This document shows, in pieces, positions 1-64,000 of a stretch of 64,000 nt of DNA. The stretch spans positions 7,812,001 through 7,876,000 of the forward strand of contig CM114271.1 of assembly GCA_050084515.1 (NCBI GenBank), read 5' to 3'. The first letter of the stretch is position 1. The number at the start of each line of letters is the position of its first letter. The notes beneath the pieces were generated by a model that had not been told where the DNA came from, searched no databases, and saw nothing but the letters and a program-made list of their open reading frames with translations. Position numbers and translations under genes: made by a program. The stretch is from Blasia pusilla (lineage: Eukaryota).

Positions 1-573
1 TCATTCATATCTAGTGGTAGTCATGGATACAAAATGGACTCTAAATGCCATTATAATGTACATGATTCAATCAACAATAAAGCAACCCTATCATACATAA
101 ATGACAAACTATAGTTGATTTTGTTACTTGCAGATATATTTTGCATACGCTCTTCAGTTATGTGACAAGATTATAGAATGACATGGAGAAATCATTTTAA
201 TGACTCACAATCTTTCTTTTGTGACGCATGGAGTCATTATTTATTACTCAGAGAGTCATTCCAAGTCATTATTTATGATTAGACGAGTCAGAAAGAAAGA
301 CTCATCCACTCATTCTTTAGGACTCGTCTAGTCATTTTTTATGACTTCATGTAGTCATAAAAAATGACTACGTGAAGTCGTATTTAGTGATTATGTTGAG
401 TAACAAAAATGAGACTCAAATATGACTTCACTCGATTTGAGTGTAAACTTATACGACTAGGAGTAATTTTTTTTACTATAATTTGGTTAAGTAACTATAG
501 AATCTCATAGCCTTAGTTTGAGTAATATCCAATCATTTTTTTGAGTCATCCAGAAGGGGGTTTTATAGTAGTG
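1..573. mobile_element. Right end of a CACTA (En/Spm) DNA transposon: subterminal repeats plus terminal inverted repeat
   Basis: AT-rich stretch with many TGACTC/GAGTCA motifs in both orientations, ending abruptly at TTTTATAGTAGTG (561-573), the reverse complement of CACTACTATAAAA. Confidence 0.7.
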
Positions 574-1274
574 CTTCATACATGCAACGCGTAAGAATCT
601 GAAAATGTTGCAAGAGAGGACAAGAAGAGAAACAAAAGTGAGACATGACTCATTAAGGTCAAGAAAAAAGAAAGGATTGGGATAACATAGATACTGCTTG
701 CAACCTGTTGGAATTTGACAGGTCGCAACATATGACAACTGAAAAATTTCAAGAAACAACTTCACATCCATATGAAAAAATGATATGAAACAGACAAGTT
801 CCATTCACACATGCAACACGTCAGAATCCTACAGATTGCAAGACATTACAACTATCTAAGAGACGTTACCAGATACACCATACAAAAACCATACATGGAA
901 GAGCATAAAATCAAGTTTCAACATGTAAGAATCCGACAGGTTGCAAGTTGCACGTAATATGAAAAAAATACATGGATTCCAAAAACACAACTTTGAGTTT
1001 GTCGCAAAGCGACAAATCCAAAAATGCCTCACCATTCAAAATTAGAGCCAAGGAAGTCTGAGAAATAAGTCTTTTACTGAAATTTATTTGCAACTCATTT
1101 ATTTACATTGGATTTCATGAACTAAAAACTCTAGTCTATGATCTCTTCCACCTTGTCATCTAAACAAATGTTCCTAACTCTCATGGGTTCCTATACAATG
1201 GACTTTGTGAGGCTAATATGTGGCTTCTCTTGACGATAGGAGATGGGGATTAAGAAAGAAGGGGAACAAGAGAG

Positions 1275-2372
1275 TGTCGTGCGCATACACATCGCTACAC
1301 AACATACATCTTTGTTATCGAACATATCCACAAACACGCATGATCCCATGCTAACTCATGGCATCCAAACAATGAGACAAGAAGTACCAAAATATCTCCA
1401 ATTAAATCAATCAAATCTCTCATAACAAGCTCTCCATGGTGTGGAGAGCTCTCACTTCCCAACTTCCTTCAACATACGGCCTCTTCCCATCCAACCTTGA
1501 TACCGGTGTCCGTTTGTGCACAGCCTCCTTGACCTACTTTTGCATGGCCCTTTCGTGTATCACGGTGACTGACCACATGCTTAGGGTACCCAACCTACTC
1601 CCACTACTACAACTCTTGCCCAACTACCTCCGTTCTCCTTTCCTCCCCCCAACACCTCAACCACGATCGTGTGCCTCGATCTTCGTCAAGGCACACGAAC
1701 TAATGCGGTTGAGCTTGACTTTCTTGGCTTAATATAACCCTTAAGGCCCAAGTGTTCCCTATGTGTGGGACATCTGCGTGCTTTTTCCTCGATTGCGTGT
1801 GATTGTGTAAAGCTCCATATGGCTCTTTCCTCCCATAGCTCTCCCTTGCTTCCTTACTTAGCTTGTGGCATCCAACTTTGTGGCACATATGCTCCTATGT
1901 GTGACCTCACAAACCTGCTCATCCTAATTTCTTTCTCATGCCCTAACTCTTGGATCTGCTCTATGGCTACTTTGGCCTAACAATGACTCTACAACCTAGC
2001 CACCCCAACCGCTCGTTATTTGACAACCCCTCGTGACTACAAGACCAAAAGTTCTCTTGTCTCCCCTATTTTTTTACATACTCCCACGAACTCTCGATGC
2101 CCCACTCACTTGCTACACTTGAGCGCTTATGTCTACTAATTTACCAATGCCCTACATTAGTCTAAACCAGAGGAAATATGAGAAAATGAGTAGCACTCTA
2201 GCTCACAGCCTTTTATGCAAAAAATTGACAAAAAAATGCAAATACGTGTCTCTAGGGGCTTCCCACTTAGGCAACTTGTTGGTCCACTTGAACATAAAGA
2301 ATTCCTCCTCATCCCTTGAAGGGGGAAGTGAACAAAGTAAACATGACTAGCTCCACTCTCAAATCTACATTA
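1275..2372 (-). mobile_element. Internally deleted, non-autonomous relative of the DNMT-Gypsy family (A repeat, internal remnant, leader C, part of B)
   Basis: 1275-~1440 matches the A' repeat at 48638 and 49602 (TGTCGTGCGCATACACATCGCT...). ~1965-2330 is the reverse complement of the leader at 46290-46640. ~2331-2372 matches repeat B and is cut by a LINE. Confidence 0.65.
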
Positions 2373-5300
2373 CCAGGTATGTTGGGACGACATGTTCTAA
2401 AGCAATGCTACCCGGCTAGATTGCTACCCGAGCAATATAGCAATACTCTCTATCGAGTTGCCCATTGATGTAGTTGGAACCTGTAGTGAGCTTGCGATGT
2501 CGTTCCCCTGGTTGGTAGATGTGGATTAGTGTGTCCTGTAATCCATGTGACTTGTGGTAGTTGTGCCACAAGTAAGGTGTCTAGTGGACTTAGTTGGAGA
2601 AATGGAGACCTCTCCTTCTTTTGAAGCTAGATTCACGGGCCCTCATATGCAGCTTAATGCAAGGACTGTTCATCTTGGCAGGTAGTGATGATCTCTAGGG
2701 GTAACAAGCGGGCTCTCTTTGGGCACCCTCCCGCTTGGAGGCAGCCCCTCCACACAAATAGGACAGTGAGTCCCTGTCTGGACTCTCGGGTTGGGAGCTT
2801 AAACATTCTCCCCACATCCTAAATCAGTTGTTTGCCAAACCTCTACATATATCAGCAGCCTTGAGCCCAATATATCTCCGTCCTCCCAAGCTTGTGAGAA
2901 GTATCAGTTCACCTATCAAAGGCTCATACCAAAGCTCAACATCCCCAAGCTGGCGGGGAATACCGACATGTTTATGTGAGACGATCAAAGGCCCCTTGCA
3001 ATTTGGATGTGGGCGGAGAGTTCAATCTGGTCTATAGGAGGAGACCACGGTTCCACATGATTATTTTTGGTATACGACCCACAATAGACTTCGTCTCATT
3101 AAAGATCATGTGCGCAGCTTTGGGCTTTGAATTTGTGGCTACTATTGGAGTTACCGGGATGATGAATGGCCGTCAATGTATCTTCAAGGCGTCCATCAAG
3201 GGTAGAGGAGGCCAATACTTGGCTTGCCATAAAAACCAGGTGTCTCAAGAACTGAGACATGCCTACAACTGGAGGGCTATGGTAGTCGCGGGTGGTTCCA
3301 GCTTGAAGGAAAGGCCCATCTCCACCAACCGTTGGTGATCTACACACCTAATATCTTTAGTGCTCTCCAAGGAACCAGCGATGAAGAGCCTGCACATGAA
3401 GAGGTTCCATGTTGTAAGCAGCCACACCTACGCCAAAATTATGCCCGTCGACACCCAACCCACTTAGTGATAGGTCTCCGTTTGGGTACCTGGAACTTCT
3501 ATGGACTGACCCACGCAATGAAGTAGATGGAGGTTGCTGAAGTTTTGCTGAAAAATCAAATACATACATGCGGTGGTCAGGAAACTTGGGAAACCAAGTT
3601 AATGGAGATACCCCATGTACCACACTATGCATGGTTTGGAAAGATGTGCAACACTCAGGCGGACAACAATAGAGGTATGAAGGGTGTCAGGTTCTTCATC
3701 AGAGACTTCATGGTGGAGAAGTGTGAGATCATCAGCACACGTTTCGAGTATGAACACAGCATTTGGGTCAAAGTCTGAGCAGAGTGCAACTCGCGGGATA
3801 TGTATATTGATTGTATTTACATGCCTACAAAGAGTGAATCTGTTGTTGTAACAGAGGCAGATTTTGATAGTGTGAAAATTGATTGCCTTGGGTTCCAGTC
3901 AAAGGGGAACATAGTCTTGGTGGGAGACTTCAATAGCTCGGTGGGCCAAGGCACCAATTCCCAAGCGGAGATCGGGATGTTTGGAGATGTGAGAGTGAAT
4001 GGAAATGGCACATGGTTGATCACGATGTTGGGGGAACTTCAACTGATGGCACTGAATGATAGGCATAAGGTGGGTTCCCCGGTTTGGACTAGGGTCAACT
4101 TCAAGGAGAAAGAAAACTCCATTGTGGACTACATAGTTGTGGATGAGGACTCTACACACGTAGTGGGAAGATCACAGTGGGTGCAACAGACATTGGAAGA
4201 TCAGATCATTTATTGGTTTGGAAAGAGTTGCAGCAAAGGCTAAAATGCTCGACCAAACCAATGAAGAGAGTGATCAAGAAATGGAGGATAGAGGACTTCC
4301 AAGATGAGGGCAACAAGAAGGTGTACATTGGCAAGTTGGAAGAAAATCTCTTGGCATTTGACACTTTCATTGCATCTACTGTCAAGACCTTTGGGTTCAC
4401 TAGAACAACTGTGGACATGGTGCTGGCATGGTGGGAGCGTGGAGTGATAGATGCCGCCAAGATCTGTCGGCAGGAAATTGATAATATGCGGCAGAGCCGT
4501 CAAATGGTGGTCCTTGGAACTCAAGGTAGCCATTGCCAAACGAAGGGAAGCGTTTGTTACAAGTGCCAAAGCCAAGGCCGATGCATCCTTGTGGGCAGAG
4601 TATGTGGCCCAACGCAAGAAAACCCGTCTTCTCGTGCGCAGCACAAGAAGAAAATGAACCAAGCAACATACTCATCCATCAATGAGAATTTCACTGAGAA
4701 TCAGAAAAAGATCTAGATGGAAGTGCAGAAATTGAGCAAGGCTAGGGGAAAAAATGATGTAAAGGCCTTGAAGAGAATAGACGGTGGAATGGTGACCAAG
4801 GCTAAACAGATCCGACATGTGTTGGAAGACCATTACAAGGAGTAAGGCACGAAGCCCGCTCGGACATCCCTTGAAGAGCATAACTTTGAGAGGGTGGTGG
4901 AGGATTTTGCTAAGATACAACGGGAGAAGGTAGATGATGAGGTTGAACTGGGCAACCCATATAACGATTGGTTCTCCCTGGCTGAGGTGGGAGCACCGAT
5001 CAAAGAACTTGTGAATCACAAAGCAAGCGGTGGTGATGAGCTTGTGAATGAGGTGTTGAAGTATGGCGATGCTGCTATGGCTCGTTCTAGTGAGTCTCTT
5101 CAACCTGGTCTGGCGGGCACAAGTCATCCCACAAAGATGGCGGATGGGAGTCATCGTGAACCTCTTCAAGAAAAGTGAGCGAGAAGACCCTGGAAACTAC
5201 AGGGGTATTACATTGCTGAGTGTAGTCGGGAAGCTCCTTTGCCGTATACTCAACAATAGGATCTCTTTGTACCTGGAGGAGAATTCTGTCATCAAGGAAG

Positions 5301-6690
5301 GCCAAGCTTGCTTCCGGCAAGCCCGAGGATGCGTGGATCACATTTTCACGTTTAGTCATATTATCCAAGGTAGGAAAAAAGAGGGGAAACCCACCTATTG
5401 CTTCTTCTTGGACCTCAAGAAGGCATACGACACTGTATGGCGTGACCGGCTATCTTATAGCTTGTGGAAGGCGGGACTGAGAGGGAAAATGTGGAGGGTG
5501 GTGGAGAAGATGTACCAGAACACAAGGAGTAGAGTTCTGGTGAATGGCCAAAAGAGTGGGACATTCGACATCAAGCAAGGAGTGGCTCAAGGATGCCCAC
5601 TCTCCCCCACCCTCTTCAACATTTTCGTGAATTCCCTATTGGAAGAAATGGAGGCAAATGTACTGAAGTGCGGTGTGATGATTTTCAATGGGAAGGAGGA
5701 GGACCAAGACCAACAGTGGTACTAGGGCAAACAAGAGATCCCTCGTGTGAGTACATACATCTATCTGGTCATAGAATTCTCAGAAGATTGCATGTGGGAT
5801 GCACACATTAAGAAGACTACTGACAAAGGCCACAAGAAGGTGAACGGTCTGTCGAGATTCCTACACTGCCGGGATATCACATAAGAATTTAAGCACTCTG
5901 TCATTTTGCATACCGTTTGTTCCTCGCTGAAATACGGGGCAGCAGTGTGAGATGCCAACACCAAACAAAGGGATAGGGTTGAAGCTGTGCAGCTGAAGAT
6001 ATTTCGGGGAATGATGTCAACCTCATCACAAACAGCATGAGTTGGTGTGAGATCAGAACTAGGTGTGGAACCCTTGGAGGATAGACGTGACATTGCCAAG
6101 TTGAAATGGCGGAGGCAGCTGGAGACAATGGACTCCCATCGCTATCCTAAAGAGGTGATGGGGAAAACCTGGACCCAAAGAAGACCCGTAAAGCAGGCCA
6201 AATCTTGGACGAAAAAGGTTCAAGAGATTGTGCAAGCTTCCAAGCTCCCAACAGGGCCTGAACTGTGGGAGCAACTGTATACCATAACCGAAGTAGTGGG
6301 CAAACACTTACAACAAAATAGCATGGAGGAAGCTATGAAAATGTCTGACCTCTCTCTTGTGACGGTATATCCCGAGAAGGCACAACTGAAGAATTGTTTG
6401 CGGGGAACCCCTTGCTTGGGAACCTGACTCAAGTTCAAGTTCAGAATGCGAGCAGTCCCCTTGAACCAGAAGAAAAGCAGGATGGGAACACAACTAAACG
6501 CTTGCGCTGTGTGTGACGATGGGGAAGAAACCTCTAGTCATTACTTGGTCTTTTGCGCAAAATTCACAACTCATAGAGCAAGAGCATATGCTGATATTGC
6601 TTAAGTGGTAGCACCCAAATTGTTCAACACATTCAGAAGCCTTGATTCATTGCCCAAAGCTGCTGCATTGGTAAGTAAGCACTAGCTCTT
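2373..6690 (+). mobile_element. Degenerate LINE (APE endonuclease, RT, C-terminal CCHC)
   Basis: APE motifs VGDFN and SIVDYI (3800-4243). RT motifs NYRGITLLS, FLDLKKAYDTV and [16 protein letters not shown] (5063-5725). CAVC...HYLVFC at ~6500-6560. Many stops and frameshifts. The 5' part is closely similar to 62290-64000. Confidence 0.9.
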
Positions 6691-8646
6691 GTAGGTTTAC
6701 ATTGATATTGTGTGGATGTGACGGTGGTGCAACCAGTATGCTGGTATGTGATGGATATTAGAGAGCGTGGCACATGGCACGTGTGACGCTACCTTTGATC
6801 AGGATTCCTCAAGATGATGGATGTAACCTAGATCTACATAGATTAGGTACCATGGATCTAGATTTGCATTAGTAATATGGTTTACAAGAAAGCGAATATC
6901 GTTGAGTTCACATGGCCTTTTTGCTCTTAACGTCCTAGAGATGTATATCATGGTAGGTAGGGATAGATGGTTATCTGGAGTTAGAGGGATCTAACCACCA
7001 ACTAGGAGGACGATTAGAGATATTTTTGTGCACAATCATCTCGATGTTTAGATACCATGAGTAAGTACAATATCTTGCGTTTACATTATTTTATTTTATG
7101 ACAACGATTTATGTTGTATAGCGATGTATATGCACACGACAACTATCACATCATTTAGAAGGGATTGACAAGTATCTTTAAGGTGTCTTCGATAAGATGA
7201 GGATAACTTTGGGAGGTTGAGGATGACATGCTAAGGCCTAGTGTAGCTAGAGAGAACAAGTTTTTTTGCTTTGATTTGACTCATTTGAAGTCCTATTGAT
7301 AAGTCCTAATATGATCCATCCACTTCCACCTTGAGTCCAAATTATTAGAAACACTTTTCAGAGTGTTTCTGGGAATCCCTCGTAAGTTTGGGCTAAATGA
7401 TGTAAACTATAACTCGGGGCTGCCCATAGCACCGTAGTGCTTTGGGCGTCGTCCTTTGACCACCCTTTGCTTTTTCTTAATGCCTAGTCCCATCCAACTG
7501 GGACGTGGAGAACACCATCAACTTAGTGTCTCGGGCAACTATCTTCACGGAGTTGAGAGACGTAGGGAGTCCTATTGCGAGCCTGATTCGCTTCGTGCAA
7601 GCTTTCTATGGGGCCCCTTCGGCCCTCTATTTTCACCATTGTAGGTTCGAGGAGGTCGTAGTTTTGGAGTCTGCAACTAGGACTCCTCAAGGGGACCCCT
7701 TGGGTGGTGCATTGTTTGGTTTGGCTCATTATCGAGCGGTTCTTTCTACGGTGGAGGCTTTCCCAGGTTGCATTTTCCCTTCCTTAGCAGATGATACTCA
7801 CATTGTTGGCGCTTGAGACCTAGTCGTCCCTGCATTTCAGCACTTTTTTGCATAGTTGGCACGTGTTGGCATCGCGGTGATGGTGGGAAAGTGGTCTCCA
7901 TGATGCCTGACTGTTGATATTCATTTACTCGACGGATTCTTGACACCTGTTGGAGGGCTTCGCGTCTTGGGAGTCCCACTCGGGAACCAGGACTTTGTAT
8001 CAAGTTTTGTGGCGACGACTCTTATCGAGGATCTTCTCCACGTCGTCAAGCTCATGAGGATTGGTGACCCTCAAGCAGCTTATGGCATCTTGTCATCGTG
8101 TTTCGTTCGTAGACCTGATTATCTTTGTAGAAGCATGTGGGCGTCTAGCCATATTTCTTCCTTGCATAGATCCTTTGATAGAAAGATCATGCAGACCTTT
8201 GGGGATCTACTAGGACTTGACTCCTTAGAGTTCCCCGTGGGGGAGGTAGCTCGTAGACAAGCTTCTTGGCTCATTTCCTTTGGCGGAGTAGGTTTTACAG
8301 CGACTGTGTTATAGGCACCTTTGGCGTTTTTAAGGAGTTGGGCCATTGTAGCACCCCTCCTTTGCTTCGGATTTTTGGTTAGGGATAGACCGCTCCTTTT
8401 ACAATACGTTTCCTAGGTTGAGGATGGCCTTTTCCCACTTCAATCTTCACTCACAGCTTGTAGAGACTCCCTTCTAGTTGAGGCTAGAGCAGTTATTCCC
8501 ACTTTCCTTCTCTAGTTACTTCCAGACTATCTGGGCTTCTATCTTCTTTGATGGAAGCCCACTTTGAGGTAGTGTTTAGATGTACTATGTCGGATGGGAA
8601 TATCCCCACGGAGGTTCAGGCTCGTATTCGCTCTTGCTCTGGAAAG
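6690..8646 (+). mobile_element. CRE-like (RLE-type) non-LTR retrotransposon, RT part, degenerate
   Basis: Motifs DVENTINLVSR, QGDPLGGALF, SLADDTHIVG and GLRVLGVPLG (7505-8314). The left boundary is uncertain because a DNMT-Gypsy family fragment lies at ~6980-7300. Interrupted by a Copia at 8647. Confidence 0.75.
6980..7300 (+). mobile_element. Fragment of the A'-NN-B' junction of the DNMT-Gypsy family
   Basis: ...GCGATGTATATGCACACGACA(7141)-AC-TATCACATC(7144)...; both sides align to the reverse complements of A' (48638-48790) and B' (~50040-50228). Confidence 0.7.
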
Positions 8647-8956
8647 TATCGAAGATTGAGTTACAATCAAGCTCATGAGACAACTGAACTGCTACATTTG
8701 GTACTCACACGAAGTAGGGAAGCTTAATCTTGGTTAGTGAGTTAAGCACAATTATCTTAATTAGGGTTAGTTAATCACAGTTAGTCTAACTCGAGACTAT
8801 GGTTAAGGGTAGGGTTAGGGTTGCTTGTACATATCCTATATAATTGAGAAGAGGACCAGCCTCCACTCAATTTCTCTCATTGCAAATTTTGTCTCCATGG
8901 TGGTGTGTATGAGAGAGCCGTTTTCCACCAGTTATGCTTGTTTGCAATTTTCCACA
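8647..8956 (+). repeat. 5' LTR of the Copia element
   Basis: Near-identical to 13689-14051; ends TCCACA directly before the PBS. Confidence 0.9.
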
Positions 8957-8968
8957 TGGTATCAGAGC
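8957..8968 (+). promoter_or_regulatory. Primer binding site (tRNA-iMet)
   Basis: TGGTATCAGAGC directly after the LTR end. Confidence 0.9.
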
Positions 8969-11900
8969 GGGAGGAGAACATCACTTGAAATTCTTGGTTT
9001 TTGAAGAGAGAAGAGGGGCAAGAGAAGGCACAATTTCAGTTTGGAAGAAGGAAATTTTATTCAGAGCTCAATGGGTGTAGATTTTAGGTGGAGCTTTGAA
9101 GGTGATAAAACTTTGGAGGCGTTTTTGAGGGCTTTCTCGGTCAATTCATCCGTTTGGGTCCGCTTTGACTAGAAGAATGCCAGAGGCTCATTCTAGCTGT
9201 CTTGTAGAGCTCGTCGAGAGCTTTCCAAGGCACCAAAAAAATAGATTGATTCTGACATTGTGAGCTCCTGCAATAGCAATTTTAGTGTAGGAAAGTGCAA
9301 TTAGTAAAAAAAAGTTGTGGAATCTTCTCTCTAAAGGCCAATTTTGACTAGTTCTTTCATACAATTGATCAGTTTTGGTAAATTTTAGGTCGATTTCTGT
9401 GTAGGAGTGGTCTATGCTTCAATTGGAGTTGTAGAAAGCCTAAAATTACGTTTTTATGAGTGAGATCATTTATCATGGAGTATTTCTCATCAGCAATCAC
9501 AAGCGAGAAGCTAGATAAGCATAATTATAATGTCTGGAAGCTTCGCATGAGATAATTTCTCATGGTTTAAGAACTATGGGAGCTTGTCACAGTTGATGAG
9601 GCCAAGCTAGAAGCTAACTCAACAGACTTGAATGTTCGCGTTTGGAAAAAATGCGCAAGGCAAGTAATCCACTACATTTCAATAACAATCAGTTCGCCAA
9701 TGATAGGTCACATCCAAGATGTTGATATTCCAAAGGAGGCCTGGGATGCATTGGAAAAGTTGTGCCAGACATCTACACAGGCAAGAAAGCTTCAATTGAA
9801 ACAACAATTGAACGAAGTGAGGAAAGGATCGCAGAGCATCAATGATTATATTTTGAGGATCAAACATATTGTTGATCAGTTGAATAACATTGGAGTGATA
9901 GTAGAAGATGATGATCTAATTTTATTCACTCTCCAAGATCTTCCAAAGGATTACAAGTGCTTTGAGACCTCTATCTCTGTGAGAGAGAAGTATCCAATCT
10001 TTGTTCCTCTGTTGATCAGTGAAGAGATGTGCCTAGTAGGCAGCTATCGCTGCCTAATAGGCGCATCTCTTCACTCATCAATAGAGTATGCGCAGACTAG
10101 GAAGCGATAGCTAGCCTAGTGTGCAAGAGAGTGCGTTATTTGGAAGTTATGGATCAAACAGAGGCATGGGTCGTGGCAGAAACTTCTGAGGTCGTGGTGG
10201 ATATCAAGCATATGGAGGAAGAGGCAGTCAATATAACGTCACTAAATCAACTATGAACGAGTACAAGACCCAATCACAAGGTGATGATGGTGGAAACCGT
10301 TGGGGTTGAGGTCAGCAGCAAAGGGTCCCTGGATCTTGCAATTACTGTGGGATAAAGGGTTACTCTGCAAAGTTTTGCTTCAAGAAAAAGGCAGATATGA
10401 AAATATGAGCCTTACAAAAAAAAAATGTGGAGCAACCTCACCAAGAGCAGTACCAAGAACAACAACATTCATAAACGGAGCATCTCTTGGTCATGACTCA
10501 TCATATGGGAGCAATGGTCAAGAAAGACTCGACATCAGATTGGTACATTGACTCTGGTGCATCAAATCATATGACCTCATAAGCTAAATGGTTAAGTAGT
10601 TTGGAGCCGGTGAAAGATCCTCCAATTGTGCTCACAGGAAATAACACTCAACATCATATCACGCATACCGGTAAAGTTCCAATAGCATTAGATGGTCTTT
10701 GTGCTCTTGGAAATGTTCTCTATGTTCCTACCATTGCAATAAATCTGATCTCTGTAGGACAGATAATAGAACATGGTTATCAAGTGAAGTTTAACGCAGA
10801 TGGTTGTTTCATTGAAACAATAGATGACCAGACTATGATAGCCAAAGGAACTAGATCTGGCAAAATGTTCAAATTAGATGTTTCTATGCGAGAGATTCAA
10901 ACAACAATGTATGGTCAAATCGGCCAACAAGTCACAAATCTAAATGTGTGGCATAAAAGAATTGGACATATGAATCTTCAAAGATTACAGAGTCTTTCAT
11001 CATCTAATATAATAATAGGACTCCCTAAATAAGCAAGTTTTGCTACATTAGAGGTATGTCCTACTTGCCAATTTGGAAAACAATCTAGATTTCCTTTTCC
11101 AAAGCAAGATAGAAGAGCATCCAAGATATTGGAGTTGATCCAGAGTGATGTGTGGACAACATCACAACATAGCCTTAGTGGTTGCCAGTACTTTGTTTTA
11201 TTTATTGATGACTTCTCTAGGTATATATGGGTATACTTTCTAAAAGCCAAGTCACACGTATTCTGAGTGTTCCAAACATTCACAATTCTAGTAGAGAAGC
11301 ATACTCGACAACACATTCTGAAATTGTGTTGTGATGGAGGAGGAGAGTATCTTTCAACACAGTTTGATGACTATTTACGTCAAAATGACATCCAACGTCA
11401 AGTAACTTGCCGTTACACTCCACAACAAAATGGAGTGGCTGAGAGGAAGAATCGACAGATTGCTGAAGCGGCACGAGCTATGCTGAATGAGAAGAACATG
11501 CCTAAGGTGTATTGGGCAGAGGCTGTAGCATGTGCAGTCTTCTTAATCAACTTAACTCCAACAGTAGGAGTTCATGATAAAACTCCATTCAAAGTCTTCA
11601 TAGGAAGTAAACCTGATTTTTCCTTCTTGAAAGTATTTGGCTGTATTTGTTACGCTCATGTTCCTTTTGAAATAAAGACGTCAGAAATTAGACCCCAAGT
11701 CTGAAAGATGTATCTTCATTGGTTATGTTGATGGAACTAAGGGGTATAAGTGCTACATTCCATCCTCTCGGCATCTTATTATTAGTCCGGATGTTGTCTT
11801 TGATGAGCTCAAGTCATGATATGCTCCATCTGAGCCTATTCCACCTCTAAACTTGTCTATTGAAGGGGAGAATATGACTATAAACCAATAGACATTGTCT

Positions 11901-13688
11901 ACAACTTCCCCAAGTACTAGTGCAGGATTAAGAGAGGTCCTAGATTCATCACTTAAATCTATGATTCCATGGACGGGAAAAGTACATATTTAGTCTGTTG
12001 ACATTAGTCAAAGCTCGAGTCAGGTGTCAGAGGCATCTACCTCTGAATAATAACTTCGTAGATCAAGTAGAGTTACACATCCAATTCATAGATTCATAAA
12101 TGAAGGTTTCCTTGTGACATATCATGCATATATGATGACTAACCTTCAAGAGTAGGAGCCGAGTTGTTTTGAAGAAGCTGCAAGTAAATACGAATGGATT
12201 GAAGCTATGAAGGAAGAGCTTCCTGCATTAAGACACCAACAAACATAGGAGCTAGTTGATATACCTTCCGGTAAGGAAGCTATTGGTTGCAAATGGGTTT
12301 ACAAAATCAAGCGCAATCAAGATGGTACAATTAACAGATACAAAGTGAGATTGGTGGCTAAGGATTATGCACAATAATATGGTATCGATTATGAAACATT
12401 TAGCCTTGTTGCAAAGATGGCGACTACGAGAATAGTGGTTGCAGTTGTTGGAAGTAAGAAGTGGAGATTACATCATATGGACGTCAAGAATGCCTTCTTG
12501 AATGGATATCTATACGAGGAGGTATAGGTAACTCAGCCACTTGGATACGAGCATCCCTAGTTTCCATTTCGCGTATGTAGGTTGAAGAAAGCGCTATACG
12601 GGCTCAAACAAGCTCCAAGAGCTTGGTATGGCAAGATTACATACGTCATACAAGAGTTGGAGATAAGGGTATGTGATTCTGACTCGTCGTTATATATCTT
12701 GAGAGGACAAGATCATACAGTTCTCATTGTGTTGTATGTTGATGATCTCTTGATTACTGGGAGTACTGAAGAAATGGTACAATAAGTCAAGCTTAAGTTA
12801 CAATCAGAATTTGATATGAAGGATTTGGGAGAACTCAAGTACTTCCTTGGTACTGAGTTTATCAAGGTTGGAGAGAGCATGTGGTTATTACAACGACAAT
12901 ATGCTCTTCATATGCTTTCAAAATATGGTATGACGGCTTGTAAGCCAATCTCTACACCGTGGGACCAGAGCGTGAAGCTAAGAGTGGATGAAGGAGAGTT
13001 GCTTGCAGATTCTAAAATGTATAGGTGCATGGTTGGAAGTTTGATCTATCAAACTATAACCAGACCAGATTTGAGCTATGCTGTTGGCTTAATGAGCCAT
13101 TTTATGCAAGCACCTCGAAAACCTCACCATGATGCTCTGAGGAGGATTATGCGGTATGTGAAATTCTCTATTCAATCCGGGCTTCAATATGAACCTTCTC
13201 CGAGTTTTCAATTACAGGGATTCACAGATGCTGATTGGGCAGGAAGCGTGTCTGATCGACACTCCACATCTGGTTATTCATTTACTTTGGAAAGCGCAGC
13301 TATAAGTTGGGCTTCAAAGAAGCAACCTTCTGTTGCTTTATCTTCAACTGAGGCTGAGTACAGAGGAGCAGCCAATGCAACATATGAGGCGATGTGGTTT
13401 CATCGATTACTTGTTGAGATTGATGTTAGTAACTTAGAATCTAGTGTAATATATGCAGACAATATTAGTAGCATCAAGCTTGCTAATAACCTTGTGTTTC
13501 ATGGTGCACGTTGAGGTGCACTATCATTTTATTAGAGAGAAAGTGCTTGCAGGAGAAATTGATCTTGTGTATATAGGTACAGATCAGCAAATTGCTGACA
13601 TCTTTACAAATGCATTGTCTAGAGATAAGTCTGAGATGTTTAGAAAGGGTTTAGACGTTAGAGATATCGATATGAGTTTGAGGGGGAG

Positions 13689-13948
13689 TATTGAAGATTG
13701 AGTTACAATCAAGCTCAGGAGACACCTGAATTGCTACATTTGGTACTCACACGAAGTAGGGAAGCTTAATCTTGGTTAGTGAGTTAAGCACGATTATCTT
13801 AACTAGGGTTAGTTAATCACAGTTAGTCTAACTCGAGACTATGGTTAAGGGTAGGGTTAGGGTTGCTTGTACATATCCTGTATAATTGAGAAGAGGACCA
13901 GCCTCCACTCAATTTCTCTCATTGCAAATTTCGTTCTCCATGGTGTGG

Positions 13949-14029
<81 letters not shown>

Positions 14030-14051
14030 GTTTTCCACTTGTTATGCTTGT
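13689..14051 (+). repeat. 3' LTR of the Copia element, with expanded (GT)n(GA)n microsatellite at 13943-14027
   Basis: Follows the PPT; matches the 5' LTR except for the expanded microsatellite and about 16 missing terminal bases. Confidence 0.9.
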
Positions 14052-14560
14052 AGCGGATGTTGTAGTGACAGATCCTACGCGGATGGCGGTGCGAGCTCAA
14101 GTGGTGGCACAAGGGAGATTGCTACAAGGAGCGGCGGCAGCAGCGGTAAAGAAAACCCACATTTATAGTTGACTTCATGACAAACATTGATTTATCCCCC
14201 TAGCCATTGAGATGTACGGGGCTATGGAGGAGAGGTTTGACTCGTTCCTTACGGATTGCGCCCATCATCTCCGGTCGAGAAATGGGTTGTCCTTAGCCAT
14301 TGCGATTCTTTATGGTAGGCAATGAATTTCCATAGCTTTGCAGCCAACCCAGGCAAATGGGCTTTTGCGACAAGCTCAGGCAGTTGGAGAGGCCAATGGT
14401 AGAGGCCCACTTGGTAGTGACCATAGTTCTATAAGTGTTGCTGATATGTTAGTGAGTTTGGTTGTTAGGGAGGAAGGTCCCCTTCTCTCTCCCTATGCCC
14501 CCCTCCTTTGTATCCTAATGGGTTTTCATGAAACGTTTCTATTAAAGTTTATATTCTATC
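14052..14560 (+). mobile_element. C-terminal restriction-like endonuclease part and 3' end of the CRE-like element
   Basis: Translates as ADVVVTDP...AAAAAVKKTHIY...FIPLAIEMYGAMEERFDSFL, the typical RLE tail of CRE-clade elements. Confidence 0.7.
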
Positions 14561-15469
14561 CAACCACTACTTTCATGACAATCTCCAAATTTGGTGGCAA
14601 TTTCCCATGGGGCCCAAATTTCATCCGAGTGATCAAAGCGGATCCTTGATTCCTGCTTGACCATCGGATCCAATAATTCGACGTGACGCCACGCGACATT
14701 GCGACCTGGCCCTTACGGAACGTAACAATGGTGGGGGTAACCGTAGAGCCACAGTGCGCCTCTCTGACTGGCCCCATTAATTGATTTGATCACTGTGAGC
14801 TCGGCAAACGAACGAACAAGCGATGCTCCGCTCAGCGTTACGAAAACCCGGGCTAGGCGAGCGATCCGAAGCCCATCACGCGAGCATCCGTCCGCAGGAC
14901 AGACAGAGAATCGCGTAGTGAGTGCTTGCCTCCCTGAGCAAACGTTGGCTTAGGACTCCAATAGTCCCAGGGTTGGAGTTTCAGAAAAGAGACGAAGACT
15001 TCTGGTGGAGAAAAATTGGGAGCAAATTCGAAGCAGAGAGCGAGAGAGGGAGAGGGAGAGAGAGAGAACTGTGGACGATGGCAGCTCGATAGAGTGAGGT
15101 CATTGGGGTGTGGGTTCTGCGTAGGTGGTTGGTGGGAGCTGGGAATCGGAATTGAGTGCGGACGGAGGAGAATTGGATCGGGAGGAATTTCAGGAGAGGG
15201 GTAGGATGTAGGGGAGCAGTGACAGCAGGGAAGTGGAAAACGAAATTTCATTCGCTGGGGGTTTTATATGGATGGTTTTTCTTGTCTGTGGAGATCGTGT
15301 GGTTGTCTGGGATTTGAGAAGTTCAGTTGTTGAGAGCTGCGAGCCGTCGGGTTTGAACTGGGACAGTTATGTTGTCGAACAGTTGAGCGTCTGCTTGGCA
15401 CCTACACCCGAGAACAGATGGGGACGGTGAAGAATCTTAGGAGGAAAACTTAGTGGAAGTCTCTTCGAA

Positions 15470-15619
15470 ATGGCTGTCTCTGAGATGGTGGACGCGGATA
15501 CCTCAAACGCGCACCCTTCACTGTATCTGGCGAAATGTGTTTTGCGAAGCAGTGTGGTGTTGCAAGCAGTGTATGGGCACATCCGCTCTTCATCCACTCT
15601 CGATCTTGTATTTGGCAAG
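15470..15619 (+). CDS. Host gene exon 1
   Basis: ATG through LVFGK, donor AAG|GT. Confidence 0.85.
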
Positions 15620-18600
15620 GTACGGAGAGATTTCTCTCGGTTGCTCATTTGAGAAATTGGAATTGTCGATCCCCGTCAGGTTGAACGAGAATGGTAGTCT
15701 CACAACGTAATTACTAGATACTGTAGGTTAGGGGCAGAGCAGGCGATAAAAGTCTATTCTTCTTGAAGGAGCAATCTGGCGACACAAAATTCATATATTG
15801 TGCCCTACTTGTAAATTTTCTGTTCAGTGGTGCTAATTCAATACAACAAGAGCTGTACGAAGGGTGATCTCTGTCTCTCGCACGCAGTATTTGGTCATCC
15901 TCTTTTTGAGTTGTAGAAAAATGTAGTCATTCAACTCTGGTAGCCCTTCATAGCTACCTGCTATTGCTGATTCCAGATTTTTTTACGAAAGCCTGGATAT
16001 TGGTTGCTGCGGAACTAGTATAAGAACTCTGAATTACACATGAATGGCTCCATGGAGTGTCGTCTGACCCAGACGGCATATGAATCGGAGGTGCTGATGG
16101 TTCACTTGATTTGCAGGAAACAGCTTTGGAACTAGCCGTGCTGAGTGAGGATGGGGTAGTTCAATCTGTCTGTGAACAACCTGTCTTTGGCACCATCCGA
16201 GATCTCAAGATACTGCCATGGAATGAGGAATTTCGTGCTTCGCAATCTCAGGTGTCAGCTGATTTGTGTATTTTCTATCACGTTTTGTGTGGGAATTGAT
16301 ATCATTAAAGTGCTTCTTATCAAACATCCAAAAAAATGATACCAACAATGTCTTTGTAGAAGTTCACACTGATGAAAGTTTAAGTGTGCAGATCTTGGTA
16401 ATTTGGGCAAAAGCATTTTTGAACCAAATGTAGCAAGAATAAAGGAGCGCACTTCGTTGAGATCTTGATTCTAAGAGCATTGTGTGTCGTGATCTGGAAG
16501 AATAATGTAGATTCTTTGCAAGTTAAGCTATTTTCTAGGCTGCCGGATGCCTGATTAATGCCAATCCTGTTTCACTCCCATTCCTGTACATGTCAAGGTT
16601 TGCCATCCACTGGTACCATGTGGTTATTAACAAGACTGTGCTTCTCTTAAAAAATTCAAAAGGAAGAGAATGCTTTTCTCCATGGGATGGGTAAAACAAG
16701 ACCGGGAGAGCACACAGGAGCGGAGCCCTTCCAGGCACTGTGTAAACATAAGTTGTGTCGGTGAGCAGTACCCTGTCTGTGGTTCAGAGATTATAATTTG
16801 ATTCTTTCGCATTTGGTGCAGCATTTTGGCAAGGATCTACTGGTTCTACTTTCAGATTCTGGGAAGCTTTCATTTCTCACATTCAGTATTGAGCTACACA
16901 GGTATGGCAACATTGAATCCATTTTAGTTAAAGATTGTTACATAAATGGTGTCTTCTAATTGACTTCCAGTGTATCTCAAGGAAGGACAGATGCAGATGT
17001 TCTTGTACTGTGGACTGTCTTGTTATCTGACTCCAGATCTTGGTAGCTTGCATAAATTTTGTTCTTCAGACAGGAGGTCTTCTCTTTTGTTACAGAGGTG
17101 ACTATCATGGAAGATAAGATCATCGTATTGAGAGAGTTGGTTGTGCACATTTTAAGAGCTGTTTCTATGGACTCTGGACCCAGGTTCTTGGCAGTTTCAC
17201 AGGCAGATCTGGATCTTCCCGGAAACTCAGGACAGGATCTTGGTCGTCTATTGGCAATTGAACCCAGGTAGGCTCCAGTCTTGTCCTCAGTTCTTTTGAG
17301 AAAGAGATACACCCATGTATCATATACACAGTTTGAGTTAGTTACTTAGAAACTGAAGTAATTTCATACAAATAATGAAGGTTGCTGGCCAACTATCATG
17401 AGAGGCGTTTGTTAATAATGAGGAATAGTCATGAGAGACTGTAAGCATTACTGGGCACAAGTGCGTTGAGCATAACAGGCATTTCTCATTTATATTTTGA
17501 ATCTCGAACTGGCTGATGAAGGGATTTCATGCTGCGTTCTGCTTGTCTATAAGTAGTTATTATACTTGAACCATGTTGAAGTAGTAAATATGCTTGAAAG
17601 TCAGAACTAGAGCACTTCAGCTGAATGTACTTAAGCAACTTTTTGAATGTTCAGATGGTTTCAAGACGTTTTAATTTGCCACAACTAATCGCACCACTGG
17701 TTAGAAATGTCTTATTCGGGAAATGTGCTCCTTGAATGTGGAGAAAATTCACCTAGTCCACATGTATGAGGCAGAATTTGTCTTCATCTCTGGTATTTTG
17801 GTGGTATTCTCTCAGGGGATCTGCAATTGCTGTGGCTTCTTTTGAGGGGAGCATCACTGTTTTCCTCACTTCTGCTGCTGCCGGGAATGATGTGGTGAAG
17901 AAGGTCAATAGCCAAGCTTATCTGTGAACATACTTGTCTTTGAACCAGATAACTCCTGGATTGGAAACTGTTCCAATCAGATCTCCAAACTCTTTCCTTA
18001 ATCAAAGTAGGGATACCAGTAGCATCACTGCGGACATCCATGAGGTCCGGTAGCTTTTACATTCTATGAGTAACTGTCAATTAGGTTTCATCACAACAGG
18101 ACAAGAACGTCATGTCTTTCCATTATCCAGAGTGGCTTCGCTGGATGCTTTCAACTACCACAGATGAAGTTTTGCATGAGACGCTTGCAGACTGGAGTTG
18201 AAGAACTCTCAGAAAATGGATGTGGAGAAAGGTGCCATTTTTTTTCTGGAATGCCTTAGAAAGGCACTCAGTCAGCATGGTTGTGAAAGCTATTCCAAAA
18301 CACTGCAGACAGTGATTTTCTCAATTCCTTCAGCCATTTGTGTTTGTTGCCTGGCAGAAATTGCTCTTTCCAAGCAGATCCACGATCCAAGCTGGTTTAA
18401 TTGAAAGTAAAGAGAAGTCATTTGCATTGGGGACCATCTGGAGTATGGCATTTGTTCAAAGTACTCAAGAATTGAAGCAGAGGGGAGATCCTGGAATGTT
18501 AATACTGGCGGTGCTGGCTCATAGGTGAGAGCTTCTCTATACCGGTTCCTCTTGTGGTGTGCAGCACATGAAAGAAAGTGAACTGTATCCTGAAGTTAAT

Positions 18601-21600
18601 TGTGCACATGATGTGACTTGAAGTTTCACAGCTATTTTTTTCTTGTGCTTTGCAGTGGTTTTTAATAAGAATGTAGACAGTATGGGGACCACAAACATTG
18701 TTGAGACAGAGAAAGCACAGCATGCACGATACCCATCAGTGCTAACTTGCAAGACACAGTAGGAGTCTTATGGCCATGTCGAGGCTAGCTCCCTGCATGG
18801 TTTCACCCTCACAACCTTCCATAAACACACTAAAGGCATGTTAGCTGATACTGGAACAAGAAAGAGTTATATCACCAAGCTATGACAAGCTCATACACAT
18901 GAGACGCAAGTAAAAACGAGCTGAACACTCAAGGAGATTCAGACTGCACTACAGCAGCATCCTGGTGGAAAGTTAGCGCTTCGCAATGGAGCAGATGTCA
19001 CTAAGTGAACAGAGCAACAAGCTGGGCATATATACTAGTGGGTTGGACGAGAAGGAGAGAAGGGAAGGAGGAAGGGGGCCAACCAGAGGCTCTGTTGCTG
19101 GATGAGGCTGCCCTAAAACGAACCCTAAGATATCTTTAGAAATGGGGCTGATAAACTCATTCCTCTAGAACAACCGTCCCTAAACTTAGAAGAGACTTCA
19201 GGCGCAATTATTTATTTATACCCTCTTCCTAGTGTACGGATCAGGGCAGGGACAAGTACAGTCCATACCCTTTGCCAACCATAGTTCTTAGCTGTGTTCT
19301 GTACACAATAAAATCCATATGTCTTGTGTTGGAATGTACTGCATTCTCAACATTTTTCAGTTTGAATAGATCCCAGTCTAAATAGCCATAATTATTTATT
19401 TATACCTTTCTTCTTACTGTACTAGATCAGGGCAGGGGCAACTACAGTCCATACCCTTTGCCAATCGTAGTTACTAGCTGAACTTCTATACACAATACAA
19501 TCCATATGTCTTGTATTTGGAAAGCACTGCATTCTCAGCACTCCTACTCAGGACATCTCCAAACGCAACCCAAATGTGCACAAACTTTTTTCATGTTTGT
19601 GTTTAGCTAACACCTTTATAAGAGCACCAGCAGCCATATGATCAGTGGTGATGAATTCCAAATCCACCTCCTTTCCAATCCGTTTTCTGATGAATTGGAA
19701 TTGTATGTGGATGTGCTTCGTTCTTGGATGATGTATTGAATTCTTGCTGAGGTGAATGCTGCTCATGTTATCCTCATAGATAAAAGTTGGTCCAGGTTTT
19801 CTGTGATCAACTTCTCCAACCTGATGACCTCCCTGGTGGCATGTGTCAGGGCCACATATACAGCCTCGGTACTCAACAATGAAACAGCTGCTTGCTTCTT
19901 ACTAGACCAGCTTACCGCTCCTCCAAATAAGAGAAAAAAATAGCCAGAAGTGGATGATCTGTCTTCTGGATTTCCACCCTAATCTGCCTCTGAGAATCTG
20001 ATCTGAGCAGGTCTTCCATGCTTGCTGTAAGTGAGCACAATTTCAGCCTTCCCCTTCAGGTAACTAAGTACTCTCTTGAGTGCAATCCAATATGGAAAGT
20101 AGGGACTGGCATAGGACCCCCACAACATAGGCTATATTTGGCCGTGTGCACACCACTCAGTACATCAAACTACCTACAGCACTTGGGAAAGGAACTTGGC
20201 AGACTGACTAGAGGACTCGGTTGAATCGGATGTGCTAAGATAATAGCAGACGATTCATGTCTTCTCTTCCTTCAGAAGTTATCTCTTCTGTAGCTTGAGT
20301 CCTGTCTAAATTGGTGTCCTAACATGCTTGCAGTTGTTCGTGGCGAACTTTTAAATTACCTTCTTCACATACTGAGACTGATCCAAACTTATACTTCCTC
20401 GCTCTCTGTTTCTGTTAATCCACATGCCTAACAAGTAATGCACAGGGTCTAAGTCCATCGCCTCAAAAGCTTTGCAAAGAGCTTTCTTTAAAAGCTTTTC
20501 AAAGTTTCAGAACTGGAACTGAGGATCAGGTGATTATCTATATTGAGAGCAATAATCATATGCTCCTTGGTCATGAAGTAGACACTATAATTTGATTTTG
20601 ATACCAGAGAACTGGTGCTTAACAAATATTCATCCATCTTTGTGTACCTGGATGTGTGCTTAAGACTAGAAATCGATTTGTTCTTTTGAAAATTGTTAAT
20701 ATCTAGTTTATTCATGCCCTAAAAGTAGTTAGTCAAATACGAACTTAGTTGGCTGGAGACAATTTAGAGCTCCTCTATCTTTTTAGGGTAATCTCGAATT
20801 ATGGCTAGCCACCATCACGTATTTAGGGTATGGATCCAGTCAAGAAGATCTAAGGGTCAGAAGTGCTCACCCCCATGTAAATATTGTCCCCACGTAGAGT
20901 CATAAGATAATTGTACTGTATGCACAGCTTTTGGTGAGGACTCCTGAGGCTCTTGGTGTGTCGTACAGCACTGGTCCTGTTGCAGAGTGATCCAAGAGAA
21001 TGAAGAGGAGATTGAGACAAAGTCCTGTGCTGTGTAGGAGGATTCTACACAGTCTTGTTCTGATGTGACTCTCCTTGTTATCCATCAGATACTAGATTTT
21101 TTCTTTTAGATCTCCCCTGAGTGAGGAAGGCAGTTTTCACGTCTATCTGCTCAACTTCCCAATCATGCTTAGCTGTGCACCTGATGGAAGTGAATTTTAC
21201 AACTAGTGCAAAGGTTTCATTGTAGTCTAGGCCTTCCACTCGACCACAAGTCTGGCCTTATACTTGGGACTCTCATTTTCGGGACCCTTCTTAACCGTAA
21301 AGATTTACTCCCAACGGCCTTTCAACCCTTCACAATCACATTAGACTTGACTTTCTGGATTTCTTCACTCACCTGGCCCTCAAGGTCTCTGAATGCATGG
21401 CTAGGCAGAATCAGGTTCAGATCGCTAAGTTCCTATGTGGGTGTGTGAAGACTAGGGAAAAATTACCTGGCGCAAAGGACCTAAGAGGTCCTTTGTTGTT
21501 GCTGGTACTCTTTTTTCAAGCTGCTTTAGGTTTAATATGTGATGGTGGCTAGCCGTAATTCGAGATTACCCTAAAAAGTTAGAGAAGCTCTAAATTGTCT

Positions 21601-24600
21601 CCAGCCAACTATGTTAGTATCCAGGTAAGTTAGTATTCGACTAACTACTTTTAGGGCATGACTAAACTAGATATTAACAAATTTCAACACAACCTCCCAA
21701 CAGAAATAAACACACTACGGGCACTTTCGCTGATATTGGATCAAGAAAGAGTTGTATCACCTAGGTATGACAAGCTCAAACACATGAGAAGCAAGTAAAA
21801 ACGAGCTGAACACCCAAGGAGATTGATACCGCACTGCAGCAGCATCGTGGTGGAAAGTTAGCGCTTCGCAATGGAGCAGATGACACTAACTGAACAGAGC
21901 AACAAGCTGTATATGCTAGTGGCTTGGATGAGAAGGAGAGAAGAGAAGGAGGAAGGGGGCCAACCAGAGGCTGTGTTGCTGGATGGAGGCTGGCCTAAAA
22001 CGAAACCTAAGATATCTTTAGAAATGGAGCTGATAACTCATTCCTCTAAGACAGCCATCCCTAAACTTAGAAGAGACTTCAGGCACAATTACTTATTTAT
22101 ACCCTCTTCCTAGTGTACTGATCAGGGCAGGGACAACTACAGTCCATACCCTTTGCCAACCATAGTTCCCAGCTGTGTTCTATACAAAATACAATCGATA
22201 TGTCTTGTGTTTGGAATGTACTGCACTCTCAACAGTTTGAAAAGGTCCTAGTCTAGATATGTAGTTTTGAATTCTGTGAGATTTATTATCTATGAGAAGA
22301 GGTCAAGGATGGCTCTACGCAATATGTGGGTTTGGAAATAGTCTTTAAGAAGTTTGAGCTGGGGTTGCAGAAGTCCGGAGGAGCAAGAAAAGAGACGGCA
22401 TAATTCACTCTTCTCTGTTAGATAAATACATTTTAGATAAAGGTATCAGGCGTAAACTAAATGTGTGTTAAAGGAAATATCTAATGCTGCTACTCTTAGT
22501 GGTCCTTCATCTAACTAAGATACTTGGCCTTTTGACTAAAAGAGCCACTTGGCACTGTATCTCACGTCCTACCTTTAGTGGTTCCCCACCTAGTCACTTG
22601 GCCTCTTGGCTGAAAGAGACGCTGTAAACACTAGTAGGCTATCTTGTCTCTAGCCACCATCCAGACTAGTATATAATCTGGGGCTTGGATGAGCATAGTC
22701 TATTAAGTTCTCCATAAAGTTTACACTCAGCTTTGCTATCGTATCATTGCCATTGTGTCATACATTTCTCATATATTCTCGAACATTCTCCAGATGGATC
22801 CAAGTCTGCTAGTGGTGGGCAAATCCGAGGGCAGGATGGTAGATTCCATGTCACCATTAAGTGATGTGGATGTAGTGCCTGATCAGGGGCTGATTGCTGC
22901 AGGTCTCAAAAAAGAATTGTGATTGTGGTTGAACAGCCTTGACCTGAAAGTGAGTCTTGAGAGGTTGGGACTTTACATTCAATCTTTCTGTAAGGAGAAA
23001 ATCTCCTTTCAATTTCAGGAGTATTACCTCATCTACTCTGTCCTCTTTATGCTGGATTGTGTTTTCCATTCAATCACAGATTGAGAGTAGAATCTACCAT
23101 CGAATTCTTACAGGGGCTAAATTTTGAACCTAGATTTCAATTCGAAAACCATGGCCAGTTGCCTAAGTAGCTGTGCGAATGGATTTCCTTGGAGTAGGTT
23201 CTCAGCTTTACTCGAGAATGTCACAGCATTCTGCTTCTGTAGAATTCTGGGAATAGAAAGTCCATGGACTTGCCTAGTCGTTTGTGGAAGGTACACTGCC
23301 ACTGTTTGTCTGTGAAGGCATCTTTCTTATGTCATCTGATTCCATCAGAGAAGCTAGGTCTAGAACAGTATCTGCCACTTGTGAACATCATTTCCATCCA
23401 GAGGTTTGTGTGGGGCTGTGATTGCATGACTTACAGAACTTAAGTGAGAATGCGTGCTTCTGTTTCTGCTTCCAGACTTTAGTCAAAAAATTAGGCTTAG
23501 ATAATCTGCCTTTAGCGCTTGCATGGTACACATTTGTTGTGACAAGTCCAAGTTGGCTACCTTTGAGGGGTGTGTAGCGTGCTATGGCACATTGTTGAAC
23601 CCGACTATCGTGGAGGTATGTGAAGTTATAGGGTTCGTCTTGTAGGGAGTTGAAAGTAGGACTTGCATGAGATTGGTCGGCACCTGTATTTACCATCTTT
23701 TCTTCCGTTTTCTTGAGTTTTTCTTTTTTGAAAAAGTGATGTCTGGATGATTATAGTATGAGATACTCTTGTACCTGGTTCTATGCTCCTTCATTCAAAA
23801 TATGGCTTCTTCATGATTCTACAAAATAAATGTTGCTAATTACTCCACGTCACAAACACTAAACAGAACTCTTTCAGTCCTTCTAGCACAGTTGGTAGTC
23901 ATGTGCTCGTTTGTGTAGTAGCTTGTTGTTTTAACTTGTTAGAACACTTTCAAACGGATTTCAATCGAAATGTGGAATTTCTTGTCCATGCAGGAAAGGA
24001 CATGAATCAAATGATATACAGGTTCTAAATTGTGACACCAGGGAGTGTACCATGCAGCTTTTAGCAACTTACAACCCATCTGGCACTATACCCGGTTCTC
24101 TCGCTCTGAATATAATTGAGTTTCCTGTTGTACCTGGGTACATACTTCTTGCCCGTTCCAGTGATTTGTTGCTTCTTGACTTGAGAAGTCCAAGCAGTCC
24201 TTGTGCTTCAACTGTTGTTTCCGTACAGGACCAGTTATCTGTTGAGGATGATGGGGAAGGTCAGGATACTTTGGCTGCATCTGCTCTTTTAGAGTTGTTT
24301 TCCAGGTTTCGAGAATCTTCTGAAGAGAGCTCTATTTGTAGTTGGAGCTGGCAGCCAGATGGTGGGGATCAACCTAAGTTAGTAATGGGTATGGATACAG
24401 GAGAAATTGCAATTGCCCAAGTCTTTATGGAGGGTTCTGAGGTGCACGTTCAGATTCATGAACGTCTGTACAGATGCTCACCTTGCCATTCACTTCTCTG
24501 GCTCAAAGGAGGGTTCATAGCTGCTTTGATAGAGATGGGTGATGGGCAAATACTGGCAGTAGTCGATGGTGGGCTGACCTTCCGGAGTCCTATCCAAAGT

Positions 24601-27600
24601 ATTGCCCCAATATTAGACTTTGCCTTGGTAGATTACCATGGAGAGAAGCAGGATCAAATGTTTGCATGCTGTGGTGTTGGCAGAGAAGGTTCGATTCGGG
24701 TCATCCGAAATGGCATCAGTGTAGAGAGACTGCTTAGTACACCACCTGTATATCATGGTGTGATGGGAACTTGGACACTTCGCATGTTTCTTGCAGACAA
24801 GCATCATTCTTTCTTTGTTATGTCTTTTGTGGAGGAAACACGAGTTCTCTCAATGGGCCTGAATTTTGTGGACATCTCAGATGCCGTGGGGTTCAATTCT
24901 TCAGCCAGTACGTTGGGCTGTGGGCTGATAGAAGATCAGTGGTTGGCTCAGATTTGCAGCAGAGAAGTGCTCATTTGTTTCCCCACTTTAGATGCGCATC
25001 CTGCAGGATGTGGTCGTTCTCTGCCCCTTGTGATGTCTTGGAAACCTAGTGGGGCTTGTATAAGCCTTGGGGCAGTGGCTAAAGGGAAGATTATCTTGGC
25101 CTTATCACAACCTGGTATGATTTTAATTTTGGGAACCAGATTCACATCATGTGGTGCTTATGAGCTGATGGAGATTCAGCAGTGTCGACTTGAGGCAGAA
25201 GTATCTTGCATCTCTATACCGGTTGAGGAGGAATTGGTTCCTATACCTCTTTCACCATCTATTGTTGGTTCAATGGAGGATAGCCGGGCAAGTGCACAAC
25301 TATGTGGTGTTGAGGTTGGAGAAATTTGTGTTATTGGTACTCACAAGCCATCTGTGGAGCTCTTGTCCATCAAAACTGGAGGGATCTTCAAGCCACTTGC
25401 AGTCGGGCTAGTACCTCTAGTCAATTCCATGGGGACTGCAATGGGTGGATGTGTACCCGAGAGTGTCAGATTGGCCCTTTTTGATCGGCTTTACATTCTT
25501 TGTGGATTGAGGAATGGAATGTTGCTGCGGTATGAGTGGCCTTGCCAAAGTAGTTCATCAGGGGATAGTTTCATGTCACTGCGATCTCCAGCACTCGCTA
25601 TTCCCAACTCCTTTTCCAAAGTTGTAGATGGGTCAGGTATCGTGAGACAAAATGAAGCTAAATCATCACAACCAGTGTATCTACATTTAGTTGCTGTTCG
25701 ACGAATTGGTATTTCACCGGTTTCATTGATACCTCTTCAAGCCTCATTACAGGCAGACTTAATTGCCCTAAGTGACAGGCCCTGGTTGCTGCAAACCGCA
25801 AGGCATAGTCAAAGGATAGCGTATACATCAATATCCTTCCAGCCATCGACACATGCCACGCCTGTCAGCTTACCCGATTGTGCAAGTGGGATTCTGTTCG
25901 TGGCTGATTGCAGCTTGCATCTGGTTTGTCTTTCATCCTGACCTTGTTGAGAATCTTTATAAATGAGCAGAAATAACGTTCTTTCTGTTTCATTCATCAG
26001 GAGATTGACATAAGGCATAGATTAAGTGGACCTTAGGATGCATTCTTCCCATGTGACCTTTATATTTTAATGAGATGGGTAGTAGTGGTAAGTCGGAACA
26101 ATTGCAAGTTTACCAAAAAGACATTATTTGCTGAACTATTTTGAGACGTTTTTATTCATGCACAGATCCGAAGATAAAGCCTCTAGTAGTAGTCCCAAGA
26201 GTGAGAATTCTATGCAGATTGTAGATTTGAGATTGTCCTCTTGTTTTTTGATGTAGGTGGAAATGGAACATTCGAAACGCTTAAATGTACAAAAGCTACC
26301 TCTAGGCCATACACCACGCCATGTTTTATATCATGCAGGGACCAAGATGTTGATGGTAATGCGTAGTGAACACTCAGTCTCAGATATCTGCTGTGTTGAT
26401 CCACTTAGTGGAACAATACAGTCTTGCTATCAGTTGGGGGAAGGTGAAACACCTAAATGCATGCAACTGTGGCAGCTTGGCGGAGAGCAGTTAGTGCTGG
26501 TTGGCACAGGTCTCACAGAAGGAAAATCAATGATGGCCAATGGTGAGCCTGAAAGGTATGCCCACCTTGGTGTTTGAGGCTTCATAAACATGTAGATTTG
26601 CCAACAGTTTTACGCAAGTTAATTATTTTGTTCTCTGAACCTTGATTAGATATCGCATATTGATTTCCTTACTGATGAGATGAAAAGGTCTTCCTGGGTT
26701 AATCTTCTTGTGTTAGTGATGATGGAAGGGCTGCGACCCATCTATTTTCTCTTCAAGTATGACCACAAATCTCCTTGGTCATCAAGTGGAGAAATGCATG
26801 TGTAGGTGAGTTTTGACAGCATTCAAATAAGATTGCTGTCTCTCCAATTCTGTAAACTATACAGAATGAGGTCTGCTACACCCGTTTCTACTGACACTTT
26901 TCTCCTCATTTCCTCTATATTAACAAAGTTTTGGTCTCTTGAGTGCAGCTCAAAGGGTCGGTTGCTGATTTTTCGTATAGAGTCCAAAGGTGAAGCCGGA
27001 AAAAGCAAGGGAGTTCCTGTCGTAGGATTCATGCCATGCTTTGCTCCTGAATCATCCTCGAGTGCTTCCTCCCAAACTATGGTGATTGGTGACTCTTCAT
27101 CTGCTGATGAGGTTGGGGGAGATGAGCACAGAATCGCTGAATGTGAAGGGTGGCAGCTGACTGTGATAGGGCAAATATATTTGCAGGGCATGATTCTTGC
27201 TGTCTGCCCATACCTTGATCAATATGTACTCGCTTCAGCAGGCAACAGTGTAAGTTATCCCGAGGGAGATAGGTCTCAAAATGGAAGACATTACGTTGAG
27301 TTTGGGATTTGTATGTACTAGACTATGATTCCTTCAATTGTGTCCAACTGTCAAATTGAAGTACTCAAACCTGGCAGGTGGCAGTTTTGCTCTTCTTTTG
27401 CTTTAGTGTGGTTTAGTCTTTTTCCATATTCTTTGGTGTGGGTCAGTAAAACCAGCCAAGTCTGTCATGGTCTATACTCATCACTGCTGGATTGTGAAGA
27501 CAAGACATGACTCTCTAATTCTGTGTAGTTCAGCAAATCTGTATAGCAACTCAAAGGCTATTGTGTGAATCGCGTGCATCTGATTTGTTTTCGGAGATCT

Positions 27601-30600
27601 TTTTGAATCTGTTGTGGTCTTATTATTTCCAATACTCTCATAAGCTGTGAATGTTTCTCATCCGGAGGTCTTTTTTTTTCTATTTTCTATCCAAACAGCT
27701 GTACTGCTTGGGGTATGCATATGATTCACATCAGCGTTTACGACGGTTTGCAACAGCAAAAACACGTTTTGTTATTACGACCATTTCAGTTCACCTCAAT
27801 CGCATTGCTGTGAGTGACTGCCGAGATGGAGTTCTATTTTACTCTTACAGAGAGGTAAGTCTAACTGATATCACTTGAAAATATGTGTTTTCCCATCTGT
27901 AGATTTGTTTTATGGTTTGGAGCAGTATCGCATCTCATCTAGAAAGAGGCACGAGGAATTATACGTCAAACTTTACACATAAAGTAGTATCTATCGCAGC
28001 CATTTGACAATAGACCTCATCCGCTTGGTGGAACATGACAGAGTTAGAAGTATCTGTAATTAATGAATGAATAGATTTAATGTCCACAGGGACCTCAGAG
28101 GGCCATGGAACTTAGTTTTACAAGTTGTATAGTTGTAGAAAAGAAAGGAAGAGAAAAGGCATCATCAGCGACAGCAGAAGAGGTCCTGACCCTCCAGGTT
28201 CTCGTCAATTTTTTACTTCAAGAAGAGATTTTGCAGAATGCTGTCAAGGGGGTTGATTCTTCATCAACAGCCCTTACGGCGACAACTTCAACATCTGGTC
28301 CAACACTAGACCAGGTATGAAAAGAAGTTGCTCTTCTCTTGGATAAAAGACTTGGGAAGTCTCATACAGGTCCTCATAAGGGAGGATCTGTTCAAGGAAG
28401 TGACAGGAAGCAGAAGTCTTCCAAGAACCCCAAGCGAAGGCTTACTTGTTTCTATTGTGGCAAGGTGGACCACATGCCCAAGATGGGGCAAGTACTAGCA
28501 ACTCAAATTATGATGAGCGCAGAGCACTTGTCATAGCTCTCTCATGCTGTGGAAAATCAGACAGTACTGGGTATGTGGACACAGGAGCTACAGCTTATAT
28601 GGCGTTTGATAAGACCACGTTCAGAGACTACAAGGAAGTGTCAAATGGACAGTTTGTGTTCAACGGTGATAATAATCACCAGAAAGTTGTTGGTAGAGGA
28701 AATGTGGAGGTGATTCTTCTTGATGGAAGAAGAATCGTGATCGAAGATGTTCTACACGTACCAGGTCTGATGAAGAACCTTTTCTCTGTGTCGAGACACG
28801 ACCTGTCTGGAGGCAGTCTGGCACTTCAAGAAGGTGCGTGCATCATCAGACGTAAGCAAAGTGATATACTTGCGAGGTGCGTGCTGAAGAACAATCTGTA
28901 TATGTTAGGGCATTCTGCCCCTAGCCCCCAATCAGATACGGCACTGACAACGTCTTCCAGTGTAAGTGCCGATACCTGGCACAGGAGGCTTGGCCACATG
29001 AATTTCAAAAGGATACAACTGTTCTGTCCATGTTGCATCACTCTGGACTTACCAAATACTACTGGGGAGAAGCTCTGTTAACTGCTAATTACTTACAGAT
29101 TAGAGCTCCTACCAAATCAGTTCGGGAGGGTAAAACTCCCTACAAACTATGGACAGGCAGGAAGCCTGATCTTAGTCACCTGAGACAATTTGGGTGCACC
29201 GCCTATGCTAGAGTCCACGAGGACCATAGGGGAAAGCTTGACTTCAAGTCACAGGAGTGCATACTCCTTGGATACAGAGAAGAAATCAAAGCATATAGAC
29301 TTGAAAGAAAAGGGGATAAGAGGATTATCCTTCAGAGGGCTGTCACCTTCAATGAGAAGGATGATTCCGTAGCCACTCACGGAATCGCAAGTTCTTCATC
29401 TGATGATGAAAGAATTGACGACTCCCCTCAAGTGGGAGTTATGGATCAAGTAGTCAAACTCCCAATATCACGGGTCCTGTGTCTACAGAGCCAGGATCCA
29501 CTTCTAGTGGGCCAGTGGGAGCTCAAGTTGTAAACACAACCACTCCACTGAAGACTTACCAAATGAAGAAGGGAGAATTCCTAAGCATGACAATCAGGGG
29601 CAAGGCAACCCAACACATGCTCAGGATGCACTTACACCAAACCCAGCATCTGAACCGTGTAGAAGTGGTAGAAGAAGAAAAAAAGCTCTTCAGTACGATG
29701 CTGCAAAAGGGAGACATGTCCCACACTACCAAGCCATTTTTTTTTCTGTTAAGTAATGGCTGTATCAGCAGGAACTCTAAGTTGCAGAGAAGTGTCACTT
29801 TATCGAGCACTGAAGCTGAGTACGCAGCTCTGACAAGGGCCGCATCGAAGCCATTTGGTTACAGAGATTGTTTGGAGACATTTGTTTCAAGCAAGGAGCT
29901 ACTGTAATTTATTGCGATAATCAAAGTGCTTTTGCTTTGATTGATGCACAGAAGTTTCATGATTGGATGAAACATGTGGAGATCCACCATCACCTTGTCC
30001 ACGACAAAGTGAATGAATGAATGAATAGATTTATTGTCCACGGGAACCCCACAGGGCCATGGGACTTAGTTTTGACACTTAACAACAAATTTGGAGAGAG
30101 AGCAAGCACCAGCAAGGGCCTAAGGGGTCCTCAGAGCCAGGTGAGTGTTCCTGGTCTTCACACAAGTATGCAAGAATTTAGCAATCTGAGTCTGATTCTG
30201 CCTAGTCATGAACGGGAGGACCCTGGGAGCTCGGTGAACAAAGAGATCCGGGAAGTCAAGCCTAATGTGTTTGTGAAAGGTGCAGTCGAAGAGGTAGTGA
30301 TGTTCATCATCAACAAGCCCCGAGTTGCAAAATCTACATAATCTGTCCTCTCTTTTCTTCTGTGAGAATTTTCCTTTCTCAATCTCCAGGTCAGTAGAGC
30401 CACATCTGAATCTCGCTAATGTATGACGTAACTTAGTGGGAATGGGGGCAGAGATGTAGGAGGCTTGCTGCATGGATCTGCAGTTGTTCATGAGGGTGTG
30501 GTAGCGCCTCATTCTTTCACCATTTTTGTGAGAGGAATTCCCCCTGCTTTCCCAGAGGCGCTGGTGTCGGCCCCAGTTGATGGCAATGTAATTGTTGTGT

Positions 30601-33600
30601 AATTGTTCAGCAAGGTCCTGGTGGGTGGCCGTAGGCAGGTCACCGATGGATATTCCCCATTTCATGAACCACTCCGTGCAGTCATAGTACCAATTTTTAG
30701 CCCCAAGGGTGGCACTACTTTTGGAAACCACTTAGGCCCTGGCGGATAGACGATTGGGATCGTCCTCGCAGATGTCCTCAAGGTGTTGGAGAAATGTGAT
30801 CAGATTCTTAACAGCATGGATCTCCATTGGTACCTCCCCAAACTCAGCCAATAGAATGTCGTGGGGAGTGGTTTTCCTAATGCCCAGACTCTGACGCATG
30901 AAGAGTTTCTGGGGGGCCTCAAGGCCCTGGGGCCAAGCCTTGGAGCTGGGGCCCCACACTTCAGATGCATAGAGTGTGGCTGGGATCACCAGAGCTTTGA
31001 AGAGATGGAGTTTCTGTGGAATATGCCAGAGTTCCATTCTTCTGCAATTGGATTGTAGCAGGTGTAGACCCCTCAAGCCTGCATTGATCTTGTTACGACT
31101 CCCATTAGCTCTCCATTGGTTGTTGGGTTTGAGTTGCACCCCCAGGTATATGTACTCACCCACAATCTCAATGATCTCCCTTCTCATTCCCTGGCTGAAG
31201 GTGAAAGTGTGTGACCGCTGCGCCGTAGGGAGCTGTGATCCAAAGATGATTATCTTCGTTTTCAGCAAGTTGACTTCCATGCCCGCTTTGTTGCAGAAGC
31301 CTGAAAGTGCATTCAGGTAAAGTTGGAGCCCATGTGCTGTTCTAGACATCAGAACTATATCATCTGCATACAGGAGCAGGGGGATGAGGCAGTGTGCTAG
31401 CTCTGGTGGATCTCCATTCACTCCAGAAAGCACCTCTTCAAGTTCGTCAATGTAGAGCCCAAACAATGTAGGTGAGAGGGGGCATCCTTGTTTGACTCCG
31501 GTGTTGGAAGATAAAATTTCAGATCTGCCCCTCTTAGTGGCAATCTGTGCAAACACCTGAGCATATAAGACCTTGATCGCTGTAAGTTGTTGTGGTGGGA
31601 CACCCAACTCTTCAAGTCGTTTCCAAAGGAGCGCCCTTGGGACTATGTCAAAGGCCTTCTTGAAGTCTACAAAACAGCAGAACAATTTACCGGGCTTGTG
31701 ACCAATTCTCGACTTGGAAGTTTCTTCAATCAGTACTCGGAGTGAGAAGGTGATCCAGGGTGCTATGTTAGTGTCGGAAACCTTCTTGTCCTCTGGCTCG
31801 CACCTTCTTTTCTTCAGCCCAGTCGCTGATTTTCCTTTCCAGCAGTAGCCCATACAACTTGGCCATGAGGGAGCTCACCATGATCGTTCTGTAGTTGGAT
31901 GGTATCATTGGGTCTCCAGCCTTGAAGAGTGGGTAGATCGTATTCATTTGCCATTCTGGTGGGAAGCCCTGTTGAACTGCAGTATTGAACATTCTGGTGA
32001 GGGTTGGGCCAATTGCCTCACTTGCGAATTTGATGTGGAATGATGTTCTGTCTATTCCTGAGTATTCTCCAGAATTTGGCCGATTGGTATTTCATCTGTT
32101 GTGTGAACTCTGTGATCTTGATGGCAATGTATTTGTGTTTCTTCCTACGTACCAATCGTTTGTAAGTTTTCTGCAACAATCGAGTGTGTGGAGAGTGTGG
32201 ATCCTCCCTCAGCCGGTGATTCAGCTCCCTGCGGGCCTCTTTGCAGTCCTTGTCAAACCAGGGTTGGGAGAAGAAGGTAGAAGTGGATCTAATGTGTTTG
32301 CCTCCAGACAGTTGGAAAGGTAGGACTTTTCTGCAACATTGATGTAGGATGCCGCTGAACTCAGTCGTGTTCACTGTGGGTGAGCACTCTGTAAGAGCCT
32401 TGTTGACGAGTGTGATGAGTTCATCTTTCTTTTCCTGAAGGAAAGTGTATCGACATTTGGTCGGCAGGGTTAATTTTTCTGCAGCCTCTGGGATGGTTTT
32501 GGAGACCATGATGTCAAAGTAGAGTGGTTCATGATCAGATTCTAGAACGGGTGTGACCCGCACATTGTGGTAGTTGATGTACTTCCCCAATCAGGTAGTC
32601 AACCAGATGTGGTAGTTGATGTACTTCCCCAATCAGGTAGTCAACCACTGATGTAGAGGTTTCTCTGTTGGAGTCAGAGTGTCCAATGGAAGTGCGACCT
32701 CCTGACTGTGGCCACATAGCCATGCCATTGGCGAGTACCAAACAATGTGTTGAGCAAAGTTGGAGAAGATTCTCTCCATTGGCTGTTTTTTCCTTGTCCA
32801 CTGAGTTGCGCTGCATGTGGGAAGAATACTTCTCTGAGAGACCCATCAGCCGACTGAGTATCAATCCCTTCCACGTTGGTGTTGTTTGACATGTAGATTG
32901 GAGCTTGAGTGTTGGCCGTTCTCCCGTTGAAATCTCCTACTAGGAGGATATTTCCCCTGTGCATGTGGTGCTCAATGGATGTAGAGAGAGCCTCATACGG
33001 GAATTCTCTTTTGAGCACAGTGGGACTGAAGTAGCAAACAGCAATGAGGAGATCTTTTGGTAACCCCACTTCTTTGTTGACCTTGATCCACAAGAAGTGT
33101 TTCTCCTCATCAATGTTGGCTATGGAGACAAAAGGTTGTAACCCTGGTGCTACCAAGCATGCCAGGCCCCCGTGTCCTTTGCTTTTGCTGTTGGTGAGTG
33201 GGTTGTGGGTAGCAAAAACCTGGAAGTCCTCTGTGTTGGGAATGCGGTTGGAATCATGTTCATGTGTTTCAGCAAAAAAGATAAGGTCCAGTTTTGTGCC
33301 CAAATATGTAATGCCATTGCCTCTGGACCAGAATGGTCCTCCACAATTGTGAAAAACTGCCTGAATGGATGGGTCGGTAATATCCTTCCCATCCTCCATT
33401 CCCCATAGGGAGGGAGGGAGAAGTCAAGGTTAAATTCTGCCCTACTGCAAGCATGGTGGCCGATTTCTTCACCAAGGCTTTACCGGGGGCCAAGCACGAA
33501 GATTTGTGTTTGAGACCTGGACTACAAAATTAAGCCAGATTTGAACCGAGTCATTAAGTGGGAGTGGAAGAATGTCAGTGTGAACCTAGACATTATGTAA

Positions 33601-36600
33601 TGATTAGTACAAATCGGATGAAGCATTCATACAGGCCAGTGGAAGGTGATCCCTCAAAGGGGACGTCTCCTGAATCTGTGACTGTTCGGTGAGACTTATG
33701 TGGATGCTCCACTCCTGGATTAGTTTTGAGCTCATACGGATTGAGTTCTGTGACCCCGTTTCATCTGGGGTCGCCAACCAGGAGGTGGGTTCGTTTGGGT
33801 GAGGATTTGTAGTCTTCTGACGGATCATGTTGCAGAATAGGAGGGTGATGTCTACGAACTTGAGATGTCTCGTGGACAAGAGTAAGGTGATACAGGAATA
33901 TTTCCGGTGAGTGTGCATCACAAGAGTTCTTGTAGACCTGCATGATGATGTGTTAAATGAGAAAATGATTGACCAGCAGAAGTATCTCCTTGTACAAAGT
34001 CAGAACTAGCATCAGCTAGACCATCCATGATTTCAGCTTGTACACAATCAGCAAATCAGTTTCTATCTCTATTACCAAATCAGAGCCCTACCATGATGTG
34101 ACTCTTGTTATTATCTAAGAGATACTAAGAAGGATTCTACACAGTCACACCTTGCACTCACACTACAGATCCTCACATGTCACCAGCTCAGAGATCAGAC
34201 ATGGCTCACCTCATTGAGCACAAACAATCTCCATCAGCATACTAGACAAAACAATCTGCCTTCCAGTGAGGCTCTAGCAAGCACAGCAATTAGTCTCAAT
34301 CTCCTCTTCCTACTCTCTGATCACTCTGCAGCAGGACCAAGAACCTCAGGAGTCCTCACCAAAACTGTGCATGCTGTAGAATTGGCTTCTGCTCTCTAAA
34401 CAGAGACATTATATACATGAGGGTGAGCACTTCTGGCCCTTAGATCTTCTTGAACAGATCCATACCCTAAATAACAGATGGTGGCTAGCCCTAACTCGAG
34501 AATTGCCCTAATTCAAGGTTACCCTAAAAAGATAAAGGAACACTAAGTTATCTCTAGCTAACTAAATTAGTATCCAACTAAGTTAGTATTTGACTAACTA
34601 CTTTTAGGGCATGACTAAACTAGATATGAACTTTTAGGGCTGGAAGTTGATATCCTGATGATTCTCCTCAATCTGGACAACTTGCTGCTTTCTTCTGACA
34701 TACACCTTCAGATTTTCTGAACGTAGTTCTCTCCTTGATGGTTCTGGGAGTTGATCCACATCTCTCTCCAGGTTAGCCATTGGAGTTCCTGCATGAAAAG
34801 TAACAGGTTGTGATGGTGACTCACCTACTGCTTCAGAAATTTTCTTCTGATCTCCTTCCCAGGTTTCATCATACTGCACATCTCTACTTGTGATACTCTG
34901 TCCAGTCTTTGGATTACAGAGAGCATATCCCTTCACACCGGTCTCATATCCTACAAATATGAGCTTTTCAGCCTTCATACTCAATTTTGATCTTTGCTCC
35001 TTTAGGATCTGTACATAAGCTGGACAACCAAAGACTCTAAGATGGGAGATATCTGGTTTTTTACCACTCCAACATTCTTCTGGAGTCATCCCATTCAAAG
35101 CACAAGTAGGACTAACGTTCCTCAGAAAGTTTGCAGTCTTGATTGCAGCTCTCCAGAAGCTTTTCTTGAGATTTGCTTGCTGGAGCATGCTCAACCCCTT
35201 CTCTGATAGAGTTTCGTTTAGTGTCTCTGCTACTCCATTCTGAGAGGGACTGTCTCTGGCTGTGATATCAGCCAAAATCACTTTTTGTTGCTGAAAGGAA
35301 AAGACTCCATCTAAGGGAATTTTCTTCACTCGTCTTCCTGTTTATAGCTCCACCATCGCCAGAAAGTTCTTGAACTTATCAAGAACCTCACCTTTATGTC
35401 TCGTCTGATATACAAAGCTTTTTCTGCTGTTATCATCCACAAAAGACACATACCAAGCAGCTCCTCCCAGAGACTTGTGTGTCATGTAACCCCAAACATC
35501 GGTGTGGATGATGTCTAAAAGACCTGTTGCTCTACTCAAAGATTTTTTTTGGGAAATGATGACTTGTGAGATTTACCCTCAGCACATGCTCTACCAAACT
35601 CCAATCTACCATCTCCATTAAGTTTCGATTCTTCCACCATCTTCTGTAGAGATCGAATGTTCTCTGACAAATGAGCAAGTCAAAGGTGCCAAAGTTTGAT
35701 ATTGTTAGAGTTCTCTGCTTTCATTGCATCATCTACCAATTGAAACAACTTTTATACTGCCACACCATGACAGAGCACTCTTTCTCCCTTTGGATGATAC
35801 ATTTGATGTCAAGAAATAGTACAAAAATACCTTAGTCTGTCAGTTGATGGGCAGATACGAAGTTCTTTGTGAACTCTCGTACAAAAAGAACATTATGTAG
35901 AATCCCATCTTGACCATCATGATTCTCAAACTTCAGGGCACCTTTCAAATCCCAATAACAGGACTTTGATTTCCAGGTCCATATCTAACATACTGTGCAC
36001 TTGTCACAGGGTAAAACTCACAAAAAAGCTCTTTGTGGTAGCAAACATGAGCAGTTACTCCAGAATCAAGAAACCAACCTTTACTCTTGAGATTGTCCTT
36101 CTTGTTGGTGATTAATCCCATTCTGAGCAATTTGCATCTGCAACATGCTCAGTGATCATTGGACTCTTTTTGTGAGATATTTTGATGAATTTCTTCTTCA
36201 TCTTGGAGTCCTTGGAACATTGAGATGGATGTCCCTTGTCCCTGCAAGTGTAACAGATTCATGTATCTGTTCTTGTGTCTCTCTTCTCATGAGAAGTCTA
36301 CTTTGCAGGTTTGAACTTGAGTTGGGTTAACAGAGCTGAATCTACCTCATAAGCTTTCTTCCATTCTTAATCCCCTCTAATGACTTGATTTGTCACGTAC
36401 TCCCAAGATAGCTCTGCATCCTTGTTGTGAAGGATTTTGATGAATGTATTGAACCTAGGACTTAATGTGCCTAAGAAATGCAAGATGGAGTTCTTGCTTT
36501 CAAAGTCAAGCTGTAGGACACCTTTCACCTTCAACTGCATAGCTTGAACCTGCACAACATGAGCCTGCATGCTCTGACCTTCTTCAAATTCCATTGTTCT

Positions 36601-39600
36601 GAAAGTTTGCCAGAGTTGTAACCCTTCACATACAGCAACTTTCTCATACTGGTTTTGCAAGATTTGCCAAACCTTCCAAGCTAGTCTCTCTTCCTAAGAG
36701 TTTCAGCTGTAGACCATTCTATATGAAGACAACTCGTGGAGTATGGATCGCTATTCTTTTTTTCAAAGTCTTTGGTCCCATGTGGGTCTGTCACCTCAGA
36801 AGCCACTATATCCCAAAGTCCCCAAAGTCTCTTCTGTTGAAGGAGAAGCTTCATTTGGAAACACCAATGTGTATAGTTTGTACGTTCAAAAGATTCTATG
36901 GTCAGATTAACACCAAGATATCCTGAGACATTGCCTGATGACATGCCCTGTGGGGCCATAAACTTTTAAAATATCAGAGATTCCCTACAACCTGGCTCTC
37001 AGAAGCACACTTAGTGCAGTAACAACCACTCAGGTTAGATTGAAGAGGAAAGTACTAGAAAATCTGTACCACCAGACTACCTAGCATTCAGAAGCACACT
37101 TAGTGCAACAACCACCACTCAGGTTATTAGTAGTAGACGCCTTACATTACAAGACTCACTGAACCCCCATGTCGGCAGACCCTTCAGTCTACAAGCAGAA
37201 GCACTCTTAGTGCTTTAGCACACTGCACTACTAAGGTCAGAAGAACATTCACTCAGGTAAGCAAAGCACATTCAGTGTTGCTTAATCAGATCCTCAAGCT
37301 CAGAGTTGTGCATGAAAAGGTGTGAGAGAGTGTAAATTCGTAGAGCATCCACAAGGGGTTATATACAGCCAAAGGATCAAGTTCTAGGTTTTAGGGTTAG
37401 GTTCTGGCGCCCTTAGTAATTCACAGAAATACTGAGTTAAATTTATGGTAGCAACAAATTTATTTTTACTGTGGTAAAATACAAAGTTACTATAACTTAC
37501 TATTCACTACAGTAAGCTCCAAGTTACTATGTTTTTACGACATTGGTTATTGGGTTGGAGCTGCACACCGAGACACATGTATTCTCCCACAATCTGCAGA
37601 ATTTCCTTTCTCAGTCCCTGCCTAAAGGTGAAGGTGTATAGCCTCTGTCCAGTTGGAAGTTGAGATCCAAAGATGATTTTCTTGGTTTTCAACAGATTAA
37701 CTTCCTTTCGTGATTTGTTGCAGAAGTTTGAGAGTGTATTCAGATAGAGCTGGAGTCCCTATGCTGTTCTAGACATTAGAGCAATGTCATCTGCATACAG
37801 CAGCAGTGGTATCAAGCAACGTGCTAGGTCAGGTGAATTTTCATTCACCTTCTAGAGCACCTCCTCCAGTTCATCAATGTAGAGCCCAAACAATATAGGC
37901 GACAGGGGCAGTCTTGTTTGACTCCAGTGTTGGAAGACAATGCGGCAGATCTACCCCTCTCTGTGGCGATCTTTGCCAACACCTTAGCATATAAGACTTT
38001 GATTGCAGTAAGTTGCCGTGTCAGAACCCCCAACTCTTCAAGATGGTTCTGTAAAAGTGCCCCTTGGTACTTTATCAAATGCCTTCTTGAAGTCAACAAA
38101 ACAGCAAAATAGTTTTCCGGGATTGTGACCAGTTCTGGTCTTGGAGGTTTCTTCAATCAGTACGCTGAGTGTGAGAAGGTGATCTAGGGTGCTATGTGAT
38201 CTCCTGTAACCAGCTTGTTCGTTGGCTTGAACATTAATATCATCTCCCCAGTCTTTAAAATTTTATTTTTTTTAAAAAGCTATTTTTCAGAAACTGCCTC
38301 ACAAAAAAATTGTTCCTGCCTTGAAAGACATGTCAACCGTACTGAGTGTTGAAGAATGAAGATGACATTGATACAAAATGAGAAGCAAACAAATGCTGGC
38401 TTTGATGACACAGCTAATTTGTTTCTCCAAGTTCCAGTAAGTCACAGTAGCTTACAGATACATGGAAGCCTCACAGATGTCAAATAGTTAAGGAAACTTT
38501 GTACTTACAAAACAATGAGAGAGATGTGATTGATGTACTGCTCATAGACTTCCTCCTTACAGGAAGAAGAGACTCTCTGCACTATTGATGCCTCTTCATC
38601 TCCTCCAGCAGTAGGTCCTCCAAAACATGAACTCCTTCATTCACAATAGGTCAGCCACCCTAGCTGAGAGGCAGCAGTCATGAAGTTCGCAGGTCCAGCA
38701 GCTGGGGAAAGTAGGGAAGAGATTAAGAGTGCTTTGGTAAGCCTCTTGCTCTTAAAGGACAGCCCCTGGCTATCTTGAGCCCTAAAAGTCTCAAGTTCTA
38801 GAGAAATTTGTTATCTTTGTCAACATGAAAGAGAGGCAAGTTGAACGAAGAGTGAAGAGACTTAGGTCTGATGGAGGAGGAGAATATGCAAGTAAAGACT
38901 TTCAAGCATATCTCTCAGCCAAGGGGATATTAAAAGATGTTACGGCACGTGACAGCCCCCACCAAAATGGAGTAGCTGAAAGGTTGAATAGAACCTTGCA
39001 AGAGAAAGCCTTGAGCATGTTGCAACATGCCAAGCTTGGTCAAGAATTCTGGGGAGCAGCTATCATGACAGCGAATTATCTGAGGAACATCAGTCCCACA
39101 GCGGCCTTGAAGAATGTAACTCCAGAGGAGTGCTGGTCTGGTAAGAAACCTGACATTTCTAGATTGAAAGTGTTTGGTTGTGTTGGCTATGCCCTCACCC
39201 CTGATACACAAAGGAGGAAACTAGATGCAAAGGCTGACAAGTACATATTTGTTGGGTATGAAGAAGGGCTGAAAGGATACATGTTGTATAATCCTAGAAC
39301 CTGCAAGGCAATTCGAAGCAATGATGTGACTTTTGATGAGAAGAGTTTTTGGAAAGACTCTGAGCACAAAGAGTCAATGGTCACCAGAGTGATGCCAGTA
39401 ATCACTTCTGTTGTCACTCCTGTAAACATCCCTGTAGTGTCGAACTCACATCAAGATGCTGATAAGGAGGAAGTATCAAAGGATACACTTGCAGAATGTA
39501 GTGGAGGATTAGATACTTGCACCCAAGGTGTAAGAGAGGAAGATCATGTTGAAAATGATCAGCCTATGAAGGTGTACCAAAGGAGAAGTGCAGCCAAGCA

Positions 39601-42600
39601 AGTTATAGAGGCACATGAGTCCACAGAGGGAGTGATCAAGGAGATCTCAGAGCAAAGGAGATCTGGAAGAATTTCCAAACCTGTAGAAAGGTTGGGGATA
39701 AACGAAGCTCATTCTATTGAAGAAGGAGTTGTAGAGCCCAACTCTTTGAGTGAGGCTATGAGCAGGAATGATTGAAACAGTGGAGCAGGCTGTGGCAGAA
39801 GAAAAGGTCTCATTAGAAAAATGAGACATGGGAGTTTGTAGATTTGCCACCTGGTAGAAAGACCATTGGTTGCAAATGGGTCTTCAGAAAAAAAAGGGGA
39901 CCAAAGAATGAGATCTTGAAGTACAAGGCACGTCTGGTTGCAAAAGGCTTCAATCAGGAGGCTGGTTTAGACTATCAGGAGACCTTTGCTCCTGTTGCAA
40001 GGTATGGATCCATTAGAGTTCTCTTGGCATTAGCAGCTCAACATAATTGGGAGGTGGAACAGATGGATGTGAAGACTGCATTCTTAAATGGAGAACTGAA
40101 AGAGGAGATCTACATGGAGGTACCAGATGGTTATACTCATCCAGGCAAGGTGTGTCTCTTGAAGAGAGCCCTTTATGGCCTAAAGCAAGCACCTAGATGC
40201 TGGTATGAGAAGATGGATGCTTACCTGATCAGGAAAAGATTCCAACGTAGCAATGCAGATCAAGGAGTGTACTCCTTAGACTCCACTATGTACATAGCAT
40301 TGTATGTTGATGATCTTCTGATGCTAGGAGGGAGCTTAGACACTGTAAAGAGAGTGAAGAAAAACCTCTGTCACAGGACAAACATAGAAAGTGTATATCT
40401 ATGATGGGCATTACTCTAAACTCTCATTAAGAGGGAGTGTTGAAATTTGTTAATATCTAGTTTAGTCATGCCCTAAAAGTAGTTAGTCAAATACTAACTT
40501 AGTTGGATACTAATTTAGTTAGCTAGAGATAACTTAGTGTTCCTCTATCTTTTAGGGTAACCTTGAATTAGGGCAATTCTCGAGTTAGGGCTAGCCACCA
40601 TCTGTTATTTAGGGTATGGATCTGTTCAAGAAGATCCAAGGGCCAGAAGTGCTCACCCTCATGTATATAATGTCTCTCTTTAGAGAGCAGAAGCCAATTC
40701 TACAGCATGCACAGTTTTGGTGAGGACTCCTGAGGCTCTTGGTCCTGCTGCAGAGTGATCAGAGAGTAGTAAGAGGAGATTGAGACTAATTGCTGTGCTT
40801 GCTAGAGCCTCACTGGAAGGCAGGTTGTTTTGTCTAGTATGCTGATGGAGATTGTTTGAGCTCAATGGTGAGCCATGTCTGATCTCTGAGCTGGTGACAT
40901 GTGCAAGGTGTGGCTGAGTAGAATCCTTCTTAGTATCTAAGAGATACTAAGAAGGATTCTACTCAGCCACACCTTGCACTCACACTACAGGTCCTCACAT
41001 GTCACCAGCTCAGAGATCAGACATGGCCCACCATTGAGCACAAACAATCTCCATCAGCATTCTAGACAAAACAACCTGCCTTCCAGTGAGGCTCTAGCAA
41101 GCACAGCAATTAGTCTCAATCTCCTCTTCCTACTCTCTGATCACTCTGCAGCAGGACCAAGAGCCTCAGGAGTCCTCACCAAAACTGTGCATGCTGTAGA
41201 ATTGACTTCTGCTCTCTAAACAGAGACATTATATACATGAGGGTGAGCACTTCTGGCCCTTAGATCTTCTTGAACAGATCCATACCCTAAATAACAGATG
41301 GTGGCTAACCCTAACTCGAGAATTGCCCTAATTCAAGGTTACCCTAAAAAGATAGAGGAACACTAAGTTATCTCTAGCTAACTAAGTTAGTATCTGACTA
41401 ACTACTTTTAGAGCATGACTAAACTAGATATTAACAAATTTCAACAAGGTAAGCCTCTTGCTCTTAAAGGACAGCCCCTGGCTATCTTGAGCCCTAAAAG
41501 TCTTTAACTAAGACTAAGGGAGGCTATTGGGAAACCCTAAAGGATTAGTTAACAAACCTAAAAATAGATTCTTACATACAAATAATAAAAGTAACTTTTC
41601 ATAGTAAAAAGGTAAAGAAGTACTTTTTTGTTCCCAATTGCAATTTCAACAGACATCCTCTCTTAGTAGTATGGATTTGGAATAAATCCATTCCCTGGTG
41701 CAGGCGAGTCAGAGTTCTCATCTGTTCTTGGCTGACTTCTTGTTGGAGAGGAAATTCTTATGGCTATAACATGGATTGGCAGGATACGCGGAAGTTGGAA
41801 CAACTCCATTGTGATCCAGTGCAGCGATTGGTTGCAGATTGTGTGCTTACTGAGCTTGACACTGCAATTGTTACAGACCGAAGTGGAAATTTTTGTGTCC
41901 TATCTTGTGCAACAGTAGCAGATGGTATGTCTATAATCCTGAAAAGATATTGACTTCCGTTGCAGAGATATGATGAAGGCAGTTGGTTCCTATGTAGTGA
42001 ACCGTTTGCATCTTTCTGGGGTTATGTGTAGCACAACTTGGAGGTATTATTTCTGTGTCCTGTAATAAGGGAATTTTTTTTTGTAAAACAGAGAGAATCA
42101 GCCCAGAGCGCAATTTGAGTATAAGCTGTTGGTATCACGTGGGTGAAACGGTTGTACGCATAACAAAGGTCAGCTTGCATTGTTTTGAGATTACTGTACT
42201 TTCTCTGCCATAGTTTGTAGGAAGTGTGGGTTTCTTTCTTGTTCAGTTCAGAAGATCCATATTCCTATCCAGTGACCTAAGTTCATGTCAGTGATGAGAA
42301 ACCCACCATTCACCAATTTCTTTGGCCAGATCTGATTACTAATAGGCTTTGGTTTTCATTTCTTGGTTTGCCTTATCTGCAGGGATCCTTTGCATACAAA
42401 GCACCATTTGAGGAATCTTTGAAAATGTGTGGTGTCAGAAGCTTGTCACCAGATTTATCGGGTGCATCCCTTGTGGGAAGCACACTTCTAGGAAGTGTCA
42501 TTATATTCATGGAAGTTTCAAGGTGTGGATTGCAATTGAGAACTGCTTTTTGTGGGCATAGTGGATTGGTTTGAAAGCTAATTGTGTTTGTTTCATTGTT

Positions 42601-43205
42601 TTGTTGTGCATCTCATCAGATCCAACGGTTTCCATATGTGATTTGTACTGTTGGTGTCTGAGTGATGGTCCAAAAAATGCAATTTGGACTTCATGTTTAC
42701 ATTGGACAGTTTTATCATTCATTTCTTTTTGCAGGGAAGACTATGAACTGCTTCAAGCTGTGCAGATTCGGCTTGCATTGCACCCCCTCACCGCTCCATT
42801 GCTGGGTAATGACCATGCTCGGTATCGCCGCCAAGGCTGCCCTGTAAGTACAGCAACCAAAATATGAATTGCAGCTTTTAGCTGGTCCATATCTTTCCCA
42901 CAACAAGATTGTGCTTATACTCTGCTGCAGTGCTACAGATGCTGAAGTCAGGTATATCTTCTGACACCATCTATTTTTTGGTGAAATTGAAGCATGCTGG
43001 AATCTATCAAGTCCTTGATGGCGATATGCTGGGACAGTTTTTGGAGTTGACAAGTGCACAACAGCAGATGGTTTTGTCTGGTGAGTATATGGGTATTTTA
43101 CCTGAAGATCCCAACGAAGTGTGGATACATGGAGGGCTTTCAAAGAACCTACCAATGGAACCAGTGTTACGTCTCTTTGAGAGAGTACACAATTATCTCA
43201 CCTGA
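15470..43205 (+). CDS. 15-exon gene for a DDB1/CPSF160/SF3B3(RSE1)-superfamily beta-propeller protein (At3g11960-like), about 1356 aa
   Basis: Fifteen GT-AG exons with consistent phases give one open frame of 4071 nt. Motifs include [59 protein letters not shown]-like [10 protein letters not shown] and [12 protein letters not shown]. Confidence 0.92.
16117..16251 (+). CDS. Host gene exon 2
   Basis: [14 protein letters not shown]...SQSQ|GT. Confidence 0.9.
16822..16901 (+). CDS. Host gene exon 3
   Basis: [37 protein letters not shown]. Confidence 0.88.
17184..17267 (+). CDS. Host gene exon 4
   Basis: [35 protein letters not shown]. Confidence 0.88.
17816..17903 (+). CDS. Host gene exon 5
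   Basis: [21 protein letters not shown]...VVKK|GT; phase fits both neighbours. Confidence 0.8.
18358..18524 (+). CDS. Host gene exon 6
   Basis: GGCAG|KLLFPS...GTIWSMAF...LAVLAH|GTGAG. Confidence 0.85.
18699..22234 (-). mobile_element. Decayed Copia element (LTR family Y) in intron 6
   Basis: LTR 18699-19352 (TGTTGAGA...TCTCAACA), partial repeat 19390-19540, PPT at 19541-19550, RNase H remnant [10 protein letters not shown] (19548-19766), RT remnant to ~20660, second partial LTR ~21690-22234. Confidence 0.8.
20684..21689. mobile_element. LTR family X sequence with inverted ends, nested in the Y element
   Basis: 20684-~21090 matches 40438 onward; ~21530-21689 is its reverse complement, ending TTTCAACA. 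Confidence 0.7.
23994..25923 (+). CDS. Host gene exon 7 (1930 bp)
   Basis: TGCAG acceptor in frame with the 629-aa ORF; donor CTG|GTTTGT. Confidence 0.93.
26257..26555 (+). CDS. Host gene exon 8
   Basis: [31 protein letters not shown]...EPE|GTATG. Confidence 0.9.
26949..27249 (+). CDS. Host gene exon 9
   Basis: [13 protein letters not shown]...[14 protein letters not shown]. Confidence 0.9.
27699..27854 (+). CDS. Host gene exon 10
   Basis: AACAG|LYCLG...[23 protein letters not shown]. Confidence 0.9.
28062..28122 (-). mobile_element. Very short 3'-end copy of the intronic LINE
   Basis: AATGAATGAATAGATTTAATGTCCACAGGGACC...CTTAGTTTT matches 30016-30075. Confidence 0.6.
28123..30010 (+). mobile_element. 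Internally deleted Copia remnant in intron 10
   Basis: Zinc knuckle CFYCGKVDH, protease [17 protein letters not shown], integrase tail [12 protein letters not shown], RNase H LSSTEAEY. Confidence 0.85.
30011..33500 (-). mobile_element. LINE (APE, RT, C-terminal CCHC) with (TTCA)n 3' tail, mildly degenerate
   Basis: [11 protein letters not shown] (32674-33399), [25 protein letters not shown] and LLYADD (30732-31990), CRFC...HYLFDC (30120-30731), tail GAATGAATGAATGAAT at 30011-30026; ~42-bp tandem duplication at ~32567-32648. Confidence 0.9.
34095..34630 (-). repeat. LTR family X copy
   Basis: Near-identical to 40940-41430. Confidence 0.85.
34631..37511 (-). mobile_element. Truncated Copia element (gag, protease, integrase; RT deleted) with putative 5' LTR at ~36965-37511
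   Basis: gag [13 protein letters not shown] (36681-36959), protease [10 protein letters not shown], integrase HTDVWG and QNGVAE (34634-35539). Confidence 0.82.
37512..38240 (-). mobile_element. LINE RT fragment related to 30011-33500
   Basis: Clear nucleotide similarity to 31100-31800 ([17 protein letters not shown]). Confidence 0.8.
38792..41447 (+). mobile_element. 5'-truncated Copia (integrase to RT, deletion, PPT) ending in a fold-back LTR X, flanked by a 56-bp direct repeat
   Basis: Integrase RSDGGGEY...[11 protein letters not shown] (38825-39775), [10 protein letters not shown]...YVDDLL (39844-40404), PPT AAGAGGGAG 40429-40437, LTR from 40438; repeat 38736-38791 = 41448-41503. Confidence 0.9.
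40438..41446. repeat. About 1-kb near-perfect inverted repeat (two ~500-bp LTR arms, 3-nt loop)
   Basis: TGTTGAAATTTG...TTAGTATCT-AAG(40939-40941)-AGATACTAA...CAAATTTCAACA. Confidence 0.93.
41783..41924 (+). CDS. Host gene exon 11
   Basis: [25 protein letters not shown]...VAD|GTATG. Confidence 0.9.
42092..42168 (+). CDS. Host gene exon 12
   Basis: [35 protein letters not shown]. Confidence 0.85.
42383..42522 (+). CDS. Host gene exon 13
   Basis: TGCAG|GSFAYK...[19 protein letters not shown]. Confidence 0.88.
42735..42843 (+). CDS. Host gene exon 14
   Basis: [37 protein letters not shown]...|GTAAG. Confidence 0.9.
42993..43205 (+). CDS. Host gene last exon (acceptor position uncertain)
   Basis: [14 protein letters not shown]...[10 protein letters not shown] followed by TGA. 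Confidence 0.82.
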   Translation, partial: HAGIYQVLDGDMLGQFLELTSAQQQMVLSGEYMGILPEDPNEVWIHGGLSKNLPMEPVLRLFERVHNYLT

Positions 43206-45378
43206 GTGTCTAATTGATCTCATTCCTCAGAGATCCTTCTGTCAAAATCTAGTTCCAATCATTGTAAACAATTGTCGACTTCAAAAGAAAAAGAGTTCCA
43301 CAATTTCAAATGTTCCACCCACTGCCCGTCAACTTTGCCAACAAAAGGGGAGAAGCCAGCCCATAGGCAAATGACTCGAAGATTGAGCCCTTGCCCTTCA
43401 GCTTTCTGGGCGACTCTCGAACCCTACTGGCTTCCGATCCGCACCATTAATGCGGATTAGTGTTGGTGGATCTGATTTTACCTTGCAATAAGAGCTTAGT
43501 GATCATTCTGCTCATGTACATCTGTTTCATTAAGGCTGGTTAATCTCTCTGGGTGTTAGTCTTAGTGCCTCCCTCACCTCGGGGAGATTGTAGAAAAATT
43601 CTTCTTTTCAGAGATAATCATGTGATCGAATCTGTGGTTGCTTCGTGGCCCTTCCATACCCATGTTGTGAAACTAGGAAATATGCTCTGTGCCCAGAATT
43701 CGGTGTGGCAATCCCATTTGTTATGTCATGGAAATTTTGACGAAAGTGGTAATCAATTGTGTTTCATCCAACCAGCAATGTTCATGAAGTAGATACACAA
43801 TGTAATAATAAAAGAAAGTGTATACATGGAGTAGTATTTCATACCCATCAATTTTGGCCTATACTTCAAGAAAAAGTCCAGGTTCAATACCTGCACTCTT
43901 AGGTCACCTCATAAAAGAAGATCTCATATGACCTCTGAAAACAGGGAAGTACAAGGCTTGGATATTATCTTGCGTTATGCCTTATCTACCATGACACAAA
44001 AGACAAATAAACTCTCATTAATTCGAAGTAGATGTGGATCTTTGGATACTCCCTCTCACCAAGGTAAGTTGATCGGGGAGGAATTGGTGCTTCCTAATCA
44101 ATTAGAAGACTTGATATAGAGAAAGTTACATACTGCACAAATCAAGTTAAATTCTTGGATTGTATTTGGAGATGATGGTAGTATTTGGGCTAGTCACATA
44201 GAGTTTATATTCAAAAAGGATTGGGCTATGTCTTAAATGAATATAGATAAAAGAGGGACTACCCAATTTGTTGATGAAACTTTCCAAAAGATGGGATCCC
44301 CAATGTAGTAAAAGGAGAATTAGATTATGCACTTACCAAAATGAAACCATAAACGCGTTCAAGGAATTCTACAACGTTGTAGATATTTATGTTCAAAATT
44401 TTGGACATAAATTTAGGGTTGAGGAAAATATCCATCCTTGCAAGGACCTCACTAGTCGGATATTGAAATGAACTTTTAGACATTTTTTCAATATCCATTG
44501 GAAAATAGGAAAATGTATGAATGACGATGAGGTCGCAACCGTAGGAACCTTCCATGGAATCCACCACTAAGTAAAGGTATTGTCTCATGTGGATACTTTT
44601 CCAGCTATTTGGTAGGTCATGATGATCTACTCACTTTTGCCCCTCAGATTTGAAGGCGTAGTTATCTTGTACCCTCCAAAGTCCCGGGGACGTGTGATTT
44701 AGTACCCTTTCGAAGGAAAGATTTAATTGATATTGGCAGGAAAATCTTTGACTGGGAAATTCATGATTTTCTTACTTCCACCACATCAGAATTTTGAGTT
44801 TGTTGTGATAATTTATCAGCAAAAAATTTCTTGTCCCCTTCCATGTACTTGACTTGAAAAACAACATATCCCCTACGATCAGGGCTCCCGCTAGAACCTA
44901 CCCAATGGGGGCCCAACCTACCCTATGGGCTTGTCTTGGGCTAGTGAGGGCCATAAAACGGTGCGGGCTTGGGCAGATTGGGTATCTGCTACAGGCTCGA
45001 TGCGCGGGCCTGGTTGTGGGCCGCGGATACGCGGGCGGCATGTGAGTGGACACGACCATCCCATGAACGGACTTGTTCGTTTCCGTGCAACTTTGCTCCG
45101 CGTAGGCGTTCCCCTCCAAATATTCTTGTAGCCAACTAACACTACCCATGAATGTTTCCAAGGTGATCATTGTGTCACCTTGTGGATCACCACCACCATC
45201 ACACCTTGCAAACCACACAATTAGATGGCTCATTCGACCGTCATATAATCGCCATCCTCGTCAATATATAAGAAATCATCTCCTTCAAAAAATTGAGGTT
45301 GAAACTAAGGGAATATAACACTCTTCTCCCTACCAACATATTGAAAGACTCTTCAAGTGTTTTTATCACACGATTGCG

Positions 45379-45562
45379 CGAGTTCCGCGGCTAGGTGGCA
45401 CAGCCTGGACCCCTTCCTCCACGCCGCGGTCGGGCGGCTCGCCCCAGGTTCGACCCGTCGCGGTCCCGCCCGAGTTCCGGGGCTGGGCGGTGCAGCCTGG
45501 ACCCCTTCCCCCACGCCGCGGTCGGGCGGCTCGGCCCACGTCTGAGCCCTCGCGGTCCCGCC
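45379..45562. repeat. GC-rich tandem dimer of a 92-bp unit
   Basis: CGAGTTCCG.GGCT...CAGCCTGGACCCCTTCC.CCACGCCGCGGTCGGGCGGCTCG...CGCGGTCCCGCC at 45379-45470 and 45471-45562. Confidence 0.85.
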
Positions 45563-45750
45563 CCTCGCGAGTAATCCCTCAATCACTCAGACTAAACCAT
45601 ACGGCACTCAATCTACACTCTGTCACTAAGACGTGTGTTGTGCGATTACAAGCAGCGTGGTGCGGCAAATCAACTGATCTATCGTCTCATCGACAAACCA
45701 TCCTCAACTCAGGATGCGCATCGTTGCACTATGTGAAGGATTCTCTAGTT

Positions 45751-46640
45751 TGTCACATCTTAGTTAGGCAACGGGTAGAGTTCTACCATGTGGACGACAT
45801 AGAGGGTCAACGAGCGGTTCGGATGTAACTTTGTCTTGAGATGTTGGATGATGTTCATGACTGATCTATTGCCTCGGGACGTTATTCATGGTGATTCCCC
45901 TTCTTTGCTATTTCTGGATAGGTAATCCATTGACCGATTCCACGGTCATCCGATAACCATCCGGACACGAAGCACAAGGACTATGAAGGAGCGGGGAAAA
46001 TAACCCGCCCTAATCGGGGTGGAGTTCGGAGGGCCCGTAATAGCTTCGGATTTTTGCAATCCAGCCTGGCAATCAAGGTTATAAGAGAGGGAAAGATGGC
46101 TTTCCCAAGCCATCTTTCTCATGTTGAGCCTGAGGGTTACCTCTTTTTCTTGTGTATGTAGGAACTAGGGTGCTAGCATCCGGATTCCTTGATAGCGGAA
46201 GGTGGATGTGGTTCAATATGCCAATGTAGATTGAGGAGTGGAGTCTTGGGCAGGGTGACCCATTTTTACTCTGATTTTACATGAGAAATATGTGAGGGGG
46301 CAAGGGGAATTCATTGTATGCAAGTAGGCAAGCAAGTTGCCTTGATGGGGAGCCCCTAGAGACATGTGTGTCACCTTGTTTGCCGTTTGATTTGTTTGGA
46401 AGGCCGTGCGCGGAAGCGTTGCTAGTTTTCCACATATTTTAGCTAGAAGGGGATTAGGATAAAGCAATAGCAGGGGTCCGGCAACAACTCTCAATTGTAG
46501 CGTAGCAGGTAGTATTGACGTGTGAGCGGCACGTGTCGAGAGAAGGAGAGAAAGAGTGTTGAGTAGGTCTTGGAGCCGTCGGGGGGCTGTCAGGTAAAGG
46601 CGACTAGAGGATTAGGGTTAGGTTGTAGCTTGTTAGATTA
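45751..46640 (+). mobile_element. 5' end of a DNMT-Gypsy family element (repeat B followed by leader C)
   Basis: Starts TGTCACATCT; 45751-46272 is the reverse complement of 52990-53462; then continues into sequence matching 1965-2330 rather than repeat A. Confidence 0.75.
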
Positions 46641-46859
46641 GGCTAAGTAGGCTCGGGAAGGATAAGGTGATAGTTCTTTATTAGTAACCCATCGATTGCG
46701 CTTTGTCGATCCATTCTATCAGACCCCCAAAAATTTTTCTCGCATGTAAGATGACATTTGGATACCCACCTTGACAGTGGGTCCATATCCTTATGCATCC
46801 TGACCCAATGTGTTTCCACTATCATTCAAAGCTAGCATGTTGAGATGCCTATTACTAGG

Positions 46860-47362
46860 AGCCGTAATGAATTCCACTTTCCCCATGACCGAGCCCATGA
46901 CAACTTTCTTATCTAAAATCAGACTAAAAATGGCTCACATGAGCAGCTCCATTCTCAAATCCACATCCACCTATCGAACTACGTCCTCCATTATGAGGGA
47001 ATCCGGACGCTAATACCCTAGTTCCTACACACAAATAAGTTTCTCAAGCCAACATGAGAAGGTTGGCTTGAGAAAGCCATCTCTCCCTCTTTTATAGCCT
47101 TGGTGGGAAGAGCCCGGCCCTTCCCCCAAAATAACCTCCTCACGATAACCTGCATGCACAGGTTATTGGGTAACCTTTGACTCGGTCAATCGGTCACCTA
47201 CCCAACAGACCAAAATAGAAATAGAAATAATATTGTTGACACAATAGACGTGTCGTCAACCTCATCGGACATCTTAGGGCAAAGTTACACCCAAACAGAC
47301 CGGTGACCCCCTATGTTGTGGACGTGATAGAACTCTATCTGTCGGCTAACTAAGATATTACA
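46860..47362 (-). mobile_element. Second 5' end of the DNMT-Gypsy family (repeat B plus start of C), inverted relative to 45751
   Basis: ~46915-47362 aligns with 52990-53462 (GGAATCCGGACGCTA, CAACATGAGAA, CAAAGTTACAC). Confidence 0.7.
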
Positions 47363-47639
47363 ACTTCCCTACTTGGAACATATATGTTGCACATCTCACT
47401 ATATTTTTATAACATCACATATCCAAAATTTTCTTCTCTAAATGATTTCGTTTCTTTATAGTTTCCAAATAAGCTTATCTAAACTTATGTTAATTGTTCG
47501 AACAACTCAGATGTTCTGCCTTATATAAGTCCACATGAAATATGAAAGTTTCCAAATCCTTTATTACTACGGTATATCTCATGCATTATTTTTCTTTAGA
47601 ACATCATATATTGAGTGTCCTGCGCCTACTCTCCTTTAG

Positions 47640-48609
47640 TGTTGCAGAAGCGTGCGTTTAGTAAGACACATTCTGAATGTTGATCTCCATCCAAACATGC
47701 ACTCACGTTAGTCGGGTCTAGATCAATCAATGCTCTAACTCTGCGAGTTCTTGACTCGGCTTCTCATCAAGCTCAACCTTCCTAGTTTCTTACTTCACAA
47801 CATAGACAAATCTCTCAAGACTTGGGATAGACTTTCTAGTCGATTCAAGAACCTCAAATGGCGTTTGCATGCTTAGCGGTCCCAACTGTCCAAAGGACCT
47901 CGAATGAGTCCCTAACCGAGACTCACTAGAATGAGTCACGGGTTGGAATCCAAGTGTGGCTTTCGAAATCCATTCCCTTGGATCATGTTTGGGTTTCGAG
48001 TCCCAACGCCAAACTCTTGTTCCATCTTGTGCCCTTGAGCCACCCTTTGGTGTCCAAAGTGAGGTTTGTGTTCCAAGAATTCTTGGAGACACTCCCCCAT
48101 ACTAGTACTTCTGGGTATCATCCTTCTCCTCCTAACTATCGGAAAAGACAGTCGGGCCCTTCATTTTGGTCCTCAACCCAACTCCCTTTATAGTTATTTT
48201 TGGAAAATATCTCAGCCTCTTCTTGTGCGTTTGTTGAGATATTTGGTGCGTTGGAACAGTTTTTGCATAAGATTCATAACTCCATCTTAGTTGTCCCAAA
48301 CGCATCTTGCGACTTAATAGTATGATCCGAAACACAGTTAAAACCCCAAACACTAGTCGCGTTCCAAATCTGGTTCTCACCTCTTTGGCAACCAACCTTC
48401 CTAGACTCAACTTATCTCAAGTCTTGGTTTATGTTTGGTCCAGGTTTTCTAGTTGCGACCATAAACACATGAAATGCACAAAATCTATTCATGTGTTTCG
48501 TCTCTTAGACTCTTCCAAGAGACATGTCCAAAGCGCAACCATCCTAGTGAGAGCTCGATAATGTTCTGATGTTCCGCTTGGTGTTTTTTTGGTTACAAGG
48601 GTTGCGACA
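47640..48609. mobile_element. Probable solo LTR
   Basis: Termini TGTTGCA...TGCGACA; flanks TTTAG and TTTAC match at 4 of 5 bases, consistent with a target-site duplication. Confidence 0.55.
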
Positions 48610-48637
48610 TTTACAGCATCATATCTACAAGGTATTA

Positions 48638-49262
48638 TATCGTGCGCATACACCTTGCTATACAACATACATCGTTGTGACCAAACACACTCAGAAACAC
48701 AAACTATCTTGTGTTAACTCATGACATCCAAACATCGAGACGAGAAATATCAAAATATCTCTAATAAATCAAATAGATCTCTCACATAATCTCTCCATGG
48801 TGCACACAAATGTCTTTCTCTCTCGTGTCAAACCAAACCCACTCTCCTAATGAGACGCTTGGATTATACACACAAGGCAAGGAGGACCATAGTTTTGCCG
48901 CCTCATGCCAAGAGGTTCAATAAAGAGACAATGAAAATGGTATACCTCCAATTCTTTCTCTTGGAGGTATACTCCCTTCCTTCTGCTAAGCTCTTTCCAT
49001 GGTAACCTATGCTCGCAGGTCACCTCTTGGGCTCTTGACCTACTATAGCGGGTGAAGGGCTACTTCCCAAAGTGGGAAGTCAACTATACTCAAAATGGGA
49101 ACTTACCAAAAATAGTTTCTCTACATGGCTCCAAATAAGCTGAAACGAGGGGAAAACATGCTCTCTCAAGCCACAAGTCATCTTAGACCTCTTGAGAATG
49201 TCGTCCAATACCCTTGAAGGCGCTCTAATAGATCTCGTCGATCTATCCTAAAAGGCGTGACA
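48638..49262 (-). repeat. B'+A' terminal unit of a DNMT-Gypsy-related subfamily
   Basis: TATCGTGCGCATAC...GGCGTGACA; similar over its length to 49602-50228. Confidence 0.75.
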
Positions 49263-49601
49263 ATTGTTCTCTCAATGATTCGGAGTTCTTTAGAGCATCG
49301 TGTATGCAAGGCATTCTTCTCACAATGATTCTGAGTTCTTTGTAGATTTCAAGTAAGGATATTTATAACTTTCATGATCATTCAAACATCTCAAATGTAC
49401 TACCTTGGATAAGTTTGCACTAAATGTGAGGATAACCAAATCTTCTCAAACTCTGACATATCATTATTTTTTCTATCAAATTCAAAAAAAATCTTATTTT
49501 GACATACTTTTTAATCACTCCATGGAATTATAGGAATGCACAAAGCAGCTCTAATTTCTACTTGCATTCAAATTTTACTACAATATCACACATAAGTGAA
49601 T

Positions 49602-50278
49602 TGTCGTGCGCATACACATCGCTGTCACCCAACACACACACAAACACGCACGATCCCATGCTAACTCATAACATCCAAAAAATGAGACAAGAAGTACCAA
49701 AATATCTCCAATTAAAACAAGATCCAATCTCTCTCATAACACCATAGTTCTCATATGTGTGCACTCTCACATGTCTCTCTCAATGTCAAACCAAACCCAC
49801 TCTCCTAATGAGAGGCGTGGGTTACACACACAAGGCAAGCAAGACCATAGCTCCGCCGCCTCATGCCAAGAGGTTCAACAAAGAGAGAATGAGCTCTCAA
49901 GCTCTCTCTCCTTGAGGTATACCCCTCCCCTCTCCCAAGCTCTCTCCATGATAACCTATGCTCCCAAGTCACCTCCTTGGCTCTTGACCTGATATAGGAA
50001 GTCAAGGGCCACTTACCAAAAATTGAAAGTCGATCACATACTCAAAATGGTACTTATCTAGAATAGTAAGTTCCTCAATATGGTTCCAAATAAGCGGAAA
50101 CGAAGGGGAAACCTCCTCTCTCAAGTTTCCCCGACTTAATAGGTCATCCTTGACCTATTAAGCCTGTCCTCCGCTACTCACGAAGGCGCTCTACTAGATC
50201 TCACCGATCTATCCTAAGAGACGTGATAATTGTCGTGCGCATACATATCGCTACACAACATACATTGCTGTCACCAAA
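49602..50278 (-). repeat. A'-NN-B'-A' 3' terminal structure (inner A' truncated)
   Basis: Unit 49602-50228, spacer AT, then a restart TGTCGTGCGCATAC at 50231-50278. Confidence 0.78.
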
Positions 50279-51629
50279 CACTAGAAGGAATATGGTATTT
50301 TTAGCACTAAGTCACGTACAACTAAAGTCCAATAGTACTAAAATATAACTATATGTAACTTAAGTGGCCTATGTGGCAGATTGTAGTATCACTTAGTTAC
50401 TAAGAATGACTAAAGGGTATGACATGGTTTTTCTTATTATAATTGAGAAAATAAAATTATCATAAATTAATAACATATCATTATAAAATTATTACATTCA
50501 TGCAAAATAACTAACACGTGGCACTTATGATAGAATTTAACTAATTAAAAAAACTAAATTTTAATCCATAATAAGACATGTGAAAATAAGACTATAACAA
50601 TCATTTCCAAGTTGGTGTATAAGACCCTAATTAATAATGCCACAATATTTGATATTATTCCTCCTTCATGTTTCTTGTTTGTAATGTGTGTGATTTTCCC
50701 CGCAATCTTCGATCCCTTTTCCTGCGTGCACAAGTTCTAGGTTGAATCGAGGTTTTTGAGAGCCGCTTGAAGAAGCACAAGTGCATCGCGACGCGAGCTG
50801 AGGTGAGGTGGATGAGTGTTGTTGCTGTTAGATCAAGGAAATTGCTGGAGTGAGATCAATACAAGGGTTGGAGTAGGAGAAGAGAGAGCGAGAGGAATGG
50901 TTGCAGGAATTGAGCTGAGGAGTGATAGAAGCAAGTTGTTATTAGGTGTTGTGATATTTTTGTTCTTGTTTGTATTTTATTATTCATGGCGCATGCCCTC
51001 TCTCTCTCTCTCTATGTGAAAGCCACACTGTCGTCGGTCATCATAGCTGGAGTCTTAGAATGAGGTAGGATAAGTATGCGAAGCTGAATATTGGAATATG
51101 TCCCAAGCAATGCACTCAGTAAGCAAAATTGGCTAGGACTCCATGAGGCACGATTTACCATTTGTGGCCGAATCCTCGTTTGGAGAGTTAACTGCACCAA
51201 CATGATTTCTTTAAATTAATCACCCAGCTTGGTAGTAATTTCAATACTATACTATTTCTTCATCAGAGAACTCATCAACGCTATCCTCGCCCTTAATCTT
51301 CACACGACCTCTCTTCATAAAAGAGGGATCTAGCTCTTCCTCATTAAGTCTCCCTAGAGGACTCATTGCGACTCCTTGCCCGCCACTACTGCTTGATGGG
51401 ATATCACATGCGGTGTTTGTCTGATCGGATGCCTAAAGAGCTTGGGCTCTAATTTCGATTTGATTCCACGTCCTCAACTCTAATTTTGGACTCTTAAGAC
51501 TCGAGGCCGTCGCCGATGGAGGCTCGACATTCTTGCTTTGAGAGGAGTTCCTGAAGTTCTTTCTTTCTTTCTCTCTCTCCCCAATTGGGAGGCTCCCGAA
51601 CCCATCCCCCTTCAATTTTTTCTTAATGA

Positions 51630-52334
51630 AAGGGATTCGCTTTTATTTCCTTGTAGTTCTTTACTTCCCAGGATTTTGGGTTCTCTGCAGGACGGAATCC
51701 ATCAACAGATCGAATCTCCAGAGATGGGAGTGGGTGCTAGCGAATCCTCTAGTGATCCCACTGATATTGATTAAGGTGACATTGCGTGATCGGTGGCCAG
51801 GATATCAAAACTTGGTGGACAACTAGGCCAATTTTTTCTTCTTTTCCATTTTCTTTGTGACTGGTTTCTATTTGGCTCAATTTTGAAGACAACATTCATT
51901 CTCATTGTGGATTCAATGCAGCGCTTGGGACCATCTCCTCCGTTTTGAACCTGTTTCTTTCTCTGTTACTAGAATCCTTCCAACTCCCTATTGTGGCCCA
52001 AAGAATCATGTCTGCTCTTGCAACTTGGTACATCGTTTGTTCGCTCCTCTCGTTTGCTCAACAAGCTCTCTCAGAGAAAACACCTCCACGGTTTTGGGCC
52101 AAGTCTGCTTTCCCTGTGTACGTCATTCATGATGTTCCACTCTCTCTCATTGCTGATGGTCTGCTTAGTCGGTGGAAAGCACCTATTGCAATGAAGTTTG
52201 TGCTCTCAGATGCCTCTACCCTGATGAGCAGTCTCATGATTATGCACCTTATCGTCAATCGGTTTGCCTTATTCATATTTCTCATAGGCTTGAAGATGGC
52301 AGACCACCAATCATTTGCCAAAAAGCAGAGTTGA
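51630..52334 (+). pseudogene. Decayed acyltransferase-3 (OpgC/MdoC-like) membrane protein, C-terminal part
   Basis: FYFLVVLY, LRDRWPGYQNLVDN*ANFFFFSIFFVTGFYL, SAFPVYVIH, KFVL...RFALFIFLIGLK; stops and a frame change are present; family recognised from motif memory. Confidence 0.6.
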
Positions 52335-52553
52335 ACGTCGTGATGCATGTCGATTTCAGGGGAGTTCAATTAAGGGCCTGTCCCCATGGAACCAGTTTTG
52401 GGTCTATGGATCTTGGGGATCTACGATCCAAACTTCACTGACCAATATCGGGTCATGGGTATGTCTGCGCCGCCAAAAAAACACGTCGTGGAAAGTCCAG
52501 AGACGACCCTTGGAGTTTCTACGTGCTACAACCCGTATCATTTTCAAATTTCA

Positions 52554-52844
52554 ATAGCGATCATTTTGCCAATAATGTGTCACATCTAAGATGTTGATAT
52601 TCATAAGGAAACCTATGATGCATTGGAAAAGTTATTCCGGACATTTACAAAGGCGAGAAAACTTAAATTGAAACAACAATTGAACGAATTGAGAAAAGGA
52701 TAGTAGAACATCAATGAGTATGTTTTGAGTATCACACATATTGTTGATCAATTGAATAACATTGGAGTGTTAGTAGAAGACGATGATCTGATTTTTTTCA
52801 CTGTTCAAGGCCTTCCAAAATGATTACAAGTTCTTTGAGACCTC
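52554..52844 (+). mobile_element. Copia gag remnant related to 9670-9970; insertion site of the DNMT-Gypsy
   Basis: Nucleotide match (GATGTTGATATT...GATGCATTGGAAAAGTT...TTTGAGACCTC) ending exactly at TGTCGT 52845. Confidence 0.8.
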
Positions 52845-53600
52845 TGTCGTGCACATACATATCGCTACACAACATACATCGTTGGTCATATCTACACCAC
52901 AAAACACCGATCTTCCCCACACACGGGTCGATCCACACATGTACAAAAATCAACTCATACATATACATGGAGATCACAAAAAAAAAATAAAGAGTAGTAA
53001 AAATGGCACACCCGGCCTAAAACTCCACTCCTCAATCTACATCAGCATATCGAGTCTCGTCCACCCTGTGCTATCAAGGAATCCGGACGCTAGCACCCTA
53101 GTCCTAGCTCACACACATACAAGGGAGATGCTCCAACGGCCCAACATGAGAAAGATGGCTTAGGAAAGCCATCTTCCTCTCTTATATAGGGTTGGGAAGA
53201 GCCAAAAGGCTCTTCACCTAAAAATAGCCCTCCCCTTGGTAACCTGTGCGCATAGGTTACCAGGGGCGGGTGACCTGATTAACAAGTCACCCGGCTGTAA
53301 AAAAACTCAACATGAAAGTTGTCAAAAACAACGTTCCTGACACAATGGACCTATCCTCAACCTCATCCAACACCGTGGGACAAAGTTACACTCAAGATAG
53401 TCCGCTGGCTCCTACGCCCTATCCAAGGTAGATCTCGGCCTATCGGCTACTCAGATGTGACAGCTGTCGTGCGCATATATATCGCTACACAATATACATC
53501 GTTGGTCACATCTACACCACACAACACCGATCTTCCCCACACACGGGTTGATCCACACATGTACAAAAATCAACTCATACATATACATGGAGATCACACA
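52845..53600 (-). repeat. 3' terminal repeats A(53598-53465)-GC-B(53462-52979)-A(52978-52845)
   Basis: The two 134-bp A copies are near-identical; junction TGTGACA-GC-TGTCGTG on the + strand. Confidence 0.88.
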
Positions 53601-53677
53601 ACCGCCCTCTAGCTGGCAGTTGGATCCCCCCAACTCCAGATAGAAAATATCACATCTTTATGACATGACCTACTACC

Positions 53678-53830
53678 CTATACACATCTCGGACACATCC
53701 ATTGTCTCGTGGAAACCACATCAAGAGGGGGGGGTCAGACATGACATATGCCACCCTCGAGAACAACCATCACACACCAACATGGTGGCTGCACCCCTCG
53801 CAGATCCGCACAACATACACCTCAAGCCTG
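53678..53830 (-). CDS. PHD finger (C4HC3) at the C-terminus of the Gypsy polyprotein
   Basis: CMLC...LVCDGCSRGWHMSCLTPP, then after a +1 slip in a C run LDVVSTRQWMCPRCV and TAG. Confidence 0.88.
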
Positions 53831-53869
53831 CAGGTACCACTGCCAAGCTTGGATCCACCGTCCCATCTA

Positions 53870-54990
53870 CGTTAGGAAGATGACATGGCGCACAATTGCG
53901 CACATGATCCTTCCAAACCAACCATCCCGTCCCTCCAACATGAGGACTCCGGTCGGTAATACCTCGCGCACACGTAGGATCGTGCGCCCTGCAGTGACAT
54001 CTAGCGTCGTGGGTGCCGCATGTTGTAAATACACGTAATCTCGAGGATGAAACCTCCTAATCCTTGGACGATAACCTCCTCCACGAATGGTCGCGTACCT
54101 CAATGTATCTCTATGCTAGGCAATAGCTAAGTTATCAAAGGCCATAGGCATAACTCTACGAAAAACTTCTGCCCTCTGAGAACATGCTTGTATCCACACA
54201 TCTGGATCATCAAGATCTAACACCTCCGCCATGTCACGTCGAATTGCTGCAGGTAAATCTGGCTCTCTCCCAAAGAGCAAAAAGTACAGTGAAAATGACG
54301 CCAAGGATGCCTGCCGACTAAAGTGATAACCCATAGCCAACCATGGCAACTATAGGTCCCACTCCCTCAACTGTCCCCGCTGCAAGCCATACTTGCGCAA
54401 TCCTCTCTTCACCGTCTGTACCACTCTCTCCGCCAACCCATCCGCCTCGCTGATCCATCAACGTCTGATCACACAAGGCCTGAAATTCTCCCATGAACTC
54501 GGTACCCTGGTCAGTCAACACCTCCTCCGGTGCACCAAAGTGACTAAGCACACGATCTAGAAACGCATAAGCTGTTCCCTTGCTTCGCCTTGTCTGGTAG
54601 TGCCACCAACTCTATCCACTTGGAGAAATGCTCCACCATGACCAACACGTACCTATGATGACGCCCTGTCAATGGAAAAGGTCCCGCGAAGTCTAAACTC
54701 CACCGATAACCTAAACCCATAATCGGCAAAGGATGTCACTGCAGAGTGGGAGCATTGAAGGATGCTCGCACTCTGTCACATACCATACATCTGGCCACAA
54801 ACTGCTGTACCCCAGTATGCATGCCGCGCCACCAATACTGAACCTGGAGTAAGCTGTAATTACGCTTTACTCCGAAATGTCCCAACTCCTCATGGGCATG
54901 TCGCACTACACATGCTCGCTGGGAAGGATGAGGTACCACTCGTATCCTACCATCTCCCCATACCCGCAAAATATGAGTCCCCTCCCACCT
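53870..54990 (-). CDS. Gypsy DDE integrase (frameshifted)
   Basis: HHCC zinc finger HEELGHFG...CMVC, core WSLDFAGP and VLTDQGTEF, FLLFGREP. Confidence 0.88.
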
Positions 54991-55289
54991 GAACCTCTTG
55001 GCTCTCTGTAGGATCCGATCTCGCTCCCTAGCACTCACTATACTCGCAATGACGCCAGTGTGCAATAACTCCACAACCTCCACGTTGTCATGGATATCAC
55101 GACCACCTGTCGCCTCCTCACTAACCTCTGGATCCAAAGACTCATCATCCAACCCCACCACTGGAGTCATCACGTGTGGCTGACCTGCCATAGTCAACCA
55201 AGAAAGATAGGCAGATGCATGCCAATCGGGCACCATCTCCTCATCACTCTCTCCGTGCCATCGAGCTCTTATGTCGTCTCTTTGACTCG

Positions 55290-56540
55290 GACATGGGTTA
55301 CGACTCAACCCATCCACATCCTGGTTCAGCCGACCTGGCCTATGAACCACCTCAAACTCATACTCCTGTAGTAATAGAGCCCACCTGGCAAGCTTGCCCG
55401 TAAGCTTGTCGGACTCCATCAACCACCTCAACGGCTGATGATCAGTGATAAGTGTGAAAGGGTTGCCGAATAAATAGCACCTAAAATGTGCCCATGCCCC
55501 ATCTGCGAGCCCAAGCACTCTCCCTCGTAGGAGGAGCCGCCTCTGCAATGTTGTTCGATCGGCTCGCGTGAGCCACAACGAACTCCCTCTCCTCGTCATC
55601 CCTGTGAGTAAGCACTGCTCCTAGACCCAACATGCTCCAATCCGTATGTAACTGGAATGGGCGACCCCTAACCGGTCTCTGTAAAATGGGTGAGGATGTC
55701 AACCTGTCCTTGAGCTCCTACAATGCTTGCTCCTTATCATCTCCCCACAACCAAACCTGATCAAGTCTCGTCAACAAGGTCAAAGACTTTGCGATTGCAC
55801 TAAAACCCTTGACATACCGTCGATAGAAGTTCGCTAGTCCAAGAAATGCTCGGACTCGACTCACATCTGTAGGGCGTGGAATCTGCGCAATAGCCTCTAC
55901 CTTAGTCAGCTGAACGCCTAACCCACTCGGGTATATGGTGTGTCCCAAGTACTCAATCTGCTCCTGAAAGAATCTACACTTGCCTGGATGTAACTTCAGT
56001 CCATGTAACTGCAATTGCCGAAATACCTCCTCCAAGTGTTGCTCATGCTCCTCAAACGTGGAACTGAAGATAAGAATATCATCTATGTAACATCGTACAA
56101 AATCCAAGCCAGCCAGAATCCTATCCATCACTCTCTGAAACTCTGCAGGCGCGTTCTTCAACCCAAATGGTAAGAACCGCCATTGATACAAGCAATCTCT
56201 CCCAAACCGATCTATCCCCCATAATGTTGTCTTCTCCCTGTCCTCCAACCTGATAGGAAGTTGATGATAGCCAGCACGGAGATCTAAAGTACTGAAGATC
56301 TTTGCATGCCCTACCGCATCAAAGAGCTCCTCAGGAGTAGGCATGGCGTACCGATCTGACCTCCTTTGTCGGTCGATAGGACGGTAATCTCCACACATCT
56401 GCCTATCCGTCCAATTGCCTTACATATATCCTTCTTCGCCGGCATGACTATGGCAGACGCATACTCCCCATGTGATAACTCCAAAAGTCCTGCCTCCAAC
56501 AAGTCCTGACTCCTACTCTGAATCAAGGCTCGCTCCATAT
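55290..56540 (-). CDS. Gypsy reverse transcriptase and RNase H (frameshifted)
   Basis: CGDYRP, LDLRAGYHQ, PFGLKNAPAEFQR, YIDDILI, RAFLGLANFYRR, HTDWS, ITDHQPL, KLARW. Confidence 0.92.
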
Positions 56541-57039
56541 CGAGAATACTGAGGGTCGATTTAAAGATCCCATATCACTAGCCAACTCAATCCGTATCCC
56601 GGGACCCTTCAGCATACCCAAGTCTCTCATACTGAAGGCAAAACAACTGACATGCCCTCTTAGAAACCTATGAACTCGCCGTCGCTCTCCTCCTATCAAC
56701 TTGAGACCTATCACAGGCTCCCAAGTCTCCATCGTGACCTCACTCAGAGAGGACGCAACCTCCGGCTTTGGTTGCTATGTAGCAACCCTAGCCACATCAG
56801 CAACAGCCACTCCACCTTGACCTCCTACACCATGCTCCACATCCGAAAAATGAACATGTGCTACTCTAGCCGCCTTCGCACTCTCTGCTCGAACGACGTC
56901 CCAGGAAGTCCATGGGTGCCTATCTCTCCTCGTCTCACCCCCAACCAATGCCTGTACAGACCCTGTAGGCAATGGTCCAACTCGTGGACGTGACGGCATG
57001 GATGACACTCGCATGCGTCTCCGCTCAGCCATACCTAGG

Positions 57040-57990
57040 CTGACTATCCATGTGAGACAGTTGAGGTCCATCGCCTGCCCCAACACCTGTCTCCGTGATG
57101 CCTCAATCATCCCTGGCACCGCCGTAGTACTGGTAGTGAACCCCATGGCGTGCTCGCGCTCATCTACTGTAGGCTCCTCCAATGCTCCGATCACCTCATC
57201 CCAAATCATGCCTGGCCCTCTCTGACGAAAGGCATGGGATATTGGGAAGCTCACCAACGTAGGTAAGGCTGCCTTCAACTCCCCCACCCTATTGGCCATG
57301 GCCAACGGTGGTCTATCATCCCGTGTCACCACCTGAGATCGACGCCCTGAGCCCAAAATAGCATCCACTGTGAGATGTGGTGCTCTCTGGACTCCACTGT
57401 ATGCTCGACTCAGTACCTCTGATGATATCAGGTTCGTCCACCACAGTCGTGGACGATGGGCACGTGACCCAACTCTCGCTGCATCTAACAACACAACAGG
57501 TCCCAACTAGGACCTCACTTGATGTACATTCGTCATCACACGTGCACGAGTGTCTCCCAACAACGGCACGTTCTCCAAAATGTACGCTGGAGAACATATC
57601 TGACTCTCCTGCAAGTGTCGTACTACTCGCAGCATCTCCCAAAATATCCCTGACCTCGGATCCTGCAATCCAAATCCTCGGCCAGCTGATGAATGACCTT
57701 GACATGGCCATCCAGCAATCACCAAATGAATGGTGCCAACTCTATCCAGATCTTGCGCCCCCACCAAAGAGATGTCGGCGGGTAGCGTATGCTGGTATCC
57801 CCGTACTGCAGATACCGACAATAACTCAGGATACCTCTGGACCAATCTCGCCACGTGACGTAATGATACTCGCCGCGCGGTCTCATCTCTCTCCACATTA
57901 AGGTATTGATGCACCCGTATGCCCGCCTGCAATAGTGCAGCCAAACTGGTGCTAATCCCTCCAAAGAGATCTAACACCCTAACACCCTCC
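57040..57990 (-). CDS. DNMT3-like C5-cytosine DNA methyltransferase domain within pol (one in-frame TAG at 57507-57509)
   Basis: Motif I VLDLFGG, motif II VE, motif IV AGWPCQG, motif VI LENV, motif VIII AHRPRLWWTN, motif IX EREHAMGF, motif X VLGQAM, in canonical order in one frame. Confidence 0.92.
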
Positions 57991-59109
57991 TCTGGGCACT
58001 GCCACACAACAGGTGTGGTATCTAGTGGGGTCATCGTGTCCACTCCAAGAGCCTGATCGCCACGTGACTCTCGCGGCTGTGGGATAAAAACATGACTCCA
58101 CGCCTGCCTCACGAGGTCGTCGACACTCCTCTATAGCTCCCGAATCGTACCCCCAATGGCGAAGAGGCCTCGCCAACATGGGAAGAGACACCCGCCATGG
58201 CCTGTCTCTCCGTGGGACTATGTGCTACTGGGACATCCTCCGCATGTGCGTTCCCCTCCAACAACTCTCCTGTCCAGCTAACACTACCTGTGAAAGCTGC
58301 CAACGTGGTCACAGACTCGCCTCGTGATCGACCACCTCGTCCCGCAAACTGCACGGGTAACAGACTCATCCGGCCGTCACCTGACCGTCATCCTGGCCGA
58401 TAAGCAACGGTCTCCTCCCATAAGTCAAGGATGAATCCTAGGGGATATATCACTGTACTCCCCACCAAGACATCGTACGACTCAGTTGGTGTCGTAATCA
58501 CACGTGTGCACACCATAGCACTATCCGTCGCATGCTCTGGCTGGACTCTAACAACAATCTCATGTTGAGTCATATACTGAGTGGGTGATACGCCCCCAAT
58601 CGAGGTCTGTATCTGGAAGGGACAAGGCTCAATGTTGGCCTTCCGTAACCCCAACGCTAAACACGCCGCCTTCCCTAACATCAAGGGTTGCGCTCCCTAA
58701 TTAAGTACGACGCGCTGCGGGGAGTATACTGTCCCCGTCGGACTAACCAAGAAAAAAACTGCAGCTCAGTTATCCGGTAACACTACTCCAGGTATCACCA
58801 CTGCTCGCTCTATTGCCGGTCAAGCTAGCATATCTACCAACTTCGCCGCCGCCGCATGCCATGACTCTATGGGGAACATCCCCAGCACCAGCTCTGAGGG
58901 CAAGTCCACCACCTCCTCAACTACCTCTGAACAAGAAGCAGTCATCTCTCCACACTCACACAACATGGCGGCCAACCGGAACACCTCAGCTGGTCCAACT
59001 CCCAACGTCGCCAACTCTATGGCGGAAAATAGTGGAGTCTGACTCACTCTGGTGGCCACCTGCAACACTATGGTCGACACTGACTCCACTCGAGCCGGCA
59101 TAGGATTTG

Positions 59110-60936
59110 TCACTCCAACTCCTCGTGACGTCGACGTGAGGTGCTCGAATCAGAGGCATCGCTGGTCGCCGAGGCACCATCGATGGTGTGTGTAGTGCCT
59201 CCGACAATGTGAACGATCATTTGTGGAACCCTGGCCTGCCGCCCATCGGTCCCCTCTGGTGGGTCAATCTCAACTCCACCTCTCGATGGCTCGGTGCCTC
59301 TCGCAGCACCCCGAGTCACCACTGCAGCTGCCTCAACCTGGGCTGCACTACACATAAATCCCATACAAGCGAGATCCTCATCTGGGTCAGGGTAAGAGGT
59401 AGAAACTAGAGTTACACTAGCTGCCCGTAGCTCCGTGCCTTCCCTAAGCTGCATCATTGTCATGGTAGCAATCCTCTGCTCCAACCGATCGATGCGTGAG
59501 AGAAGTGTCGGCTCTGGTGCTCCTGCTCCATCTCCTCTAACTGGTGGTGGTCCTCTACCACCACGACCAGGAAGAACTCCCCGACCTCCTCTAGGAAAAC
59601 CGCCCCCAGGCCCTCGGCCTACCTCTGGACGTGCCCCTCAGCAAAGGTCAAAACACCTATCCCTAGTGTGACCATATCTGTGGCAATGGTCACACTGGTG
59701 CTGTGGTGGGGCCATCCACTGTGGCTCCTGAGCAATCGGAGGCACTGGTAGTCCTCTCCCATGTTGTGGGCAGTCTCTCTGCCTATGGGCCCCTCCACAC
59801 ATCCAACAAGACCACACCGGTCCCTGTTGGGCAACATATGTAGGTGCGGGTCGTTGCCTCATAGGCTCACGGTACCCGCCCTGCTCTCTAGGCACACGCT
59901 TGGCCCGCTCCGTGGTATCGTGCTGGTGCTCGTTGTTGGCACTGTGGGGTCACTGCCGCTCGCGGGTGGACCCGTCGACTCTCGAGAAAATCCAGCGGTC
60001 ACTACCTGCTCCTCACTCATGTTGAGCTCAATACGCTCAGACAACTCAAAGACCACCTTCAATGTGGGCTTCGCTGTGTGAATCAGCACCGCATCTCAGA
60101 CTCTCCTCCGTAGTTCTCGGTCCGTAACCCAGACCAATCTTTGGGTGATTGCGCCTCGATCCTCCAAATGTAGCAATGATCAGCCTCCTCATGCGTGTGA
60201 ATGCCTCTCTCAGACTCTCACCCGATCGTCGCTGAAAATCCTGTAGACTCTTCAGCTTGTCGGTGCGTATGCCTTATTAGTTCTTCCCCAACTGTCGGAA
60301 TAACTCCACTGTGGGGCTGAAGCTGGGTGGCTCTCTACCACCAGAGGTCTCTGCCACATCGCCTGTCTCACTACCCTCCTCTCCATCTAGTCTCCGGGCT
60401 GATGGTGTGGATCTCTCTCCTCTCACAATCCCATCATATGCCTCGCGACCACTAGTGGACACATACCCTGGAGCCCAATACATCCTCCAAGCATCGATCT
60501 CTACTGAATATAGTGATCAAAACTCCATGTAGTCATCCATCAGAGGACCCTCCAAGTGCTGGAACAACCCCTTCCATGCCATGAAAGGGTTGAACCGTGT
60601 CAGGGACCATATCTCTTGGAAGTCGCACAATGTGTCGAACTCCTGGACAAAATCATCTAAGTCGATGGTGCCCACTGCACCCGAGAAACGATGTATGCCC
60701 CGATGGCCCATGTCGTCCATCTCCTGCCAAGTACTACTGTCTCCGTGTATGATCTCGTCATCAGACCCAGTGTCCAGTGATGACGATCCAGTCTCGGATG
60801 GATGTCGAGGGAGCTCCTCACTGGTAACCCCTCGGTATCTCACTCCACTCCGTGTCACACCACTACTACTGCTCGCACTACCCCGTTCTTCCGAACCCTG
60901 GAAGAACGTCGTGATGACAAACCCTGTCTCACCCAC
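59110..60936 (-). CDS. Gypsy gag (degenerate)
   Basis: IHRFSG...DDFVQEF...LFQHLEG; knuckles CWMCGGAHRQRDC and CDHCHRYGHTRDRC. Confidence 0.75.
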
Positions 60937-62078
60937 TCAAGCACTCAGACTCACCGAGAGTCTCCCACACGCCTCACTAGCTCACCTATGCGAACATCAA
61001 TCCCGTGATGACATACCCGGCCTCACGCACGCTCAACGCTCAGGCTCACCATGAGCCTCCCAACTGACTCACCTAACCTAACGACACACGGGATTCCTGA
61101 GGGTCATGGGAGGGGCATAAGGTGGAATGTAGAAGTCATGAGCAGAAGAATAAACAACACTTATTTTGGTTTTTGGAGGCTTTCTAAAGATTTGTGGCAA
61201 GAGATTCCGACCCTAAACTATTTTTTTGGCCTCTCTGTGGTTATGGACACGAGCTTCTAACTCTGTGTACTTCTCGTGTTAATTGAAATTTCACAACTCT
61301 TGAGACACATTTTGGAAATCTCTGTGTACTGGATTCAGGCTCAATTAGAAAAAATTTAAAGTTGAAATGTCTAGTGCATACTGGTAGTTGAGCAAGAACT
61401 GGCCAATCAGGATTAGTCCACGAGCTTCAGTTCGATCTTGTGGACTATGGACTGGAGCATAATGTCTCCAAGTGGCAGAACCACGAAACTCACCAATCCT
61501 TGATGTTAGTCAAAGCCATTGCCATCACTACGGTAGTACCAAGTGCAACATGATGTGATAAGACATTTCATGCAAGCTCTACGCACCGACTTGTTTGGCC
61601 TCATGGTATTAGGGTCGATTAAGAGGCCTTGGCTGATTTGATGCAGGGAGAGAGTTTTAGGAATTCGATTATGATTTTGAAAATGAGAAGAGACGCGAAG
61701 ATTTAATCCTGTCCTTGAAAATATGAGCACATCTTTATTAAGAAAGAAATTTATAGGATTGAAAGCGTGTTGATCCAATCTTGAAGCAATCAGACATAGG
61801 TGTCCCATCCAAACTTGACCTCAAGAAAAAGCAACCATATCTAGATGCCTTTGCCTCATTAGGAATTCGGCCTTATTTTTGCCTATCTGTCCATTCTCGG
61901 AAGTCAATCTCAAGAGCTAGTGCCTTCCTTTTTCAGAGTATGGCTCTTGCTTGTAAGGTTTTGGGAGGAAGAAATTTTCTGATCCTCCTTTCCACACCCG
62001 AACATCATATCCTCCCTAGGGCTCACGAGGTCACTCCTTTCTCTGGATATGGTTATTGTATGACGGGAATTCAATTAT

Positions 62079-64000
<1,922 letters not shown>

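What the first reader, a model, noticed from the sequence alone, without database searches (positions are those of the whole stretch)
53678..53830. PHD finger at the integrase C-terminus: chromatin reader plus DNA writer in one retroelement
Seen: a complete C4HC3 PHD (CMLC...CDGC...WHMSC...WMCPRC, one frameshift) ends the polyprotein. Known: chromoviruses carry a chromodomain at this position to steer integration; PHD fingers commonly read the H3 tail; animal DNMT3 pairs its MTase with a PHD-like ADD domain. Inference: the element may couple histone-guided targeting with de novo methylation.
Basis: partly seen in the sequence, partly recalled or inferred. Interest (0 to 1): 0.72.

Follow-up and report, generated by a model that had tools for sequence, protein, structure and literature searches.

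The report
Histone-reading finger on plant retrotransposon integrase
This is a real but broken histone-binding zinc finger at the tail of the integrase of a very abundant plant jumping gene that also carries its own DNA-methylating enzyme; both add-ons are already known in such elements, and the finger most likely helps choose where new copies land rather than steering the methylating enzyme.

Summary
Observation confirmed. A C4HC3 PHD finger (PF00628, 29.4 bits, cut-off 24) ends the pol frame of a decayed copy of a high-copy Ty3/gypsy family; 23 of 29 other copies hold it whole in one frame, and three read integrase core to PHD without a stop. All 20 PHD-anchored copies carry the DNMT3-like domain. 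But reader and writer are not one unit here: a conserved in-frame TAG in a tobacco-mosaic-virus-type readthrough context (37 of 38 copies; 11 of 12 close relatives elsewhere) separates gag-protease-DNMT from RT-RNaseH-integrase-PHD, and some relatives keep the PHD without the DNMT. The finger belongs to the class that reads the unmethylated H3 tail, not ADD. Best reading: it tethers the integrase to chromatin; coupling to methylation is at most indirect. PHD-bearing Gypsy elements (Gypsy-7a_cRei), DNMT3-bearing Gypsy elements (Klebsormidium) and reader-plus-writer elements (EpiLTRs) are published; this scan noted the same thing on other DNA. Not found in my searches: the pair's spread from green algae to bryophytes, the readthrough stop, and split terminal repeats joined by a conserved palindrome beside 4-bp target duplications.

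The parts
53678..53819 (-). PHD finger (C4HC3) ending pol, with its stop codon; frame break inside, near 53727-53735
53820..54930 (-). Integrase: HHCC zinc finger 54894-54772, DDE residues near 54699, 54518, 54439, GPY/F-like module 54055-54029, linker to PHD; several frame breaks in this copy
   Evidence: (PF17921, PF00665)
55360..55500 (-). RNase H (part matched by Pfam)
   Evidence: PF17917
55721..56560 (-). Reverse transcriptase (YIDD at 56089-56078)
   Evidence: (PF00078, E 1e-30)
56769..56777 (-). Conserved in-frame TAG plus CAR-YYA hexamer between DNMT and RT: probable programmed readthrough site
57066..57974 (-). DNMT3-like C5 cytosine methyltransferase, motifs I, IV (PC), VI (ENV), VIII, X in unrearranged order; one stop inside in this copy
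   Evidence: (PF00145)
58391..58696 (-). Aspartic protease-like region (weak Pfam support only in a relative)
59640..61087 (-). gag-like region with two Cys/His knuckles (59808-59770, 59694-59653); homology to other copies ends at 61087, the 5' leader and repeat A1 are missing in this copy
53465..53602 (-). Repeat B1 (138 bp), preceded by a short purine-rich tract
53459..53468 (.). 10-bp palindromic B1/A2 junction with a 2-nt spacer
52983..53462 (-). Repeat A2 (about 480 bp); its twin A1 opens full copies
52845..52981 (-). Repeat B2, 3' end of the element (ends CA)

Best explanation
The PHD is the C-terminal accessory domain of the integrase of a green-lineage Ty3/gypsy clade. It is made only as part of RT-RNaseH-integrase-PHD, which in this sub-clade is reached by readthrough of a leaky UAG after gag-protease-DNMT (stop shown, readthrough inferred). 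After protease processing (inferred from how Ty3 elements work) it stays on the integrase and binds the free, K4-unmethylated N-terminus of histone H3, docking the integration complex on nucleosomes outside active promoters (inferred). The DNMT is a separate, Gag-level product that most plausibly acts on the element's own DNA or on the new copy; any link with the PHD is co-delivery in one particle, not an ADD-like intramolecular switch. The window copy itself is dead.
For: PHD in one stop-free frame with the GPY module in 26 of 41 sequences and with the whole DDE core in 3. PHD listed in 119 of the 120 best long relatives (query contained the PHD, so biased), including Calypogeia, Marchantia, Sphagnum, Klebsormidium, Pleodorina, Volvox, Tetrabaena, Haematococcus proteins. 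Nearest solved PHDs: CHD4, PHF12, KMT2C/D, KDM5 PHD1, DPF, PHF21A, BAZ2A/B, ATXR5, AIRE, UHRF1; that most of these read the unmodified H3 tail is recalled. In 144 relatives: Asp after Cys3 137, Pro and Gly of the PxGxW pocket 127 and 118, Gly (not the cage Trp of H3K4me3 readers, recalled) two before His 134. Complex prediction with the host's H3 1-32: 0.40, best control 0.01, contact agreement at least 93%, partner pLDDT 55; weak support, such scores were reached by 5 of 78 solved complexes and by all 4 mismatches that passed, and solved PHD-H3 complexes exist so it may be from memory. Stop: TAG in 37 of 38 copies, all 37 followed by CAR YYA, the TMV readthrough consensus (PMC2754532); in-frame TAG-CAR-YY in 11 of 12 close relatives from other records, with three different hexamers fitting fully; many database proteins end 50-140 aa after the DNMT without RT. 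PHD kept without DNMT in P0174, P0190, P0208, P0215, P0231, P0234, nested among DNMT-bearing relatives.
Against: No binding measured. No insertion bias seen: 13 of 28 flanks versus 114 of 320 evenly sampled tiles lie in repeats (crude library). Within-family pN/pS of the PHD is 0.92 against 0.27-0.57 for integrase segments (copies were mostly picked for likeness to this region and are decayed, so inconclusive). This family has no acidic residue just before Cys1 (present in 86 of 144 relatives), which K4me0 readers use (recalled), so K4 discrimination may be weak. Readthrough is not shown; an in-frame Met lies 15 codons after the stop, so re-initiation or a spliced/subgenomic RNA is possible. 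The stop is absent from 20 of 20 more distant loci and from P0132, P0133, P0201.
Confidence: 0.6

Rival explanations
1. One reading: the PHD targets or licenses the DNMT (as ADD does in animal DNMT3), so the element writes methylation where the finger binds.
For: Tight co-occurrence in the family; DNMT and PHD share one protein in 55 of 120 long relatives, mostly with the DNMT directly before integrase; catalytic Cys kept in 96 of 101 relatives, motif VI Glu in 101 of 103; a readthrough product would hold both; the K4me0 preference is the same as ADD's (recalled).
Against: Conserved stop between them here; no ADD match; about 1,050 aa of RT, RNase H and integrase between them; DNMT moves, degenerates (P0160, P0167, P0193) or is lost while the PHD stays.
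Confidence: 0.15
2. The PHD is not a histone reader here but a structural or nucleic-acid/protein-binding zinc finger that helps integrase assembly or processing of the palindromic repeat junction.
For: Missing acidic residue before Cys1 in this family; no flank bias; the clade also shares an unusual end structure that needs special processing.
Against: The H3-pocket residues are the most conserved non-ligand positions from chlorophytes to liverworts; weak-positive complex prediction.
Confidence: 0.17
3. The PHD is a passenger in this family, inherited but no longer under selection.
For: pN/pS near 1 within the family.
Against: All zinc ligands and pocket residues match relatives across the green lineage; pN is the lowest of ten segments tested; the sample is biased and mostly post-insertion decay.
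Confidence: 0.08

Closest known systems
KnitGypsy-Dnmt3 of Klebsormidium nitens (de Mendoza et al. 2018, PMC5890265; section 9, passages and a search of 3 supplementary files seen; figures not seen)
   Same: Gypsy domains, unrearranged DNMT3-like domain, DIRS-like split repeats, streptophyte host. K. nitens integrase-PHD proteins are 52-54% identical to this integrase.
   Different: There the DNMT is described as inside the Pol ORF; here a conserved stop separates it from RT. 'PHD' does not occur in that paper's main text or searchable supplements, though its Fig. 4c may draw one. Host here is probably a bryophyte (inferred).
Gypsy-7a_cRei and REM1 of Chlamydomonas (Craig et al., PMC9940879, passages seen; REM1 paper not held, known only as cited)
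   Same: Gypsy Gag-Pol with a PHD finger; intergenic bias (2.6-fold) and chromatin-guided insertion already proposed.
   Different: No DNMT or readthrough mentioned in the passages seen; near-ordinary LTRs; relationship to this clade not tested.
EpiLTRs (bioRxiv 10.64898/2026.05.21.726589, passages seen)
   Same: Histone reader and DNA methyltransferase(s) in one LTR element.
   Different: Chromodomain plus DAM plus a DNMT4-related enzyme; stated to be distinct from streptophyte Gypsy-DNMT3.
Chromoviruses (chromodomain at integrase C-terminus; cited in PMC6673714) and CopiaMBD
   Same: Reader domain on integrase thought to steer insertion.
   Different: Reader is a PHD; no chromodomain found.
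Animal DNMT3 ADD domain
   Same: PHD-like reader of unmethylated H3K4 (recalled) in the same genetic unit as a DNMT3 catalytic domain.
   Different: Not an ADD; not adjacent to the catalytic domain; in another reading frame product here.

Membership tests
PHD finger (PF00628) | C4HC3 ligands, score over the curated cut-off | tested here: met
Ty3/gypsy LTR retrotransposon | Order gag-PR-RT-RH-IN with HHCC/DDE integrase | tested here: met
Ty3/gypsy LTR retrotransposon | TG...CA ends and short target-site duplication | tested here: met
   exact 4-bp duplication in 18 of 22 copies with both ends called; 1 with one mismatch, 1 five-base, 2 mis-called ends
Ty3/gypsy LTR retrotransposon | Two identical whole LTRs flanking the internal region, tRNA primer site after the 5' LTR | tested here: not met
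   repeats are split (A1-internal-B1-A2-B2); no TGG primer site seen right after A1
KnitGypsy-Dnmt3 kind | Unrearranged DNMT3-like domain with catalytic motifs | tested here: met
   all 29 PDB matches are DNMT3A/B/C; motifs I, IV, VI, VIII, X in order
KnitGypsy-Dnmt3 kind | DIRS-like repeat structure with Gypsy domains | tested here: met
KnitGypsy-Dnmt3 kind | DNMT in the same ORF as RT and RNase H | tested here: not met
   same frame but split by TAG in 37 of 38 copies; met only if read through
KnitGypsy-Dnmt3 kind | Same clade as the K. nitens element in DNMT and RT trees | tested here: inconclusive
   a K. nitens integrase-PHD protein falls among these relatives, but no K. nitens protein with DNMT was retrieved
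Chromovirus | Chromodomain at integrase C-terminus | tested here: not met
   no Chromo hit; stop follows the PHD
Chromovirus | RT phylogeny within the chromovirus clade | not tested
   no named reference RTs were fetched
ADD domain | GATA-like plus PHD-like finger next to the DNMT3 catalytic domain | tested here: not met
   no ADD family; none among the 60 of 69 PDB matches shown
H3K4me0-type PHD reader | Conserved Asp after Cys3, PxGxW pocket, no aromatic cage (features recalled) | tested here: met
H3K4me0-type PHD reader | Measured binding to unmodified H3 tail | not testable with these tools
   only a weak prediction
TMV-type (type I) readthrough site | In-frame UAG followed by CAR YYA | tested here: met
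   function not measured

The most novel reading that the evidence does not exclude
An ancient green-lineage Ty3 clade carries a three-part chromatin strategy: a leaky stop makes the DNMT3-like enzyme at Gag level so that it is packed in the particle and methylates the element's own new DNA; a PHD docks the integrase on K4-unmethylated nucleosomes, so copies arrive pre-methylated in quiet chromatin; and the DDE integrase inserts a circular intermediate opened at an internal palindrome (as IS3-family transposases and foamy-virus junction cleavage do, recalled), which would explain the split repeats with 4-bp duplications.
Probability: 0.25. Interest if true: 0.82.

Novelty: new variant of a known kind. 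Interest (0 to 1): 0.5.

Why it matters
What the methyltransferases and reader domains captured by retrotransposons actually do is open. This clade makes it testable: relatives are annotated as ordinary genes in Marchantia polymorpha, which has histone and methylation maps, and a PHD-bearing Gypsy is naturally active in Chlamydomonas. The family is also a large part of its host (10,843 of 200,000 sampled bases at 85% identity or more), and such copies inflate DNMT and PHD gene counts in plant annotations. The readthrough stop predicts a large excess of DNMT over integrase, which argues for action on the element's own DNA.

Tried and rejected
Chromodomain after the PHD: none, the frame ends. 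ADD identity: rejected. Insertion preference from flanks: 13 of 28 versus 114 of 320, no enrichment. Selection on the PHD within the family: ratios 0.86 (one reference copy) and 0.92, inconclusive; one search was a script error. Methylation footprint: CpG observed/expected 0.69 in the element versus 0.74 in sampled DNA, uninformative. Expression: no RNA holder listed; reads of three RNA-seq runs of one study, sharing only a species label with a run that held 5% of the words, lay mostly on one strand but were mostly under 95% alike and 72-75% ran on into unlike sequence: they show transcription of relatives in some organism, not of this copy. A loose palindrome pattern (24 of 50 loci versus 58 of 280 tiles) includes chance hits; only the 14 tight matches are used. 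Three copies labelled 'short' are long forms with eroded junctions. Literature: nine searches found no paper on PHD plus DNMT3 in one Gypsy element, on this readthrough site, or on the palindromic junction; REM1 paper not held; Craig's 2021 thesis, Repbase entries, subscription papers, figures, and bioRxiv supplements were not seen and may cover these. Host species was not determined.

Full report
1. Observation. The finding lies on the minus strand. Three-frame translation shows CMLC, CDGC and WHMSC in one frame, a change of frame in a homopolymer run near 53727-53735, then WMCPRCV and TAG at 53680-53678. The first half alone passes Pfam's PHD cut-off (29.4 versus 24 bits). Upstream on the same strand lie integrase (PF17921, PF00665), RNase H, RT, a C5 methyltransferase (PF00145), a protease-like stretch and a gag-like stretch. 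The window copy has many stops and frame breaks and is dead.

2. The family. DNA searches of the own genome gave 3,254 and 3,399 first-look candidates for the PHD and DNMT regions; 40 were scored each, at 95-100% identity. Twenty evenly spaced 10-kb stretches hold 10,843 bases at 85% identity or more and 25,290 of any likeness. Of the 29 other PHD loci returned, 23 hold the whole finger in one frame. I fetched 10 kb around 20 of the 39 other PHD hits and 20 of the 39 other DNMT hits: 20 of 20 PHD-anchored copies carry the DNMT, and 18 of 20 DNMT-anchored copies carry the PHD; the two without it also lack integrase and RNase H. Among these 40 plus the window, the GPY-like module and PHD share a stop-free frame in 26, and the DDE core runs into the PHD in 3. 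None of the 41 is uninterrupted throughout. A1 and A2 repeats differ at 12-26 of about 480 sites in nine copies, mostly transitions: old, methylation-eroded insertions; I give no date because the host's rate is unknown.

3. Reader and writer are in different frame products. No sequence had DNMT motif X and the start of RT in one stop-free frame (0 of 41). The cause is one in-frame TAG present in 37 of 38 copies where the site was found; all 37 are followed by CAR YYA; the exception borders an internal deletion. CAR YYA after UAG is the consensus needed for readthrough in tobacco mosaic virus (PMC2754532, passages). In metagenome loci (80 kept of 437) an in-frame TAG-CAR-YY lies 37-45 codons before RT in 11 of 12 close relatives (RT 62-71% identical); three fit fully with three different hexamers, eight read CAA CCC and are probably one redundant family; 0 of 20 distant loci (RT 40-46%) have it. 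One relative has 1,369 and 1,047 open codons either side of the stop, with protease and DNMT before it and RT-RH-IN-PHD after. Database proteins agree: many Marchantia, Calypogeia and unnamed proteins end shortly after the DNMT. So the DNMT is expected at Gag level and integrase-PHD at a fraction of it (inference). An in-frame Met 15 codons after the stop leaves re-initiation open.

4. The wider clade. Integrase-PHD relatives occur in liverworts, Sphagnum, Klebsormidium and chlorophytes. Among the 120 best long hits the DNMT lies between RNase H and integrase in 29, before integrase with no RT seen in 23, before RT in 3; 30 begin shortly before RT, 4 have a long N-terminus without DNMT, 31 are fragments. 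A FastTree of 94 integrase cores (fragments left out, midpoint root) separates a group with DNMT before RT from one with DNMT before integrase; six PHD-bearing, DNMT-less proteins nest inside the second. The PHD follows the integrase; the DNMT moves, decays or goes. The DNMT's only PDB matches are DNMT3A/B/C (29 of 29); the catalytic Cys is present in 96 of 101 relatives covering it (61 PC; counted from the rows), so it is probably active in most.

5. What the PHD reads. Its nearest solved relatives are CHD4, PHF12, KMT2C/D, KDM5 PHD1, DPF, PHF21A, BAZ2, ATXR5, AIRE and UHRF1, mostly readers of the unmodified H3 N-terminus (recalled). In 144 pattern-matched fingers from 240 proteins the Asp after Cys3 (137), PxGxW pocket (127, 118) and Gly two before His (134) are conserved; the cage Trp of H3K4me3 readers (recalled) is absent. 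This family lacks the acidic residue before Cys1 seen in 86 of 144. Folding the finger with the host's H3 1-32 and zinc gave 0.40 against a best control of 0.01, a weak pass that may come from memory of solved PHD-H3 complexes. No ADD or chromodomain was found. Flanks are not detectably enriched in repeats (13 of 28 versus 114 of 320) and within-family pN/pS is uninformative or against (0.92).

6. Ends of the element. Full copies read A1 (about 480 bp), leader, coding region, purine tract, B1 (138 bp), a 2-nt spacer, A2, B2; they begin TG, end CA, and 18 of 22 with both ends called have an exact 4-bp duplication. A shorter form, A1-internal-B1, also has the duplication. The B1/A2 junction is a 10-bp palindrome; its spacer is GC in 13 of 24 and otherwise mostly a deamination variant. 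The same split repeats and junction recur in both groups of relatives (tight match in 14 of 50 loci). Inference: reverse transcription treats B-A as the LTR, and integrase opens a circle at the palindrome; two-repeat circles give the long form, one-repeat circles (or later B1-B2 recombination) the short form. The window copy lacks A1 and shares its 3' flank with a copy on another contig.

7. Known work. KnitGypsy-Dnmt3 already joins Gypsy domains, DNMT3 and DIRS-like repeats (PMC5890265). PHD fingers in retrotransposons are called common (PMC6673714, PMC8557442, bioRxiv 2021.11.30.470311; passages), and Gypsy-7a_cRei has one in Gag-Pol with targeting proposed (PMC9940879). EpiLTRs join a chromodomain with two methyltransferases. 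PMC6338049, PMC12344493 and bioRxiv 2021.02.12.428880 (passages) add nothing on a PHD or on TE-borne DNMT3 in Marchantia.

8. Verdict. Real feature, known parts, partly new arrangement. PHD as an integrase tether 0.6; direct PHD-DNMT coupling 0.15; non-histone role 0.17; passenger 0.08. The readthrough stop and palindromic junction are the best-supported additions. New variant of a known kind; interest 0.5.

Noticed in passing
window 52337-61087 and L002/L031 (G000:C3 near 26.9 Mb): The window copy and the C3 copy share the same 3' flank and are 96-97% identical, so one insertion was duplicated with its flank; the C3 copy keeps its 5' repeat and target duplication, the window copy does not.
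   Followed up: partly
window 6705-7139 (+), 1263-1405, 46080-47365, 48626-50270: Diverged fragments related to the PHD end and to repeats A and B (67-85% identity): older subfamilies or solo repeats.
   Followed up: partly
window 23935-27321 (-): Long host-like exons (668 aa open frame) resembling a splicing-factor/DDB1-type beta-propeller protein (recalled, not searched).
   Followed up: no
window 40550-41349, 34212-34631: 98%-identical inverted and direct repeats of about 350 bp, probably copia LTR pieces beside copia integrase/RT frames at 38786-40404.
   Followed up: no
window 2431-6427 and 62360-63999; 30120-33423: Two related LINE-like stretches (91-93% identical pieces) and another LINE with endonuclease and RT frames.
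   Followed up: no
P0160, P0167, P0193; P0155, P0187: Volvocine relatives have degenerate DNMT motifs; many chlorophyte-type DNMTs have EC/SC/AC instead of PC at motif IV; two carry a G-patch; chlorophyte-type proteins extend 150-400 aa past the PHD with no Pfam match.
   Followed up: partly
L090, L092: Related loci where the DNMT is followed directly by a partial integrase and PHD with RT and RNase H deleted: possible non-autonomous derivative.
   Followed up: no

What the first reader, a model, noticed from the sequence alone, without database searches (positions are those of the whole stretch)
57040..57990. Gypsy retrotransposon carrying its own DNMT3-like cytosine methyltransferase between protease and RT
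Seen: a minus-strand frame with C5-MTase motifs I, II, IV, VI, VIII, IX and X in order (VLDLFGG, GWPCQ with the catalytic Cys, ENV, RxR, ERxxMGF, LGQAM). Only one TAG breaks it, and it sits inside a gag-PR-[DNMT]-RT-RH-IN polyprotein. Known, from memory: DNMT-carrying retrotransposons have been reported in dinoflagellates and a charophyte alga, but they are not a standard feature of land-plant Gypsy lineages. The neighbouring host gene is a land-plant-type At3g11960-like gene. Inference: active copies may package a protease-released MTase that methylates their own cDNA or the insertion site, as self-marking or host mimicry.
Basis: partly seen in the sequence, partly recalled or inferred. Interest (0 to 1): 0.92.

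Follow-up and report, generated by a model that had tools for sequence, protein, structure and literature searches.

The report
Liverwort Gypsy retrotransposon carrying a DNMT3 methyltransferase
This is a dead copy of an abundant liverwort jumping gene that carries its own DNA-methylating enzyme, a kind first described in a green alga and here found across liverworts and peat mosses.

Summary
Minus-strand frame 57006-58031 is a C5 cytosine methyltransferase domain (Pfam PF00145, 41.7 bits) with motifs I, IV, VI, VIII, IX and X in order and one internal TAG. Its closest solved relatives, by sequence and by predicted fold, are DNMT3A/B/C.

It lies in a Ty3/Gypsy-type element ordered gag(CCHC)-PR-DNMT-stop-RT-RH-IN-PHD. 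This copy is dead: 29 in-frame stops, at least 7 frame changes, and no 5' repeat.

The contig is from a liverwort, not an alga.

The domain is not a one-off capture:
- DNA runs of the same organism give about a thousand-fold higher summed depth over the element, DNMT bins included, than over unique flanks.
- Collinear relatives occur in Marchantia, Calypogeia, Riccia, Sphagnum and Closterium.
- Between lineages the domain evolved under purifying selection (dN/dS about 0.1). Recent copies decay neutrally.

Two features were not found in print. A positionally conserved in-frame stop follows DNMT (TAG-CAA-CCA in the window), so DNMT would be made with Gag. A sister clade places DNMT between RNase H and integrase.

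The kind is known (KnitGypsy-Dnmt3, Klebsormidium, 2018). No paper found describes it in land plants. What the enzyme does is untested.

The parts
57006..58031 (-). DNMT3-type C5 cytosine methyltransferase domain (342 codons, one internal TAG)
   Evidence: PF00145 at 41.7 bits. PDB sequence search ranks DNMT3A/B/C first. AlphaFold2 model pLDDT 95; Foldseek top hits are DNMT3A/B/C, E 1.6e-19. Motif coordinates.
57507..57509 (-). In-frame TAG inside the DNMT domain (domain codon 175), between motifs VI and VIII
56769..56777 (-). Positionally conserved in-frame stop after DNMT, context TAG-CAA-CCA; homologous coding sequence continues in the same frame
   Evidence: The same position is a stop in L001, L002 and L003 (TAG/TAA-CAA-CCC). 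18 of 19 relatives with the HPW..W[DN] motif end 20-87 residues after it. It is the only one of 29 stops with this context.
58184..59137 (-). Aspartic protease region, degenerate (4 in-frame stops); reads N-stop-G-A where relatives have D-S-G-A
   Evidence: tblastn to P0092, P0095, P0099 and P0123. Alignment. No Pfam hit.
59182..60720 (-). Gag-like region with a CCHC knuckle at 59653-59694; 9 in-frame stops
   Evidence: Aligns to residues 1-488 of Marchantia P0092. Stops, knuckle. No Pfam hit.
55718..56419 (-). Reverse transcriptase
   Evidence: PF00078 at 107.3 bits.
54736..55620 (-). RNase H C-terminal part and the integrase zinc-binding domain
   Evidence: PF17917 at 48.2 bits and PF17921 at 53.1 bits.
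54095..54735 (-). Integrase catalytic core, split over three frames
   Evidence: Two rve pieces, 26.5 and 23.5 bits, both below the 32.6 cut-off. tblastn to the integrase of P0123 and P0109.
53721..54056 (-). PHD finger after the integrase, cut short by a stop
   Evidence: PF00628 at 29.4 bits, cut-off 24. The same C-terminal PHD is present in P0112, P0122, L009 and L010.
53456..53601 (-). Repeat B1 (146 nt). Its last about 43 nt (53458-53500) are a motif conserved at 86% in the L002 and L004 relatives, just before repeat A
52982..53455 (-). Repeat A2 (about 474 nt). Positionally equivalent to A2 of L002, whose partner A1 lies 5' of gag; no sequence similarity between the window's A2 and L002's A2 was found beyond the junction motif
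   Evidence: L002 5907-6213 matches 14654-14960 at 94%. The window 52788-53451 bin has about twice the internal depth.
52836..52981 (-). Repeat B2, 93% identical to B1; 3' end of the element
   Evidence: DNA depth falls from 7540 to 17 in the next bin. The flank 52548-52848 is a copy of another repeat at 9676-9975.
60721..60950 (-). Short remnant upstream of gag; no A1 repeat follows, so the copy looks 5'-truncated. The 60950 limit is a rough estimate from depth.
   Evidence: Depth falls to 1048 in bin 60756-61400. Local alignment of 60701-62300 against 51501-53800 scores 31; the best of 20 shuffles scored 30.
45066..45372 (-). Second, older fragment of a related element (protease region only)
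   Evidence: blastn: 58238-58504 matches 45096-45372 at 68%. tblastn. Depth 344-569.

Best explanation
SHOWN. The locus is a dead, apparently 5'-truncated copy of a high-copy Ty3/Gypsy-type retrotransposon of a liverwort. The order is gag(CCHC)-protease-DNMT-[in-frame stop]-RT-RNase H-integrase-PHD. It ends in split direct repeats (B1-A2-B2) rather than a plain LTR. The DNMT is an unpermuted DNMT3-type catalytic domain. It is an integral part of the family, conserved under purifying selection, in a streptophyte lineage found in liverworts, Sphagnum and Closterium. That makes it the same kind of element as the published KnitGypsy-Dnmt3 of Klebsormidium.

INFERRED (about 60%). In active copies the default translation product is Gag-PR-DNMT. 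RT-RH-IN-PHD is made only when ribosomes read through the conserved leaky-type stop. DNMT would then be as abundant as Gag and would be present where the cDNA is made.

INFERRED (about 40-45%). After protease processing the enzyme methylates the element's own new cDNA, or the fresh insertion, de novo. The copy would enter the genome already marked like host-silenced DNA. The integrase-linked PHD finger would read histone tails to choose insertion sites. This particular copy does nothing.
For: Identity:
- Pfam hits.
- Collinear alignment to Marchantia gag-PR-DNMT and PR-DNMT-RT-RH proteins.
- 69% nucleotide identity over 4346 nt to metagenome element L002.

DNMT3 type:
- 29 of 45 PDB sequence hits are DNMT3A/B/C and they rank first (E 2e-8). 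DRM2 follows at 8e-4 and M.HhaI at 2e-3. No DNMT1 or CMT appears.
- AlphaFold2 model pLDDT 95, pTM 0.93.
- All Foldseek ranks shown (1-49) are DNMT3A/B/C.

Constraint:
- The catalytic PCQ, ENV, RxR and E-x-E-x3-G columns are at least 90% conserved in 42 sequences of 31-70% identity.
- Window against L001-L005: pN 0.20-0.23, pS 0.71-0.74.

Family membership of the domain:
- DNMT bins have summed depth 2433-3114, like the gag, PR and RT bins (1767-4660). Unique flanks have 0-17.

Host: liverwort. The host gene on the same contig is spliced in RNA runs of the same organism label.

Leaky stop:
- A stop at the same alignment position in 4 of 4 DNA copies that cover it.
- 18 of 19 relatives end there. 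The Marchantia and Sphagnum gene models that run on skip it.
- Context TAG-CAA-CCA, shared by 1 of 29 stops in the element and by only 2 sites in the 64 kb window.

Low-level sense-strand RNA: depth 2-6.7 over IN-RT and 0.5-1.7 over DNMT.

The cDNA self-methylation idea was proposed for the known retrotransposon DNMTs (PMC5890265 abstract and discussion passages).
Against: - No activity data exist. The K. nitens homologue gave no methylation in yeast. The authors call this inconclusive because human DNMT3B also failed.
- CpG observed/expected in the element is 0.69. That is higher than the rest of the window (0.43) and than other transposons here (0.14-0.33). There is therefore no sign of extra CG-methylation decay in this family, although youth could explain it.
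- No intact copy from this organism was seen, because no genome is held.
- Readthrough rests on sequence context only. The TAG-CAR-YYA rule is recalled from plant-virus work, not taken from a call. The Sphagnum-like copies end the motif in C, not A.
- A more distant relative of the same domain order (P0123) has one continuous ORF, so the stop is not universal.
- No K. nitens sequence was returned by any search, so kinship with KnitGypsy-Dnmt3 rests on shared features.
- RNA reads laid at 95% identity cannot be assigned to a particular copy.
Confidence: 0.75

Rival explanations
1. The DNMT domain acts on the host rather than on the element's own cDNA. Being as abundant as Gag, it would methylate DNA around insertions or genome-wide. 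Alternatively it would titrate host DNMT3 partners, reshaping or blunting host silencing.
For: Placement upstream of the conserved stop predicts high abundance. The family is very abundant in this genome, so even weak activity in trans could matter. De Mendoza et al. raise accidental activity on the host genome in their discussion (passage seen).
Against: No methylome data were examined here. K. nitens, which carries such elements, has a plant-like methylome (PMC5890265 section 9). Transcript levels of the family are low.
Confidence: 0.15
2. The domain is kept as a DNA- or chromatin-binding tether. Like a chromodomain, it would steer the pre-integration complex, together with the PHD finger, and catalysis would be dispensable.
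For: A PHD finger sits after the integrase in both architectures, so chromatin targeting is part of the design. The K. nitens domain showed no activity in yeast.
Against: The catalytic Cys of PCQ, the Glu of ENV and the RxR arginines are at least 90% conserved across 42 sequences down to 31% identity. A pure tether would not need them.
Confidence: 0.12
3. The enzyme methylates the element's RNA genome (m5C) rather than DNA.
For: De Mendoza et al. consider RNA methylation for the LINE-borne DNMT (discussion passage). Gag-linked expression puts the enzyme next to the packaged RNA.
Against: The nearest solved relatives, by fold and by sequence, are DNA enzymes DNMT3A/B/C. No RNA methyltransferase such as DNMT2 appears. 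The paper made the RNA suggestion for a different, non-DNMT3 clade.
Confidence: 0.05
4. Chance capture or assembly artefact: a host DNMT3 fragment or an algal contaminant that happens to lie inside one Gypsy copy and evolves neutrally.
For: This copy carries a stop in the domain and is dead. Recent copies L001-L005 evolve at dN/dS 0.5-1.4.
Against: The same gene order is seen in Marchantia, Calypogeia, Sphagnum, Closterium and metagenome loci. Depth over the DNMT bins equals that of the rest of the element. Between lineages dN/dS is about 0.1. The contig carries a liverwort gene that is spliced in RNA of the same organism label.
Confidence: 0.02

Closest known systems
KnitGypsy-Dnmt3 of Klebsormidium nitens (de Mendoza et al. 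2018, Nat Commun 9:1341, PMC5890265; abstract, sections 9 and 10 and passages read)
   Same: An unpermuted DNMT3-type domain inside the coding region of a Gypsy-type element. Key catalytic residues are conserved and selection is purifying (their Ka/Ks below 0.2; here about 0.1 between lineages). The repeat arrangement is described as DIRS-like (A-coding-B-A-B), of which B1-A2-B2 is seen here. The host is a streptophyte.
   Different: The host here is a land plant (a liverwort), with relatives in other liverworts and Sphagnum. Copy number is high here, whereas the paper speaks of fewer copies in K. nitens. A conserved in-frame stop after DNMT and a C-terminal PHD finger are not mentioned in the text I read. 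The domain order of the algal element is in a figure I could not see, and no K. nitens sequence was available to compare.
SymbioDIRS-Dnmt3 of Symbiodinium (same paper)
   Same: A DNMT3-type domain in a retrotransposon Pol, with two coexisting domain orders. It methylates CG de novo in yeast.
   Different: Tyrosine-recombinase DIRS backbone and a dinoflagellate host. The authors treat it as an independent acquisition.
Host DNMT3 of animals and non-flowering plants (DNMT3A/B; PpDNMT3a/b, Yaari et al. 2019, PMC6453930, passages read)
   Same: Catalytic fold and motif order. Best PDB matches by sequence and by structure.
   Different: No PWWP/ADD or DUF3444 companion domain. No introns, and embedded in a polyprotein. 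About 55 extra residues relative to the roughly 285-residue DNMT3 catalytic domains. About 20% identity to human DNMT3.
RT-RH-DNMT-IN-PHD elements (called 'type B' here), such as 'pol' of Scenedesmus sp. PABB004 and metagenome loci L009 and L010
   Same: The same DNMT family (35-40% identity), a Gypsy RT-RH-IN backbone, and a PHD after the integrase.
   Different: DNMT sits between RNase H and integrase. A separate, well-supported clade in the DNMT tree (111 rows, none with the window's domain order). Intact 2034 and 2027 aa ORFs exist.
Leaky UAG stops of plant viruses and stop-codon suppression in retroelements (TMV-type UAG-CAR-YYA; MuLV gag-pol; soybean SIRE1). All recalled, from no call.
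   Same: An in-frame UAG followed by CAA-CCA separates an abundant upstream product from the replicase part.
   Different: The boundary lies after protease and DNMT rather than after gag. Readthrough is untested.

Membership tests
C5 cytosine DNA methyltransferase (PF00145) | Significant match to the family profile | tested here: met
   41.7 bits against a cut-off of 22, E 1.3e-10.
C5 cytosine DNA methyltransferase (PF00145) | Catalytic motifs present: FxGxG (I), PC with the nucleophilic Cys (IV), ENV (VI), RxR (VIII) | tested here: met
   All are present in the window copy. Their columns are at least 90% conserved in 42 relatives. One TAG interrupts the domain.
DNMT3 clade | Motif order I-X unpermuted, unlike DRM | tested here: met
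   Order I, IV, VI, VIII, IX, X along the frame.
DNMT3 clade | Closer to DNMT3 than to DRM, DNMT1/MET1, CMT or bacterial enzymes | tested here: met
   PDB phmmer: DNMT3A/B/C at E 2e-8 to 4.5e-5 (29 sequences), DRM2 at 8e-4, M.HhaI at 2e-3, none for DNMT1 or CMT. Foldseek ranks 1-49 shown are all DNMT3. This is a ranking, not a tree.
DNMT3 clade | Placement inside the DNMT3 clade in a phylogeny with host DNMT3, DRM, CMT and MET1 | not testable with these tools
   No reference host DNMT sequences could be obtained. The tree holds only family members and is midpoint-rooted.
Ty3/Gypsy LTR retrotransposon | Pol order PR-RT-RH-IN, with integrase after RT | tested here: met
   with DNMT inserted between PR and RT.
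Ty3/Gypsy LTR retrotransposon | Gag with a CCHC knuckle | tested here: met
   CDHCHRYGHTRDRC at 59653-59694. Pfam zf-CCHC hits the relative P0123 but not the window copy.
Ty3/Gypsy LTR retrotransposon | Two long terminal direct repeats flanking the element | tested here: not met
   No repeat pair flanks 53.7-61 kb. The 3' end is B1-A2-B2. Relative L002 has A1 and A2 at 94% identity.
Ty3/Gypsy LTR retrotransposon | RT groups with a named Gypsy lineage (REXdb/GyDB) | not testable with these tools
KnitGypsy-Dnmt3 kind (PMC5890265) | DNMT3-type domain in the coding region of a Gypsy-type element of a streptophyte | tested here: met
KnitGypsy-Dnmt3 kind (PMC5890265) | DIRS-like split direct repeats (A-coding-B-A-B) | tested here: inconclusive
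   B1-A2-B2 is seen in the window and in L007. A1 with B1-A2 is seen in L002. No single locus shows the whole arrangement, and A1 is absent from the window copy.
KnitGypsy-Dnmt3 kind (PMC5890265) | Purifying selection on the DNMT | tested here: met
   Between lineages pN is 0.20-0.23 against pS 0.71-0.74. dS is saturated, so the ratio is approximate.
KnitGypsy-Dnmt3 kind (PMC5890265) | Direct sequence kinship with the K. nitens copies | not testable with these tools
   No Klebsormidium protein was named among the hits that carried a source name, nor among the 30 looked up.
Programmed stop-codon readthrough site | In-frame stop at a conserved position, with coding sequence continuing in frame | tested here: met
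   Window, L001, L002 and L003. 18 of 19 relatives end there.
Programmed stop-codon readthrough site | Measured readthrough | not testable with these tools
   Needs a reporter assay.

The most novel reading that the evidence does not exclude
Gypsy-DNMT3 elements would be an old streptophyte retroelement lineage that predates land plants and is still abundant, and perhaps active, in liverworts, including the genetic model Marchantia. They would express the methyltransferase in Gag-like amounts through a programmed leaky stop and methylate their own cDNA before or at integration. If so, part of de novo DNA methylation in bryophyte genomes is written by transposon-encoded enzymes rather than by the host. 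The sister architecture, with DNMT next to the integrase, would be an alternative solution to the same task.
Probability: 0.25. Interest if true: 0.8.

Novelty: new member of a known kind. Interest (0 to 1): 0.55.

Why it matters
Transposons that carry the enzyme normally used to silence them are a paradox. The function of these enzymes has not been shown for the streptophyte type, and the only assay was inconclusive.

Finding the same kind of element at high copy number in a liverwort matters because many collinear copies also exist in Marchantia polymorpha, a plant with transformation, mutants and methylomes. That moves the question from hard-to-handle algae into a tractable model.

The conserved stop after DNMT gives a concrete, testable prediction about how much enzyme is made and where. 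The two domain orders offer a natural comparison.

There is also a practical point. Many bryophyte gene models annotated as 'DNA (cytosine-5-)-methyltransferase' or as hypothetical proteins are transposon genes, and they inflate DNMT counts.

Tried and rejected
- Whole-genome search of the window's own assembly: no genome is held.
- LTR search: direct-repeat finder, self-blastn and local alignment found no pair flanking the element.
- Pfam on the gag and protease regions read through with X: no hit, nor for the matching Marchantia and L002 segments.
- Naming of distant relatives: of 30 proteins looked up, only Scenedesmus (1 query) and Closterium (2 queries) carried organism names. No Klebsormidium sequence surfaced.
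- Protein atlas on the Marchantia DNMT part gave only generic DNA_methylase clusters.
- The IQ-TREE run did not finish in time. The FastTree tree was used instead. It has 178 rows. 108 of the 285 family proteins were dropped because their matched DNMT stretch was under 270 residues or absent.
- Sequencing-run search: no RNA holder was listed for the DNMT stretch, and no run held more than 0.45 of its sampled words. The laid RNA runs were added by species label.
- Literature: nine full-text searches and passages of eight papers found no description of DNMT-carrying Gypsy elements in liverworts or mosses. A 2026 preprint (10.64898/2026.05.21.726589) and a 2025 paper (PMC12344493) refer only to 'streptophytes', citing the 2018 paper.
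- Supplementary files were not opened. The supplementary DNMT trees of these papers may already contain bryophyte sequences.
- Considered and rejected: a host DNMT3 gene interrupted by a Gypsy insertion, rejected on collinearity across taxa and uniform depth; and algal contamination, rejected on the liverwort host gene.
Full report
**1. Observation**

The minus strand of window 56900-58100 reads as one frame that contains six motifs in order:
- VLDLFGG at 57957-57977
- GWPCQ at 57699-57713
- ENV at 57567-57575
- RPR at 57447-57455
- EREHAMGF at 57138-57161
- LGQAM at 57069-57083

A single TAG lies at 57507-57509. With that stop read as X, the frame matches Pfam PF00145 (C-5 cytosine-specific DNA methylase) at 41.7 bits, E 1.3e-10, against a curated cut-off of 22.

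**2. What kind of methyltransferase**

A sequence search of all PDB chains returned 45 distinct sequences at E up to 0.01:
- The first 29 are DNMT3A, 3B or 3C, the best at E 2.4e-8.
- Five DRM2-type chains follow, at about 8e-4.
- Eleven bacterial M.HhaI/HaeIII chains follow, at about 2e-3.
- No DNMT1 or chromomethylase chain appears.

An AlphaFold2 model was built on a 42-sequence alignment of relatives. It has mean pLDDT 95 and pTM 0.93. Every Foldseek match shown, ranks 1 to 49, is a DNMT3A/B/C catalytic domain. The best has E 1.6e-19 and a target-normalised TM-score of 0.84.

The motif order is unpermuted, unlike plant DRM enzymes. In the alignment, the columns of the PCQ cysteine, ENV, the two arginines of RxR and the E-x-E-x3-G motif are at least 90% conserved in sequences that share only 31-70% identity with the window.

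'DNMT3-like' is therefore supported as a ranking. A rooted tree with host DNMT3, DRM, CMT and MET1 could not be built here.

**3. The element around it**

Minus-strand frames downstream hit these families:
- RVT_1, 107 bits, at 55718-56419
- RT_RNaseH and Integrase_H2C2 at 54736-55620
- two rve pieces below the Pfam cut-off at 54318-54735
- a PHD finger, 29.4 bits, at 53721-54056

Upstream, gag and protease give no Pfam hit. However, Marchantia proteins of 1248-1333 residues align from their first residue at 60720 through gag, protease and DNMT. P0099 continues from there into RT and RNase H.

Where Marchantia and Sphagnum-like relatives have the aspartic protease signature D-S-G-A, the window reads N-stop-G-A. 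One CCHC knuckle lies at 59653-59694.

The order is gag(CCHC)-PR-DNMT-RT-RH-IN-PHD.

The copy is dead. Guide-protein alignments contain 29 in-frame stops: 9 in gag, 4 in the protease region and one inside DNMT. The frame changes at least seven times between 60720 and 53700.

**4. Ends of the element**

No long terminal repeat pair flanks the element. A local alignment of 60701-62300 against 51501-53800 scores 31. The best of 20 shuffles scored 30.

The 3' end has a different layout:
- a 146-nt repeat B1 (53601-53456)
- about 474 nt of A2
- B2 (52981-52836), 93% identical to B1

Just beyond B2 the sequence becomes a copy of another repeat, and DNA depth collapses.

Related loci show matching pieces:
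- L007 has the same B-A-B layout: B of 200 nt, 95% identical, 979 nt apart.
- L002 has A upstream of gag and again after B, at 94% over 307 nt, where the contig ends.
- A 43-nt motif at the B/A junction is 86% identical between the window and L002 or L004, while the coding sequence is 69% identical.

Taken together these pieces give A-coding-B-A-B. This is the 'DIRS-like' repeat structure that de Mendoza et al. report for KnitGypsy-Dnmt3 (Fig. 4 legend). No single locus shows all of it. The window copy lacks A1, so it appears 5'-truncated.

**5. Host and contamination**

A 668-codon exon at 23935-25941 is most similar to the SF3B3/DDB1-like protein of these species:

| Species | Identity |
|---|---|
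| Marchantia polymorpha | 73% |
| Riccia fluitans and R. sorocarpa | 69% |
| Calypogeia fissa | 66% |
| a lycophyte (next best) | 57% |

RNA reads from runs that carry the same organism label as the best DNA holders splice the last exons of this gene at GT..AG introns. The contig is from a liverwort.

**6. Is the domain part of the family?**

Contigs from two DNA runs of that organism were laid at 95% identity or more.

| Region | Summed depth |
|---|---|
| Internal element bins, 53452-60755 | 1767-4660 |
| The two DNMT bins | 2433-3114 |
| Bin holding A2 and B2 | about 7000 |
| Non-repeat flanks, 50796-52787 | 0-27 |
| Single unique contigs | about 3 |

The tool warns that summed depth is not a copy number. 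The contrast is nevertheless about a thousand-fold, and the DNMT is as deep as gag and RT.

Protein searches found 91 relatives of similar length and 25 longer ones. The named ones come from:
- Marchantia polymorpha, 19 proteins
- Calypogeia fissa, 5
- Sphagnum species, 5
- Riccia sorocarpa, 1

An exhaustive profile-free search found 232 clusters at E 1e-30 or better. Look-ups of 30 of these named only a Scenedesmus 'pol' and Closterium proteins.

**7. Two architectures**

- 50 have DNMT after protease or before RT, as in the window.
- 85 have RT-RH-DNMT-IN, usually with a PHD.
- 144 show DNMT only.
- 6 show no DNMT.

The DNMT tree was built with FastTree on 178 rows and is midpoint-rooted. 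Rows with under 270 matched residues were dropped. A branch with 99% local support separates 111 rows from 67 rows:
- The 111 rows hold 84 with the second order, 27 untyped, and none with the window's order.
- The 67 rows hold 35 with the window's order, 32 untyped, and none with the second order.

The window sits in a fully supported clade of 20 rows with Marchantia and Calypogeia. The Closterium sequences belong to the same side of the tree.

Intact ORFs of the second type, 2034 and 2027 residues, exist in metagenome contigs. Both types end in a PHD finger, which points to one backbone with a relocated DNMT. Without DNMT-free Gypsy references this is not shown.

**8. Selection**

Nei-Gojobori counts on the DNMT codons gave the following:
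- Window against the Sphagnum-like loci L001-L005: pN 0.20-0.23 and pS 0.71-0.74. The corrected ratios are 0.08-0.13 for four of the five pairs; the pair with L003 was saturated and gave no ratio. Synonymous sites are saturated throughout, so the ratios are approximate.
- Among L001-L005, which are about 5% apart and carry stops: 0.5-1.4.

This is the pattern expected of a transposon. The lineages that stay active are constrained, and inserted copies decay neutrally.

**9. A conserved stop after DNMT**

The DNMT frame of the window ends at TAG 56775-56777. Homologous sequence continues in the same frame after it. The three Sphagnum-like loci that cover the site have a stop at the same alignment position, also followed in frame by Q-P: TAG or TAA, then CAA-CCC.

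Of 19 relatives with the HPW..W[DN] motif, 18 end 20-87 residues after it, including Marchantia, Calypogeia and Sphagnum models. The one that continues skips the site. The Marchantia models that continue each skip a different stretch around it.

The window's context is TAG-CAA-CCA. It fits the UAG-CAR-YYA leaky-stop rule of plant viruses, which I recall from memory and did not take from a call. It is the only one of the copy's 29 stops with that context. The pattern occurs only twice in the 64 kb window.

A more distant relative with the same domain order, P0123, has one continuous ORF.

I infer programmed readthrough, at about 60%. Gag-PR-DNMT would be the default product, and RT-RH-IN-PHD the rare one.

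**10. Expression**

Stranded RNA reads lie in the sense direction of the element:
- depth 2-6.7 over integrase to RT
- depth 0.5-1.7 over DNMT
- about 0 over gag and protease

The host gene has depth 5-28 in the same runs. Given the copy number, the family is largely silent. The reads cannot be assigned to particular copies.

**11. How it most likely works**

Shown: a catalytically complete, selected DNMT3-type domain in the upstream reading frame of an abundant Gypsy-type family.

Inferred: the enzyme is made with Gag, is released by the protease, and methylates the newly made cDNA or the fresh insertion (40-45%). The PHD finger would guide integration.

Catalytic-residue conservation argues against a purely structural role.

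Against the self-methylation reading:
- The K. nitens domain did not methylate yeast DNA, a result the authors call inconclusive.
- CpG observed/expected is 0.69 in the element, against 0.43 for the rest of the window.

**12. Comparison and novelty**

The kind is known: de Mendoza et al. 2018 (PMC5890265) described Gypsy elements with DNMT3 in the charophyte Klebsormidium nitens. That paper's main text does not mention Marchantia, liverworts, mosses or Sphagnum.

Nine full-text searches found no paper that describes such elements in bryophytes. Two later papers speak only of 'streptophytes'.

Several gaps limit this claim:
- Supplements were not seen.
- Subscription journals are not in the library.

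I file this as a new member of a known kind, with three additions:
- land-plant hosts and high copy number
- the conserved stop after DNMT
- the clean split between two domain orders

It is interesting chiefly because Marchantia makes the function testable.

Noticed in passing
window 48600-50800: A very high-copy repeat with an internal period of about 955 bp. Summed DNA depth reaches about 18,800 in bin 49468-50131, and it is transcribed from the minus strand at depth 13-27. It shares only a 40-55 nt motif with the B-repeat end of the DNMT element. That motif also occurs at 1275-1314 and 48626-48677. It may be a solo terminal repeat of a related family.
   Followed up: partly
window 23935-44155: A host SF3B3/DDB1-like gene on the plus strand with very long, transposon-filled introns. 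There is one 668-codon exon at 23935-25941. Spliced GT..AG introns at 41923-42993 are supported by RNA reads. Copia-like and LINE-like elements lie in between. RNA reads carry fixed differences from the window, for example 26 of 26 at 43273, so the RNA comes from another strain or individual.
   Followed up: partly
loci L009 (699-6800) and L010 (1400-7480); proteins P0112, P0122, P0135: A second architecture, RT-RH-DNMT-IN-PHD, has intact ORFs of 2034 and 2027 aa. It is present in 'pol' of a Scenedesmus. In the DNMT tree a branch with 99% local support separates 111 such rows (84 typed as this architecture, 27 untyped, none with the window's order) from the 67 others.
   Followed up: partly
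DNMT tree: Sphagnum-like copies (P0002, P0005, P0008 and others) group with the Marchantia copies at 95% local support, to the exclusion of the window's and Calypogeia's copies. This does not follow host relationships. Either several old paralogous lineages exist, or there was transfer between mosses and liverworts. Synonymous sites between the window and the Sphagnum-like loci are saturated, so no recent transfer involves this copy.
   Followed up: no
window 52800-61000 against DNA contigs of runs X1 and X5: Across the whole 20 kb laid, the window has A or T where the other copies have G or C about three times as often as the reverse: 65 against 19 places in X1 and 56 against 10 in X5. 26 of the copy's 29 stops are TGA or TAG. 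Both fit decay by deamination of methylated cytosines.
   Followed up: partly
Marchantia and Sphagnum gene models P0095, P0099, P0101, P0109: Public gene models that run from DNMT into RT each skip a different stretch around the conserved stop, as if an intron had been predicted to bridge it. Other models end at the stop and are named DNA (cytosine-5-)-methyltransferase or hypothetical protein. These are transposon genes counted as host genes.
   Followed up: partly
window 62080-62250 and 13965-14028: A long (GA)n microsatellite lies just beyond the 5' side of the element, and the same repeat occurs in the opposite orientation at 13965-14028. At 62290-62991 there is a copy (88%) of the LINE-like sequence at 2373-3066.
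   Followed up: no
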